Assembly: GCA_024231955.1 (NCBI GenBank)
Contig: JAAEPZ010000538.1
Span: 766,551 to 830,550 of the forward strand
Direction of reading: 5' to 3'
Source: a bacterium
GTDB taxonomy: Bacteria > Krumholzibacteriota > Krumholzibacteriia > JACNKJ01
DNA: 64,000 nucleotides
This document shows positions 1-64,000 of the stretch, piece after piece. The notes under the pieces were generated by a model that saw only the letters and a program-made list of their open reading frames with translations, made no database searches and was not told where the DNA came from. The translations under genes were made by a program, and so were the position numbers. Every line of letters starts with the position of its first letter. Positions within the stretch are counted from its first letter, which is position 1.

Positions 1-25
1 GGCCTGTTGCGGTCGCGATTGCCGT

Positions 26-1237
26 TTGCAGCAGGCGAAGATTCTCCGCAGTCGCGCCTTCATGGAGTCGAAACAGGATCTGTGGGACGAGGCCCTGGCC
101 TCCTGCAATGCCGCGCTGCTCCTTTCGGAGGCCTATCCCCGGGAGGTCCTCGCCATCGAGCATACGATGGGCACCATCAGCATGACGCGTGGCGATCTCA
201 CCGAGGCCCGCCGCATTTTCGAGGAGATTGTCTCTCGGGCCGATGATGAGCGGGAGCAGTATCTCCGCACCGCGGCTCTGGCCAATCTGGGCACTGTGCT
301 CTGGCGGCAGGGGGAGAGCGATGAGGCTGCGCGCTGTCTGGAGGAGAGCCTGACAATCCGCAGGCAATTGGGCCTGGTGATCGAGTATGCGCAGATACTG
401 ACGAATCTGGCCATTATCCGCATGCGCTCCGGCCGTCTTGATGATGCGCGTGAATTGTTGACGGAGGCGACCGAACTCAAAGAGCGGATCGGGGATGTGG
501 TCGGCATTGCCTCCGTCGAGATCTCGCTGGGGAACCTGGAGGCCCGCAGCGGCCGTTTCAGGCAGGCGTTGACCCATTTCGAAAAAGCGGCGAGGCTCCA
601 CTTCAAGGGGGGCAACAGGGCGCGTGCGGCCGTGGCGCTTCATAATTGCGGGGAGGCGCTACTGGAGATGGGCAAGCCGGAGGAGGCCGTGGAGCCGCTT
701 ACCCTTGCCCGGGAGATTCGTGAAGACCTCAATCTGCGCAGCGCTCTGGCCTCAACCCTGCGCACGCTGGCCCGTCTGGAATCGGCCAGGGGGAGTGTCG
801 ACAAGGCGGGGGCTCTGTTCGGCGAGGCAGCCGGGATCGCGCGGAGCGAGGGCAGTGTCGAGGATCTGATCAAGGTCGAGATCGACAGGATGAACTTCAT
901 TCTGCAATCCGACAGGCCGACGCGAGGTGCGGAGGTTCAGGCGATCCTGGATACGCTCGGCACCGAGTGCAGCGTCTGGCCGCCCCCCGTGTTCAAATTC
1001 GATATCGACCTGGTTGCCGCCGGGATCGCCCGCGCCGGAGGGCAGGTCGATGACGCCTGGAAGATTCTGATCGGACTGCTGGACAGGAACCCGCAGGACA
1101 AGGATCCCTATCGACGGGCGCGAATACTGCAGGTGATTTTGACTTCACCCTGGCCCGATTCGTATGCAGAGCGACTCACTGTCCGGCAGGCCGAATTCGA
1201 ATCCCTGGTCGCCGAAAAGGGATACGACTGCCTGTGA
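26..1237 (+). CDS. Tetratricopeptide (TPR) repeat protein. The reading frame stays open to the window edge, so the true N-terminus may lie upstream.
   Basis: 403-aa ORF made of repeated 34-residue A/L/G/E-rich helical units (LANLGTVLWRQGESDEAARCLEESL, NLAIIRMRSGRLDDARELL and similar). No stop codon between position 2 and the first Met. Confidence 0.6.
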   Translation: MQQAKILRSRAFMESKQDLWDEALASCNAALLLSEAYPREVLAIEHTMGTISMTRGDLTEARRIFEEIVSRADDEREQYLRTAALANLGTVLWRQGESDEAARCLEESLTIRRQLGLVIEYAQILTNLAIIRMRSGRLDDARELLTEATELKERIGDVVGIASVEISLGNLEARSGRFRQALTHFEKAARLHFKGGNRARAAVALHNCGEALLEMGKPEEAVEPLTLAREIREDLNLRSALASTLRTLARLESARGSVDKAGALFGEAAGIARSEGSVEDLIKVEIDRMNFILQSDRPTRGAEVQAILDTLGTECSVWPPPVFKFDIDLVAAGIARAGGQVDDAWKILIGLLDRNPQDKDPYRRARILQVILTSPWPDSYAERLTVRQAEFESLVAEKGYDCL

Positions 1238-1296
1238 TGAAAAAGCCACCGCAGGCTGGGCTGCGGCGGCTATGATGATCTTCCTCTTCCGTCCCC

Positions 1297-3006
1297 CTAT
1301 TTGAGAAGGACGAGTTTGGCCCTGTCCGAGCCGGAGGGTCCCGCCAGCCGCAACAGGTACAGACCGCTGGGCAGGTTGTGGCCGTTGTCGTCCCGCCCGC
1401 TCCACGTCAGTTGGAAATCGCCTGCGGCCTGATAGCCGTCGCGCAGTCGGCGCACCTCGCGCCCGGTGAGATCGAAAATCTCGAGAGCGATTCGACCCGC
1501 AGCCGGATGACGCACGGAGATCGTCGTCGTCGGGTTGAATGGGTTGGGGTGGATGTTGAGAAGCGGGGTTGCCGCGGGGACGGGATTTTCGGCGATGCCG
1601 GTCGGATTGAAGGTGAGGTCACCCTCGAAGAAGTAGTCGTCCAGCCAGCCCTGCATCTGTGCGCGTGAACCTGTTTTTTGCATATACACACCGGTGGATA
1701 TCCGCAGACGCCTGAAATCGGGACTGCTGTAGGGGTCCTCGAAACAGAAGTACTGATAGCCACGTTCGTCGGTGACGCGAAATTCAATGGCTGGGGGCAT
1801 GCTGCTCTGACTCACCTGGGCCCGGAGTGGCGCAGCGGCCGGGATACCGTCATGGGTCTGATCGAATATGCAGTCGCCGGCGATACAGATCTGACAGCGG
1901 ATCGCGATGCAGTCCGGCAGATTCGGGTCGGACAGCAGGCTCATCCTGATCAGATCATTCCGACCGGAGAGTTCGAGAGCGGTGATTCCGGCATTGTCTC
2001 CCGGCACCTGCGCGTCCGCCGCGAAGCCAATGCGCCAGTTCGGAGTATCACCCACGGGGCCGACGTTGAGATCCCAACTGGTCGCGTCGGTCGCGTTGCC
2101 GGACGAAGAGAAGACCATGGCATTGGCGGCGGGAGACCAGTCGAGGATCTCGTCCACAGACGCATTGACGAGGGAGAAATCATCGGAGCCATGGATGAAG
2201 TTGATCATGTGATCGCCCTCAAGCCCCAGCCAGGTCGTGGTCGCCCGGAGCCATTCTCCGCGCAGTGCGGGGTCGCCTATGGCCTCCGGCATCGCACTCT
2301 GGAAGTGGATCGCCTTGGGATAGTAGGTGTCGGTCGACACATGGCCACTCTGCCCGCCTGCGCCAGACGAACCCATGATGAAGCTGTAGGCATTCGGCAT
2401 GGGGAAAAGGTGGTCGCTCAGCATGTTCGTAAAGTCGGGCAAAGTATCGAAACTCAGGTTCGTCGGGGGGAGCGGCTCGAAGAAGAAGCAGTTCAGCGGG
2501 AGGAGGACATTGGTTTCATTGTCCAGCTGGTAATCCTCAACCGAAAGCACTTGATGTATGAAATTCTCGACTTCGGGATCGGACCCATTCAGTGAGTTGA
2601 GAATCCCCTGCCCCAGCAGCACGACCTTGCCGCCGAGGGCGAGATAGTCGCGCAACAGATTGCGCTCATCGAGCGAGAGGCTGTGCTCATCCTCGGCGGC
2701 GCAGTTCCAGATGATCAACGGGTACTGACTCAAGTCGGCCAGGGTCGGCAATTGGAGATCATCGGGTGTGGTCTGGATCTCGTAATAGTCGTACTCGATA
2801 CCCGCCGCGAGAAGGGCGTCTTCGATCCACATCTCGTAGCCTGGATCCTCAATGTAGCTCCGCCCGCGCTGGATCGGGTCCCAGTCATCATCAAAGAAAC
2901 ACAGTTTGGAGGAGACAGCGGCGCTTGTCGGTGAGGTTAACATGATCACAAGTGCGATAGCCAACAGCTGCGGCAATGCAAATCGGATGCGGCATAGACG
3001 ATACAT
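1297..3006 (-). CDS. Secreted protein with a C-terminal Por_Secre_tail (T9SS type-A-like / FlgD-Ig-like) sorting domain. The N-terminal domain is of unknown function and may be alpha/beta ThuA-like.
   Basis: Signal-peptide-like N-terminus MYRLCRIRFALPQLLAIALVIMLTSPTSAAV when started at the internal Met (3006). The C-terminus NIHPNPFNPTTTISV...SGLYLLRLAG...AKLVLLK matches the PNPFNP CTD motif. Confidence 0.65.
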   Translation of the reverse strand: MYRLCRIRFALPQLLAIALVIMLTSPTSAAVSSKLCFFDDDWDPIQRGRSYIEDPGYEMWIEDALLAAGIEYDYYEIQTTPDDLQLPTLADLSQYPLIIWNCAAEDEHSLSLDERNLLRDYLALGGKVVLLGQGILNSLNGSDPEVENFIHQVLSVEDYQLDNETNVLLPLNCFFFEPLPPTNLSFDTLPDFTNMLSDHLFPMPNAYSFIMGSSGAGGQSGHVSTDTYYPKAIHFQSAMPEAIGDPALRGEWLRATTTWLGLEGDHMINFIHGSDDFSLVNASVDEILDWSPAANAMVFSSSGNATDATSWDLNVGPVGDTPNWRIGFAADAQVPGDNAGITALELSGRNDLIRMSLLSDPNLPDCIAIRCQICIAGDCIFDQTHDGIPAAAPLRAQVSQSSMPPAIEFRVTDERGYQYFCFEDPYSSPDFRRLRISTGVYMQKTGSRAQMQGWLDDYFFEGDLTFNPTGIAENPVPAATPLLNIHPNPFNPTTTISVRHPAAGRIALEIFDLTGREVRRLRDGYQAAGDFQLTWSGRDDNGHNLPSGLYLLRLAGPSGSDRAKLVLLK

Positions 3007-3180
3007 GATATGTCCTCGATATCTGCAAGTTGGTGAACTATATGTAATTATATCATCTCCGAAATATGGGGTCAATGTCCCTGCTTGCGATGACCACGCT
3101 GAGATTGTAGAGTCTACCTGTTGGACCAGCAGGCTGCTGAAACGATACGACCCGATTTCAAGATATGAGGATGTAGAAAC

Positions 3181-5250
3181 GTGCGTGAGAATTTGATCGA
3201 CAAAGTGGAGATTCCCGAAGTCAGCGAACCCGAAGAGGGCATCACGGGGAAGTTCAAGGTTCTATTGTTCATCATCAGTAGCGTTTTGGCCCTGGTCATG
3301 CGGCTGCTCTATCTGATTCCCCTCAGGGGGAAGACCCTGTTTGATGTGCCGATGCGCGATTCCATCGTGTATGTGGACAAGGCCAGGGAGATTCTGGACA
3401 CCAGTTTCTGGGGGAGTGGCGTCAGTTTTCACAGTTCACCCCTCTATCCCTATTTCCTGGCGCTGATGATGGGTGAGGGTGATGAACCGGGTTTGTGGGT
3501 AGTGCGGGTGATTCAGGCGGTGCTCTCGGCTCTGACCGTCGGCTTTCTGGCTCTGATCGGCACGCGTCTTTTCGGCCGAGGTGCGGGTATCGCGACGGCG
3601 ATCCTGGCCATCTTCTATGCGCCGTTTCTCTTTTACAGTGGTGAACTGCTGGAGATCACCCTGACGCTCTTCTGCCTTGTGATTGCGGTCTGGCTGGGCA
3701 CGGACGAGAAACCCGATCCGAAAAAACTCCTGGGGATCGGGTTATTCCTTGGACTTGCAGCTGTCGGCAAACCGAACCTTCTGCTGCTGACGCCGGTTTT
3801 CCTGATCGGTATCGGCTTCCTCCGGCCCCTCGGACAACCGCAAGCCTGGCCCTGGAAACGGGGACTTATACTGGTCCTGGGTGTGGTTCTGGCGATAGCG
3901 CCATTCACCCTGAGGAATCGCATTGTGGGTGGCGACTGGGTACTGATCAGCAGCAACGGCGGCATCAACTTCTTCATCGGCAACAATCCCAACGCCAGCG
4001 GGGGCTTCTGGGTGCCGTCGAGCATGCAGCAGGATCTGGAGAACTCCAGCCGTCTGTTCCCCGAGAAGGTTTACGAGCGTGAGATGAAGCCGTCCGAGGC
4101 CAGCAGATTCTGGGCCGAACGCGCTTTTCACTATTACAGAACCCAACCGGGTGACGCAGCCAGGAAGAATCTGCGCAAGCTGGGGTTGTTGCTGGGCAGT
4201 TATGAGATCCCCAACCACTACAGCATCTACTTCTTCAAGGCGAATTACTCGCCTCTGTTGAGGGTGCCGCTGGTTTGGTATTCGATGGTGCTCCCGTTCG
4301 CCATGCTCGGGTTGGTTTTCGGCATGCGCCGCAAGGGCGCGGTCAGGGTCGCGGGTTGGAGCCTGATTGTTGCCGCGGCCAGTGTTGTGCTCTTCTTCGT
4401 CACCAGCCGGTACCGTCTGCCCATGTTGATCTGGATGCTCCCCTTCGCCGGCGCCGGGATCATGATCCTGCTGCGAATCCTGCAGCGACGTCGGTGGCGG
4501 TTGCTGCCGTTACCCGCGATCATTATCGTGGCCAGTCTGGTGATCCTCAACCTGCCGCTTGTGGCCCACAAGGATTTCCATGACGACTGGATCACCCTCG
4601 GCACCTATTGGGCCGGGCAGGAGAATTGGGAGAAATCGGCTCAGTACAATTCCCAGGCCCTCCGTGAAAAGAATATGAATTCGGCCGTCGCCTGGCAGAA
4701 TCTGGGCTACGCCTACTTCCGCCTGTCCCGGGACGAAAATGATCTCGACATGGCTGAGGAGTGCTTGTGGAAGGCGATCAAACTCGACCAGACCTTCGGC
4801 TATGCCTATGGGAACCTGGCCAATTTCTACTATGCCATGAACCGCATCGAGATCGCCAAGAAGTGCCTGGAGCGGGCATTCCTCCTGGATCCCAGTCTCC
4901 AGATCAAGATGAAGACCCTGCACAGCTACATCGGACCGAGAATGGCCACGTTGAATGAGCGCAACGAGTCCTTCATGAAGCGTCTGGAGGATAGTCTTGC
5001 CGACGATCCGGGCAACCTCGATCTCCACATCGACAAGGCTCACGCTCTGGCCATGCAGCTGAATCGGCTGGATGATGCTCTTGCCGTTCTGGATGCCCTG
5101 CCGTCCGATGTGGTGCAGAGGTTCCCCACTATCATTGAGCGGGAGAAAAAACTGAAGGAGCGGATCGCCAGGTCGAAAAAGTATCTGCCGATCCTGGACA
5201 CGCCGTTGCCTGCGCCCGCTCTGGCTAATCCTCGGACTCAGCAGCCTTGA
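3181..5250 (+). CDS. Membrane GT-C family glycosyltransferase (ArnT/PMT-like, GT39/83) fused to C-terminal TPR repeats.
   Basis: Multiple N-terminal TM helices with a PMT_2/ArnT-like loop pattern (FYAPFLFYSGELLEI, GLAAVGKPNLLLL). The C-terminal approximately 200 aa carry TPR-like repeats (AWQNLGYAYFRLSRDENDLDMAEECLWKAIKLD, GNLANFYYAMNRIEIAKKCLERAFLLDP). Apparent GTG start. Confidence 0.7.
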   Translation: MRENLIDKVEIPEVSEPEEGITGKFKVLLFIISSVLALVMRLLYLIPLRGKTLFDVPMRDSIVYVDKAREILDTSFWGSGVSFHSSPLYPYFLALMMGEGDEPGLWVVRVIQAVLSALTVGFLALIGTRLFGRGAGIATAILAIFYAPFLFYSGELLEITLTLFCLVIAVWLGTDEKPDPKKLLGIGLFLGLAAVGKPNLLLLTPVFLIGIGFLRPLGQPQAWPWKRGLILVLGVVLAIAPFTLRNRIVGGDWVLISSNGGINFFIGNNPNASGGFWVPSSMQQDLENSSRLFPEKVYEREMKPSEASRFWAERAFHYYRTQPGDAARKNLRKLGLLLGSYEIPNHYSIYFFKANYSPLLRVPLVWYSMVLPFAMLGLVFGMRRKGAVRVAGWSLIVAAASVVLFFVTSRYRLPMLIWMLPFAGAGIMILLRILQRRRWRLLPLPAIIIVASLVILNLPLVAHKDFHDDWITLGTYWAGQENWEKSAQYNSQALREKNMNSAVAWQNLGYAYFRLSRDENDLDMAEECLWKAIKLDQTFGYAYGNLANFYYAMNRIEIAKKCLERAFLLDPSLQIKMKTLHSYIGPRMATLNERNESFMKRLEDSLADDPGNLDLHIDKAHALAMQLNRLDDALAVLDALPSDVVQRFPTIIEREKKLKERIARSKKYLPILDTPLPAPALANPRTQQP

Positions 5251-5764
5251 TCGATTCGAACGTGTAGAAAGTACAGCCGGGTTGTCGCCAGGTCTCACGC
5301 GGCAGCCCGGCTTTTTGGCAGAGTTCGGCGAGATATTCCTCAAGATCCCATCCCCACTCGGTCGCCACCTCCGGCAGGAACAGCCCGCGCTGGCTCCCCC
5401 TCTCTATTATCAGGCCATGTTTCCCGATCTCAACCGCGGAGAGATCCTCGATCAGCTCGGGCGGAGTCAGAATGCTCAGGCTGATGTGGACACCCGGGAG
5501 TTCATCCGCCGTCAGGGGGGGGAAGCGGGGATCATTGATGGCGGCGCTCAGGGTCAGGTCGCGGAGCGTCCTGTCGAGGGATGGTTGCCGCTCCACGGTG
5601 CCGATGCAACCACGCAGCCGACGATTGATCCGCAGGGTGACGAAGAGGCCGTCAATGGGCAGATCTTCGTCGGCGGTCAACCCGGGTCCGCCGATCTCCC
5701 AGTCCTCCCCGGCCAACCATTGTTCCAGAGTCCATCTGGCCAGTCCGGGCAACTTCGTCAACAT
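5225..5764 (-). CDS. AMMECR1 domain protein.
   Basis: Conserved AMMECR1 block LRGCIGTV...GLIIERGSQRGLFLPEVA. The internal Met (MLTKLPGLARW) is the likely start. The opposite-strand ORF 5282..5932 has no motifs. Confidence 0.7.
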   Translation of the reverse strand: MLTKLPGLARWTLEQWLAGEDWEIGGPGLTADEDLPIDGLFVTLRINRRLRGCIGTVERQPSLDRTLRDLTLSAAINDPRFPPLTADELPGVHISLSILTPPELIEDLSAVEIGKHGLIIERGSQRGLFLPEVATEWGWDLEEYLAELCQKAGLPRETWRQPGCTFYTFESIKAAESED

Positions 5765-6265
5765 TGTCGAATCCAAATTATACCTCCAGGGCCGGGAATT
5801 CACCGACAGGCTAGCATGAGTTGCACTTCGGGTCACCGTAGAATCGGGTCATTCTGGATGGCCTGGACCACGGACAGGAATCCTGAAGACCTGATTCGGC
5901 TCATATGGGGTCAAATCCCCCTGTGCGTGTGAATCTGCGGGGCGTGGAGTTGAGGTGCGCTGTATCCCGCTGCCCCCTGGAGCGGCCTGCCGTGTTTCAT
6001 CGCGATTTCGGACGCTGAGTGAAATGCCCCACTGTAATCGGAATATACCCCAGCCTCTCAAAATATCTCGGATTCGGCAGGTTTTTCAATCGCTGCAATT
6101 CGCGTAATGAAATGACGCAAAGGATAGTAATCAAAGAAGATGGCCCGGTTTCGGGCATCTTGCGTTGCCGCCTGCAACCAACTTGGTGCCGCCATGGGGG
6201 GAGGACATGGCCCAGGGTCTCAAGAGTGCTATAGAGGCGGTGAACTCAATCCGAAGGAGCGGTTA

Positions 6266-6442
6266 TGTTGAAGAGCTTGACACTTGCGCTGATGGTTTCC
6301 CTGGTCTCTTTTTATGGTTTTGGCCCCCTGTCGACTTTGCTCAAAGCCGATATGCAGGCTCAGTTGAATACCGTCGTTGAAGTTTCCAATGATACTGGTG
6401 ATCCGAGTGGGATTGGCACCGATGGTACTCTGAAGCCTTAAT
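6266..6442 (+). CDS. Small (58 aa) putative secreted peptide. It is not in the supplied ORF track because it is under 60 aa.
   Basis: AGGAG lies 6 nt upstream of the ATG. The predicted N-terminus MLKSLTLALMVSLVSFYGFGPLSTLLKA is signal-peptide-like. The gene is followed immediately by a strong intrinsic terminator. It competes with the overlapping unannotatable ORF 6165..6380. Confidence 0.35.
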
Positions 6443-6494
6443 TCCTCAACATACTCCTCCTTTGGTTGAGTTTCTCCTTAATTCCCTTCCGGTG

Positions 6495-6528
6495 CGGACC
6501 CCGTCTTGACGGGGTCCGTTCTTCTTAT
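6495..6528 (+). terminator. Rho-independent terminator.
   Basis: GGACCCCG-tcttga-CGGGGTCC is a perfect 8-bp GC stem followed by gTTCTTCTTaT. Confidence 0.5.
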
Positions 6529-6584
6529 CTAGTATGTCCTGGAAGTCATTTCAGGATGTTGTGATGGGAGGCAATTCCGGATGA

Positions 6585-9440
6585 GTGTCCATGTCCGCCA
6601 GTAGCCCTTTTCCCGTTCGTCTGACGCAGATCGCCGAGGGCGCCACCGCGCGTGTTTTCGAATCCCGTGACCATCTGGGGCTGCCGGTCGCACTCAAGGT
6701 CGCCAGGGCCTCTCGCGATAACCGGACGCTGAAGCGCGAGGCGGAGATGGCGGCCCTTCTGCGGCATCCCGCCCTGTTGCGCATCCTGACGCAGGGGCAG
6801 GGTGATGATGGCCTGGCCTGGCTGATCATGCCCCTCCTCCCAGGCCGCACACTTGCGGACTGGACGGGTGCCGACAGCGAGCTGCTCGACCATCTAGCGC
6901 CTGTGGCCGATGCCCTCGACCTGCTGCATCATCTGGGTTGGGGACATGCCGACCTCAAACCCGAAAATCTGCTGCTGGCCACCGATACCTCCCGTTACCC
7001 ACTGTTGCTCGGCGATCTCGGCCTGGTGTCACGGTTGAACGCACGTGCCGGAGGTGGGAGCCCTGCCTATCTGTCCCCGCGTCGTCTCGCGGATGCACCG
7101 CTGACCTGGCGGGACGATCTCCATAGTTTCGCCGTTCTCACGTTCGAAAAACTGGCGGGGGTTCTGCCCTACAACCACGATACGGGTGATGCCCTGCTGG
7201 CCGATATCCGTCAGGGGGGACTCCGGGACCTCTCCCGTTTCCGTCCTGAACTGTCGACCGAACTCGGGCGCTTCTTCACTGCCACCCTTCTGGGCGATCA
7301 TGGCGCGACCAGCGTGATGACCTGGCTGGATGAGCTGCGCTCCCACTTCGGTCAGACGCCCGCGCCCCGCTGTCTTTTCGGTCGCGAGATACCGGAGGAG
7401 ATCCTCCATGGTTCCGATCTCCAGAGGGCGTTGACCTCCGCCCTCTATTCAGTCTCACAGACATCCGTTCAGCCGGGTCACGAGGAGTTGATCGTGATCG
7501 AGGAGTTGGCCGGCGCCGCGCCGACCCATCTGCGGATCTGTATCGAGTTCCTGCTGTCCAATCAGTGGTTGCGGGATGATGTGGGGTGGGGGCGTTTCCG
7601 TGAACCACCAGCAGTCTGGCGGTCGGAGTTGGAGCTGTTGCTGAGAGGGGGGGGCGACTGCGCCGTCACCGACCTCTCGGATCGACTGGAGGAGCTGGGT
7701 CTGAAGCCGACTGACTGTGATGAGGTATGGACTCAGGTCTGGAATGACAATTCCGAGCGGCTTGACCGACGTCTGCAGCTTGTCGGCGTAGCGCTTTCCG
7801 CAGAGCGTTTCGACTGGTTGCTCGCCTTGCCGGGCGATCATTTCTTCGTTATTGCCGATCGTGGTCCCCGGGAGACGCAGTTGGAGGTGATTAGCCAGGC
7901 GGCGATGGGGGATATCCCGTCCGAGGTGAATGCCCGCATCCGAATCTGGGAGGTCATTCGGCAGATCAGGGAGGATAATCTGGTTGCCGCCCGGACCGAG
8001 TTCTGGGCGATAGAGGAGCATCTGGATCTGGAGAGCAGCGGTGAGCTGAGCCGACTTCTGACCTATCAATTACTGGATGCAGGTCGTGTTGAGGAGGGGT
8101 TCGCGTTTCTCAGTCGCTGGCGGGAGGGGAGGAGCGCTCAACTCGCCGGGACTGAACTGGAGATACGGTTGGCCGCGAGAGAGATTACGGCTTATGCGCA
8201 ATACGGGGATGTTGAGACTGCAAGAGCGCGCGCGAAAACCTATGGGGACGCTTATGCAGGCCGCAGAGGTGAGTGGTTCTTATATATGGCTCTAGCCAAT
8301 ATTGCTACAGAGCAACGTGATATTGCTGAGTCATTAGCGCATACAAAACATGCTCTTGCTGGAGTTCAACGGGATAAGGGTGATCAGCGTATCATGATCC
8401 ATTTAATGCTCTTTCTTGCCTCGGGGTACACCTTGTGGGGGCGACAAGAGTATATGGACAGTGTTCCTGAGCTGATTGACAACGCGTTCAGTTATGCGAA
8501 TGACCTGGGTGATTCATGGTTAATATTGGAATGCCTGTCAACCAAGGGCCTTTGGGAAATGAATCATGGTAGCTTCCGAAGCTCTGAAGAATATTTTCTA
8601 CAGACGGTGAAGTTGGCGAAAGATAGCGGGCAACTCAATCGATCACCATACTATCTTTCCAATTTGGCTTTATCTGTTTTTTACCAAGGTGATTACTCCC
8701 GTATTATCTCTCTCAGTGACCAAATTCGTGATAGTCTGATTGAAGAGCAAACCCTTAAGAGCGTGCTGTCTTCCAAGGAAGTGTTATGCTTGTTCTCAAT
8801 TGCATTTGGAGATCTCCTTGATGCGGATGTAATGATTGAAGAGGCAATGCTTGCTGCCACCTCATCCAGTTCTGAACAAGCTCAAGCGAGCTTTCTATTG
8901 TTGCGTGCTATGATTGCCAGTTATCGGCTTCAGAATACAGATGCACAAAGAGATATTCTGGCATCCAAAAAGATCCATGAGGAGGCTGGGGCCAGCAGTG
9001 ATGTAATGTATTGCAGGATGATGAATTATGAATTGCAACCTGTTGATTGCCAGGATGTTGATAAGATTATCGAAGTAATTGAATTCTTCACGGCTATTGA
9101 ACGTCGTCTTCACCTTCCCCACGCCTGGCGTCTGTTGGCGCGGCATCTCAGATCGACCGGTGATCTTGAGGGTGCCGCTCAAGCTCTGACCAATGGATTT
9201 GATGTTGCCGGGGAGATGGGTAATCCTGAGGAGATCTGGCCGCTGCATGTCGAATCCTCACACCTCGCCCTGGCCGGCGACAGCAGGGGGGCGGCGCGGA
9301 CGGAACTGACTGCGGCGGCTCAGATCCTGCGCGATCTGTCCCTGCACTTCCCCGAGGGTGCAGCCCGTGATCAGTTCCTGTCTCGACGGGACAGGGCGGA
9401 TGTTCTCCAGAGACTGCAGGCACTTGGGAGGGTTGAATGA
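6585..9440 (+). CDS. Hanks-type Ser/Thr protein kinase with a long C-terminal TPR/helical-repeat region.
   Basis: N-terminal kinase motifs VALKVAR (VAIK-like), HADLKPENLLL (catalytic loop, non-RD variant), DLGL (DFG-like) and SPAYLSPRR (APE-like). About 650 aa of helical repeats follow. Confidence 0.8.
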   Translation: MSMSASSPFPVRLTQIAEGATARVFESRDHLGLPVALKVARASRDNRTLKREAEMAALLRHPALLRILTQGQGDDGLAWLIMPLLPGRTLADWTGADSELLDHLAPVADALDLLHHLGWGHADLKPENLLLATDTSRYPLLLGDLGLVSRLNARAGGGSPAYLSPRRLADAPLTWRDDLHSFAVLTFEKLAGVLPYNHDTGDALLADIRQGGLRDLSRFRPELSTELGRFFTATLLGDHGATSVMTWLDELRSHFGQTPAPRCLFGREIPEEILHGSDLQRALTSALYSVSQTSVQPGHEELIVIEELAGAAPTHLRICIEFLLSNQWLRDDVGWGRFREPPAVWRSELELLLRGGGDCAVTDLSDRLEELGLKPTDCDEVWTQVWNDNSERLDRRLQLVGVALSAERFDWLLALPGDHFFVIADRGPRETQLEVISQAAMGDIPSEVNARIRIWEVIRQIREDNLVAARTEFWAIEEHLDLESSGELSRLLTYQLLDAGRVEEGFAFLSRWREGRSAQLAGTELEIRLAAREITAYAQYGDVETARARAKTYGDAYAGRRGEWFLYMALANIATEQRDIAESLAHTKHALAGVQRDKGDQRIMIHLMLFLASGYTLWGRQEYMDSVPELIDNAFSYANDLGDSWLILECLSTKGLWEMNHGSFRSSEEYFLQTVKLAKDSGQLNRSPYYLSNLALSVFYQGDYSRIISLSDQIRDSLIEEQTLKSVLSSKEVLCLFSIAFGDLLDADVMIEEAMLAATSSSSEQAQASFLLLRAMIASYRLQNTDAQRDILASKKIHEEAGASSDVMYCRMMNYELQPVDCQDVDKIIEVIEFFTAIERRLHLPHAWRLLARHLRSTGDLEGAAQALTNGFDVAGEMGNPEEIWPLHVESSHLALAGDSRGAARTELTAAAQILRDLSLHFPEGAARDQFLSRRDRADVLQRLQALGRVE

Positions 9441-9970
9441 TACTCTCGACAACCATTTCACGCCTCCACCTCTGTTAATGGTTTAACAACTAGAGTGTGT
9501 GCCTGGTCTATGGGCTGTTTGCCATGATGCCGGGGATTCGGCTTCCAGGTTGATTTCGCGAGAATGAAACCCGCTGCGTGAGGAATAGGGATGATGATCC
9601 TGTTTAGGCGTAGTTCACATTTCGGAATTCCACTATCGACTGAAAACAGTCATGACACGGGTTGTTCGCGCGGTTGGGACAGGTTATAGCGAAAGGGGAT
9701 AATCACGTTAAAAATATGCCCTGCAACCCCTTCGGATCTGCTATAATCAACTCCGTGAACAGGTCGTTGTCCCTATTATCAGTACATGCCCCATGACCAG
9801 ATTCATTACCGGACAGGCTCCGGCAGAATCGAATTTCGGAAGCACAAATGGAATGGGCCCCGAAATTTACCTCTCCTCCGTTTGCGGGGGAGAGGTTATT
9901 TGTTGGCCGAAGGTGCGTAACGGAATACTGTGCCGTGATTGGCCGTCGTCGGTTTCCCGAAAGGTGTCGC

Positions 9971-11212
9971 ATGCCGTATTCCGGTAAGGTTCTTCATATT
10001 CTGTCCCAGCGGCCGCTGCTCACAGGTAGCGGCATCACTCTCGACGCTTATGTCCGTTGCGCCCGCGCCTGCGGTTGGCGGCAGGCCGCGGCTGTAGGGG
10101 TACCCGCAGACGAACCGGTTGCCCTGGGCGACCTGGAGCCTGAGCGTATTTTCCCTCTCCGCTTCGAACGGGGGCTCCTCGATTTCCCGGTTCCCGGCAT
10201 GAGCGACATCATGCCCTACCGCAGTACCATCTTCTCCTCGATGAACGAGACCCGACTTCATCAATACCGTCAGGCCTGGATGGATCATCTGCGCAACGTC
10301 CTCGCGGCCTTTCGACCCGATCTGATCCACTCCCATCACATCTGGCTGCTCAGCTCGTTACTAAAGGAGATCGCGCCGGATATCCCCATCGTCACCTCCT
10401 GCCACGCCACAGGTTTGCGGCAGATGGAGTTGTGTCCCGGCCTGGCGGACGAGGTGCGACGCGGATGCGCCCGCAACGATCATTTCATCGTGTTGACCGC
10501 TGAGCACGCCACGGCCCTCATCGATAGCCTGGGCCTGGAGAGCGAGCGGGTGACGGTTCAGCCGCCGGGATATCGTGCGGACCTCTTTCATGATCGAGGC
10601 AGATCGTATCGGAGCGCCGGAAGGCGACTGTGCTACGTGGGGAAATTCAGTGAGGCGAAAGGGCTCTCCTGCCTGTTGACCGCCTGCGAGGTTCTGCAAA
10701 GGGATTTCCCGGATCTGGAGCTGCATGTAGCCGGCGGCGGAGATAGCGATGAGGCGAACGCTCTCGGCAACCGACTGGCGGGCATGAACTCTTTCGCGAC
10801 CCGACATGGCCAGTTGTCGCAAGCGGAGCTGGCCGATCTGATGCGCAAATGCGACCTGCTGGTGCTCCCCTCCTTCTACGAGGGGGTGCCCCTTGTGCTC
10901 GTGGAGGCCCGCGCCGCCGGTTGCCGCGTCGTGGCTACCGATCTGCCGGGGATCCGCTCGGAGCTGTTCCCGGTTCTGGGGGATGAACTCACGCTGATCC
11001 CCCTACCTGAAATGGCGAGTGTGGATCGCCCCGCGGCGGAGGCTATCCCCGATTTCATTCACCGATTGGTTGAGGGGATTGGCGAGGCGCTGGGACGACA
11101 GGCCCCGGTGTTACGCGACTCCTCACTGGCAACGAACCTGCATGGGCACTCCTGGGAGGCGGTGTTCCAGGGTATAGAGAGCACCTGGCTCCGGCTCATC
11201 GGGCGGGGTTGA
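9971..11212 (+). CDS. Glycosyltransferase family 4 (GT-B, RfaG-like).
   Basis: C-terminal GT4 signature LVLPSFYEGVPLVLVEARAAGCRVVATDLPG. Start moved to the internal ATG at 9971 (MPYSGKVLHIL). Confidence 0.8.
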   Translation: MPYSGKVLHILSQRPLLTGSGITLDAYVRCARACGWRQAAAVGVPADEPVALGDLEPERIFPLRFERGLLDFPVPGMSDIMPYRSTIFSSMNETRLHQYRQAWMDHLRNVLAAFRPDLIHSHHIWLLSSLLKEIAPDIPIVTSCHATGLRQMELCPGLADEVRRGCARNDHFIVLTAEHATALIDSLGLESERVTVQPPGYRADLFHDRGRSYRSAGRRLCYVGKFSEAKGLSCLLTACEVLQRDFPDLELHVAGGGDSDEANALGNRLAGMNSFATRHGQLSQAELADLMRKCDLLVLPSFYEGVPLVLVEARAAGCRVVATDLPGIRSELFPVLGDELTLIPLPEMASVDRPAAEAIPDFIHRLVEGIGEALGRQAPVLRDSSLATNLHGHSWEAVFQGIESTWLRLIGRG

Positions 11213-11221
11213 CTCAGGCCT

Positions 11222-11605
11222 TCATGATTGTCCGCGACGAATGCGCTCCTTCTCGGCAAGGAACTCCGCCGCTTCCGGTTTGAGCAGAGTGACAAGCCCA
11301 TAGATGCCGACAATTGTGCCGAAGGGGATGCTGAGGAGGTTGAGAATACTAAGCACGACACCTGCGGAGCGCGCCCAGGGGCGCAGGCGGAGCAGACCAA
11401 AGCCGATGATGAGCCCCGGCAGCGACAGGAGCGTGAGAAAACTGCTGATGATCGTGCCGACCGAAGTGGTGACTATCAGCGCTTCCTGATCCCCGGACAA
11501 TAAACCGCCGCCCGTCATGGTGACAAAGATCACCAGGCTGAACAGCAGGCCGAATACGCTGATGACGAGGTAGAGAGCTCCAAGTACTGTCAGGTGTCTT
11601 TCCAT
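11222..11605 (-). CDS. Hypothetical small integral membrane protein, about 4 TM helices.
   Basis: 127 aa, almost entirely hydrophobic helices (VLGALYLVISVFGLLFSLVIFV..., GVVLSILNLLSIPFGTIVGIYGLVTLL). No recognisable motif. Confidence 0.45.
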   Translation of the reverse strand: MERHLTVLGALYLVISVFGLLFSLVIFVTMTGGGLLSGDQEALIVTTSVGTIISSFLTLLSLPGLIIGFGLLRLRPWARSAGVVLSILNLLSIPFGTIVGIYGLVTLLKPEAAEFLAEKERIRRGQS

Positions 11606-11821
11606 CTTTGTCTCCTTGCTAAGTGCGAACTCCGGCGTCGCTCCTTGGCAGTCGGTCGTTGAGCGCTACTGGTCCTTCACCTGGATAGCGATATCACAAA
11701 GTCCGGTTTCGGTCTACCAAACAGATACCCCGCTAGGGGTGGACGACATCGCGGCACATGGTTATAGTGTCCTGTTCCTCACTATCTCTAACGGATTCTA
11801 ATCAAGCGGCAGGAGAAGTAC

Positions 11822-12805
11822 ATGATCCCCATCGACAAACTTCAGGCGACCGGCGCTTTTCTGTTGGCTCAAGAGCGGGTTCGTCTTCTGCTCCACAAAC
11901 ATCCCGATGGCGATACCCTTGGTTCCAGCCTGGCTCTGGCGCGCTTCCTCAAGCAGAAGGGGATGGATATTGGGGTCTTTGGTCCGTTTCCGCGAGCGGC
12001 AAAGTTCGATTTTTTGCCGGGCTTCGAGGAGGTCGAGTCCGGTGTAGACGAGATCCGCAATCCCGAATATGCCGATACGCTCTACGTGGTTGTCGATAGT
12101 ACGGGGGTGGATCGGACGGGCTTCGAGGAGGGGGACTTCAAACGGCTGTTGCGCCTCGATCATCATATCGGGGGCAGTCGGTATAGCGAGTACGATCTGG
12201 TGGATACCTCCGCCGGAGCGGCGGCTCTGATTATCAGCGATCTCCTCCATGCCCTGGACAAGGATGGCATAGACGCCGGCACCGCCACCTGCCTCTACAC
12301 CGGTCTGATGACCGATACCGGCGGTTTCCGCTACACCAATACCAACAGCCATGTATTCCACTCCGTGGCTCGTCTGGTCGACCAGGGGGCGAGCCCGGCT
12401 GAGGTCGCCACGATGGTCTATGACCGTCGGAATCCCTCCTATCTGCTGCTGCTCAAGCGGGCGCTGGAATCAATCGAGTTCCATGCCGAAGGCCGCCTGG
12501 CCATGTTGACGCTCACCGCCGCGGGTCTTCCCGAGGAGGCGTTGCTCTATTTTGGGGAGGATGATTTCATCAACCTGCCGCGCGGCCTTGCCCAGGTGGA
12601 GGTTGTCGTCCAGATGAAGCTGGTCCCCGGTGAAAACTGGAAAGTCGGCTTCCGGGCCAAAGGCAAGGTCAATGTGCAGGAGATCGCCACCCATTTCGGT
12701 GGTGGAGGACACTTCTCGGCAGCAGGTTGCGAGATCGATGGCGAGTTGGAGGAGGTTCGACACCGTGTGCTGACGCGGGTCCTTGAGGCTATCTCAGCAT
12801 CTTGA
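11822..12805 (+). CDS. nrnA: DHH-family phosphoesterase, NrnA-like (oligoribonuclease / pAp phosphatase).
   Basis: DHH motifs HKHPDGDTLGS and LDHHIGG, plus a DHHA1-like C-terminus with GGGH (FGGGGHFSAAG). Confidence 0.75.
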   Translation: MIPIDKLQATGAFLLAQERVRLLLHKHPDGDTLGSSLALARFLKQKGMDIGVFGPFPRAAKFDFLPGFEEVESGVDEIRNPEYADTLYVVVDSTGVDRTGFEEGDFKRLLRLDHHIGGSRYSEYDLVDTSAGAAALIISDLLHALDKDGIDAGTATCLYTGLMTDTGGFRYTNTNSHVFHSVARLVDQGASPAEVATMVYDRRNPSYLLLLKRALESIEFHAEGRLAMLTLTAAGLPEEALLYFGEDDFINLPRGLAQVEVVVQMKLVPGENWKVGFRAKGKVNVQEIATHFGGGGHFSAAGCEIDGELEEVRHRVLTRVLEAISAS

Positions 12806-12941
12806 TCCCGGCCGGTTGCCTGCAGGCTATCTCCTTTATGGATTCGGATAGTGATCTATTGCTCCATATTGTCGTCAATCGTTGACACTGTGGTGCCGAT
12901 AAGTTACAATCTGGAGACCATGTCTACAGGAGAGTACCTCA

Positions 12942-14708
12942 GTGTCTAAGGATTCGGGAAACGACAAGCCGACATTGCCCAAACGATCACCGGCTCTCGA
13001 GAAGCTGCTGGGGCGTTCCGTCGATTCCTCGCCAAAAACAGCCACATCCGGCGGCGCCGCCGCCACACCAGCCCCAATTACCGAGACCAATGCCGCTCCC
13101 AAACCCGGACAATCCGCTTCCGGCAGCAGTGTCTGGGAGCTTGAGACTCTCCGCAATCGCCTGAAGGAGACTCAGGAGGAGATCGCTCGGCTCCGCATTA
13201 TTGATGACTCTCATAGCCGTTTGCTCACCCTTCTCGAGGCGAACGCCGATTTTCTGGTCTCGGCGGATCCCGCCAGGCTTCCGGATCGGATTCTCCAGAT
13301 CGGGCTGGACCTGGTCGGCGCGGAGCGCGCCGCGTTCTTCCGCATCAGCAAGGAGGGGGCGCTGAATCTGGGACAGGTGCGACCTGAAGGTGCAACTTTC
13401 AGCTCGATCAGCCACTCGGTCGTACGGGACGCGCTTCTGGGGAAACGGACGATCGTTCATCAGGGACAGTCCGCCCAGGTGGGTGCCGAGCGGCAGAGCA
13501 TTATTGACCTGGATCTGGAAACAGTAGTCGCTACGCCACTTATGACTGCCGAACGTCAACTGGGTATCCTTTATCTGGACGGTTCGCGCGTTGGTGCTTT
13601 TACCGCCGCCGATGTTCCTGTGCTTGAGATCTTCACCCGTCTCGCAGCTGCGGCAATGGTTCGCCTCGAGGAGTTGCAGGAGGTGCGTGAGGAGAAGAGT
13701 GAGCTCAAACAGGAGAACATGGAGCTGAAAAGCGCCCTGAGTGACCGCACCCGTTTCGGTAATATTCTGGCGGCGAGTGCCGGCATGAAGAACGTGATCG
13801 AGCAGCTCAGACGGATGTGCCGCTATCGCTCCACCGTGCGGATATTCGGGGAGACCGGTACGGGTAAGGAGTTGATTGCCAGGGCTCTGCACAACGAAAG
13901 CGCCTGGGCGCGGCGGCCATTCGTTACCATCAACTGTGGTGCAATCCCTGAAGCGCTGCTTGAGTCCGAGCTGTTTGGACACGAGAAGGGCGCCTTTACC
14001 GGTGCCGATACGGCCAAGGCCGGGCTCTTCGAGCAGGCCGACGGCGGAAGCCTGTTTCTGGATGAGATCGGTGATATGCCCGCCATGTTGCAGGTCAAAC
14101 TGCTTCGGGTCTTGGAGAATGGCGAGGTGCGCCGCGTCGGGGGGAATCGGGTGAGTCGTGTCGATGTGAGGGTTATCGCTGCATCGCACCGCAACCTGGA
14201 GGAGAGGGTTCGGGATGGGGAGTTCCGGGAGGATCTGTTCTATCGACTCAATGTCCTCACCGTCAGTCTGCCGCCGTTGCGGGAGCGTCCCGAGGATGTT
14301 GAGCTTCTTGCCGAGTATTTTCTGAAGAGATACGGGGAGAAGATGGGTCAGGACTGCCGCGGCTTCACACCGGCGGCGATCGGACGTTTGCAATCGGAGA
14401 CCTGGCCCGGCAACGTGAGGCAGCTCGAGAAGTGCGTTGAGAGGAGCCTGGCTCACTGGGAGGGGCGACGGATCATGGAGGAGCACCAACTGATGCTCGA
14501 CGCAGGCCCCCTCACCGATCGACCGGATCTGCAGGCGACCCAGTCAAGTCCGGATGAGAGTCTGAAGCAGTTCGTGACCAGGATGGAGAAAGACAAGATC
14601 GGTCAGGCGCTGAAACAGGCGAAGGGCCGTAAAACCACTGCCGCAGCCAGACTTGGCATCTCCCGGCAGTACCTACATCGCAAGATCAAGGATCTGGAGC
14701 TCGAATAG
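12942..14708 (+). CDS. Sigma-54-dependent transcriptional activator (disordered N-term, GAF sensor, AAA+ sigma-54 interaction domain, Fis-type HTH).
   Basis: Walker A GETGTGKELIARALH, GAFTGA motif ESELFGHEKGAFTGA, Walker B GGSLFLDEIGDM, arginine finger region, C-terminal HTH AAARLGISRQYLHRKIK. GAF-like block upstream. Confidence 0.85.
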   Translation: MSKDSGNDKPTLPKRSPALEKLLGRSVDSSPKTATSGGAAATPAPITETNAAPKPGQSASGSSVWELETLRNRLKETQEEIARLRIIDDSHSRLLTLLEANADFLVSADPARLPDRILQIGLDLVGAERAAFFRISKEGALNLGQVRPEGATFSSISHSVVRDALLGKRTIVHQGQSAQVGAERQSIIDLDLETVVATPLMTAERQLGILYLDGSRVGAFTAADVPVLEIFTRLAAAAMVRLEELQEVREEKSELKQENMELKSALSDRTRFGNILAASAGMKNVIEQLRRMCRYRSTVRIFGETGTGKELIARALHNESAWARRPFVTINCGAIPEALLESELFGHEKGAFTGADTAKAGLFEQADGGSLFLDEIGDMPAMLQVKLLRVLENGEVRRVGGNRVSRVDVRVIAASHRNLEERVRDGEFREDLFYRLNVLTVSLPPLRERPEDVELLAEYFLKRYGEKMGQDCRGFTPAAIGRLQSETWPGNVRQLEKCVERSLAHWEGRRIMEEHQLMLDAGPLTDRPDLQATQSSPDESLKQFVTRMEKDKIGQALKQAKGRKTTAAARLGISRQYLHRKIKDLELE

Positions 14709-14716
14709 AGTGAAAT

Positions 14717-14734
14717 CGTAAACATGTGTTTACG
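14717..14734. promoter_or_regulatory. Perfect 18-bp palindrome CGTAAACATGTGTTTACG, a candidate upstream activator sequence for the adjacent sigma-54 activator.
   Basis: Read directly from the sequence. It lies about 200 bp upstream of the sigma-54 promoter at 14931. A half-site-like TAAACATG recurs at about 14882. Confidence 0.35.
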
Positions 14735-14930
14735 AAGTGTCGCCGATTTGATGCCTCCCTAACTCTCTGTAATATATGTCGATATGGTTGACGTTGTTTT
14801 TGTGTCGCCTGTAGTTTCCATACTCAGGTTGGAAGTAACTCGCTCCCGACAATTCCTGAAAATCATAACTCCCAGTAAATAAACATGATAGCCCCTGAAG
14901 GCGCTATGAGGAAGTCCGCTCCGTGATAAC

Positions 14931-14945
14931 GGCATCCGGGTTGCT
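14931..14945 (+). promoter_or_regulatory. Sigma-54 (-24/-12) promoter.
   Basis: GGCATccgggTTGCT gives GG-N10-GC with TTGC at -12, matching TGGCAC-N5-TTGCW. It sits about 50 nt upstream of the first small-peptide ATG. Confidence 0.5.
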
Positions 14946-14996
14946 ATAAGGCCAGTGTCAGCTCACTACAAAATAACGGAAATCGGGAGGTTTCAA

Positions 14997-15074
14997 ATGT
15001 TGATCTTCAGTCTGTTCGCCAGCGCTTCCGTCTTCACAGCTTTCCTGACCAAGACCTGGTGGGACATTTCCTAA
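14997..15074 (+). CDS. 25-aa hydrophobic peptide, copy 1 of a tandem paralogous array.
   Basis: MLIFSLFASASVFTAFLTKTWWDIS. GGGAGG lies 7 nt upstream. The copies differ mainly by synonymous or conservative changes. Confidence 0.5.
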   Translation: MLIFSLFASASVFTAFLTKTWWDIS

Positions 15075-15128
15075 GCACAGTTAACGTGGGCTGCGGCCCG
15101 GTACCCGAGTAAAACAGGAGAAGTTAAA

Positions 15129-15206
15129 ATGTTGATTTTCAGTCTGTTCGCAACCGCTTCGATCTTCACAGCTTTCTTGACCAAGACCTGGTGGAACATC
15201 GGTTAG
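15129..15206 (+). CDS. 25-aa hydrophobic peptide, copy 2.
   Basis: MLIFSLFATASIFTAFLTKTWWNIG. AGGAGAAG RBS. Followed by a GCGGGCC-tgag-GGCCCGC hairpin. Confidence 0.5.
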   Translation: MLIFSLFATASIFTAFLTKTWWNIG

Positions 15207-15266
15207 ATGACTGTATGGCGGGCCTGAGGGCCCGCAATACTTGACCACATCATTAGGAGGTTTCTC

Positions 15267-15344
15267 ATGTTGATTTTCAGTCTGTTCGCAACCGCTTCGA
15301 TCTTCACAGCTTTCCTGACCAAAACCTGGTGGGATCACAGCTAA
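15267..15344 (+). CDS. 25-aa hydrophobic peptide, copy 3.
   Basis: MLIFSLFATASIFTAFLTKTWWDHS. AGGAGG RBS. Followed by a CGCGGC-tgaa-GCCGCG hairpin. Confidence 0.5.
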   Translation: MLIFSLFATASIFTAFLTKTWWDHS

Positions 15345-15399
15345 GGAAGTTTACGCGGCTGAAGCCGCGGTCCCGGTAGGGATTACCCGCAAGTGTGCG

Positions 15400-15435
15400 A
15401 TGTTGATTTCGGTTCGCCATACCAGCTTTGCATGA
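15400..15435 (+). pseudogene. Degenerate fourth copy of the small-peptide gene.
   Basis: ATGTTGATTT...TTCGC...AGCTTTG retains blocks of the unit but carries deletions and an early stop (MLISVRHTSFA). Spacing from copy 3 (55 nt) matches the array period. No RBS. Confidence 0.35.
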
Positions 15436-15630
15436 ACTGTCTGAAAAATAACCCAGTGGTATGGTGCCCAGATAGATGGAATTCGCTTCATCAAATCCAT
15501 TTGATTCGAGGAGGCGAAGACGGGTTGGGAAGGAGCCCGACCTCGTCCGGCGAAAGCCGGGAATCTGAAATGTAGAGGCTCGTGATGATGGAGAACCGGC
15601 CTTTCCTTGTTGCAGGGAAAGGTCGGGCTC

Positions 15631-15686
15631 TTGTGTTGCTGTATTTGTGACTTGAAACTTGTGTTGCTGTATTTGTGACTTGAAAC
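15631..15686. repeat. Perfect tandem direct repeat, 2 x 28 bp (TTGTGTTGCTGTATTTGTGACTTGAAAC).
   Basis: Read directly from the sequence. It lies immediately upstream of a small ORF. There are no spacers, so it is not a CRISPR array. Confidence 0.8.
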
Positions 15687-15701
15687 AATGGAGGGGGCGG
15701 T

Positions 15702-15809
15702 ATGGATGCAATACGGAGAATCAAGGGCTCTGGTTTGCTGATGTTCATGCTCAGCCTCCTTGATTTGCTCACCACGGCGCCGGGCAAGACTCGGTGGTGT
15801 GATGAGTGA
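15702..15809 (+). CDS. 35-aa small hydrophobic peptide (MDAIRRIKGSGLLMFMLSLLDLLTTAPGKTRWCDE).
   Basis: GGAGGGGG SD 7 nt upstream. Its C-terminal K-T-R-W-C-D echoes the K-T-W-W-D of the 25-aa peptides. GC hairpins follow. Confidence 0.35.
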   Translation: MDAIRRIKGSGLLMFMLSLLDLLTTAPGKTRWCDE

Positions 15810-16035
15810 TACCGAGTAACCGGGTCTCCCATCCCCTGGTTGCGAGGGGAGGGGCTGCACCTTTTGGTGTGGCCCCTCTTTAATTTCGGCCAATGTTTGT
15901 GAAAAAAATAACGATACTGGTGAATATCTCTTTTCATAACCTAAAGTGAATATATCGCTTGCAAAATAATGCTAAGAGTGATTATTCTCCCCTCCGCCCC
16001 GAGATTGTGGGCATTCTCCCAGGTGGATTTGTCTG

Positions 16036-16344
16036 ATGAGCTTTCTGTTTAGTATCGCCAAAAGGACCAGGCGTCAGATCAGGAAACAGTCCGGACGAGG
16101 TACTGGCGTACTGTCGCTGAGTCATCTCGGTGTCACCTTTGCTGCTTCAATTGCTCTCTACACTCTGGCTGGACTGTGGCTCGACAAGAAACTGGGTGTA
16201 TTGCCGCTGTTTACTTTGTTGGGTGCGGCGGTCGGTACGGTCGGTGGCTTTCTCTGGCTTTATCGCGAAGTTCTCAGAGCGGAAGAGCGGAATATCGAGG
16301 GAAGTGACGACAACGAGGTGGGTGAGGAGCAGGTGGAGAGTTGA
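16036..16344 (+). CDS. AtpZ/Atp1-like small membrane protein, first gene of the atp operon.
   Basis: 102 aa with an arginine-rich N-terminus followed by two TM helices, immediately upstream of atpI and atpB. Confidence 0.55.
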   Translation: MSFLFSIAKRTRRQIRKQSGRGTGVLSLSHLGVTFAASIALYTLAGLWLDKKLGVLPLFTLLGAAVGTVGGFLWLYREVLRAEERNIEGSDDNEVGEEQVES

Positions 16345-16760
16345 GATCACTTCAGGTTCGTTTCCTTAATGCAATATTGGCACTTGCTTTGCTGTCAGCG
16401 CTAACGGTTGCATTTGTTCAGTCATTTCTGCCGAGTGTGAAGCTGTGGGGCAGTTGGGCAGGCATCGGTGTTGCTGTAGCAAGTGTGGCAGTCAGTTTCT
16501 ATCAACTGAAACGCTCGCTATCCGCCGCTCACCTGGTGTTCTTCAGAGCCTTTGTTTTCAGCATGGCGTTGAGAGTGTTGATGATCGCTACGGCCAGTTT
16601 GCTGGTTTGGCAGACGACGAATTGGGATCTCAGACAGTACTTGATCCTTTTGGGTTTGACTTATCCGCTCTTCCTCATGATTGAGGCGTACTTTCTGTGG
16701 CGGATGCTTGGCGTGTCGGCGGGTGAAAATCCCACCCGGTGCGCGGAAAATAAGGAGTGA
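16341..16760 (+). CDS. atpI: ATP synthase protein I (AtpI)-like membrane protein.
   Basis: 139 aa, four hydrophobic helices. Its position between the atpZ-like gene and atpB, with 4-nt overlaps, indicates translational coupling. Confidence 0.55.
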   Translation: MRSLQVRFLNAILALALLSALTVAFVQSFLPSVKLWGSWAGIGVAVASVAVSFYQLKRSLSAAHLVFFRAFVFSMALRVLMIATASLLVWQTTNWDLRQYLILLGLTYPLFLMIEAYFLWRMLGVSAGENPTRCAENKE

Positions 16761-17671
16761 GGTTCTTGTTTCCAGCGAGCGCTTTGGCCAATGAGCACGG
16801 ACATGAGGCTGTTCAGGATTCTCTGCACGCAGCATCGACGCATGCCGTCGAAAGCGCCGAATCCCTGGATCCCATGGGGCACATCCTTAACAGCGATTTC
16901 TGGGAGATCACACATTCGCTGAGATTCAACATCAGCGAGTTGATCCCCATTCCGACCTTTCACATCGGATCACTCGAAGTGAACCTCGCACCCTCGCTGC
17001 ATGTCATCATGCTCTGGTTGGCGGGGCTGTTGCTCTTCCTGCTGCTGCGCAAAGCCGCGAGCGCGGAGGAGAACATGGTGCCCAAAGGGCGGCTGCGCAA
17101 TTTCTTCGAGGCGATCATCCTCTTTGTGCGGGACGAAGTCGTCTACAATACGATGGGCGAGAAGACCGGCCGACGTTTCCTCCCCTATCTGCTCACGGTT
17201 TTCTTCTTTATCCTCTTCATCAACTTGCTGGGGTTGATCCCGACCATGGCCACCGCCACGGGCAACATCAACGTCACCGCCACTTTGGCAATACTGACGT
17301 TCATGGTCACCCAGGGCAGCGGCATCAAGCAGAACGGTTTCTTCCAGCACTGGAGGAATCTCGTTCCGCCGGGCGTCCCCTGGCCGTTGATGATCATCAT
17401 GATCCCCATCGAGATCATGGGGATGTTGACCAAGCCCTTCTCGCTGACCATGCGACTTTTCGCCAACATGATCGCGGGCCATATCATCATCCTGTCCTTT
17501 TTCGGACTGATCTTCGGCATGTCGCTGAAGCTGTGCGCCCTGGCGGCGCTGCCCTTTGCCGGCGCCGTCGCCATCAGCGCTTTTGAGATTTTTGTCGGCT
17601 TTCTGCAAGCCTTCATTTTCACGTTCTTGTCGACGATTTTCATAAATCAGGCGGTCCATCCGGAACATTAA
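16757..17671 (+). CDS. atpB: F0F1 ATP synthase subunit a.
   Basis: Conserved stator arginine region LSLTMRLFANMIAGHIII. Polytopic membrane protein. The start is uncertain (GTG at 16757 or a later ATG). Confidence 0.85.
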   Translation: MRFLFPASALANEHGHEAVQDSLHAASTHAVESAESLDPMGHILNSDFWEITHSLRFNISELIPIPTFHIGSLEVNLAPSLHVIMLWLAGLLLFLLLRKAASAEENMVPKGRLRNFFEAIILFVRDEVVYNTMGEKTGRRFLPYLLTVFFFILFINLLGLIPTMATATGNINVTATLAILTFMVTQGSGIKQNGFFQHWRNLVPPGVPWPLMIIMIPIEIMGMLTKPFSLTMRLFANMIAGHIIILSFFGLIFGMSLKLCALAALPFAGAVAISAFEIFVGFLQAFIFTFLSTIFINQAVHPEH

Positions 17672-17968
<297 letters not shown>

Positions 17969-17983
17969 AAGAGGGGTTGAGCA

Positions 17984-18550
17984 ATGGGTGACCTGTTCTT
18001 ATCAGGGCTTCCTCTACTTCTCAACGCCGCCGACGGCGCGGGACACGGGCGCAAGTTCGACTTGCTGGCCGTGGATCCCGGCCTGATCTTCTGGACGGTT
18101 CTGACCTTCGTGTGTCTGCTCCTCCTGCTGCGCAAAACCGCATGGGGACCGATCATCGAGGGACTCGACCGTCGCGAGGAGAGTATCCGCAACTCCATCA
18201 ACGAGGCGGAGAGAGCCAACGAGGAGGGCAAGAAGCTGCTCGAGCAGCAGCAAGCCGAGTTGGCCACTGCCCGCCAGGAGGCGCAGAAGATCATCGAGAA
18301 GGGTACGGTTGCCGCCAAGGCCATGCGGGATGACATCATCGCGAAGGCCCAGTCGGAAGCCGGGGACCTGCTCGAAGCGGCCCGTCATGAGATCCAGTTG
18401 GAAACCGGGAAAGCACGCGACGCGCTCCGCAAGGATATCGTTGGGCTCAGTCTCGATATCGCGGGCAAGGTGCTCGAACGTTCTCTCGATGACTCCGATC
18501 ACGAACGCCTCGCAAAGGAGTTCATGGCACAGGCGGACAGGATCCAATGA
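17984..18550 (+). CDS. atpF: F0F1 ATP synthase subunit b.
   Basis: Single N-terminal TM helix, then a long charged coiled-coil (EAERANEEGKKLLEQQQAELATARQEAQKIIEKG). Confidence 0.85.
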   Translation: MGDLFLSGLPLLLNAADGAGHGRKFDLLAVDPGLIFWTVLTFVCLLLLLRKTAWGPIIEGLDRREESIRNSINEAERANEEGKKLLEQQQAELATARQEAQKIIEKGTVAAKAMRDDIIAKAQSEAGDLLEAARHEIQLETGKARDALRKDIVGLSLDIAGKVLERSLDDSDHERLAKEFMAQADRIQ

Positions 18551-19101
18551 GGAATGCGGCAATAGCCAGAGTCTACGCCACCGCCCTGCTTGAGCTGGGC
18601 GGGGAACGGAATCAACTTGAGGAGTTGACTCGCGATCTCGATGCTCTCCGCGAGATTGCGGGCGAGGATATTGGCTTTGTGAAAATGCTGGAATCGCCTG
18701 AGCTCGGATTCGACCAGAAACGGCGAATCCTGGAGAAGGTGGTCGCTTCGGCGGAGACTGAGCTCACGCTCCGTTTCCTGTTGCTGCTTGTGCGCAAGCA
18801 TCGTGAAGCGGCTCTGTACTCGATCATCGAAATGTTCCACCAGCTGCGTGATGAAAAGGAGGGACGTCTTCGTGGACGTCTCCGCGCGGCCCGTGGACTT
18901 GAATCCGCTCGGGTCGCGGAGCTGGAGGCTGCGCTCAGTCGCTCCTCCAAAGCCACCGTGCTGCTGGACGTGGAACAGGATGAAGAACTAATGGCCGGGA
19001 TGGTGCTCCACCTGGCTGATCTGACGGTGGACGGCAGCCTGAAGATGCGCCTGTCGCGCATGAAGGACCGCTTGCTGTCGGCTGAAATGGGAAAGGAATG
19101 A
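18547..19101 (+). CDS. atpH: F0F1 ATP synthase subunit delta (OSCP).
   Basis: 184 aa starting [10 protein letters not shown], between atpF and atpA with a 4-nt overlap. Confidence 0.85.
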
Positions 19102-19102
19102 G

Positions 19103-20614
19103 ATGAAGATCCGCCCGGAAGAGATCACGACCATCATCAAGTCTGAGATTGCGGGTTTCGAGGGTGGCCTGGAGGTCGAGGAGACCGGGCAGGTCCTCGA
19201 GATCGGCGACGGCATCGCACGTATCTACGGCCTCTCCAAATGCATGGCCGGCGAGTTGCTGGAGTTCTCCAACGGCACCATGGGCATGGCCCTGAACCTG
19301 GAAGAGGACAACATCGGCGCCGTGCTCATGGGAGATTTCCAGGAGATCAAGGAGGGCGACAGCGTCAAGCGCACCGGGCGGGTTATCTCCGTGCCGGTGG
19401 GCGAGGGGTTGCTCGGCCGCGTGGTGACGCCGCTCGGAGAACCTCTGGACGGCAAGGGGCCGATCCAGAGTGAGAACTTCCGCCCCGTGGAGTTCCTGGC
19501 GCCCGGCATCATCGAACGTCAGCCCGTGAAGGAGGCGTTGCAGACCGGCCTCAAGCCCATCGATTCGATGACGCCCATCGGGCGCGGTCAGCGTGAGCTG
19601 ATCATCGGCGATCGCAGCACCGGCAAAACCGCCATCGCGCTGGACACGATCATCAATCAGAAGGACACGGATGTGATCTGTGTCTACGTGGCCGTCGGCC
19701 AGAAGGCCTCCACCGTGGCGGCCGTGGTTGAGAATCTCCGCAAGCATGGAGCGATGGACTACACCATCGTGGTTGCGGCTACCGCTTCCGATCCCGCGCC
19801 GCTGCAGTACATCGCGCCCTATGCCGGTTGCGCCATGGCCGAGTACTTCATGTACGAGAAGCATGGCCACACGCTTTGCGTTTACGACGATCTTTCCAAG
19901 CAGGCCGTCGCTTATCGGCAGCTATCCCTGCTGTTGCGGCGCCCGCCGGGACGCGAAGCGTTCCCCGGGGACGTGTTCTACCTGCACAGCCGCCTGCTCG
20001 AACGCGCGGTCAAGCTGAACGACGAACTGGGTGGCGGCAGCCTGACTGCGCTGCCGATCATCGAAACCCAGCAGAGTGATGTGACCGCCTATATCCCGAC
20101 CAATGTGATCTCGATCACGGATGGCCAGATCTTCCTCGAACCCGATCTCTTCAACCAGGGTGTGCGTCCGGCGATCAATGTCGGCATCAGCGTCTCCCGC
20201 GTGGGCGGCAACGCCCAGACCAAGGCGATGCGTTCGGTTGCGGGCAGCCTGCGGCTGACGTTGGCCCAGTACCGCGAACTCGAGGCTTTCGCCCAGTTCG
20301 GTTCGGAGCTGGACAAGGCCACGCAGGCCGCTCTCTCCCTTGGTGAGCGGATGGTCGAGGTCCTCAAACAGGATCAGTGGGTGCCGATGAGTATGGCCGA
20401 ACAGGTGATGATCATCTACACGGGGCTCAACGGGCATCTCAAGGATGTCGAGGTGGAGCAGGTCAGAACATTCGAGGAGCAGTTCCTGAGCTTCATGAAG
20501 GCTCAACATCCCGAGGTCGGCGCAGCGATCGCGGCCGAGGGTGTGATCAGTGATGAAACCGAGTCGAAACTGAAGTCGGCTCTCACGGAATTCCTGCAGC
20601 AATTCGCGGTATAG
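19103..20614 (+). CDS. atpA: F0F1 ATP synthase subunit alpha.
   Basis: Walker [28 protein letters not shown], and the characteristic alpha C-terminal region. Confidence 0.95.
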
Positions 20615-20621
20615 GGGACCC

Positions 20622-23209
<2,588 letters not shown>

Positions 23210-23230
23210 TTTGAGATCCATCCCCGCAAT

Positions 23231-23268
23231 ATGTATTGAGAGACCCCGGAGCGTGAGCTGCGGGGTCT
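23231..23268 (+). terminator. Intrinsic terminator of the atp operon.
   Basis: AGACCCCG-12 nt loop-CGGGGTCT stem followed by GTTGTATTGG. Confidence 0.45.
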
Positions 23269-23371
23269 GTTGTATTGGCCTTGGTATTCGTGTATGCTTT
23301 ATGATAATTACGTTATACGAATTGAAACTCATAGCGGAATCCCTTGGCCCCGAATATGTGAGGTGCAAAGA

Positions 23372-25201
23372 ATGCCGTGTGGGGAAACATCCAGATTGAG
23401 CGTCAAAGTCATGGTGTGTGTTGTCATCGCGGTCAGCTCCCTGCTGATGAGTTGTCGGCTTGTCACCGAGGTGGAGAATGTTGCGGCCCTGAATGCGATT
23501 GTCGGCGAAACTACGTACCATGTCTCGGTAACGGGAAACAATGATGCCGATGGCCTCAGCCTGGAGACCGCCTGGCGAACGATAGATTATGCCGTCAATA
23601 CTGCAGATGCCGATGCCTTGGTCATTGTTCACGAGGGTGATTACCGGGAGAATTCGGGGGGCAACGGTTGTCTGAGCTTCACTGCGGAGATGGCCGATCT
23701 GCGACTGCAGGCGGCAGGTGAGGTCAGGATCCTGGCGGACGGCGCGGTGGAGCAGATCGTCCTGTTGCAGTACTGCAGCGGTTTTATCGAATTCGACGGA
23801 TTTGCCTTTGACGGGGAATCGGTTGTCGAGAGGGGAATCAAGGCCAACTGCGGCAACAAGAGGTTCGTTGATTGCCGCTTCCGGGCAGTGACCGATCTTG
23901 CAATAGAGATCCATGCCTCGTCGGCCGTCATGATCGAGGATTGCCTCTTTGGTTCGCCGGATCAACCTTTGGCCGCCGGAGGGGTGTATCTGAACGGTTC
24001 CGACGACTCTGCTGTTCGTGATTGCACATTTCATACTGCCGGCAATTCCGGCGATATAGTCTGTTGCTATGCGACGGACGATATCCTGATCGCCTCCAAC
24101 ATGTTCGGATCGCAAACGGAACCGCTGCACGACAGCAACAATAATTGGGTTGTCGTAGTGGAGGATGCCCAGGCACCCGTTATAGAACACAATACGTTTC
24201 ATATGCTGGAGGGCCGCTGCATCAGGGCTCGTCAAGTCTATGTCGATGTCGCCGGGATCGTCATCCGCAACAATGTGTTCCTGCACCAGGTTCTTTCGGC
24301 GGATTATTCGATCAGCGTTGGTCGTGAGGATCCGTGGGGCGCATCCAATTCGTCATCACTTATCTGCGGCAATATCCTGGACATCCCCACCGGCGATTCG
24401 ACGAAGCACAACATCTTCGTCGGCTACACTCTGGATCCCGTTATCAGGGACAATGTCTCCCATGGCGGCGGATTCGGATTGGGGATCAAGGGCAATGATC
24501 GCGCAGCGGTTTATCACAACTCCATCTACGATTGCGGCCGCCAGGGGATTGTCGACAAGGCGGGCCATGATTGCGAGTACTACGGCAACTACGTGAACAA
24601 TGCCTTCGGGGAGTGTGTGCGGATGACCGACGATATCTATTCCGGACGTGAGGTTCTGGATTCATACTGGCACGACAATACTCTGGTCGCTCATCCGCCG
24701 CATGCCGCCTACTGTGTCGACTCCCCGGTTGATCCGGTAAACGCCCGAATTCTATGTGACGACCACTATTTCGAACTTGAGGAATCGGCCCAGATACTCC
24801 TCACCTACCATGGCTTTCGTCACGACCTGACGTATGTTCGCAGTGAATTCGGTTGGGACCTGAACTCCAGTTTGACGGCCTCCATGGAGTTCCCCTCTTT
24901 TGTCGACATCGGTTGCATTCAACCGGGTCCCCGCTGGGCCAAGATCAGCTGTGAGATGTCCGAAGTGTGCGCTGGACAGCTACGCTACTGGAGCGAGAGT
25001 AGGGAGTGGACACGGCAGGTGGAGGATCCGACAATGATCGTGGAATTTGAACTTGAGCAGTTGCCGACCAACACCCGGATCTACTATCAGGCGGAACTGA
25101 TCGACCTGGACGGCAATTCCGTTCTCTCGCCCATCGCCTCCTTCAAGACGGGTCATCGCAGAAAATCAAAGATGCATTTTACGGAGGTCAACAGCGACTA
25201 G
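23372..25201 (+). CDS. Secreted or lipoprotein-like right-handed parallel beta-helix (pectin-lyase-fold) protein, without a CTD.
   Basis: N-terminus MPCGETSRLSVKVMVCVVIAVSSLLMSC (signal, possible lipobox). Repeated beta-helix-like turns (NNVFLH, GNILDI, DNVSHGGGFGLGIKGNDRAAVYHNSIYDCG). Confidence 0.65.
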   Translation: MPCGETSRLSVKVMVCVVIAVSSLLMSCRLVTEVENVAALNAIVGETTYHVSVTGNNDADGLSLETAWRTIDYAVNTADADALVIVHEGDYRENSGGNGCLSFTAEMADLRLQAAGEVRILADGAVEQIVLLQYCSGFIEFDGFAFDGESVVERGIKANCGNKRFVDCRFRAVTDLAIEIHASSAVMIEDCLFGSPDQPLAAGGVYLNGSDDSAVRDCTFHTAGNSGDIVCCYATDDILIASNMFGSQTEPLHDSNNNWVVVVEDAQAPVIEHNTFHMLEGRCIRARQVYVDVAGIVIRNNVFLHQVLSADYSISVGREDPWGASNSSSLICGNILDIPTGDSTKHNIFVGYTLDPVIRDNVSHGGGFGLGIKGNDRAAVYHNSIYDCGRQGIVDKAGHDCEYYGNYVNNAFGECVRMTDDIYSGREVLDSYWHDNTLVAHPPHAAYCVDSPVDPVNARILCDDHYFELEESAQILLTYHGFRHDLTYVRSEFGWDLNSSLTASMEFPSFVDIGCIQPGPRWAKISCEMSEVCAGQLRYWSESREWTRQVEDPTMIVEFELEQLPTNTRIYYQAELIDLDGNSVLSPIASFKTGHRRKSKMHFTEVNSD

Positions 25202-25272
25202 GCTGAAGCCGAGGCAACCAGCTGCTGCGGCGGATCTCCCCAGCGTCAAGGCACCGAGAGCCGATGTGCCGG

Positions 25273-26502
25273 TCAGCGGATCATAGTGATCTTGTGGGAC
25301 GCGGTTGCCGTTTCAGTCCGGAGCCGCAGGAGGTAGACGCCAGAGCCCAACTGCTCGCCCAGGCTGTTGCATCCGTCCCAGGTGATCGTCAAAGTTCCCC
25401 CATTACGCCAACCCTGAGCCAGCACGGCATGACGGAGACCGTTTGCGTCGTGGACGCTCAGCGTGATCTCCCCGGCAGCCGGCAGTGAACAGCTGATGGT
25501 CGTGCGGGGATTGAACGGATTGGGGTAACAGGTCAACATCCCGGCCGGGGCGGCCGGCGTCTCTCCGATGACGGAATAGTCAAAGTAGTCGCTGATATCC
25601 TCGATGAGCGGCGGATGCTCTTTGGTCGCGGTGATCAACTCGCCATTCTCCAGGCGGATCCAGCGTGCCTGCTCGTGGCCGGGATAGCGCGAAGCGATTG
25701 CCGTGGTGCCGGCATCCAATCCAGCTGCATTCGTGTAGAACAGATCAGCACCCTCGCGGTAGGCCCAAAGTGTGGCGCCGTCACTCAGTATGAAGTTGAG
25801 CGAGTGATATTCTCCGGGCAGGAAGGCCCGCAATTTCAGGATCACTTCACCCAGACCGGCTTTGACGTCCCAGCCGTGCTCCTCGACGGTTTGCATGACA
25901 TACATGAAGTAGAGTTCGCTGTCGATCCAATCCTGCGGATTGTCGCCATTGACCGGGGGGTGCAGCGTGAAGTAATCCGTGGGGATCAGATCAAGCAACA
26001 CGCTCTTCAGAATCGAACCGTTGTGAGCGAGAAACCAGTGCTTGCCGTTCAGCTCGCGATAGAAGGGGTGGGGATTGGGGATTTCGCAGAGACCGGAGGA
26101 GCAATTACGGACATGGGCAAAACAGACTTCGGGAAACAACTCGGCTCTGGCGATTACCGTCGGGTCGAATTCGGGATCGTTGATCGCAGCCAGGCTGCTC
26201 CGATTGATGACGGGCTCGGCACCCTCATCGGCGAAGGTGACCAGTCCCCAACCATTGCGATTGGTTGAACTCAGCTCCTTGAGAGAGTAGGGCGCGTAGA
26301 TGAGATGATCCTGGATCAGCTCGGAGCGGATCTCCGAGGAGATCGCACCCCACAGCCGGCAGTTGTGGTGGGCGGGTTCGCCGGAGAGATGATCGGGGAT
26401 TGCGGCGACCGGCGCGCCCCACTCCGGTGTCCGGCCGCTACCGACTGTAATCGCAAGCAGTATGACCGAAAAGAGCATTATGATTGTGATTCGTCCACGC
26501 AT
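25273..26502 (-). CDS. Secreted class-II (Ntn) glutamine amidotransferase-like protein (YafJ type) with a C-terminal Por_Secre_tail domain.
   Basis: Signal peptide MRGRITIIMLFSVILLAITVGSG. The block HNCRLWGAIS...NGWGLVTF...FAHVRNCSSG...HPFYRELNGKHWFLAHNGSI resembles the E. coli YafJ pattern. The C-terminus is CYPNPFNPRTTISCSL...GVYLLRL. Confidence 0.7.
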   Translation of the reverse strand: MRGRITIIMLFSVILLAITVGSGRTPEWGAPVAAIPDHLSGEPAHHNCRLWGAISSEIRSELIQDHLIYAPYSLKELSSTNRNGWGLVTFADEGAEPVINRSSLAAINDPEFDPTVIARAELFPEVCFAHVRNCSSGLCEIPNPHPFYRELNGKHWFLAHNGSILKSVLLDLIPTDYFTLHPPVNGDNPQDWIDSELYFMYVMQTVEEHGWDVKAGLGEVILKLRAFLPGEYHSLNFILSDGATLWAYREGADLFYTNAAGLDAGTTAIASRYPGHEQARWIRLENGELITATKEHPPLIEDISDYFDYSVIGETPAAPAGMLTCYPNPFNPRTTISCSLPAAGEITLSVHDANGLRHAVLAQGWRNGGTLTITWDGCNSLGEQLGSGVYLLRLRTETATASHKITMIR

Positions 26503-26851
26503 CTTGTGTCCCCCTGATAGCACAATCAGTATACACGATTCATTGAGATGTGGGTATCCATGCCTGGGCAATCGGGGCGACAACTCTCGCCCCCGACGGT
26601 CGATTTATACGATTTGCCGACCGGCATGAAGTGGCTATTTTGCCGATTTGTATCCTGGCATACATTTCCGGCTCTGTCCGTCTTGCTCGCTGATCAATCT
26701 CTGCTATCCTGACCATGCGCACTCTGGATGCGTCGGCCGGGTGCAGGTGTCGCGCAACCGGGGATCGCCGGTTATTGAATCGGATTCGAGCCTGACGAGG
26801 AGCGCCACGTGCTCCTCTCTCTCCGCCGGGAGGCTGAGATTCCAGACAGCA

Positions 26852-27586
26852 ATGGAGAAGTCGGTGAAAATCAAAGTAGTATACGACAATAAGGTCGGAG
26901 TGCCCGGACTGGTTGAGGATTGGGGTTTTGCCTGCCTTATCGAGAGCGGTTCCGAACGGATTCTTTTCGATACCGGTGCCGAAGGTGAGATACTCATCGA
27001 CAACATGCGCCGCATGAACATCCCCCCGACCTCCATCGAGAGGATCGTCATCTCGCACGACGACTGGGATCACGCAGGTGGATTGTCCGCAATACTCGAC
27101 GTCTGCGATGCTCCTCAGGTCCATGTCCTCCCCTCTTTTGATCGCGACCTCCTCGACACGGCGAAACGGAGCGGGCAGCTCGCTCCGGTGGACGCTCCCG
27201 GCTGGTTGACCGACAAGATCTGGAGCACGGGGCCGCTGCCGAGAATCAATCCCGTCACGGAGACCGGCGACGAACAGGCGCTGGCGATCAAGGGGCGGCA
27301 CGGCTTTCTGCTCCTTACAGGCTGTGCGCATCCCGGGTTGATCAATCTTGTTCAACACTGCCGCAAGGAGCTGGGGTCCGCTCCCAGGATGATCATGGGG
27401 GGGCTTCATCTCAAGGATCTGTCCAATGAGGAGGTGACCGGTGTCATCGCCGAATTGCGTGGGATGGGGGTTGCGAGAATTGCGCCCTGTCACTGCACCG
27501 GCGCCGAGGCGATGAGGCAACTTGGTTCAGCCTATTGCACCAATTACGTGGAGTCGGCCGTTGGCGAGATAATCGAGTGGCCGTGA
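26852..27586 (+). CDS. MBL-fold metallo-hydrolase.
   Basis: HDDWDHAGG metal-binding-like motif and CAHPG...GGLHL... in MBL order. Start placed at the MEKSVKIKV Met. Confidence 0.65.
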   Translation: MEKSVKIKVVYDNKVGVPGLVEDWGFACLIESGSERILFDTGAEGEILIDNMRRMNIPPTSIERIVISHDDWDHAGGLSAILDVCDAPQVHVLPSFDRDLLDTAKRSGQLAPVDAPGWLTDKIWSTGPLPRINPVTETGDEQALAIKGRHGFLLLTGCAHPGLINLVQHCRKELGSAPRMIMGGLHLKDLSNEEVTGVIAELRGMGVARIAPCHCTGAEAMRQLGSAYCTNYVESAVGEIIEWP

Positions 27587-27670
27587 TACCCCGATGACGT
27601 CGGATATCCCGTTCGAAAATATCATCCGCAACACCTGAACCGATAGCCCTCCCGGGATGGGAGTGCTACA

Positions 27671-28807
27671 GTGGTGGCCCCAAACCACCGAGGTGTCATG
27701 AACGTTGACGGCAAAGCATACAGGAGCATCCGGCTCGTTGACGATAACCGCTCGGTCGAAATCATCGATCAGACGGCACTGCCGCATCTGTTCCGCACCA
27801 TTGCTCTGAGCACGATGGCCGACGCCGCAAATGCCATCGCCGGCATGCAGGTGCGGGGCGCGCCGCTTATCGGCGCCACTGCCGCCTGCGGTCTGGCTCT
27901 GGCGATGAATCATGATCCCTCGGATGCCAACCTCGATCATACCCTTCGCACACTGGCCGCTACCCGACCGACCGCCGTCAATCTGATGTGGGCCCTGAAG
28001 CGTGTCGGCGAGGTGTTGCTGCCGCTGCCCCCGCGGGACAGGGGGGAGGTCGCCTGGGAGCTGGCCGGGGAGATCTGCGATGAGGATGTGGCGCTCAATC
28101 GCGCACTGGGCGAGCGGGGGTTGCCCCTGATCGAGGCGATCTGGGACGTGAAGGGGCGCGCGGACAGAGTGGATGTCCTGACCCACTGCAATGCCGGCTG
28201 GTTGGCGACGGTGGATTGGGGGACCGCGCTGGCGCCGATCTACCTGGCCCATGAGCGGGGCATCCCGGTTCATGTCTGGGTGGACGAAACCCGCCCGCGC
28301 AATCAGGGGGCAAGCCTCACCGCCTGGGAGTTGACGCGTCACGGCATCCCCTGCACGTTGATCGTCGACAACGCCGGTGGTCATCTGATGCGTCAGGGGC
28401 GGGTGGACATCTGTTTCGTCGGCACCGACCGCACAACCGCGAGAGGCGATGTCTGCAACAAGATCGGCACCTATCTCAAGGCGCTGGCTGCCCGGGACAA
28501 CAACCTGCCGTTCCATGTCTGCGCACCATCGCCCAGCATCGACTGGTCTGTCGAGGATGGCCTCGCCGAGATACCGATAGAGGATCGCGGGGCTGAGGAG
28601 GTCACGACAATGAGCGGCCTGGCGCCCGAGGGGGAGGTCGTCAATGTGGACATCGCACCCGCCGGTGTGATGGTGAGCAATCCAGGCTTCGATGTGACCC
28701 CCGCCCGACTGATCACCGGACTGATCACCGAACGCGGCGTCTGCCCGGCCACCCGTGCCGGACTGGCCGGGCTCTTCCCCGAATTCGCATCGGATCCGAA
28801 GCGCTAG
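27671..28807 (+). CDS. mtnA: S-methyl-5-thioribose-1-phosphate isomerase (eIF-2B alpha/beta/delta family).
   Basis: Family blocks [28 protein letters not shown] and [19 protein letters not shown]. Confidence 0.8.
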
Positions 28808-28813
28808 AGGAGT

Positions 28814-29494
28814 GTGCTTGAGATGAACAGCAAGGGACAATCGCCGCGCGCAGAGCTGCTGGCCGTCGCCAGGCAGTTGAATGCCGGCGGCCTGAACCAG
28901 GGCACATCGGGGAACCTGAGCATCCGCAGTGGCGGGAACCTTTTGATCACGCCGTCCGCCGTCCCCTACGATGAGATGGGGGAGGGTGACCTCGTCGAGA
29001 TGACCCTGACGGGCGATGTGCTGTCCGGCGGCAAGCCTTCGTCGGAATGGCGCTTCCACTGCGACATCCTCGCCGGGCGGGATGATGTTTCCGCCGTGCT
29101 GCACGCACATCCCGCATTCAGCACAGCACTGGCCTGTCTGCACCGGGAGATCCCCGCCTTCCACTACATGGTAGCTGCGGCCGGGGGCAACTCGATCCGT
29201 TGTGCGCCCTACGCCACCTTCGGCACGCCGGAGCTCTCCACCGCTGCGGCAGCCGCTTTGGCCGAGCGACGCGCCTGTCTGCTGGCCCAACATGGCATCA
29301 TCACCCTGGGCGCCACTCCGCGCGGTGCGCTGGATCTGGCGATCGAGGTGGAGGCGCTTGCGGCTCAGTACCTGCGCGTTTTACAGATAGGGGAACCGCG
29401 GCTGCTCGACGACGTCGAGATGAACCGCGTTCTTGCCGCTTTCAAGGATTATCGTCCCGGGGAACAAGGAGAGTGTCATGAGCCGCACCGATGA
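28814..29494 (+). CDS. mtnB: Class II aldolase/adducin-family protein, probably methylthioribulose-1-phosphate dehydratase.
   Basis: GNLSIR...HAHP class-II aldolase motifs. Immediately downstream of mtnA. Confidence 0.6.
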   Translation: MLEMNSKGQSPRAELLAVARQLNAGGLNQGTSGNLSIRSGGNLLITPSAVPYDEMGEGDLVEMTLTGDVLSGGKPSSEWRFHCDILAGRDDVSAVLHAHPAFSTALACLHREIPAFHYMVAAAGGNSIRCAPYATFGTPELSTAAAAALAERRACLLAQHGIITLGATPRGALDLAIEVEALAAQYLRVLQIGEPRLLDDVEMNRVLAAFKDYRPGEQGECHEPHR

Positions 29495-29825
29495 GTTCAA
29501 TGAGTTTCGCGAGCGGATGAACCGGAAGATTCTGGATGCCGACAACAAGGCGATAACGAGATTCTTCGGTGTCGATTCGTTGACCTACAGGGAGGGAGCG
29601 CTGGATGTGCGGACCAAGGAGATGCTGGGCCTGGTTTCATCGCTGGTGCTCCGTTGCGACGACTGCATCGCCTACCACATCATCAAGTGCAGGGAGCAGG
29701 GTGTGCCGGACAGGGAGTTCTTCGACATCTTCAGCGTTGCCCTGACGGTCGGCGGCAGCATCGTTATTCCCCATCTGAGACGGGCGGTGGCGCTGCTTGA
29801 GGAGCATCCGGAGAGATCGGATTGA
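29478..29825 (+). CDS. Carboxymuconolactone decarboxylase (AhpD-like) family protein.
   Basis: CMD-family core LRCDDCIAYH (CxxC-H-like). The start overlaps the mtnB-like end by 17 nt. Confidence 0.65.
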   Translation: MSRTDEFNEFRERMNRKILDADNKAITRFFGVDSLTYREGALDVRTKEMLGLVSSLVLRCDDCIAYHIIKCREQGVPDREFFDIFSVALTVGGSIVIPHLRRAVALLEEHPERSD

Positions 29826-30068
29826 CGGCGCAACCATGAGCTGACGCCGCAATCCTGACGAAGCACTGGCGAAAATCCGGTCGATGGTGTAGTATGACCC
29901 CATCGATCGGGCTCCCGCCCGAGCGGCGAACAACAGGATCTCGATTCATTACATAAAGATCACGCCGCCAACTGACACGTCTTACCCTTCGCTGTTGTGT
30001 GGGTCGGAGAATTACGACCGAGCTGTACAGGTATGTCCTGCAGTCTCGCAGCGGAGATCAAACAAAAT

Positions 30069-31364
30069 ATGTCCAAAGCATCAGCCAAAGCCCCGACCGG
30101 CTTCGACCGGTTCGGGCTCGATGAATCCATTGTGCGCGGCATTCGTGCCGCAGGCTTCAAGAAACCCCGTTCGATCCAGAGCGAAACCATCCCCGCCGGC
30201 CGCGAGGGCCGCGATGTTCTGGGCCTCGCCCAGACCGGTACCGGCAAAACGGCCGCTTTCGCGTTGCCGTTGCTGGACAGGATAATGTACAAGCATCGCC
30301 GGGGAACCAGCGTTCTGGTGCTCGCGCCCACGCGCGAACTGGCCAATCAGATAACCGAGGAGATCCGACAGCTTGCCCGCTATACGCAGATAAAGGTGGT
30401 TACCGTTTTTGGCGGCGTGCCGATGAAAAGACAGATTGATCAATTGCGACGCAGGCCGGAGATCGTAGTCGGTTGTCCTGGACGGGTACTCGATCTGCTG
30501 CAGCAGGGACGGCTCCATCTGGCTCATATCGAGTCGCTGGTTATCGATGAAGCGGATCATCTGTTCGACATGGGTTTCATGCCGGACGTTCGACAAATTC
30601 TGGACGCCCTGCCCCGCAAGCGACAGAATCTGCTGTTTTCGGCCACCATGCCCGATGAGATCCGCAAGCTGGCCGACGATCTGTTGCATGATCCGCAGGT
30701 CGTGGAGCTCTCCACCAGCGCGCCGGTCTCCACGATCGATCACGCGCTGATCATGATCCCCGAGGGGTGCAAACGCGACCTGCTCGAGCAGTTGCTCGCG
30801 GGTGACGACTGCCGCTCGGCCATCATCTTCACCCGTACGAAGAACCGCGTTCGTCGCCTGACGGAATATCTCGGCAAGTCTGGACATCGGGTTGCGGGTA
30901 TCCAGGGCAACCTGTCCCAGGCCCGGCGCGATCAGGTGATGCGCGGCTTCCGCAAGCACAAGTTCGATATCCTCGTGGCGACGGACATCGTGGCGCGCGG
31001 CATCGATGTGAGCGGCGTCTCCCACGTGATCAACTTCGACGTGCCGAACACGCCCGAGGCCTATACCCATCGTATCGGACGCACCGGACGTGCGGAACTC
31101 GAGGGGATCGCCTATACGTTCGTCACGAGGTTTGATCACGGCTGGCTTCGCGCAACGGAGCGGATGATCGGTTTCAAGATCAGCCGCAAGAAGGTCGACG
31201 GGTTCGAGCCGGATTTCAACGAACCCAGACCGTATCAGCACGGCGGCGCTCCGCGTGGCCAGTGGCGCGGCAATCGCTCCAGGAGCGGACCGGCTGAGGG
31301 CAAGGGGCAGAGCCGCTGGGGCCGTCCGCCGGGGCCCGGAGGCAGCCGCCGCCGCACGCGCTAA
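30069..31364 (+). CDS. DEAD-box ATP-dependent RNA helicase with an RG-rich C-terminal tail.
   Basis: Q-motif region, Walker A AQTGTGKTAAF, PTRELA, DEAD (VIDEADHLFDMGF), SAT, HRIGRTGR, and a C-terminal RGQWRGNRSRS...GGSRRRTR tail. Confidence 0.9.
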   Translation: MSKASAKAPTGFDRFGLDESIVRGIRAAGFKKPRSIQSETIPAGREGRDVLGLAQTGTGKTAAFALPLLDRIMYKHRRGTSVLVLAPTRELANQITEEIRQLARYTQIKVVTVFGGVPMKRQIDQLRRRPEIVVGCPGRVLDLLQQGRLHLAHIESLVIDEADHLFDMGFMPDVRQILDALPRKRQNLLFSATMPDEIRKLADDLLHDPQVVELSTSAPVSTIDHALIMIPEGCKRDLLEQLLAGDDCRSAIIFTRTKNRVRRLTEYLGKSGHRVAGIQGNLSQARRDQVMRGFRKHKFDILVATDIVARGIDVSGVSHVINFDVPNTPEAYTHRIGRTGRAELEGIAYTFVTRFDHGWLRATERMIGFKISRKKVDGFEPDFNEPRPYQHGGAPRGQWRGNRSRSGPAEGKGQSRWGRPPGPGGSRRRTR

Positions 31365-31565
31365 GGCGGCACCACTTCATTCGACATGGGTAGCTCTTGA
31401 TATCCACCCCCCCGATCCGTATAGTCGCGGACAGAGTTATTGTCGTATACGGAACTTCGCGTCGGCGGGGACACACCTCGCCGGAATTTGCCGCGCATTT
31501 CACTTGATCTCGATGAATATCGCTATGACCGCCAGCCGTTGGACAAATCGCAATGGAGGGAATTC

Positions 31566-32153
31566 ATGGATACGAACACATTTCTTCAGGAGGAGTACCG
31601 AACGCTAAGGGAGGAGATCAAGGAGACGAAGTCACGCATCTACAAGACTCTTTCCTACGGATTGATAGTCGTGCCCGCGGCTCATTACCTCGCCAAATCA
31701 TATGAGCTTGAGATAGTGCTCTATTCAACTCCGTTGCTGGTGATCGTGGTTGCGCTGCTCTACCTTTCAGAGAACCATGGCCTCATGCGTTGTGGGAGAT
31801 ACATTCTCCTCGAGATCGAACCTCATGTCGAAGAGGTTTTCGGGTGGGAATCCTGGTTGGAGACTCAAGGCACTTTCGATCCCAGGACCGTGGATAAATT
31901 CGTCTCCATCTGCTTCTACGTGTTGTACCTGGTCTATTTCACGGGTTCTGTGTATCTGGCGACGATACGCGCCATCGATCGGATGGGGATGCTGGCGGCC
32001 TCATTGATTCTGGGGATCTACTCCGCTGTGGGACTCTGGTTTCTCATCTACCTGTTCAGGCATATCCGCACTACGACGCGCACGGTGCTAGACTCCGAGG
32101 AGAAGGTTGCCCAGGCAAGAGAGTTTACCCGCAGCCGTTCGAATATCGGTTAG
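31566..32153 (+). CDS. Hypothetical membrane protein of lower GC than its neighbours.
   Basis: GGAGGG RBS before the MDTNTF start, about 4 TM helices. About 50 % GC against about 62 % flanks. Confidence 0.45.
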   Translation: MDTNTFLQEEYRTLREEIKETKSRIYKTLSYGLIVVPAAHYLAKSYELEIVLYSTPLLVIVVALLYLSENHGLMRCGRYILLEIEPHVEEVFGWESWLETQGTFDPRTVDKFVSICFYVLYLVYFTGSVYLATIRAIDRMGMLAASLILGIYSAVGLWFLIYLFRHIRTTTRTVLDSEEKVAQAREFTRSRSNIG

Positions 32154-32213
32154 TCCTGATGAGCCGCCGACTGTCGTCCACAGGCGGGATCATCGCCGCC
32201 ACGGCGGTGCGGG

Positions 32214-34232
32214 TCAGTTGCCGCCCAGCAGCAGCACGAGTTTGTCCACCGAAACATGGTTGGAGAGAATGAGCATCTCCGACGGTTCCAGGTTGCCGAT
32301 CTCGACCACGTCGGCCGTCCAGCCATCCTGCTCCACGGATCGCACCGGCAGCCGGGTGCCGACCGCATAGGGGCCGGTGTAGTCCCCAGCGCAACCAGCC
32401 TGCATCGTGTTGACGATCACCGTCATCTTGCTCCCGGCAGGGGTCAGGCTCCGGTCGACGAGTATCCGTCCGCCCCGCTGCTCCCGTCCGTGGCTGTTCA
32501 GAATGCAGAGCGATTCCTCATCATCAAGGATCCGTGACCAGGCGATCAACTCGCCGGGGCCCTGCCGTTGCAGGTGATCGCCGAATACGGCCAGCGGCCG
32601 CAGATACTGTCGCCCCTTGCGCAGGACGGGGAACAGCACCCGGATGCGATTCAGCTCCGCGATACGGCGAAAGGCCGGGTGCTCCACATCGAAGCAGTGA
32701 TGTCCGACCGTGCCGGACGGCCCGAAGCCTGGCAGTTCGCCGTCCAGGTTGCCCGGCTCGTTGCCGGCCACACCTGTGGCGCGAGGATGCTCCGGACCGA
32801 ACATCGCCTCACGCAGATAGCGATCGTGTTCCCGCCATGAGGGCAGACCCAGCTCCCCCGCCGGGCCGCCGGTCAACGCCTGCTCGGTGCCGTAGTACAG
32901 GCAGGGCACCCCCAGCGTGAACAGCTGCAACGCCACGCCGGCCACGATCTGGTGGTCGCTGGCCGCGCCATGCGAGAAGCGGATCTTGCCCCCGCACACA
33001 TGATCGTGATCATCCAGGCAGGTGACGAACCGTTTGCCCAATGTACTTTTGGTGCCGAGGATGTCGCTGTGGTTCTCGAAGAACGAGAAGAGATCGGAGG
33101 GCGCCTGTAATCCCTTGGCCACATGATTCAATGTGAGGCGCGACTCGCCGATCCGCAGCGTGGCGTTGAGGTTGCGACCCAGCGCGTCGAGGTAGGCGTC
33201 GGCATTGGCGTCGGCGCCCGCGACCTCGCCGACGAGGAAGAAGTCATCCTTGCCCAGGTTGGCGGCGTACTCCTTGATCGCACCGCAGAAATTGCGACCC
33301 TCCTCCTTGGAGACATGCTTGAGCGTGTCGATGCGGAAACCGTCGCAGTCGGTCAGGGCGATCCAGTACTTGTAGCAGCGCGCCAACCAGGAGAGCGTCT
33401 CCGGTTCACGCAGCTGGAAATCGCGCATGTCCTCGAAATCCGTGCGACGATACTCGGACGCGGGATCATCGAGGTTCTCCGGTGTGTCGCCGCCGAGATT
33501 GCCCGACCCTGCGCGGGTATACCGATTCGGTGACTGAAACTCTTTCGGCCAGACACCATCCTCCGCTTGTGTGATCTTCTCCGTCGCCCGGCCCCGCCGA
33601 TCCCGCCAGCGGATACGGCTGTAGCTGTCCATTGTGTAGCGGGCGATCAGTTCACCGCTGTTATTGTCGTCGCGGGCCGGTGTCCCCGGGGGGTACAACC
33701 AGTTCGCCCCCGAGTGGTTGAAGATGATGTCGAGGATGACCCGGATGCCCCGCCAGTGCGCCTCGGCCACCAATTCGACCAGATCGGCGCGCGTGCCGAA
33801 GCGGGGATCGACATCCAGAAAGTCCTGAATGCCGTAGCCATGGTAGGTATCGAGATGGCCGCGCTGCTTGAACACGGGCCCCAGCCAGATGGTTGTGATC
33901 CCCAGTTTCTTGAGATAGAACAGCCTGGAGGTGGCGCCGCGAATCGTCCCGCCCTGCCAGCGGTCGCTGCCCGACTTGGCCCAGTTCTCCCAGTTCAGGC
34001 CTGCGGGCCGCGCTTCGTCGATCCTGTTGCGGTCGAGCAGGGGGCGATCGTTCCGCTCATCGCTGAACCGATCGGGCAGCAGGAAGTAGAGCACCTCATC
34101 GCGCCAGTCGGTGGGGGAGGGATGATACTCCTCGTGCCGTGGCAGTGGAATCTTGGCGACCTCAAGCGGCCTCTCGCGCGCCAACATCATTGCTGCGAAC
34201 CCGCTCATCAATGTATCCTTTTCCGTTTCCAT
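32214..34232 (-). CDS. GH13 alpha-amylase-family glycoside hydrolase, cytoplasmic (no signal peptide).
   Basis: GH13 regions YFLLPDRF, DIIFNHSG (region I), GFRIDTLKHV (region II). The antisense ORF 33567..34373 is rejected. Confidence 0.8.
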   Translation of the reverse strand: METEKDTLMSGFAAMMLARERPLEVAKIPLPRHEEYHPSPTDWRDEVLYFLLPDRFSDERNDRPLLDRNRIDEARPAGLNWENWAKSGSDRWQGGTIRGATSRLFYLKKLGITTIWLGPVFKQRGHLDTYHGYGIQDFLDVDPRFGTRADLVELVAEAHWRGIRVILDIIFNHSGANWLYPPGTPARDDNNSGELIARYTMDSYSRIRWRDRRGRATEKITQAEDGVWPKEFQSPNRYTRAGSGNLGGDTPENLDDPASEYRRTDFEDMRDFQLREPETLSWLARCYKYWIALTDCDGFRIDTLKHVSKEEGRNFCGAIKEYAANLGKDDFFLVGEVAGADANADAYLDALGRNLNATLRIGESRLTLNHVAKGLQAPSDLFSFFENHSDILGTKSTLGKRFVTCLDDHDHVCGGKIRFSHGAASDHQIVAGVALQLFTLGVPCLYYGTEQALTGGPAGELGLPSWREHDRYLREAMFGPEHPRATGVAGNEPGNLDGELPGFGPSGTVGHHCFDVEHPAFRRIAELNRIRVLFPVLRKGRQYLRPLAVFGDHLQRQGPGELIAWSRILDDEESLCILNSHGREQRGGRILVDRSLTPAGSKMTVIVNTMQAGCAGDYTGPYAVGTRLPVRSVEQDGWTADVVEIGNLEPSEMLILSNHVSVDKLVLLLGGN

Positions 34233-34513
34233 CCATGGGCTTCGACTTCGCGCCGAATGGGAGTCGGCGCGTTTGGAAACAGAGCATCACACAACGATCC
34301 CGGATGCTGCTGCTGCACAGATCTTCGAAGAGGATTGAAAATCCGTCAATCAGCAATTGTTACAAACATGTGATGAAATCTGATCCGTTAACCGGATCTA
34401 TCGAATTGCGGCGGCAAGTGGCAGGAAAATCAGTCGGAATTGCAGATTCCGCAGTCATGAATGGTGACGATCCTCTACAAGCCCGTGATCGGATCCTTCC
34501 ATAATAAAGAGAG

Positions 34514-34540
34514 GGGGCTCCCGACAATCTCGGGAGCCCC
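34514..34540 (-). terminator. Intrinsic terminator for the giant CTD protein gene (minus strand).
   Basis: Perfect 11-bp stem GGGGCTCCCGA/TCGGGAGCCCC with a 5-nt loop. On the minus strand it is followed by CTCTCTTTATTAT. Confidence 0.55.
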
Positions 34541-34572
34541 GCTTCCGCATGCATACCGGGTTTGATTGTCGA

Positions 34573-37500
34573 TCACCGCAACATGACAAGTCGCTGCTGT
34601 TTGGTGTACCCCTGCGCCTCCATCCGCAGAAGGTAGATTCCGCTGGATTGGTCGTGCCCTCTGTCGTCTCTGCCCCGCCAGACGAGTTCATGGTGTCCCT
34701 GCTCGAAGCGGGTATCGGCCAGACGGATCACCCGGCGGCCCGATAGATCGAAGATACTCATCCGCACCTGGCCCGACTCGGCCAGCGTGAAAGCGATAGT
34801 CACCCGAGGGTTGAACGGGTTGGGATAGGGCGTCAGCAGGCAGGTGGCGATCGGATGCTCGGGCGCGAGCACACTAAGTTCCCCCAACGGGAACCACGCC
34901 TCTTCGCCATCGCGGCCAAAGAGCGTGTAGCTGATCTCCTGACCCGCCCAATCGCCCGGGATTGTGTTGCGCGCCTCGTAACTGCCCTGTTCGATCTCCC
35001 GCCACGGCAACTCAAGCTGCGTATCGGCGTGAGTCGCCTCCAGACGGAATCCGGGGGCCTCGGCAGGCGTCCCCAGCGACCAGTGAAGTATCACGACCCC
35101 CTCTTCGGTCTCGGCCGAAAAATCGGCGAGCAGGACGGGCGTGTCGTCGCAGCCTTGACCGAAGGCGCCCATCTGCACCATACAGATGTTGTTGGCAGGC
35201 AGGCAGGGGGAGCGCGCGTTCAGGGTCATGTTGCCCTCGCTGAGGTCGCAGAGGAGAGGGTTGGCGGAGATGTTGCCGTCCGAGCCGGTCGGGTCCGAGA
35301 GGCTGCCCGTGTAGTTGCCTCCCAGGTTCATGAAGACATTGCTGCAGAAGATGGTGAAAATCTGCTCATCGACCGCTGCGGGGTTGCCCCAGATGCCCCC
35401 CTGGGCGTCGTTGAAGGCAACCAGGCAGGCATTCATGCTCACACAGGCGCCGTCGAAGGCGATGGCGTCGCCCGCCAGGCCGCTGGAATTGCCGACGAAT
35501 GTGCACTCTGACAGGGTGACGCTGGAGTAGAAGGTATACAGACCTCCACCCTTTATGCTGCTTGTGCAGTTCAGAAAACTGACTCGCGTCATGACACTCC
35601 CGCCCTGGCTCAGATATACGGCGCCGCCGCACCCATCCGCATAATGGATGGCCGGTACGTAGGAGGAGCAATCCTCGAACAGAACATCAGTGAAGTTGCC
35701 GTATCCATAAACCGCGCCCCCGACCCCTTGATAGTAGCTTTCAAACCCGTCGGTAGCGTGGTTATCCCTGAATACGCAGTTGTGCAGCTCCATGCCGCGG
35801 GCGAAGATCGCACCGCCTGCACCGGCGTGGTTGCCGCTGAAGGTGCAGTCCCTGATCGTCGGATTGGCACTGGCGGCGATGCTGATCGCTCCGCCGGCTA
35901 TGGCGCTGTTGTTCGCAAAGAGGCAATCGGAGATGAGCGGCGCGCCGTCCCCCCTGACAAGGATCGCACCCCCCGTCGCAAAGGATCCTCCGCAGGAATC
36001 GAAGATCATGTCCTTCACGACGACGTGCTCAGCATCGATGCACAGCGCGGATTCGGCTCGCACGCCTGCCGCACATCTGATGGTGAAGCCGGAGATCTCC
36101 GCGTAGTCGTCTCCACCCATGTTGAACCAGACGGCTCTGCCGAAGCAGTCGCCCCAGGGAGAGTATTCGATAATCGTGGAATCGGGACCCGCAAGGGCAT
36201 GCAGGACGATGCCTCTCCCCCCGAACTCGATGTGATTCTCCCCGATCACCTCATAGGTGCCGGGGCGGACAAGAACGGAGTCGCCGGTGTTGCCGACGGC
36301 CATCGCCTCCTGGATCGTCGGATAGTCATCGGGGACGATGTAGACGGCATAGCCGGCGAGATAGTCCTGGTTGGGCTGATCCGCTGACACATCGCTATAG
36401 ACGATCTCGGGGGGCGAGAAGGTGAAGTCGTCGTGCCGGGGTGTGATGACGCCGCTCCAGTCAACCGGGACATGGAAACCGTAGAACCCCTCCTCATCGC
36501 TGACGTTCGTCATCGCGGCGCCATGGAGCATGACGAAGGCCAGACCCTGGTTGTCCGGGTCGGTTATCCGTCCCGAGATCTCGATCAACGATTCGGCGCA
36601 ACCCTGGCCGTATCTGCCGATCAACCGGGCGCAGGGATTATGCGCAGCCAGGCAGGGGGAGGCGGCGTTCAGCGAGTAGTCGCCGGCCGCCGGATCGCAG
36701 AACAGGGGTTCGACCGCAATGTTGCAGTCGTCGCCTGTCGGATCGTCAAAACCGATATAGGAGCCTCCGCTGTTGCCGAATGAGTTGCAGTTGCTCAGCC
36801 GGATATCTCCGGATGAATCGGTGACGATACCGCCGCCATTGCCGGCGTAGGCCAGGATCGTATCCTCCAGATGCAGGGTTCCCGTTCCGTTATGAAAAAT
36901 GTGCCCGCCCGTGAGATCCTGCAATGTCTCCACCGCATTGTCGACGAATGTGCAGTTCGAGATGCTGGGTGAACAGGTGTTGTCGATGTACATAGCCCCA
37001 CCGTATCCCGATATCTCATAGTATTGATTGAGTTGCGCGAGATTGCCGGTGAACAGGCAATGCTCGAATACGGGGGTTGATTCTCCGCCGCAGTAGACGG
37101 CGCCGCCGTAGCCCTGCATCTGTCCGCCCGATTGAGAGTGGAAAGGCTTGGCGAGATTGTCGCGGAAGGTCACATTGCTGAACACGGGTGCGCCGCCCAG
37201 TATCTGCGTGGCACCTCCTCTTCCTCTACCATTTTCGATGAATAGCGTATTGCGGATCTCCGGAGTGCCGGCCTCGATCCGGAGCGAGGAGTTGGGGTGG
37301 GAGTTGTTCATGAACACACAGTTTTCGATCAGGGGCGAACTGTTCTCAAGTATGTTGAGTACGCCCCCGATGTGATAGCTATCGTCAAAATCCATGTCCC
37401 TGAATATGCAATCACGCAATGTGGCGGAGGAGTTGTCGAAGGTGACGCCGGAATTGCTGCTGCCCGTGATCGTGAACCCCTCAATCAGGAGCGCACGTGA

Positions 37501-40038
37501 TTCGTTCCCGCGGATCATCAACCCGCTTTGATAAGCGTCCGTGTTGATGATCGTGGTCTGCGCCGACCCGCCGCTGCCGATCAGGACAACATCCTTGCCG
37601 AGGAAATCTATCACCCCCCCGGGATACCCGGCGAGCGAGTATTCTCCGGGCGCCACCAGAATAGTATCTCCCGCCACGGCGAAGTCCAGCGCAGTCTGGA
37701 TGTCGGGGAAGATGCTGGGTACGAGATGGGGTTGGGACAGGCGTGTAGCCGTGAAATCCTGATCGGGGATATCTCCGTTCAGATCCGTATAGGAGCGGCT
37801 CGCCGGGGTCATGTCGTAGCCGAACTTGACGGGGGTCGCCGTGTCCGACCAGCCCGTCTGTCTGACCATCCCGTAATATCCCGTCTCGTCGGTGCGGGTC
37901 TCATACAGGCCGCTGGTGTCGATCAGAACATCCGCCAACGGTTCGCCCATCGTATCGAGCACATGGCCGCTGATCAGGTAATCGCTGACCTCGTCGCAGC
38001 CTCGGCCGAACATGCCCATCCGTCGGCCGCATCCGTTGTTTTCCGGCAGACAGGGAGAATTCGCACCCAGTTGATAAACACCGGAGAGTTGGGCACAGAA
38101 ACGGGGATCAAGGGAGATGTTGCCGTTCCGACCTGTTTGATCGCCCAGATTCTCGCAGTAGTTGCCGCCAAGGTTGTCGAATACGTCGGAGCAGGATATG
38201 GTCAGGACGCTGCCGTAAGGTTGTTTGAGCGCCGGCATGCTGCCCATATTGAAAGCAATGATACTCTCGGTCAAAGTGAATTCCCCGCCGTGGAGTTTAA
38301 CCGCCGGGCTTTTATTCTCCACCAGAGTGAGGTCCGAGCAACTTACGGATGCGTACAACGCGAATATCCCTCCGCTGGTTAAGGCACTGTTCCCTCGGAT
38401 CAGCGAGTTGTGCAACTCCAAGTCGGCATCGAGTCCGACATACAGCGCACCAGCCTGCTCGGCGCTGCAACCGGTGATCTGGAGATCCGAAATCACCCCC
38501 CGGGCAGCGCCCGCAATGTAGATACCTCCGCCTTGGCTGGAAGCGTGACAACCTTGGATCCGGATATCCACCAACGTAAAATCCATAGCATCCAGGAAGA
38601 TGCCGGCGCCGTCATGGGGGACGCTGCCGTTGATGATGCTGATGCCCTGGATACGGATGGAGGGCATCTCGGCGGACGACTGGATATCGAAACCGCGGCC
38701 TGCGCCCTCGCAATCGATGACCGTGACATCGGAGCCGCCCTCACCGATCAGGCTTATGTCCCGGTTGCCGAGAACGATCTCCTTGTTCCCCTCGCCGGTG
38801 TAGAGACCCGGCGCTACAATCACGGTGTAGCCGTCGAGGCAGGCATCCACGGCAGCCTGGATCGTGGGGTAGTCGGCGGGTACGTGATGGGATTGAACCT
38901 CACCGATGCAACCCATGCCGAGATAACCCATCAGCTCATGACAGTCATTGTTTGCGGGTAGACACTCCGAGTTCACCCCCAATGACAGATCGCCCGCCTC
39001 AAGATCGCAGAACAGCGGATCGACTCCGATGTTGCACGCCACACCAACCTGGCTGGGGATGCCGCCCCCGAAATTGCCGTGCGTGTTTCCGAAGATATCG
39101 CTGCTGGAGATATCGAATACTATGAAATTGTAGGCGTGGATACCATGCTGGTCGCCATGGTTGAAAGCGATAATGCCGTTGCGGAATTCAACTTCGCTGT
39201 AGGATCCAGCGCAATAGATGCCGCCGTTGCCGTTGTCTACGATATCGACCTGCTCCATCTCGATATCGCGGGAGTTTATGACATAGATACCGCCGCCGTT
39301 GAGAGCCGATGTGTTGCTGCGGATCTCGCCCTTCTCGATCACTGTAGCGGTGTTGTCGCTCAGGTGGAGTCCGCCGCCGCTGCCGTCCGTGCTGCAGCCG
39401 CTGATTATGAAATTCGTCAATATGCCCGCCGAGGCGTTCATGCTGAAGAGCCCGCCACCGTTTACCCGGGCAAAGCAATCGGTGATCACGATCCGATTCA
39501 GATCGGTTGAGCCGGGGGTTTCCAGATAGATGCCGCCACCCATCTCTGTGGATTGACATTCACTGATCAACAGGTCCTCGATGACGAGATGGTCGGGCAG
39601 AATGGCGTATAGACCGCCGCCATCGCCCACGCTGCTGCAATTCTCAATGATCAGATCGGCAAGGGCAGGTTTTCCCTGCAGACAGAAAATGCCGCCGCCA
39701 GATCCCGGTACATCGCCGTTGCGGATGGTGAACCCCTGAATGCGGTAGGGGACGTTCTCGTTCATCAGAATATAGAAGCCGCGGCCTGCGCCTTCGCAAT
39801 CGATTATCGTGGCTGCGGCTCCCCCGACCCCGATAACGGCGATTTCAAGGAAACTGATCTCTATGTCGACGTTGCCGGGACCGCTGTAGACGCCCGGCGC
39901 AACCAGAACGGTGTCGCCTGCGGCGGCGGCGTCGACACCCGCCTGGATGGTTGGAGCATCCTCAGGTACGGATATTGTTATTGCGGTGGCGGTTGAAGCG
40001 AAACAGAGGAGCAGACAGATACAGGCGGAGATGCGCAT
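34573..40038 (-). CDS. Giant (about 1821 aa) secreted modular protein with four parallel-beta-helix modules and a C-terminal Por_Secre_tail domain.
   Basis: Signal peptide MRISACICLLLCFASTATA. Four repeats each begin P-[TD]-IQ-x-A-[VL]-D-x-A-x-x-GDT-[IV]-LVAPG-x-Y and end with a Cys-rich linker (FCDLEAGDLSLGVNSECLPANNDC and three paralogous copies). The C-terminus is YPNPFNPRVTIAF...GIYLLRMEA...RLVMLR. Confidence 0.8.
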   Translation of the reverse strand: MRISACICLLLCFASTATAITISVPEDAPTIQAGVDAAAAGDTVLVAPGVYSGPGNVDIEISFLEIAVIGVGGAAATIIDCEGAGRGFYILMNENVPYRIQGFTIRNGDVPGSGGGIFCLQGKPALADLIIENCSSVGDGGGLYAILPDHLVIEDLLISECQSTEMGGGIYLETPGSTDLNRIVITDCFARVNGGGLFSMNASAGILTNFIISGCSTDGSGGGLHLSDNTATVIEKGEIRSNTSALNGGGIYVINSRDIEMEQVDIVDNGNGGIYCAGSYSEVEFRNGIIAFNHGDQHGIHAYNFIVFDISSSDIFGNTHGNFGGGIPSQVGVACNIGVDPLFCDLEAGDLSLGVNSECLPANNDCHELMGYLGMGCIGEVQSHHVPADYPTIQAAVDACLDGYTVIVAPGLYTGEGNKEIVLGNRDISLIGEGGSDVTVIDCEGAGRGFDIQSSAEMPSIRIQGISIINGSVPHDGAGIFLDAMDFTLVDIRIQGCHASSQGGGIYIAGAARGVISDLQITGCSAEQAGALYVGLDADLELHNSLIRGNSALTSGGIFALYASVSCSDLTLVENKSPAVKLHGGEFTLTESIIAFNMGSMPALKQPYGSVLTISCSDVFDNLGGNYCENLGDQTGRNGNISLDPRFCAQLSGVYQLGANSPCLPENNGCGRRMGMFGRGCDEVSDYLISGHVLDTMGEPLADVLIDTSGLYETRTDETGYYGMVRQTGWSDTATPVKFGYDMTPASRSYTDLNGDIPDQDFTATRLSQPHLVPSIFPDIQTALDFAVAGDTILVAPGEYSLAGYPGGVIDFLGKDVVLIGSGGSAQTTIINTDAYQSGLMIRGNESRALLIEGFTITGSSNSGVTFDNSSATLRDCIFRDMDFDDSYHIGGVLNILENSSPLIENCVFMNNSHPNSSLRIEAGTPEIRNTLFIENGRGRGGATQILGGAPVFSNVTFRDNLAKPFHSQSGGQMQGYGGAVYCGGESTPVFEHCLFTGNLAQLNQYYEISGYGGAMYIDNTCSPSISNCTFVDNAVETLQDLTGGHIFHNGTGTLHLEDTILAYAGNGGGIVTDSSGDIRLSNCNSFGNSGGSYIGFDDPTGDDCNIAVEPLFCDPAAGDYSLNAASPCLAAHNPCARLIGRYGQGCAESLIEISGRITDPDNQGLAFVMLHGAAMTNVSDEEGFYGFHVPVDWSGVITPRHDDFTFSPPEIVYSDVSADQPNQDYLAGYAVYIVPDDYPTIQEAMAVGNTGDSVLVRPGTYEVIGENHIEFGGRGIVLHALAGPDSTIIEYSPWGDCFGRAVWFNMGGDDYAEISGFTIRCAAGVRAESALCIDAEHVVVKDMIFDSCGGSFATGGAILVRGDGAPLISDCLFANNSAIAGGAISIAASANPTIRDCTFSGNHAGAGGAIFARGMELHNCVFRDNHATDGFESYYQGVGGAVYGYGNFTDVLFEDCSSYVPAIHYADGCGGAVYLSQGGSVMTRVSFLNCTSSIKGGGLYTFYSSVTLSECTFVGNSSGLAGDAIAFDGACVSMNACLVAFNDAQGGIWGNPAAVDEQIFTIFCSNVFMNLGGNYTGSLSDPTGSDGNISANPLLCDLSEGNMTLNARSPCLPANNICMVQMGAFGQGCDDTPVLLADFSAETEEGVVILHWSLGTPAEAPGFRLEATHADTQLELPWREIEQGSYEARNTIPGDWAGQEISYTLFGRDGEEAWFPLGELSVLAPEHPIATCLLTPYPNPFNPRVTIAFTLAESGQVRMSIFDLSGRRVIRLADTRFEQGHHELVWRGRDDRGHDQSSGIYLLRMEAQGYTKQQRLVMLR

Positions 40039-40248
40039 TATTACCTCTAGACAAGCTGTCCTGCATAATCCTGTGCAGGTATCAGTCAACCCTGAATATT
40101 AGTTGAACGGACCAATAGCGATGCGACGTAATAGCCTCCTGTATGAAGTAATATTAACATGGCGGCATAGGACTGTCAACGCGCAGTGAACACCGAGGGG
40201 GGATGGCGGATCTCATATGGGATCGGTTGCGAACAGGATCGACGCGAA

Positions 40249-41700
40249 TCAATCCCCCACCCAGGCCATATCCCTGTCGATGGGGTAGACGGGACGGCGC
40301 AGCCGCGTAAATGGCATCTCCTCGATCCGGCAGTCGGTGGCTCCGGGCGTGAGCGCCAGGATCGAACGGGGGCAGATGGCCTGGAGCGCGGCGGTCAGAT
40401 AGCCCCGTTTGATCGCCACCAGGCGATAACTTAGCGGGTCGAGGCCCAGTCGCTCATATTGTATCGGCTCGAGGAAATTGAGACGTCCCGTCGACAGGAT
40501 GATATCCACGCCCCGGCAGCGGACCAGCGCGACAGGTCCCTCGAGCTCGCGCCCATCGTACGATTCACGTTGATCGAAGAGCGCCAATACCTCGCAGTTC
40601 ACGGAGATCGACTCGCCGTGCCGTCTCTCGATCTTGCCGCCGATGCTCAAAGCCACATCGGCTCCGATTCCCGCCTCCCTGCAGGCGGCAACGGCGGCTT
40701 CGTCCCGGATCGAGGAGAACAATGCGCCCTGAACATCCCGCATCAGCAGGGCCGCGAGCAGCGCGGTGACATCCGTTGTGCCCCCGGCGCCGGGGTTGTC
40801 GCCCGTATCGGAGAGAAAGACGGTGCTCTCAGACGCAACCAGCGCCAGGGTCACCGCCTCCTCGATGGGCACCGCCTCCGCGTTGGCGGCGAAGTCGGCG
40901 CGCCTGCTCCAAAACAGTTCGGCGAGTTCGGCGGCACCGGCGTGGGCCAACTGCAGGTCATTGTCGGTGACCACAACCGCAGCCACGCCGAGATCGGGGA
41001 TGTCCGCCCAGCAGTGGCCATTGGCGACGGCCGCCGCCAGGATACCCGGTTGGGCCTCGAGTTGCGCAACCCGGTTCATTACGTCGAGCATGGGGGGGAG
41101 ATCGGTTTGCGCCATCTCACCCGGCAACAGAAAGGGGATGCGCGCCAGACCGATGCGGGGACGCACACCGTGGCGCAATATGCCGAGGAGCAGTCGGGCG
41201 GCACGTACGCCGGTGTCGTAGGTGTCGATGTGCGGCGCGGTGTGGTAAACCGTCAGAGCGTCCACCTGCGCCACGAGGTCTGCGGTGATATTGGCGTGCA
41301 TGTCCAGGGAGATGACCACGGGGATGTCGGGACCGACGATTCGCCGCAGCTCCGCGAGTATCGCCGCCTCGCAGTAATCGATCCCCTCCGTGCGCATGGC
41401 GCCGTGGAGGTGCAGGCAGACGCCATCGATATCGACGGCGGCTGCGAGCAGCCTTTTACTGAACTCCTCGAATGACGCCCGCTCAACCACTCCGCCGGGC
41501 ATGGCGCTGGCGATGAGCGATGGCTTGAGTTCGACACCCTCGGATACGAGAGTGTCGATAATGCCGCCGATCGCCGCCTGCAGGAGGGGACCCTCCTGCA
41601 GCATCTCATCACCGAACCGGAGGTGGAAATCACTGCGTTGCGTCAGATGTGGGGTGAACGTGTTGGACTCGTGTCCGATGTGACCGACGAGAACCTTCAC
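40249..41700 (-). CDS. M81-family metallopeptidase (MlrC/microcystinase-C-like).
   Basis: DUF1485-like N-terminus (KVLVGHIGHESNTF), then an MlrC C-terminal-like region. The exact start is uncertain; the ORF overlaps the upstream gene. Confidence 0.6.
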   Translation of the reverse strand: MKVLVGHIGHESNTFTPHLTQRSDFHLRFGDEMLQEGPLLQAAIGGIIDTLVSEGVELKPSLIASAMPGGVVERASFEEFSKRLLAAAVDIDGVCLHLHGAMRTEGIDYCEAAILAELRRIVGPDIPVVISLDMHANITADLVAQVDALTVYHTAPHIDTYDTGVRAARLLLGILRHGVRPRIGLARIPFLLPGEMAQTDLPPMLDVMNRVAQLEAQPGILAAAVANGHCWADIPDLGVAAVVVTDNDLQLAHAGAAELAELFWSRRADFAANAEAVPIEEAVTLALVASESTVFLSDTGDNPGAGGTTDVTALLAALLMRDVQGALFSSIRDEAAVAACREAGIGADVALSIGGKIERRHGESISVNCEVLALFDQRESYDGRELEGPVALVRCRGVDIILSTGRLNFLEPIQYERLGLDPLSYRLVAIKRGYLTAALQAICPRSILALTPGATDCRIEEMPFTRLRRPVYPIDRDMAWVGD

Positions 41701-41725
41701 GGATGCCTCTCCCCGCTTCAGGCGA

Positions 41726-43306
41726 TCAATGACCGCCCAGTTTGATGGCGTCACTCACCGCGAAACGTTCACGACGAACTGCCTGTTGCTTGCCGAGACG
41801 GTCCTCAACAGTGATCTCCAGGATATAGCCGCCCGGGTCCAGGTCGTCAACCGAGATGGTCAGCGGATGGACCGATTGCCCCCCGGCCTGACGATTGGCC
41901 AGTGTCGAGCTGATGTCGATGCTGTCCCTGTCGAAGTTCAACAGCCAGCCGCTCGTGCTCTCCCGCTTGGCCTCGAGAATGCGATAGCTCAGACGATAGT
42001 CGTTGAGTCCGTGGGCATCCGTGGCCAGATTGTAGATCTCGAAGTATACGGAGAGCGGATGATGCTTGTTGTAGGAGCGCAACGGGTGGGGGAAGATATT
42101 CCATTCACCCTTGCGGAACAGCTTGGGTTCCGCGTTGCCGTTGATCGCGCTGGCGAAGGCGATGTCGCTGAGGCGCAGGCTGTCCCCCAGATCGGGCACG
42201 GTGACCTTCGTGGTGTAGATCTGCAGAGCATCGCCCTGCATATCCTCCAGACGCAACGCGGCGCTGTATTCGCCGGGGAGGATCTCATGGACCATCAGAC
42301 CGGAGAACAGCTGCCCCTGATTTTCCGGTTCCTCGGTTCTCCTGTCGAAACGGATCTTGTTGCTGACTTCACTGACCGCTGTGCCGAGTGAATCGAAGAG
42401 TGTGCAACTCTGCAGCAACCCGGCTTCCCACCTGTTGTGTCCGGGCTTCCTCTTGAACTCCAGATCGTTCAGCCGGATCTGGTAACTCACATCCACCCGC
42501 ATGGCTGCGGTTTGGCTGCGGAAGCAGTCCATCGCGAACACGCTCCACAGAGGTTGGTTGTCCGTGAAGAGAGTGGAGTGGACCTCCCCGTTCTTCACAG
42601 CCTTCTGCAGTGAAGCCCGCATCATGGTCTGTTTGTTGATCGGATAGGGCGCAGGGGAGGAGTACTGCAGCTGCGACATTATCGGCCCGAGATCCTCCCC
42701 CTTGTTCTCCCTTCTTACGGTCTGCAGCGAGACATACTTGCCCGCGGCTTCAAAGTACTCGCTCGTGGTCAAGTGTTGTTCATAGGTCATCATGTACATC
42801 AGGTCGCTCCAGACCCAGGTCAGCCTGTTGCCGTTGACGTAGGTCAGGATATCGACCGGTTCGAAGTATACCTGGTCGGGGGGGCCGAACATGATGTAGT
42901 CGCGGCCGCGATGATCGAACCCAGGCGGATCGACCGACGTGTAGATATCCAGAGCGAGCTTGAGCCTGCGCAGGTGCTCCTCCCGCCGCTCGTTCACCGG
43001 CGTCGTCGGGCTGGGATCACGCACTCGCCAGAACTCCTCAAGCCAGAGATCCAGCTCCCTCTTGTCGGTAATCCGGACAAAGGACTGATGCTCCTCGGGG
43101 GACATGATCAGGGACAGATGCATGCGCGAGGAGCTCTTTTCGGGGAAGCTGATCTCTCCGGGCACAGTGCCGTAGAGCGGAGGTTTCGATTTGCCGCATC
43201 GGCAGAGCCCCCCTATGGTCAGCAGCAGCATCAGGAGGAGCAGGGGATACTTGGCGCTGATGAGGATGTTGTGGGCAGCTGATCTTTGTTTGGGGCGTTG
43301 AGACAT
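41726..43306 (-). CDS. GWxTD-domain-containing secreted protein.
   Basis: Signal or lipoprotein-like N-terminus. GWxTD-family pattern EFWRVRDP...ERREEHLRRL...GFDHRGRDYIMFGPPD. Confidence 0.55.
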   Translation of the reverse strand: MSQRPKQRSAAHNILISAKYPLLLLMLLLTIGGLCRCGKSKPPLYGTVPGEISFPEKSSSRMHLSLIMSPEEHQSFVRITDKRELDLWLEEFWRVRDPSPTTPVNERREEHLRRLKLALDIYTSVDPPGFDHRGRDYIMFGPPDQVYFEPVDILTYVNGNRLTWVWSDLMYMMTYEQHLTTSEYFEAAGKYVSLQTVRRENKGEDLGPIMSQLQYSSPAPYPINKQTMMRASLQKAVKNGEVHSTLFTDNQPLWSVFAMDCFRSQTAAMRVDVSYQIRLNDLEFKRKPGHNRWEAGLLQSCTLFDSLGTAVSEVSNKIRFDRRTEEPENQGQLFSGLMVHEILPGEYSAALRLEDMQGDALQIYTTKVTVPDLGDSLRLSDIAFASAINGNAEPKLFRKGEWNIFPHPLRSYNKHHPLSVYFEIYNLATDAHGLNDYRLSYRILEAKRESTSGWLLNFDRDSIDISSTLANRQAGGQSVHPLTISVDDLDPGGYILEITVEDRLGKQQAVRRERFAVSDAIKLGGH

Positions 43307-43464
43307 GAAAAACTCCAGGCAGGACCGCTGTTTGAAATCATCTCATCCGTTGTGATGAGATAGGGATCTGTCGGCTCGCAATTTATATGAACCGGGCAAC
43401 CTGGCAAGGATTGGCTGTATTGATAAACCTCTTGACGGCGGGAGGGAAGCGGAAAATCGCCGGG

Positions 43465-45045
43465 TCAGCGCACCGGCACCGATTCCATACCATCCTTGCC
43501 GTCAATGTACTGCAAAATCAACGTGCTTTCCGCGCCATCACCGTGACGAAAGCGCATGACCTCCCGACCGTCGGGCGCAAGACGTTCGGGCACGGTGAGA
43601 AAGTACCAGGAGCCGAATTGATTCTCCGTGAAGTTTTTCCTGCGGTAGAGGGGGTGATCGAGCAGCTGCTGAAGGAATATGCCCGTCTTGAAGAACTGCG
43701 TGGTGTAGGACACGGCGTCGCTGATGACCAGAGGCGCGGTCTCATCGGTCATATGGGAGACGACTCGTTCGGCCTCGGGCTTCAGATCCCGCCGTTGCAG
43801 CGCCCGGTAGTTGTAGAGACCGTGTTGCTGAACGGTCAGCAGCAACAGGATCACGGTTGCCGCGAAGCGGAGCAACCTCCGTTTCGCCGTCAGGCCTTCG
43901 CGAACTGCATAACCGGCCGCCAGAAGGAGGATGATCCCCTCCGGCCAGCGCCCCTCCCTGATGAAGTATGCGCCACCGAACAATCCCGCTGCTGCGCCCA
44001 GGCCGAGGAATGCGCGTTGAATCCAGGCGCGGGGAATCCTGTCCGGATCGATATGCAGCGCCAGGACAATTGCCAGGAGCGGGAAGGCGGGGAGAAGATA
44101 GCGATCCACCGCGCCGGGCATGATGGTGAAGATCGTCAGTGCGATCAGGAACCCGTAGAGACTGATCCGGTAGAGCGGAGCCTCCCTGAATTCGCTGCGG
44201 CGGTTGCCGAACCAGAGAACAAGCGGCCAGGGCAGCCAGAGCAACAGGATCCTGAGCGGGAAGCTCACGAGGTGTTTGCAGAGGGCGAGGACCTCGCCGC
44301 TCGCACGGGCGGATACCTCGGAGCCCAGGACCCGCGTGAGATCCATTATGTCCCCCTGCGCGCAGTAGAGCCCGACCCAGACGGCGGGCAGGAGCAGAGA
44401 GGCCAGGGCGTGCCCCAGCAACCCGGCCAGGCGGCGTCCACGCGCTTGCTCGTGCATGACGGCATGCACCAGCAGCGGCGGGTAGAAGAACAGTGGTGAA
44501 ACACCTTTGGTCAGGATGCCCAATCCCACCAGCATGGCGGAGAGAACGAAACGCCATGGTCTGCGCGGATCGGGCAGATAGACCGCGAAAGCCATGATGC
44601 AGAGGGCGGTGACGAGCATGTCCGGTTCGACCTTGTTGCCGTATTCGAAGAGCATCAGGGCGTTGCCGATCGTGATCAGGAATCCGAGCAAAGCCCGACG
44701 CGGCGCTACGCGCAACAGGAGCAGATACACGGCCAGCGCTGCCGCCGCCAGAGCCAGCGACGAGATGGCGCGGGCGCTGAAGCCGGTAACCTCGCCGAAG
44801 GGGAGAGAGGCCAGCACGATCAACCAGTTGTGCGCCGGCGGTTTCTTGAAGTAGGGATGCTGGAAGATGGTCGGGACGATGTACTCGCCCTTCACCATCA
44901 TCTCCTGGGCGACGATGGCGCGACGCGATTCCTCGTGGAAAAACGGATGGCGATTACTGTAGATGAGCAGCGTCAGGAGGACGAACAGTGAGATCAGGAT
45001 CACCGGCAGGTGATTGCCGCGTCCGACTGATTCCCGGTTGGTCAT
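43465..45045 (-). CDS. ArnT/PMT-like GT-C family membrane glycosyltransferase (GT39/83).
   Basis: About 12 TM helices with conserved early loops (HPFFHEESRRAIVAQEMM, FQHPYFKKPP, GVSPLFFYP) typical of polyprenyl-phosphate-sugar-dependent GT-C enzymes. Confidence 0.7.
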   Translation of the reverse strand: MTNRESVGRGNHLPVILISLFVLLTLLIYSNRHPFFHEESRRAIVAQEMMVKGEYIVPTIFQHPYFKKPPAHNWLIVLASLPFGEVTGFSARAISSLALAAAALAVYLLLLRVAPRRALLGFLITIGNALMLFEYGNKVEPDMLVTALCIMAFAVYLPDPRRPWRFVLSAMLVGLGILTKGVSPLFFYPPLLVHAVMHEQARGRRLAGLLGHALASLLLPAVWVGLYCAQGDIMDLTRVLGSEVSARASGEVLALCKHLVSFPLRILLLWLPWPLVLWFGNRRSEFREAPLYRISLYGFLIALTIFTIMPGAVDRYLLPAFPLLAIVLALHIDPDRIPRAWIQRAFLGLGAAAGLFGGAYFIREGRWPEGIILLLAAGYAVREGLTAKRRLLRFAATVILLLLTVQQHGLYNYRALQRRDLKPEAERVVSHMTDETAPLVISDAVSYTTQFFKTGIFLQQLLDHPLYRRKNFTENQFGSWYFLTVPERLAPDGREVMRFRHGDGAESTLILQYIDGKDGMESVPVR

Positions 45046-45067
45046 GCTCGTGGCCGCCCCCCCGACT

Positions 45068-45361
45068 TCAGGATGATTCATCGGCGGTCGCCAGCGCCGC
45101 GCGCTTTCTGTAGATCAGAATCAGGTTCCGGATATAGATGATGCTGCCGGTGCTCTGGCCAAGGATGAAGACCGGATCCTGCTTATGGATGGCGTAGGTG
45201 AGCAGCATGGCGGAACCGATGATGCTCAGATACCAGAAGACGATGGGGATGGTGCTTTCGCCCCGTTTTTCGCTTGCGATCCACTGCACCAGAAAACGTC
45301 CGGCGAATATCGCCTGCGCGATGAAGCCGATGACGACCCAGGCATCCCAGGACTCAGGCAT
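45068..45361 (-). CDS. Small membrane protein with a lipid-A-biosynthesis N-terminal (LAB_N)-like domain.
   Basis: 97 aa, FAGRFLVQWIASEK motif (FxGRFxVQW) and 3 TM segments. Its start overlaps the upstream GT2 stop (ATGCCTGA). Confidence 0.55.
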   Translation of the reverse strand: MPESWDAWVVIGFIAQAIFAGRFLVQWIASEKRGESTIPIVFWYLSIIGSAMLLTYAIHKQDPVFILGQSTGSIIYIRNLILIYRKRAALATADESS

Positions 45362-46220
45362 CGGTCTCCCCCTTCGACACGCAGGAGGTGGTCGCCACCT
45401 GCGGCAGCACGTGCCGTTTGAGATACCAGCGCACGCCGAATGTGTCGTAGAGCCCGACCCAGAGACGGTTGTTGATTCCGTACTTGGCGGTGCCCAGCGT
45501 TCGGGGGCGGTGATTCACCGGCATCTCCTTCATCCTGTAGCCCCGCATCCCCACCAGGGTGGGGAAGAAGCGGTGCATCCCCTTGAAGAGGGGGATACCC
45601 TCAACGCACTCCCGGTAGAAGACACGCAGCGAACAGCCGACATCGGTAACGGTGCGGCCGGTCATGGCGTTGCGGAAGCTGTTGGCGATTTTCGACGACA
45701 GTCGACGCACGGCGCTGTCATTGCGACGGGCGCGCAGACCGTTGACCATCTCGACGTCGGAACGCTCCAACTCATCCACCAGGCGCGGCAGGTCGGCCGG
45801 ATCGTTTTGCAGATCGCCGTCGAGCGTGGCCAGAATCCGACCCTGCGCGGTGCGGAACCCCACCGCCATCGCAGCCGACTGACCGAAGTTGCCTTTGAGC
45901 GCGACGAAGTGATGTCGCGGCTCCCGCTCGTGAAGTTCACGCAGGCCCGCAAGGGTGCCGTCGCTGGAGCCGTCATCAATCCACAGGCACTCCCAGGTGC
46001 GGGGCTGACTGTTGAATGCATCGCTGATTTCCCGGGCCAGCACCGGGGCTGACTCCTCTTCGTTGTAGACGGGGACGATAATGGAGATATCCGGCTTCAA
46101 AGGCTTCCGATCTGATGGAGTCAGCGGGTCTGGGCAATGCCCGTTTCGATATGTCGTTCTGCTCTCGGGTCGGTTCATCAATCCAGGAAAATAGCAGATC
46201 CAATGATCCTGATCAAACAT
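45354..46220 (-). CDS. GT2-family polyprenol-phosphate glycosyltransferase (ArnC/GtrB/DPM1-like).
   Basis: ISIIVPVYNEE, WIDDGSSDGT, LDGDLQNDP (DxD) and a C-terminal TM region. The start is uncertain (Met at 46220 or 46178). Confidence 0.7.
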   Translation of the reverse strand: MFDQDHWICYFPGLMNRPESRTTYRNGHCPDPLTPSDRKPLKPDISIIVPVYNEEESAPVLAREISDAFNSQPRTWECLWIDDGSSDGTLAGLRELHEREPRHHFVALKGNFGQSAAMAVGFRTAQGRILATLDGDLQNDPADLPRLVDELERSDVEMVNGLRARRNDSAVRRLSSKIANSFRNAMTGRTVTDVGCSLRVFYRECVEGIPLFKGMHRFFPTLVGMRGYRMKEMPVNHRPRTLGTAKYGINNRLWVGLYDTFGVRWYLKRHVLPQVATTSCVSKGETDA

Positions 46221-46534
46221 TGAGCTGCCGAAAAAGTCCGAGGGGGGCAATCGAGGCGTGAATCGGACTCTACATACTTCGGTGCCTCCAATTCCGCAAG
46301 TGTAAACAATGGACCGGCAGTGGAGCGGTGATCGAACAGGCGTCACCCGCGATACCCAATTAATATCGCAATATCCGCGGCTCCGGTTCTTGCCGATGGC
46401 TTCCCATATGGCCTGGTCGCTTCCTGTAGCGGCCAGGTAACTGGCTGAAAATAAAGCGATAGTGGAGTCGCTCTGAGCGTCCGTGCTAATATTGAGGGAT
46501 ATCGAACCGACGAGATGATTATTGACGAAACCCA

Positions 46535-49500
46535 TTGGAGGTTCTCGTGAAGAGCGTGCTGATCAGATCGATCATGATATTCCGGATATTCATGTTGCTG
46601 CTTCTCTTTGCCGATGAGCTGGCGCAGGCCCAGGCGGGTCCGGTCAGGCAATTGGATCTCCGTGCACCGCTCGCGGCTGCGACACTGACGCGGGCTGCCG
46701 CTCCGGGTCACCACCTGCCGGATGCCGCGCTGTTGACAAAACAGCGCAATGTACGTCGCCAGGTATCGGCGAAGCAGGCGATACCGGATCGCCCCCTGCC
46801 CGAATTCATCGATCGCGACTATACCGCCGAAGCGAGTCACGGCGGCGATGGCCGCGAGTGCGAACTCGCCCCCGAGATGAAGGCCGAGTTGGCGCGGCTC
46901 ACCGACCTGCTCCACCAGAGGGAGGCCGAGGGGGCCGCGGGGGGGATCGTACGCGGCTCCGACCGCGAAGCCCCCTGGAGCGAATCACATCTGCTCGCGG
47001 ATGCCACCCACATGGCGGACCAGTACGTCTCGCTGCAACGGAGTCCGGCGGGCCACCTCTACGCAGTCTGGCAAGCCAATGATCTGGGCGGTTCGGATCG
47101 CGATATCCACATCGCCGTGAGTCTCTCCAACGGCATGACCTGGCAAGTCTACGAAATGCCCTCCTATGATCAGGACGAATACCACGCCGAACTCGCCATC
47201 GATGCCGCCGGTTATCTGTTCGTCACCTGGATTCGCGCCGATGGTGTGATCCTCCGTTCGCGCTCCATGACGTCTGAATCCGTTCAGAGCTGGGCCTGGG
47301 TCAAAGGCCTCAGCAGCGGCGAAACCCACGCCACCCCCTGCATCGCCGTCAGCGGTTCGGGCAACTATGCCCGCGTTTTCATCTGCGCGGCGTGGAATAC
47401 GATCAACTACAATCTCATGACCTATGAGTGGACCCTGATCTGGATGTACAGCACCAACGGCGGCGATACGGTCAATCACGATTACTTCGATCCCGACGGC
47501 TACCCCGACTACTGGCCCGACGCCGAGATGAACAACTCCACCGTTTACCTGCTCAATGCCGAAAAGGATTACCAGACGGGCGTGCTCGAGGTCGTAGCGG
47601 CCGATGGCCCGCTCGGCGGCATATTCAACGAGCCGTGGTACCTCACCTCCTGGACCGACTTCAACTGCCAGTTCCCCTCCCTGACGGCACAGGGCGACAA
47701 CGTGTTCGCCGTCTTCCAGATGGAGTACGACGACGGGATCGGCAACACCGATGGCGACATCGTTTTCTGCTACTCGGACGATGGCTTGGCCAGCATGTAT
47801 GGTCCCTACGAGATGGCCTGCGACGATTACGACAGCGTGGGACCGGTTCTCTACAGCCACGATGGTGTGGTGGGCTGCCTGTGGCTCGACGCGGCGCCGG
47901 GCGATGATGAGTTCATGTTGTGCGCCCGTCAGGCCGGAGGGTCCGGGCATCCCGATGCCTGGGGCGAAATAGAAACGATACTCGAAGACAGATATGTCGA
48001 TCCCATGTTCCGCACCGCAGCGGGTACTTTCGGCTACAACAAACTGCACGCAGCCTGGTCCGATCGACGCGATTATCCCACGCAGAACATGAATATCTAC
48101 ACAAGTGAGCGACCGGTGCTGCCCAACCTGACGGCGTGCGTGCCTGCCGGCTGGGACAGTTCGCTGGTGCTCAACCTGGTTGCGGGGGAGCGGAGCAACG
48201 GCCTGCTCGCAGCGGACGAAACCGCCTACCTGAGCTGCGCCTTCACGAATAGCGGCATGCAGGACATCGCCGCCGATTTTCAATTGCGTCTTCTGGTGGA
48301 CGGTGAGCCCTACGCGACCTGGGAGCTCAGCGGCGGCCTGGGTACCGGTTACTACAGCGCGGTGGAGGACTATCCGTTGACCCTGCCCGCGGGCATTCAC
48401 CTGATCGAATTCGAACTCGATTTCACCGACCTCATCGACGAAGACGACGAAACCGACAACACCGCCAGCGACAATTTCAATTTCATCGATGGTGATCCGC
48501 GACTCCTGCTGGCGCCGACCCAGCTCACACATGTCTTTGACGACGGCCAGGCGCGCGGCGCGCAGCCCGTCACGCCTTTGATCAATCGTGTGAGCGTGCC
48601 GGTGATCAGCGAGCGTCTCGCCGAAGCGATGTTCGACGCGGGCGATGGGGAGAAACTGCGCGTTCTGGTCGAGCCGCGGCGTCAGGTCGATGCCCTCGCC
48701 CTGCGCACCCGGCTTGCGGGGCTGTCGCGAGACGGTCGCGGGGAGCGGACTGCCAGTGCGCTTCGCAGCACCATGCGTGAAAATCGCGTCTTGCTCGATC
48801 CTCAACTCCGCGCTCTGATCGAGCGGGGTGAGGCCCTGGAGCCGGTGGAGCTTTGGTTCTCCGGCCAGTTGCTGGTCGAGATGAGCTCCGTCGCCGTACG
48901 TGAACTGGCGGAGAATCCGGAGGTGGGGTTGCTCTGGCTGGACGATCTGAAGAGCGAGTTCTTCACCGAACCGAGTGAGACGGAGACCGCCGGTGGTCGC
49001 GCTCTGGCCTGGCACCTGAACAAGATAGGCGCCCCAGCCGCCTGGGCGCAGGGGTACGACGGCACCGGGATCCTGATCGGCCACCTCGACAGCGGCGTGG
49101 CCTGGGATCATCCCGATCTGACTGCCGGCCTTTGGGACGGAGGTTCCAGCTACCCGCATCACGGCTGGGATTGTCTCGACGAGGATAATGATCCCTACGA
49201 CGGCGACACCGACTACCATCACGGCACCCACACGGCGGGTTGCATCATCGGCACCGGCGCCTTGGGTACAACCAGCGGCGCGGCTCCCGGTGCGCGTCTG
49301 ATCGCTTTGCGCTGTGTCCCCGGGTACTTCGCCGACTTCGTGGAGGGGCTGCAATTCTGCCTGGATCACGGCACGCAGGTGATAAACGCATCGGCGGGCT
49401 GGTCCAATCCCCCGGCGGAGCTCAGTGAGGCCAACCGCGATAATGCGAATATCCTGGCCGCCGCCGGGATAGCCTGGGTTTGCGCCGCCGGCAATGGCGA

Positions 49501-50542
49501 CAACATGGGGGGGCACAATCCCGCGCCGAACGACATCGCAACGCCGGGTGATGTGCCGAACCCCTTCTATGGCGCGCACGGGCACAGTGCGGTGATCTCC
49601 GTAGGCGCTTCGACCAGCAGCGATCAGATGAATGTGCTCTCCAGCATCGGCCCGACCTCCTGGGAGATCACCACCACACCGGGTTTCGACGATTATCCCT
49701 ACCCGCCCGGGTTGATGAAGCCCGACCTCGTGGCGCCGGGTCAGTCGATCACCAGCACCACACCCGGCGGCTACGCGACCTACGACGGCAGTTCGATGGC
49801 GACACCTCTGGTGTCCGCCGCCTGTGCGATTCTGCTGCAGGCCTGTCCCGGCTTGCCCCTGGCCGACCTGGCCGAAACTCTTGAGAACAGTGTGGTGGAT
49901 ATCATGGCTGCGGGCCGGGACAACAACTCCGGCGCGGGGCGTCTGGACATACCGGTCGCACTGGCGCAACTTCCCGATGGCGCGTGGGAGAGTTTCGCCA
50001 TCACCAACACCGGTCAACTGCCGCTGGCCGTAACCGACTTCGCGGGGCTTGAACCCTGGCTGCTCATTTCGCCGGCGGAGGCGGTGATCATGCCGGGTGA
50101 GACTCTGGGGTTCATCGCCATTTTCGATCCCGATCTGCTGCCCGCCGGATTGAGTCGGGCGGATGTGATTGTTCACTCTAATGATCCGCTGGGGCCGCAC
50201 GATCTGACGGTCTTTGCGATCGTGGGTACCCTGACCGGGTTACCGGAGATCGAGCAGCAGGCGAGCCGGCCGTCGATGCTGACCGCCTGGCCCAACCCGT
50301 TCAACCCGAAGACCGTTATCCGCTTCACGAATCCCGCCTGGGGGCGTGTGCGGTTGAGTGTGCACGGTGCCGACGGCCGACTGCTCCGTGTGCTGGTCGA
50401 TGAGGATCTGCCCGCCGGGGCGGGGGAGTTTGCCTGGGACGGGCGCGCAGCGTCGGGACGGGCGCTCGCCAGCGGTGTCTATTTTGCGCGTGTGGATATC
50501 GGCGGTAAGACAATGAGTCGGAAGCTGGTTCTCTTGAAATGA
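46535..50542 (+). CDS. Secreted subtilisin-like (S8) serine protease with an N-terminal BNR/sialidase-like region and a C-terminal Por_Secre_tail domain.
   Basis: Signal-like N-terminus. Asp region GILIGHLDSGV, His region HGTHTAGCIIG, Ser region DGSSMATPLV. N-terminal half carries S-x-D-x-G-x-T-W-like repeats. The C-terminus is WPNPFNPKTVIRF...GVYFARV...KLVLLK. Confidence 0.85.
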   Translation: MEVLVKSVLIRSIMIFRIFMLLLLFADELAQAQAGPVRQLDLRAPLAAATLTRAAAPGHHLPDAALLTKQRNVRRQVSAKQAIPDRPLPEFIDRDYTAEASHGGDGRECELAPEMKAELARLTDLLHQREAEGAAGGIVRGSDREAPWSESHLLADATHMADQYVSLQRSPAGHLYAVWQANDLGGSDRDIHIAVSLSNGMTWQVYEMPSYDQDEYHAELAIDAAGYLFVTWIRADGVILRSRSMTSESVQSWAWVKGLSSGETHATPCIAVSGSGNYARVFICAAWNTINYNLMTYEWTLIWMYSTNGGDTVNHDYFDPDGYPDYWPDAEMNNSTVYLLNAEKDYQTGVLEVVAADGPLGGIFNEPWYLTSWTDFNCQFPSLTAQGDNVFAVFQMEYDDGIGNTDGDIVFCYSDDGLASMYGPYEMACDDYDSVGPVLYSHDGVVGCLWLDAAPGDDEFMLCARQAGGSGHPDAWGEIETILEDRYVDPMFRTAAGTFGYNKLHAAWSDRRDYPTQNMNIYTSERPVLPNLTACVPAGWDSSLVLNLVAGERSNGLLAADETAYLSCAFTNSGMQDIAADFQLRLLVDGEPYATWELSGGLGTGYYSAVEDYPLTLPAGIHLIEFELDFTDLIDEDDETDNTASDNFNFIDGDPRLLLAPTQLTHVFDDGQARGAQPVTPLINRVSVPVISERLAEAMFDAGDGEKLRVLVEPRRQVDALALRTRLAGLSRDGRGERTASALRSTMRENRVLLDPQLRALIERGEALEPVELWFSGQLLVEMSSVAVRELAENPEVGLLWLDDLKSEFFTEPSETETAGGRALAWHLNKIGAPAAWAQGYDGTGILIGHLDSGVAWDHPDLTAGLWDGGSSYPHHGWDCLDEDNDPYDGDTDYHHGTHTAGCIIGTGALGTTSGAAPGARLIALRCVPGYFADFVEGLQFCLDHGTQVINASAGWSNPPAELSEANRDNANILAAAGIAWVCAAGNGDNMGGHNPAPNDIATPGDVPNPFYGAHGHSAVISVGASTSSDQMNVLSSIGPTSWEITTTPGFDDYPYPPGLMKPDLVAPGQSITSTTPGGYATYDGSSMATPLVSAACAILLQACPGLPLADLAETLENSVVDIMAAGRDNNSGAGRLDIPVALAQLPDGAWESFAITNTGQLPLAVTDFAGLEPWLLISPAEAVIMPGETLGFIAIFDPDLLPAGLSRADVIVHSNDPLGPHDLTVFAIVGTLTGLPEIEQQASRPSMLTAWPNPFNPKTVIRFTNPAWGRVRLSVHGADGRLLRVLVDEDLPAGAGEFAWDGRAASGRALASGVYFARVDIGGKTMSRKLVLLK

Positions 50543-50622
50543 ACCAGCTTCCGACCCAAATGGTCCGGTCAGTATGTATGAATCTTGTCTTCGCAGGCAG
50601 GCCTGCTGTCGGCCACTTGCGG

Positions 50623-51159
50623 TCAGGAGCGGGATAATTCGTCAATCATTGCGAGATTCTGAATACTGAGAATGGACTCAACCTTCAGCAGCATGATGAT
50701 CTCATTGCCGACCTTGCCGATGCCGAGAATCATGTCGTTCGCATGATTCTCTCCGAAATCCGGTGGCGGCTCGATCTGATCGCTCGCTATCTCAATCACT
50801 TCTGAAACATTGTCGACGATGATACCCATCGTCACTTGACCGGTATCGGTGGCAACCTGCACCACGACGATACAGGTATGCTCGGTATCTTCGACGCAGT
50901 CCAATCCGAACTTGGCTCTCAACTCGATCACCGGCAGCACGCAGCCGCGCAAATTGACCACTCCCCGGACATAGTCCGGGGTCTGCGGTATTTTGGTGAT
51001 ATCCATGATGCCGATGATCTCCTGGATCGACAGAATCTGCAGACCGTAGGTCTCATCGCCGAGTCTGAAGCCGAGGTACTTCCCGCCCAGATCACCTGCT
51101 GAAGGGGCAAGGGCGGCTGCGCCGCCGGTGTGCTGATCCTGAATCGCGTTCATCATCAA
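50623..51159 (-). CDS. cheW: Chemotaxis coupling protein CheW.
   Basis: Single CheW-like domain (YLGFRLGDETYGLQILSIQEII...VRGVVNLRG...PVIEL). Confidence 0.8.
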   Translation of the reverse strand: MMMNAIQDQHTGGAAALAPSAGDLGGKYLGFRLGDETYGLQILSIQEIIGIMDITKIPQTPDYVRGVVNLRGCVLPVIELRAKFGLDCVEDTEHTCIVVVQVATDTGQVTMGIIVDNVSEVIEIASDQIEPPPDFGENHANDMILGIGKVGNEIIMLLKVESILSIQNLAMIDELSRS

Positions 51160-51169
51160 TACCTCCCGC

Positions 51170-53260
51170 TCAGAACTTGATCAGTTCGTCGTCTTTGACC
51201 GCCATCATGTCTTCGATCTCTCTGGACGCTGTCGGAGAGTTCGTCATCGAGTCGGTAGCGCTGAACTGAGTCTGGCGATGAGCATGCGTATTGTCGAACC
51301 CCAGCTTGTTGAAGTGTGAACCGCCTCCGGTATCACCCTCAATAATATTGACCAGGGAATCGACGGTAGCCGACATCTCCTGTGTCTGCGCCGAGATCTC
51401 CTCGGAGCTGGCCGCGTTCCCCTGAGTTACGGATTCCAGGTCGGTGAGGACGGTACTGATCTGCGATATCCCCTGCGCCTGCTCTTTGTTGGCGGCCGCC
51501 ATCTGGCTGACGAGTTCGGCGACCTCTTCGGAGTTTTCGGTGACCTGCGCGAAAGTGTCATTGGTGGAGGTTACGAGGGATGATCCCTCGGTCACCCGAT
51601 CAACGGTACTGGCGATGAGATCCGCCGTGTTCTTGGCCGCTTCCGCACAACGCTGCGCCAGATTTCTGACCTCCTCGGCGACGACCGCGAAACCCTTGCC
51701 GGCATCGCCTGCCCGGGCAGCTTCGACAGCCGCGTTCAGGGCGAGCAGATTCGTCTGGAATGCGATCTCGTCGATGGTCTTGATGATCTTCGCAATCTCC
51801 TCGCTCGACTGCGTGATCTCCTCCATCGAATTGGTCAGCTGACTCATATTGTTGTTCGCTTCGGTAACCACCTGTTTGGCTGTCTTCATGGAGTTGTCGG
51901 CCGTGACCGCCATCTCGGCGTTGCTGTTGGTGGTGCTTGAGATCTCGCTGAGAGAGGCGGATGCCTCCTCAAGCGAGGCCGATTGCGTAGATGCGCCCCT
52001 GGCCAGAATATCCGTAGCCGAGGCCACGTTCCGCGAACCGTTGGTCATGTCGGTGATGATCCCTCTGAACTGGCCGCTCAAGGTGGTGAGTTCATGATTG
52101 GAGAATGATTGCAGGCCCTGGAACAGCTCCTTGAATTTCCCCATGATCGTCGAAGCGGTGATCAGCGCGAGGATGATGGCGATGACGAGTGTCGCGGATA
52201 CGGCGACGATGATCATCGTCTTCGCATTGCTGGCCGTCTTTGCCGCCGCCTCCTGCCGCTCGCTCATGAGCGCCAGTTCCCTGTCCCGGAACGTTTTGAT
52301 CTGGTCGCGGAATCGATCGAAGTACACCTTACCCTTGGCCTCGCCGATCAGCGTCGCCATGTCGTTCATGGATTTGGCGTCTCCGATGCGCCGCCGCAAG
52401 GCGATCGCCGGTTCCGTGACATCTTGCTGCCAGTCGTTGATCGTCCCTTCGAGATCGCCGAGCAGCGCCACCTGGGCCGGGTTGTCGCTGACCGTCCCCT
52501 TGAGCGTCCTCACCAGGGTGCCGAAATGTTCGCGGCCGGCAATATAGGGGTCGAGGAACTCCTCCTTGCCGGCCAGCAGGTAGCCCCGCATACCGGTCTC
52601 CATATCCACGGCCGCGGCCTCGATCTTCATCGCCTCCTCGATCACCGTGTGAGTGTGATTGATCCACTCCATGGAATTGCGCAGATCTTCGATGTTCGTG
52701 GAGGACTTGGTTGCCAGCAGTCGTTCATTGAGAAGAGTTGCCTCTCGTGAACGGAAAGTGGCAATCTGGCCCCTGAAGGCATCGAAGTAGATTTTGCCTC
52801 GGGCCTCGCCGACCAGGTCCGCCATGTCGTCCATGGTCTGGGCATCGCCGATCTCCTTGCGCAGATCGATGTTGGTCTCGGTGACGTTCGCTTTCCACTC
52901 GCCGACCGTCTTTGAGATCTCGTTGAGAAGTTGCACCTGGGCCGGATTGTCGTTGACCGTAACCTGCAGGTCCGCAACCTGCTTCTCGAATCTCTTCCCG
53001 CCATTCCGGTAGGGATCGAGGAATTCATCTCTTCCCGCCAGCAGGTAACCCCTCATTCCGGTCTCCATGTCGACGGCCGCCGCCTCGATCTCCATCGCTT
53101 CCTGAACGACTACGTGAGTATGGTCAACCCAGTGACTGCTTTCGAGGAGGCTGGAGATGCCGGTAAAGCAGACTGCGGCCAGCGCGACGACCAGAACTAG
53201 GGGCGCACAATTGGAGGTTATAATCTTGGATTTCAGCCCCATTTTAGTGAAGAAATTCAT
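51170..53260 (-). CDS. Methyl-accepting chemotaxis protein with two tandem CHASE3-like periplasmic domains.
   Basis: TM1, then two near-identical blocks ([42 protein letters not shown] and [42 protein letters not shown]), TM2, and an MCP signalling domain ([34 protein letters not shown]). Confidence 0.85.
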
Positions 53261-53586
53261 TCAATTCTACCTTTCAGGTTTCCTGGGAGAATCATTGTAC
53301 TTCGCACACCGGGTAGACCCTGTGTTGTTTAACTGACATTGGCGGCCGGTCCACCATTCCCATATTCTCAATATGGTTTTCGGTGGAATGGCGGCAATCT
53401 TTACATAAATATCACTAAACTATAATATTTTTGTAAACCTGGGTGTCACGATGCAATCATAGGTAGGTAGTTTGGCTTGAATTCAGGTGTTTTGGTCGGC
53501 AGGGTGCACACCTGTTCATTTTGGAACAGCTGTCTGTAAATTCTGAAATAATTCTAATGGCTGTTTGTGGTCGGTCACTGAGTGCA

Positions 53587-54549
53587 TTAGAGGGCGAGCA
53601 TCCGCTCCAGTGGCTTGAGCGCCGCCAGGCGGAGCTCCTCATCCATCTCGATGCGCGGCTCCAGGTCGCGGAGGCAGAGGTAGAGTTTCTCCAGCGTATT
53701 GAGACGCATGTAGGGACACTGGTCGCAAGCGCAACATTCGGGACCACCGGTAACTCCCGGCGTCCTGATCAATGTTTTGCCGGGAGCGATCTTCTGCATC
53801 TGGTGCAGGATCCCCATCTCCGTGCCGACGATGAACTCTGGCGCGGGGCAATCTTTGACGAAGGCGAGAAGTTGGGCTGTTGAGCCGATGAAATCGGCGT
53901 GGCGCAGCACGTTGGGTTCGCATTCGGGGTGGGCGATGAAGAGCGCGGCGGGGCGCAGCTTCTTCTCCTCGATGATCTTCTCCTCGTTGAACCGGACATG
54001 CACCTCGCAGGTGCCCGGCCAGAGCTCCATCTCGCGGTCGAGCTGCTTGCTCACCCATTTGCCCAGGTTGCGGTCGGGAGCGAACAGGATCGGCTGATCG
54101 GCGGGCAGACTGGCCACCACCTTGGCCACATTGCCCGAGGTGCAGATGATGTCCGCCAGCGCCTTGGTTGCCGCGCTGCAATTGATGTAGGCCACGACGG
54201 CGTGGTCGGAATGATCCGCTTTCCAGGCGGCAAGTTTATCTGCGGGACAGGCATCGGCGAGTGAGCATCCCGCCTCCATGTCGGGGACAACCACTATCCG
54301 TTCCGGATTCACGATCTTGGCCGTTTCGGCCATGAAATGGACACCGGCAAAGACGATCACATCCGCTTCGGTCGTACGTGCGGCCTGGGCCAGGGCAAGG
54401 CTGTCACCCAGGAAATCCGCCAGATCCTGAATCTCGGATTCCTGATAGTAATGAGCCAGGATGACCGCGTTGCGCTCTTTGCGGAGGCGCTCGATTTCGG
54501 CCTTGAGATCCTGGCCTTCAGGCATCTGAATCCGTTCGTTATCCATCAT
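53587..54549 (-). CDS. nadA: Quinolinate synthase A.
   Basis: [17 protein letters not shown] and CxxC-type cluster ligands ([13 protein letters not shown]). The start is either MMDNE (54549) or MPEGQ (54525). Confidence 0.85.
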
Positions 54550-54836
54550 GCACCGCTTCCGAATGTAACTGTTCGCTGTTCTTACGGGATGCCATATGTT
54601 AGCTCTTGTTGCCTGGAATACAAGTGTAATGGGCAATCTTCTGCTGGTCAATACGGGTGGAGATCTGAGAAAATCGTCGGAAGTGTGGAGGATTCTCTCT
54701 CTGAGACGACTATCGATGCGTCAACCTCAACCGGTGAAACACGGACGGGGGCACTGATGACCAGGAGGCGATTGAATCGGGTGACCGCTGATACGGGGGC
54801 GCTCACCACTCTTCATGACCGTTTCGGGGATAGTGA

Positions 54837-54992
54837 TTACCGTTTCATCTACGTCATGACCGGAGATTCCGACATGCTCCGCACGACTCGACCGCAACGC
54901 TTGCCGAGTTGTCGGCCGAACCCATAGTTTCCCGCAAACAAGCGGCGGTGCGCTGTCTCCGCCGTTCACTGGAGGTGCGTGGCCATGCTCTG
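54837..54992 (+). pseudogene. Possible remnant of an ECF sigma factor (sigma2 fragment in one frame, sigma4 C-terminus in another).
   Basis: Frame 1 (54769..) reads TRRRLNRVTADTGALTTLHDRFGDSDYRFIYVMTGD, resembling ECF region 2.1/2.2. After a frame change, TATLAELSAEPIVSRKQAAVRCLRRSLEVRGHAL resembles the end of region 4.2 and terminates ATGctctgTAA, overlapping the anti-sigma start. Confidence 0.3.
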
Positions 54993-55593
54993 TAAGGATT
55001 TCAAGGAAAACCTGGAGACCTTCATCGCTGGGCAGCTGCCGGGGGGGGAGAGCGCTCTGTTGACGGCTCACCTTGAGAGCTGCTCCGACTGCGCCCGGTT
55101 GCATGCGGAGCGTCTTGAGATGCGTCGCAAGCTCAGGGAGGTGCTCGATACGCCGGCTCCGCCCGATCTCAAGGAGGCGATCCGCTCGACGTCGGCGGGG
55201 CATGAGTCGATTATCGAGGATGAGGATTGGGACGATGACTTCACGGGCGAGGAGTGGGAGGATCAGATCGACGGCTGTTCGATTGTTACCACCGCAGCCG
55301 TCAGCGAGCTTGGGCGCGACGAGATCGCCGCCGGCAGCGGGGAGATGGTTGGGTTTGCCCGGCTTAAAAGGGTGCTACCCTATGTTGTCGCACTGCTGTT
55401 GATCGCCGTTGCGCTAGTGACCGGGATTGACCGCTCCACTCCGTACCCTCTCAAACACGGAATCAGGGTGGAACCGCCGATTTACCATGAGAGTGATTTC
55501 GATGGCGGCGAGACCGAATTTGGCGGGCTGGAGTTCGAGGGGTCGATCATGACGGGCACTCCGATCGACGCACAAATCAAGCGGGAGGATTAA
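54985..55593 (+). CDS. Putative zinc-finger (zf-HC2) anti-sigma factor with one TM segment.
   Basis: N-terminus HLESCSDCARLHAE (H-x3-C-x2-C). TM VLPYVVALLLIAVALVTGI. GGAGGTG RBS before the ATG at 54985. Confidence 0.6.
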   Translation: MLCKDFKENLETFIAGQLPGGESALLTAHLESCSDCARLHAERLEMRRKLREVLDTPAPPDLKEAIRSTSAGHESIIEDEDWDDDFTGEEWEDQIDGCSIVTTAAVSELGRDEIAAGSGEMVGFARLKRVLPYVVALLLIAVALVTGIDRSTPYPLKHGIRVEPPIYHESDFDGGETEFGGLEFEGSIMTGTPIDAQIKRED

Positions 55594-55594
55594 C

Positions 55595-56410
55595 ATGAAG
55601 ATCCGGACAGCCGTACTTGTGACGATGATCCTGTTCAATGCGCTCGGAACGGTGGCCGCCCAAGCCGGCAGCCGCAAAGCCGCCGGCGAGAAGTCGGAGA
55701 TCATCCTGGCCAACGGCACCACCATGATCGGTATCCTACGCGCCGTGGCCCCCAGTCGCTATATCGTGCAAGGTGTACTGGAGGGGGAGTTGAACGCGGC
55801 GGAGGTTGCCTTCGAGGTCAGCGGCGACCTGATCAGGGGTGTCGACGGCAGATCGACCCTGCCCGCCTTCGATTCCCGAAAACGGATCATCGAGTCCGAG
55901 TGGTTCGAACGGGTGATGCCCAATGGCGATGTGGAGATGTGGAGGTCGCTGACGGTCGGCAACAACTCGCAAAAACTCCTCACCTATGCCAGTTGGGATG
56001 TGGCGGACCGGGAGGTCGCATCCACACGGGAGATGCTGGTCATGGACATGTTCGGTCAGGAGCTCGTCCACAGATTGGAGGAGGCCGACGGGGAGCACGG
56101 CCGCAGGGTCGTCGTTGAACTCGAAGTGCCCGTGGCGCCGGGCGAATCGCTGGACCTGGCCCTGCGCCTGACGCAACGGGGCGCGTTGCGGCGTGACGGC
56201 GACCTGCTCAGCTACACCTTCAGTGGCGGCTTCTCCGGGGAGACGATCCTGCTGCGCAAAATCGAGTTGCCCGCGGGGGCCGAGATCGTTGCGATCGAGC
56301 CGGAACCGCTGTACACATTTGAATACGCTGGCAAACCGCTGGTCATCTGGCGACGTTATTACGGCCATCAGGAGATACTGCCCCAGACGATCACATTCCG
56401 CCTCCCCTGA
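55595..56410 (+). CDS. Hypothetical secreted protein encoded directly downstream of the anti-sigma factor.
   Basis: Signal peptide MKIRTAVLVTMILFNALGTVAAQA. Starts 1 nt after the anti-sigma stop. Confidence 0.5.
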   Translation: MKIRTAVLVTMILFNALGTVAAQAGSRKAAGEKSEIILANGTTMIGILRAVAPSRYIVQGVLEGELNAAEVAFEVSGDLIRGVDGRSTLPAFDSRKRIIESEWFERVMPNGDVEMWRSLTVGNNSQKLLTYASWDVADREVASTREMLVMDMFGQELVHRLEEADGEHGRRVVVELEVPVAPGESLDLALRLTQRGALRRDGDLLSYTFSGGFSGETILLRKIELPAGAEIVAIEPEPLYTFEYAGKPLVIWRRYYGHQEILPQTITFRLP

Positions 56411-56519
56411 ACGGGGAATTGCAGCTTTTCAAATCGGGATGATGATGCTATCCCTTTTCACGACTCCCCGCGACTAGGCGAGGGGCGTGAATCTCTTCAC
56501 TGCGACCTGTGAGGCGCCT

Positions 56520-58157
56520 ATGAGCAAGGACTCCCGCCTGCTGCGACGCGTGCTGCTGTTGCTCGGTTGTATCGTGGTTTTCGTGATCGTTTCCGGTTTC
56601 GGCTATCAGATGGGGATGCTCCATCTCGAGGGTAAGGAGCGCACCTACCTGCGCAGTGTGCTCACGGTCTTCGAGTCGCTGACCACTACCGGTTACGGTT
56701 GGGACGGGAACTGGGAGCATCCGGCTATGGGCCTCTACATGCTCTTCCTGCAGGTAGCCGGTCTGTTCTTCTTCATTCTCGCCTTTCCGATCTACGTTGT
56801 CCCCTTTCTGGAGACCCATTTCGAGCAGCGTCTGCCCACCTCGGCGGCCGATATCGAGGACCATGTGCTCATCTACAAGAGCAGCACAGCCATCGTGGCG
56901 TTGCTGCCGCAACTGGAGCAGGCCGAGCATCCGTTTCTGGTCATGGAGGATGATGAGACCGAGGGGCGGAAGATTGTGGATCGGAAGTACCGCGTGGTTC
57001 AGTGCGAACCGAACGAGGATGGACTGCGCGGCGCAGGGCTGATGCGCGCCAGGGCCGTGATCGCCAACGGCTCCGACGTGGAGAACGTCTCGCTGGCGCT
57101 CACCGCGCGCCAACTGGGCTACCAGGGCGATCTGATCGCCATAGTCACCGATCCGACCTATCTCGAACACATGAAGCTGGTCGGCTGCACCGATGTCCTC
57201 ACGCCACGCTATCTGCTCGCCGGTGCCCTGGCCGCGCGGGCCAGCGATCGGGTGAGTCCCACGGTGGCCGGCGCTCATCAGCTTGGAGCCCAACTCCAGG
57301 TGCGTCAGATCAGGATTCAGCCGGAGAGCGACCTGGCGGGGCAGGATCTCAATACGGCGGCGATCGGATCGCGGACCGGCGCTATCGTGCTGGGTCAATG
57401 GGTGGGCGGCAAATTGCGGATGGCCGCCGGGGCGGATATGGTGATTCAGCCGCGGGGGATTCTGGTGGTGGCCGGTTCCCATTCGAGCATCAACAACCTC
57501 AGCCGCATCGCCGAGGGGACCGGGCATAGCCGGGTCAGAGGCGGCATCGTGGTGATCGGCTTCGGTGAGGTCGGCGTCCAGGTGGTCAAGATGCTCCGCA
57601 AGGCGGGCGAGAAGGTTATGGTGGTGGATCGCATCCCCGCGGAGGGGGTGGATCTCGTCGGCGACATACTCGATCCCGACCTCCTGGAGCAGGCGGCGAT
57701 CTCCGAGGCCAAGGCGGTAATCCTGGCCATCGATTCGGACAGCTCCACGCTGTTCGCCACGGTCATCATCCGCGATCGCTGGGAGCGCGTGCCGATTCTG
57801 GCGCGGGTGAACAAGACTGACAACCTGGAGAAGATCCATCGCGCCGGCGTCGACTATGCACTCTCCTTCAGCCAGGTGGCAGGCAGCCTGCTGTCGAGTC
57901 GTCTGCTGGGCAAGCAGTCCTACGAACTCGACCCGCAGTTCTCGCTGCTGAAGTTGACCGTCCAGGAGCTGGATGGCCAGAAGCCGGCGGAGATGGACAT
58001 CAGAGGCAAGACCGGTTGCTCGATCGTGGCCCTGGTTCGTCACGGCGTGATCTTCACCCGCTTCGACGAGGAGTTCGGTTTCGAGTCGGAGGACGAGGTG
58101 TATATTTGCGGCAGTCACGAAGGGCTTGAGAAGTTCGAGAAGATTTTCGGACAATAA
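56520..58157 (+). CDS. 2-TM potassium channel with two RCK/TrkA-N domains (MthK-like).
   Basis: TM1, pore helix and filter VFESLTTTGYGWD, TM2, then two Rossmann-like RCK regions (GIVVIGFGEVGVQVV...VVDR). The long antisense ORF 56448..58154 is rejected. Confidence 0.8.
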   Translation: MSKDSRLLRRVLLLLGCIVVFVIVSGFGYQMGMLHLEGKERTYLRSVLTVFESLTTTGYGWDGNWEHPAMGLYMLFLQVAGLFFFILAFPIYVVPFLETHFEQRLPTSAADIEDHVLIYKSSTAIVALLPQLEQAEHPFLVMEDDETEGRKIVDRKYRVVQCEPNEDGLRGAGLMRARAVIANGSDVENVSLALTARQLGYQGDLIAIVTDPTYLEHMKLVGCTDVLTPRYLLAGALAARASDRVSPTVAGAHQLGAQLQVRQIRIQPESDLAGQDLNTAAIGSRTGAIVLGQWVGGKLRMAAGADMVIQPRGILVVAGSHSSINNLSRIAEGTGHSRVRGGIVVIGFGEVGVQVVKMLRKAGEKVMVVDRIPAEGVDLVGDILDPDLLEQAAISEAKAVILAIDSDSSTLFATVIIRDRWERVPILARVNKTDNLEKIHRAGVDYALSFSQVAGSLLSSRLLGKQSYELDPQFSLLKLTVQELDGQKPAEMDIRGKTGCSIVALVRHGVIFTRFDEEFGFESEDEVYICGSHEGLEKFEKIFGQ

Positions 58158-58184
58158 CCCTCCCGGAGCAACCTGCCGATACGG

Positions 58185-58220
58185 GAAAACGGGACGCCTG
58201 CGCGCCCCGTTTTCGTTTTT
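58185..58220 (+). terminator. Intrinsic terminator after the K+ channel gene.
   Basis: GAAAACGGGACGC-ctgc-GCGCCCCGTTTTC stem (one mismatch) followed by GTTTTT. Confidence 0.45.
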
Positions 58221-58247
58221 CCGATAGATTGAGCAACCTGCCGTCGG

Positions 58248-58781
58248 CTAATTGGATGCTTTGATCTCCTCGACCTGCACATCCTCCAGCAACTCCTTGA
58301 TCAGGCTCTTCAGCGCAGGCATGCCTCTGGGGTCGAAACCCTTGGCTGTCCAGGCCACGTTGCCGTCGACATCGACCAGGATGCCCGAGGGGATGCTGGA
58401 TGCCTGATAGGTGCGGGCAGCCTCCTGCTTGGCGTCATAGACGAGAAGGAATTTGGCGCCGATCTTTTCCATGTGCTCCCGGGCGGCCTTGACGGTTCTG
58501 TCGAGACTGACCGCGAGAACCTCGAAACCCTGACCGCCGAACTCCTCATGGAGAGCGATGATCTCGGGCAGCGCCTTGCGGCAGGGGGGGCACCAACTGG
58601 CCCAGAAGTCGATGTAGACGACCTTGCCGCGCAAACTGGAGAGGGTGATCTCCTCCTTGCCGTTCAGAGCCATGAGTTTGATCTCGGGCGCCTTCGTGCC
58701 CTTGGCCGGTAATGCGAATGCGGGTAGTGCCAGACTCAGGATCAGCAGCGCACCGGTGAGCAGGATGAGGCTTCTTTTCAT
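58248..58781 (-). CDS. TlpA/ResA-like periplasmic thiol:disulfide oxidoreductase (redoxin).
   Basis: Signal peptide and thioredoxin-fold active site WASWCPPCR. Confidence 0.8.
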   Translation of the reverse strand: MKRSLILLTGALLILSLALPAFALPAKGTKAPEIKLMALNGKEEITLSSLRGKVVYIDFWASWCPPCRKALPEIIALHEEFGGQGFEVLAVSLDRTVKAAREHMEKIGAKFLLVYDAKQEAARTYQASSIPSGILVDVDGNVAWTAKGFDPRGMPALKSLIKELLEDVQVEEIKASN

Positions 58782-58814
58782 TTTGATACTCCCTCGTATT
58801 TACCCGGACTGCCC

Positions 58815-59267
58815 TCAGGCTTCCTGTCCCGGTTCGGTTGTTGTCGGCTCTATGCAATATTTGTACTCGATCTGGACCGAACTTTTCAACATTGCCGCGA
58901 CGGAACAGTGTTTTTCATAGCTCAGATCCAGTGCGCGCTCCACCTGTTTCGGTGTTGCCTCGCTCCTGATGTGGAACATCAACTCGATTTTCGTGAAGAC
59001 CTTGGGCATGGTGTCGGCCCTGTCGGCCACGGCCTCGACCCGCAGAGAGGCGACGGGTACCCGCATCTTCCGCAAAATGGTGACCACATCCACCGATGCG
59101 CAACCCGCCAGACTCATGAGCAGCAATTCGAGCGGGGTTGAAGCCCCGTTGCTGCCGCCGTATTCCACCGGCGTGTCCATGACGGTCCAGTGACCCGTAG
59201 TGGCGCGAGCGATGAAACTTGTTCCCGAAATCTGTTTGAGGTCCACGGACATCTTGTCATTCGCCAT
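58815..59267 (-). CDS. OsmC/Ohr-family peroxiredoxin-like protein.
   Basis: 150 aa with the OsmC pattern, including the conserved Cys pair region (LAGCASVD...EKHCSVAAMLK). Confidence 0.7.
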   Translation of the reverse strand: MANDKMSVDLKQISGTSFIARATTGHWTVMDTPVEYGGSNGASTPLELLLMSLAGCASVDVVTILRKMRVPVASLRVEAVADRADTMPKVFTKIELMFHIRSEATPKQVERALDLSYEKHCSVAAMLKSSVQIEYKYCIEPTTTEPGQEA

Positions 59268-59940
59268 CTATGTCACCCTCCCGGGTTGTGCTCGTGCGGG
59301 TGCTGAATTCTAGCACCTGCGTTACGTAGTCCGCCTCGGCCTGGGTGCCGATCGTGATGCTCTCCGGGTCCCCGTTGATCACCTGCTGGGGAACGCTCTT
59401 GACGTTGAAGCGCCGGGCCAGGTCCATGTTGTCCACGACATTGACCCCGATCGCCCGCACGAAGTCGGGCGCCGCCACCGCGAGACGATAGTTGAGGAGG
59501 ATGGAGGTCGGGCAGTGGGGGCAGGTTGGCGTGCCCAGCGAATGGAGCGTGACGGGATTGGTCAGGGTCGCCAGTTGCGCAACACTCTCCTCCCGCAGGC
59601 CGTGCTCGCCACCGGCCACCAGGATCAGAGTCTCGATCAGCGTACCCGCCTCGATGCCGTTGGGGGCGCCCAGAAACTCGATGGCATAGCCCAGATCGCG
59701 ACCTATGAGCAGCGCGGGGGAGGTGAGTCCCGCGGCTCGATCATCGTCGCCGAGTCGGCCCTGCGTCAATGTGATCCGGTCGTCCACCTCGATCAGCTCC
59801 GTCAGGAACTGCCGCGTGAATTCGCAGGCCTCCTCATTCTCCTGACCGGTGAGCAACGTGACGTCCACCGGTCGCGACAGCAGCTTGAAGCGCTCGCGGA
59901 TGTGTTTGATCGATTCGTCGTCCAAGAGACGGGTTGACAT
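59257..59940 (-). CDS. Two-domain thioredoxin/glutaredoxin-like protein (PDO/AhpF-N-terminal-like).
   Basis: Two Trx-fold halves, the second with a CPHCP redox motif. Overlaps the OsmC start by 11 nt. Confidence 0.6.
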   Translation of the reverse strand: MSTRLLDDESIKHIRERFKLLSRPVDVTLLTGQENEEACEFTRQFLTELIEVDDRITLTQGRLGDDDRAAGLTSPALLIGRDLGYAIEFLGAPNGIEAGTLIETLILVAGGEHGLREESVAQLATLTNPVTLHSLGTPTCPHCPTSILLNYRLAVAAPDFVRAIGVNVVDNMDLARRFNVKSVPQQVINGDPESITIGTQAEADYVTQVLEFSTRTSTTREGDIDGE

Positions 59941-59953
59941 GGTGCCTCCTGTT

Positions 59954-60253
59954 TCAGGCTTTTTTTTCGGTTGAGGGGCATCTCAACTCGATGTGGGCGA
60001 GCAGCGGCTCCACCAGCGCCTCGTTGATCGAGTAGCACGAGGTCTGTCCGTCGCGCGTCTTGTCGACCAGTCCGAGATCCTTGAGGATCCGCAGATGCTG
60101 GCTGATGTTCGGCTGTTTGAGGCCGAGGTCCATCTCCAGTCTCTGGACGCAGGCGCTCGTGCCCCGCAACATGCCCAGGATCCTGAGCCGTGTGGGGTGT
60201 CCCAGCGCTTTGAAAACCGAACCTGCCCGGTCGTAATCCACGGTTGTCTCCAT
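59954..60253 (-). CDS. ArsR/SmtB-family metalloregulatory or redox transcriptional repressor.
   Basis: Winged-HTH signature LGHPTRLRILGML...ISQHLRILKDLGLV and Cys residues near the HTH (TSACVQ). Start placed at METTVDY. Confidence 0.75.
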   Translation of the reverse strand: METTVDYDRAGSVFKALGHPTRLRILGMLRGTSACVQRLEMDLGLKQPNISQHLRILKDLGLVDKTRDGQTSCYSINEALVEPLLAHIELRCPSTEKKA

Positions 60254-60393
60254 TCGACAAGCGTATTCCGATATTCGCATATTCGGATAGTAGTATATAA
60301 TGATCTCTTGTCGTCCGCAAGGGGAGATCGGGTGGGTCTTGTAAGCCCTGATAAATCAAGGGGTAACATCCGGTGCAGAGCCTTGAGCCAACA

Positions 60394-61359
60394 TCAATCA
60401 GTGGTGGAGACCGTACTCTGCCGCCGCCTATTGATGTGGAGACGGGTGACATCCGGACGGGAGTAGTGCCCGGCCGGGTCGAAGTTCTGCCGCTCCTCCC
60501 GAATACGACGATGATCGATCTCGGCCGTGACCAGGGTCTCATCCGACCCCAGAGGTTCGATCAACCAATTCCCGTCCGGGCCGGCCAGGCAGGAGCCGCC
60601 CGCGGCGAACAGCTTTTCACCTCGGGCCAGAATCGTGTCGCGGTGCGGTGTGGCCGGAGGAAAATCCTCGGGACGGGTAACGCAGGATACCGACATCACA
60701 TACGAGCGCCCCTCCCGTGCGATGAAGGGGGTGATCTCCCGCGTGTTGTGGGGACCGCCGGGCCAGACGGCGACATGCAGGTCCTCGCCCAGGCCATAGA
60801 GCGCGGCGCGGGGCAGCGGCATCCAGTTTTCCCAGCAATTGAGGCCGCCAACCGTGAAAGCGCCCAGGGGATGCGTGCGGAGCCCGTTGCCGTCGCCGGG
60901 GGACCAGGTCAAACGCTCATCGTGGGTGGGCATCAGTTTGCGATGGAGCGAGGCGATCTCGCCGTCGCGGGTGATATGGGCCAGCGAGCAGTAGAGGCTG
61001 TGACCGCCACGATCGGCAGGGCGTTCGACCAGGCCCAGGTAGACCGCCACCTTGAACCTGCGGGCCTGCTCGCATACTGCGGTTAAATGACCGGCCTCGA
61101 CCTGAACTGCTTGATCCAGATAGAGGGCGTGCAGCTCCTTGTGGACGGGAGAATCGAATTCGGCCCCGGTGCGTTCGATCCAGAAGGGGTAACCCGGCAC
61201 CGCAGCCTCGCCAAAGGCCACCAGGTCGCAACCGGCGGAGCCGACCTCCTCGATCCGCTCCAGAACCTTGATCAGCGTGCGTTCACGATCCAGCCAGACG
61301 GGGGCAATCTGGGCCAGGGCCACTTTCAGGCGGTCGGGGTGTTTGCCGGTTCCTGTCAT
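60394..61359 (-). CDS. Carbon-nitrogen hydrolase (nitrilase-superfamily) protein.
   Basis: E-K-C triad context: LVAFGEA (Glu), RKLMPT (Lys), GGLNCWENW (Cys). Confidence 0.8.
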   Translation of the reverse strand: MTGTGKHPDRLKVALAQIAPVWLDRERTLIKVLERIEEVGSAGCDLVAFGEAAVPGYPFWIERTGAEFDSPVHKELHALYLDQAVQVEAGHLTAVCEQARRFKVAVYLGLVERPADRGGHSLYCSLAHITRDGEIASLHRKLMPTHDERLTWSPGDGNGLRTHPLGAFTVGGLNCWENWMPLPRAALYGLGEDLHVAVWPGGPHNTREITPFIAREGRSYVMSVSCVTRPEDFPPATPHRDTILARGEKLFAAGGSCLAGPDGNWLIEPLGSDETLVTAEIDHRRIREERQNFDPAGHYSRPDVTRLHINRRRQSTVSTTD

Positions 61360-61398
61360 GATCTCTCCTTGCGGATATGGTCAGAGCGGTGGCGAAGC

Positions 61399-62277
61399 TC
61401 AAAGATCGGCCAAAAATCGACGTGCGGCGGGGGCCAGACCCTGCATCGGCGCGTGCAGCACCTGAATCTTGCGCAACGGCTTCAGGCGCGGCGGACTGAT
61501 GAACACGACCTCATCACTCGGCAGACGATCTCCGAGCAGGTGCTCGGGCAGTACCGCCAGACCGAGCCCCGCGCGAACCAGTTGGAAGATCACCTCGGGG
61601 CGATCGATCTCCATGCGCACATGGAAGGGGAGGTCGGCCTCCTCGAACGCGCGCTCCAGGATTGAGCGCGAGACGGAGTGCCGCGGGTAGCTGATCCAAC
61701 CCTCCTGCTCCAGTTTGCGCCGTCCGGGACGGTGTCCCAGCCGCTTCTGAGCCTCGGCCGGAGCGATCACGCGCATGGGGTCATCCCGAAATGAGCGCCC
61801 CTCGAATCCCGTCGGTATCTCCTCGCCCAGCACGAAGGCCAGGTCGATCTCACCCCGTTTCAGGGCGGCGAGCAGCGGACGACTGCCGTCCACGCGCACG
61901 GAGATTTCGAGCTGGGGGTGCTGCCGGTTGAAGCGTTTCAACGGATCGGGTAGATGGATCATGGCCGCAACATCCACGGCGCCGAGCGCCAGGCGGCCAC
62001 TGAGCAGCCCCTTCAGCTGGGCGATCGCCTGCCTCCCCTCCTCGACGCGTCGGACCACGTCCCGCGCAACGGGGAGAAATATCTCCCCCGCCGCCGTGAG
62101 TCCGATCTGTCTGCCGCGCCCTTCGGGGCGCTTGATGAGAAGTTCACCGAGATGCTGCTCGAGCGCCTTGATCGACTGACTGACCGCCGGTTGGGTGATG
62201 AACAGTTTCTCCGCCGCGGCACGGAAGCTGCCGCTTTCGATCACGGCCAGAAAGCATTCCAGTTGACGACGCTCCAT
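61399..62277 (-). CDS. LysR-family transcriptional regulator.
   Basis: N-terminal HTH LECFLAVIESGSFRAAAEKLFITQPAVSQSIKALEQHLG and a LysR substrate-binding domain. Confidence 0.85.
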   Translation of the reverse strand: MERRQLECFLAVIESGSFRAAAEKLFITQPAVSQSIKALEQHLGELLIKRPEGRGRQIGLTAAGEIFLPVARDVVRRVEEGRQAIAQLKGLLSGRLALGAVDVAAMIHLPDPLKRFNRQHPQLEISVRVDGSRPLLAALKRGEIDLAFVLGEEIPTGFEGRSFRDDPMRVIAPAEAQKRLGHRPGRRKLEQEGWISYPRHSVSRSILERAFEEADLPFHVRMEIDRPEVIFQLVRAGLGLAVLPEHLLGDRLPSDEVVFISPPRLKPLRKIQVLHAPMQGLAPAARRFLADL

Positions 62278-62417
62278 CGCGACCCCTTTGACGACATCCG
62301 ATCGGACACATGGTTACGTGATATGATAAGGTGCATTGATAGTACATTTTGTCGTGATCAATATCAATGATCGAGGACGGATCTCATGATTCAGTGATCC
62401 GCCGTTCCGTTTTCCTC

Positions 62418-63678
62418 TCAGCTCAATTCGGCGAGATCAACCACCCGATGCTCCCGGCGCGCCAACTCGGCGGCGAAGACCATGAGGTGGCTCTCCAGGG
62501 ATTCCCGCGCACCCGACAGGATCAGACTCCGATCCTCCGCGGCAACGGCCCTGACGAATGAGTCCATCAAACCGAAATCGCCGCCGTCGTGCCCCGCAAG
62601 CGTGTCGTCGTCCAGCGATGTGTCGAACTCACGAGTTGTGTCCCTCCTGAAATCGTAGAGTCGGAGCTTGGCTCCGTCGCCGGTGAGCTCCCCATGCGTG
62701 CCGAAAATGCCTGTGCGACGGGCCGTCGCCCGGGTGAAGGCCGTCATCGTGAATGCTGCGGTCCGGTCGCCTTCGAAGAGGAGATTGACTATCTGATGAT
62801 CGACCACATCGTTGTCGCAATCATAGACGCAGCGGCCATAGGGACCCTCACGCAATGCCTGGTGCAGGTTCTCCTCGGTGACCTCCTCGCAGACCACATC
62901 CAGCGGCCAGCCCGTTGTCCCCTTTTGGAGGAAGCCGGAGTAGATTACGGGGGCGGAGTAGGGGCAGCTCGTTTTGAGGATGCAGTCGAGGCAGCGAGCA
63001 CTCGCACCGGCGGGTTTGTTGGCGGCACGGAAGTGGGTAAGGGCGCCGAAGGAGGAGGTCGAGAGGCAGCGGCTACCCATGATATGGCGCAGCCAGTCGA
63101 GATCGTGGCAGGATTTGGCCAGCAGCATGAACGTCGATTCGGTTTCGTTGCGCCAGTTGCCCCGTACGAATGAGTGAGCCTGGTGCCAGTAACCAACCGG
63201 TTCCAGGTGCTGAATGCTGATGATCTCGCCCAGCACTCCCGATGCGATCAGCTCTTTGAGTTTGCGCGTGTAGTTCGAATAACGGAGCACATGGCAGACC
63301 GCGAAGATGATCCCCGCTCTCTCCACCGCGCCGGTGATGCGACGGCAGCCTGCGGCGTCCGGCGCCATCGGTTTCTCGAGCAGCATATGATAGCCGCGGG
63401 CGGCGAATGCCTCGGCCGGTTCGACATGCATGGCGTCCTGGGTCGCGATGATCACGCCGTCGGCGAACCGTTCGCGCGTGGCCATCTGCCGCCAACCGGA
63501 GAAACGATTCGCGGCGGGAATCTCATGCGCGTCGGCCAGTTGCCGTCTGAAGTACTCGCGGGGCTCGGCCACCCCCACGATGCGGAGACGGTCGGGATGG
63601 GCGAGAGCGTATTCGGAATACGCTGTTCCGCGGCTGCCCGCGCCGGCGACAATCAGGCTGATCCGTTTCAAGCAAACA
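62418..63678 (-). CDS. Gfo/Idh/MocA-family NAD(P)-dependent oxidoreductase.
   Basis: Rossmann ISLIVAGAGSRG and EKPMA motif. Probable TTG start after an AAGGTG RBS; the listed ORF extends upstream without a plausible RBS. Confidence 0.65.
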
Positions 63679-64000
63679 CCTTGCTTCGCATTTGGGGGGC
63701 GTAGGACCGGAGCCAACGGCCGTAAGCACCATGCCCCGGTACATCGTCTGATATCCGCAGCCGATTCCCCGCCCACAATCGTCCACAACACTGCGCCAGG
63801 TGCAAGCAGTCGCATCTGTCGCGACTGCGGCATCTGGGAGAGCATATCGGGAATGGCGGATACTGACAAGGCCGTCGCGCATAAAGGCGCGCTACTACAG
63901 AGTGTCGGCCGATTCCCGGATAGGGAGATGACCGCGACGGAGAGAGGGGGATACCGGTGTTCGGCACCGAGACAGCAAACAAAAGTTCAGCTCAAAATCG

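Follow-up and report, generated by a model that had tools for sequence, protein, structure and literature searches.

A GT2-LAB_N-GT-C cassette in a Krumholzibacteriota contig: probably a common type of envelope-glycolipid cassette with chance neighbours

The closest described counterparts of the locus analysed here combine a few dedicated components. In the enterobacterial pathway for lipid A aminoarabinose, a GT2 glycosyltransferase charging polyprenyl phosphate (ArnC) is associated with a small membrane component (ArnE-ArnF) and with a GT-C enzyme working at the periplasmic face (ArnT). Three-component systems also include GtrA/GtrB/GtrC, involved in O-antigen glucosylation, the mycobacterial set PpgS/Rv3632/Rv3779 and LgmA-D of Bordetella. 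The eukaryotic dolichol-phosphate-mannose synthase consists of the catalytic subunit DPM1 and the membrane subunits DPM2 and DPM3. The type IX secretion system (T9SS), which is relevant to several neighbours of the locus, has been described mainly in Bacteroidota and allied phyla of the FCB group, and in Bacteroidota the cargo carrying a C-terminal domain (CTD) is anchored to anionic LPS. LgmD of Bordetella, the product of a fourth small gene, is presumably a LAB_N protein. One study (PMC4993483) reports that lgmD is non-essential for GlcN modification.

We analysed a 64-kb stretch of Krumholzibacteriota DNA, hereafter the window, in which six co-directional ORFs form a minus-strand run from 46220 down to 34573 (~11.6 kb). 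The genes, domains and coordinates given for this run in a preliminary description were confirmed by the ORFs and by Pfam and NCBIfam matches. The features are as follows.

45354..46220, minus strand: GT2, ArnC/GtrB/DPMS-like polyprenyl-phosphate glycosyltransferase, 288 aa (Glycos_transf_2, E=5e-28)
45068..45361, minus strand: LAB_N small membrane protein, 97 aa, three predicted helices (PF07578, E=3.9e-33)
43465..45081, minus strand: ArnT-like GT-C glycosyltransferase, 538 aa (PMT_2, 37 bits, cut-off 26)
43307..43464, minus strand: 158-nt gap from GT-C to GWxTD, with a weak promoter-like site at 43407-43380 and a 9-bp hairpin without U-tract
41726..43306, minus strand: GWxTD-domain protein, 526 aa (TIGR04514, E=3.6e-15, 56.4 bits, cut-off 28)
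40249..41700, minus strand: M81/MlrC-like metallopeptidase, predicted cytoplasmic (DUF1485/M81, E=3e-92, 309 bits; MlrC_C, E=4e-46, 158 bits)
40151..40179, minus strand: sigma-70-like promoter candidate TTGACA-17-TAATAT, 10/12 consensus match, in the 210-nt gap 5' of the giant gene
34573..40038, minus strand: giant 1821-aa secreted protein with four right-handed beta-helix modules (Beta_helix, E=3.5e-44), two CarboxypepD_reg-like spacers and a T9SS type A CTD
34514..34540, minus strand: intrinsic-terminator-like hairpin closing the run, 11 pairs (9 G-C) followed by a U-rich tail (z = -2.15)

The run falls into three blocks, namely GT2/LAB_N/GT-C, GWxTD with M81, and the giant gene. GT2 and LAB_N overlap by 8 nt, LAB_N and GT-C by 14 nt, and these three genes are translationally coupled; the GT2 gene starts at ATG 46220 or ATG 46177, its ORF being open up to 46535. 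Short gaps or overlaps had been described for the entire run, and this holds for the trio but not for the 158-nt gap that follows it or the 210-nt gap between M81 and the giant gene (40039-40248). The GWxTD/M81 overlap is probably a gap as well: the longest M81 ORF starts at 41754, but a Shine-Dalgarno sequence, GGGGAGAGG, lies 5 nt 5' of GTG 41700, which is probably the real start, 25 nt past the GWxTD stop.

Promoter-like sites are present in both larger gaps. In the first, GGAG lies 8 nt 5' of the GWxTD ATG, and the fold of the gap does not differ significantly from that of shuffled sequences (z = -1.6). In the second, the promoter candidate is followed by GAGG, a good Shine-Dalgarno sequence, 6 nt ahead of the ATG of the giant gene. 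Promoter-like matches numbered 4 across the region against 4.6 in shuffles, and the sigma-70 consensus may not be that of this FCB-like host. Regulatory RNAs were not found in the gaps: nothing in Rfam matched at E<=0.1, and the gaps folded no better than their shuffles. Transcription might run on from the trio into the genes 3' of it, as no U-tract hairpin of the terminator type was found after GT-C or M81. The shared orientation of the six genes is in itself weak evidence, since the amylase gene downstream of the run (32214-34232) also lies on the minus strand and the dozen or so genes at 9848-25201 are all on the plus strand.

The GT-C protein had been presented as ArnT/PMT-like. The first half of this label stands: by sequence and predicted fold the protein is ArnT-like, not PMT-like. 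A profile search of the PDB matched only ArnT (5EZM, E=5e-28), with no PMT chain at E<=0.01. The AF2 model (pLDDT 85, pTM 0.86) is predicted to have the ArnT topology with a small C-terminal periplasmic domain, and Foldseek aligned it best with ArnT 5F15 (E=1.8e-13, TM 0.63 over the full length). The runner-up reached E=2.9e-5, which puts ArnT about eight orders of magnitude ahead of any other GT-C, and the top 50 Foldseek matches included no PMT chain. The ArnT of Cupriavidus (5EZM, 5F15) is thus the nearest solved relative by sequence and by fold. Seven residues (E50, E51, R53, R54, E60, K80 and E152) are invariant in 14 homologues and D154 is conserved in at least 90%; in the HMM alignment, CmArnT D55, K85, D158 and R270 pair with E50, K80, D154 and an Arg/Lys position. 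ArnT D158 and the charged residues, acidic as well as basic, in the enzyme's first periplasmic loop are conserved, whereas the Zn ligands E84, H265 and H267 have no conserved counterpart.

The protein is nonetheless far from the equivalog of ArnT (family GT83), reaching 54.5 bits with NF009784 (cut-off 567), and, unlike the Arn pathway, the cluster comes without ArnA, ArnB and ArnD, whose domains were absent from the ORFs scanned in the window, a set covering most of those >=200 aa. With the PMT/GT39 and TMTC O-mannosyltransferases it shares the Pfam PMT_2 superfamily and a lipid-phosphate-sugar donor, but it has no MIR or TPR domain; among MIR, PMT_4TMC and Pmt1/Pmt2 as nearest structure, none was found, the PMT_2 match being the sole PMT-like trait. 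We suggest that a PMT_2 match beside GT2 and LAB_N genes be annotated as an ArnT-like glycolipid transferase. By analogy with ArnT, the GT-C would most likely act on lipid A or the LPS core, at a phosphate or a sugar.

The two other members of the trio also differ from their Arn and Gtr counterparts. The best NCBIfam match of the GT2 is ArnC (E=2e-41), again far under the equivalog cut-off (142 against 529 bits). ArnC possesses a C-terminal TM hairpin, whereas no TM-like segment is predicted in this GT2, whose homologues are 235-303 aa long. In the place of ArnE/F stands LAB_N, which also differs from GtrA, a Pfam search having given no GtrA match. More than 1900 relatives of LAB_N were found, and those from other phyla are 62-82% identical to it. 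Its monomer model (helices 4-33, 40-59 and 64-96; pTM 0.46) is of mediocre confidence (pLDDT 71), and its 38 weak Foldseek matches (best E=1.9) contained no SemiSWEET. A sub-threshold match to MtN3_slv (18.7 bits against 23.7) is the sole hint of a flippase. In a literature search we found no functional study of LAB_N: PF07578 turned up in unrelated SWEET work, and COG3952 and IPR011499 returned nothing.

GT2 proteins adjoining a LAB_N gene lacked the C-terminal TM hairpin in 13 of 13 cases, whereas those beside GT-C relatives without LAB_N all had two TM helices in a tail of ~100 aa (30 of 30). Such a pattern (13/13 against 0/30) fits the organization of DPM1/DPM2/DPM3, in which a TM-less catalytic GT2 relies on a separate small membrane protein, although there is no sequence relationship with GT2 and LAB_N. 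Gene fission, by which LAB_N would be the split-off TM hairpin of the GT2, was ruled out (hhalign probability 0.5%, hmmsearch E>0.07). From this complementarity we infer a physical interaction between GT2 and LAB_N. We tentatively propose, at somewhat less than even confidence, that polyprenyl-phosphate glycosyltransferases of this kind are split enzymes with LAB_N as their dedicated membrane subunit, a non-homologous, DPM3-like stand-in for the C-terminal TM hairpin of ArnC/GtrB that might also flip the lipid-linked sugar. If true, a very widespread and highly conserved family, so far known by the name of a lipid A enzyme domain alone, would acquire a function. The complementarity is a small, testable lead, separate from the proposed link between the six genes.

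Two comparison sets were built from homologues: 88 loci with GT-C relatives, surveyed over a 10-kb reach, and 61 GWxTD loci. The order GT2-LAB_N-GT-C, or a GT2-LAB_N pair with a convergent GT-C, is found in L001-L004, L007, L008, L010, L011, L013, L014, L023, L027, L031 and L154/155. Independent loci with the trio thus number more than 12, and its hosts, among them Eisenbacteria, Acidobacteria and cultured Azospirillum, Ilyobacter and Pelagovum, represent at least five phyla. This recurrence and the coupling of the genes bear out the earlier proposal that a GT2, a small membrane protein and a GT-C make up a lipid-linked-sugar pathway with a periplasm-facing acceptor. Logic, gene-order style and three-gene translational coupling are the same as in GtrA/GtrB/GtrC, PpgS/Rv3632/Rv3779 and LgmA-D. 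The neighbours vary and include RND efflux pumps, two-component kinases, an MFS transporter and a GT4; at the nearest GT-C homologue (43% identity), a GT4 and a methyltransferase come next. Nor do the trios sit consistently beside lipid A genes, the arrangement that had been named as evidence against the idea of a surface-protein module. The GT2-LAB_N pair is also present in a monoderm Paenibacillus, so acceptors within the family vary.

The six genes had further been proposed to be fused into one surface-protein glycosylation or maturation module. This proposal found no backing in the comparison: neither GWxTD nor M81 was detected within 10 kb of the GT-C relatives (0 of 88 loci), and M81, GT2, LAB_N and GT-C were all absent from the 61 GWxTD loci. 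The suggested co-occurrence of GWxTD, LAB_N and GT-C with CTD cargo fared no better, since a CTD ORF lay within 10 kb in three of the 88 GT-C loci, two of them distinct (L003 and L013 are on the same contig), and in no case was it adjacent. The nearest available relatives are just 35-43% identical, so a functional link specific to this lineage could have escaped the comparison of synteny.

From these observations, the run is probably three units that happen to lie side by side and do not work as one machine, the glycolipid cassette being of an ordinary envelope type and its neighbours fortuitous. The first unit (43465-46220) would be a widespread, self-contained envelope-glycosylation cassette. 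As judged from its family, the soluble ArnC-like GT2 would transfer a sugar from a nucleotide sugar to polyprenyl phosphate at the cytoplasmic face. The three-helix LAB_N would supply the membrane part missing from the GT2, as the strictly complementary pattern suggests, and may help to flip the lipid-linked sugar, which the ArnT-like GT-C would then transfer to a periplasm-facing acceptor. The second unit would consist of GWxTD and the cytoplasmic M81, whose tight coupling is confined to this genome. The third would be a T9SS-type beta-helix cargo gene of the ordinary kind, equipped with a promoter-like signal, a ribosome-binding site and a terminator of its own. The 158- and 210-nt gaps, the 10/12 promoter-like site, the predicted cytoplasmic location of M81 and the density of CTD genes all suggest such a separation.

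In an alternative grouping, which we consider unlikely, the lower three genes would form a unit apart from the trio, and GWxTD, alone or together with M81, would assist beta-helix CTD proteins as an accessory factor. The GWxTD protein has a hydrophobic signal or anchor at its N-terminus (TM-like segment at residues 13-35). Its family assignment, made in the preliminary description, has the TIGR04514 match behind it, but no Pfam family, PF20094 included, matched the protein or any of its 20 closest relatives, and the name-giving motif reads GFDHRG. No PDB relative was found, and a literature search on GWxTD yielded nothing relevant. The M81 protein reached 147 bits with the microcystinase MlrC model (cut-off 999) and is accordingly a member of the M81 family, not an MlrC equivalog. 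In favour of an accessory role, the end of an S8+beta-helix+CTD gene coincides with the start of the GWxTD orthologue in L090/L091 of Krumholzibacteriia and in L094, CTD genes lie 1-3 kb downstream in L097 and L099, and 25 nt separate GWxTD from M81 in the window. However, M81 is found in none of the 61 GWxTD loci, direct adjacency is limited to about two independent lineages, and the promoter-like site belongs to the giant gene itself. The CTD proteins upstream of GWxTD in Krumholzibacteriia resemble the S8-CTD and giant proteins of the window at the domain level only, and are not their orthologues, so they reveal no hidden synteny. Moreover, CTD genes occur about once per 16 kb, so most loci should have one within a few kb.

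A single six-gene operon, in which the GT-C would O-glycosylate the giant CTD protein, or any CTD cargo, while GWxTD and M81 would serve in its maturation, appears very improbable. It would agree with the co-directional genes, with the first clear terminator being that at 34540-34514, with the PMT_2 match, with the CTD protein situated 2.3 kb from the trio in L154/155 and with the CTD cargo on either flank of the trio (an S8 protease at 46535-50542 and the giant protein at 34573-40038). The giant protein itself has a hydrophobic N-terminus, MRISACICLLLCFASTATA, and modules starting at residues 29, 391, 778 and 1240; with matches to Por_Secre_tail (27.6 bits, cut-off 27) and TIGR04183 (E=5e-8, 32.8 bits, cut-off 23), it is, by its predicted signal peptide and a CTD above the curated cut-off, putative T9SS type A cargo. 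However, it contains no Ser/Thr/Pro-rich linker, and its D[ST][AILVMT] sequons are not in excess (7 against 6.2+/-2.4 expected). The M81 protein, having no signal peptide, TM segment or hydrophobic N-terminus, cannot meet a secreted substrate. Zero co-occurrence in the 88 and 61 related loci, an ArnT-like GT-C and a giant gene with its own promoter-like site and Shine-Dalgarno sequence likewise argue against the operon. So does the presence of the trio in Azospirillum and Ilyobacter, where T9SS cargo is not expected beside it because their phyla lie outside the chiefly Bacteroidota and FCB-group range of this system. A dedicated surface-protein glycosylation operon would have meant a new glycosylation route for T9SS cargo; the evidence says otherwise, and what is left is one more copy of a widespread envelope-modification cassette.

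Least probable of all is an indirect link, in which the trio would decorate the LPS or glycolipid to which a T9SS sortase attaches CTD cargo (cf. A-LPS of Porphyromonas), the protein not being the acceptor: the lipid A/LPS-type acceptor expected of an ArnT-like GT-C, the cargo genes on both sides of the trio and the anchoring of cargo to anionic LPS in Bacteroidota accord with it, but the trios of the CTD-rich Eisenbacteria loci L001, L007, L010 and L011 have no adjacent cargo, the cassette is equally found in phyla without known T9SS use, and cargo density suffices to explain the adjacency.

The window contains four CTD proteins, so that adjacency to a CTD gene is expected by chance; where a genome is rich in CTD proteins, annotation should read little into a CTD-cargo neighbour. 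Elsewhere in the window, the GT-C+TPR fusion described at 3181-5250 was confirmed at the domain level.

The preliminary description listed six minus-strand genes from position 46220 down to 34573, and all six were found with the order and domains given there. The closest relatives of the proteins of the window belong to Candidatus Eisenbacteria and Krumholzibacteriota.

Genes of the minus-strand run, in the direction of transcription (the first three, the trio, occupy 43465-46220)
GT2, minus: Glycos_transf_2 (E=5e-28); best named model ArnC, far under its cut-off
LAB_N protein, minus: 97 aa; PF07578 (E=4e-33)
GT-C, minus: 538 aa; PMT_2 (37 bits)
GWxTD protein, minus: 526 aa; recognised by NCBIfam TIGR04514 only
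M81/MlrC-like peptidase, minus: fifth gene of the run
34573-40038, minus: giant protein of 1821 aa with a signal peptide, four beta-helix modules (module motifs starting at residues 29, 391, 778 and 1240) and a T9SS type A C-terminal domain

The trio had correctly been read as a lipid-linked-sugar pathway. The further proposal, that the six genes form one module for glycosylation or maturation of a surface protein, is unsupported by the comparative data. The six proteins of the run, and a profile of the T9SS-type C-terminal domain of secreted cargo (CTD) derived from sequences of the window, were searched against all ORFs of 88 loci carrying GT-C relatives (up to 10 kb of flank per side). None of the 88 encodes a GWxTD or M81 relative, and a CTD-type ORF of any kind occurs in only three (two distinct), adjacent in none. 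Reciprocally, 61 loci with GWxTD relatives contain no relative of M81, GT2, LAB_N or GT-C. We consider that the run probably consists of three adjoining units. The trio would be a LAB_N-type cassette, similar to ArnC/ArnT, for modifying an envelope glycolipid; GWxTD and M81 would form an uncharacterised pair; and the giant gene would be an ordinary T9SS beta-helix cargo gene.

Throughout the clade closest to GT-C (Eisenbacteria, Acidobacteria and unclassified MAGs) the gene stands beside GT2 and LAB_N. Annotated trios of this kind are also present in cultured members of other phyla, namely Azospirillum, Ilyobacter and Pelagovum. Since the known T9SS carriers are mainly Bacteroidota and related phyla of the FCB group, these three would not be expected to have T9SS cargo. 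The best GT-C homologue (43% identity) is followed downstream by a GT4 glycosyltransferase and a methyltransferase, the Ilyobacter trio adjoins a two-component system, and other loci carry RND efflux pumps, sensor kinases, an MFS transporter or TPR proteins. With neighbourhoods this variable, the alternative that such trios consistently sit beside lipid A genes was not borne out either.

Spacing along the run is uneven, with overlaps inside the trio (8 nt for GT2/LAB_N, 14 nt for LAB_N/GT-C) and then gaps of 158 and 210 nt. In the 158-nt gap, 3' of GT-C, a weak promoter-like site is accompanied by a hairpin that lacks a U-tract, and GGAG precedes the GWxTD start. For the M81 gene the most likely start is GTG 41700, with the Shine-Dalgarno sequence GGGGAGAGG 5 nt and the GWxTD stop 25 nt upstream; this start gives the usual MKVLVGHIGHESNTF N-terminus, and the longest ORF, from GTG 41754, would overlap GWxTD by 29 nt. 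The 210-nt gap, 5' of the giant gene, is richer in AT and contains TTGACA-17-TAATAT (10/12 matches); GAGG lies 6 nt upstream of the giant gene's ATG and a strong terminator hairpin lies 3' of the gene. An Rfam search of the gaps returned no family match. Since the promoter-like sites are consensus matches only, their count in the region equalling the shuffle expectation, transcription may possibly read through the gaps.

The properties of the last two proteins also speak against a common module for protein maturation. The M81 peptidase has neither a signal peptide nor a transmembrane (TM) segment and, judged by this, would not meet a secreted substrate. The giant protein lacks a Ser/Thr/Pro-rich linker (maximum 37% over 30-residue windows), and its Bacteroidota-type sequons are no more numerous than expected (7 against 6.2+/-2.4). 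It is one of four CTD proteins in the 64-kb window, a density at which a CTD gene is expected within a few kb of any gene.

Other CTD proteins of the window
1297-3075, minus: 592 aa, no other recognisable domain
25273-26583, minus: 436 aa, class-II glutamine amidotransferase-like domain (GATase_4, E=2.6e-18) and T9SS-type C-terminal domain, an unusual combination for a secreted protein
46535-50542, plus: subtilase of 1335 aa, Peptidase_S8, CARDB and CTD

The subtilase gene is divergent from GT2 across a gap of about 315 bp, so that CTD cargo lies on both sides of the trio.

The literature searched contains no study of GWxTD; Pfam gave no match in the protein or its 20 nearest relatives, and it has no solved relative. 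Its relatives often stand in tandem as two or three paralogues (loci L109, L116, L124 and L130). In Krumholzibacteriia (L090/L091 6484-11635), and also in L094 (6109-11446), a gene for an S8, beta-helix and CTD protein, which is not an orthologue of the window subtilase or the giant protein, stops exactly at the start of the GWxTD orthologue. With about two independent cases and a high CTD density, this adjacency is a lead, not a finding.

A profile of 14 GT-C homologues, compared with solved structures, retrieved one relative, ArnT of Cupriavidus metallidurans (E=5e-28, almost full length), and no PMT. The confident AF2 model (pLDDT 85, pTM 0.86) likewise matches ArnT (E=1.8e-13, TM 0.63), followed by AglB, ALG9 and PglB (E at least 2.9e-5), with PMT absent from the top 50 structural matches. 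ArnT D55, K85 and D158 have counterparts in the alignment that are invariant or almost invariant, namely the acidic pair of the first loop, the lysine of YFKKPP and the aspartate of EPD. GT-C differs from ArnT in lacking conserved zinc ligands and scores far under the equivalog cut-off for ArnT; Ara4N pathway genes are absent from its surroundings. Overall, the enzyme would work like ArnT without being ArnT.

The only lead of some value is the complementarity of LAB_N and GT2s without TM helices (window 45068-46220; loci L001-L088 and L150-L160). The window GT2 has no TM helix, and the same is true of all 13 GT2s beside LAB_N in the fetched loci, which end 5-46 residues past the catalytic domain. 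Where GT-C relatives have no LAB_N (mostly in Bacteroidota), each of the 30 adjacent GT2s has a C-terminal tail of about 100 residues with two TM-like helices, as do ArnC and GtrB. The rule holds in further GT2-LAB_N pairs from Nitrospina-like, unclassified and cultured genomes. Across phyla LAB_N retains 62-82% identity, the neighbouring GT-C only 35-43%. Origin of LAB_N as a split-off GT2 tail was rejected on profile comparison (no homology, hhalign probability 0.5%); LAB_N thus appears to be a non-homologous substitution for the tail rather than the product of a gene split. Chlamydia-type LpxB (model PRK01021) joins a LAB_N domain to a different glycosyltransferase of the membrane surface, in keeping with LAB_N being a membrane or lipid-substrate module. 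The sole hint of flipping of the lipid-linked product is an MtN3_slv match below threshold; the mediocre LAB_N monomer model (pLDDT 71) gave no SemiSWEET match. In the monoderm Paenibacillus cellulosilyticus (NZ_CP054613.1, L159 1847-5315), a TM-less GT2 and LAB_N come after genes for UDP-glucose dehydrogenase and an NAD-dependent epimerase/dehydratase in one co-directional run, with no GT-C adjacent to the pair. This suggests that GT2 and LAB_N together act as a general synthase of lipid-linked sugars, the acceptor being set by the partner transferase. The PLSDB gene table shows no genes for this Paenibacillus interval.

Elsewhere in the window, the gene at 3181-5250 (plus), described as a GT-C/TPR fusion, is upheld at the domain level (PMT_2 and C-terminal TPR repeats); it is divergent from the gene for the 592-aa CTD protein. 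Pfam gave no hit at E<=0.001 for the candidate genes 27527-29293 (minus), 56448-58154 (minus), 26540-27520 (minus) and 31440-32153 (plus), which are ORFs of 237-588 aa. The gene at 51170-53260 (minus) encodes a methyl-accepting chemotaxis protein whose sensor region matches CHASE3 (E=6e-80, two stretches).
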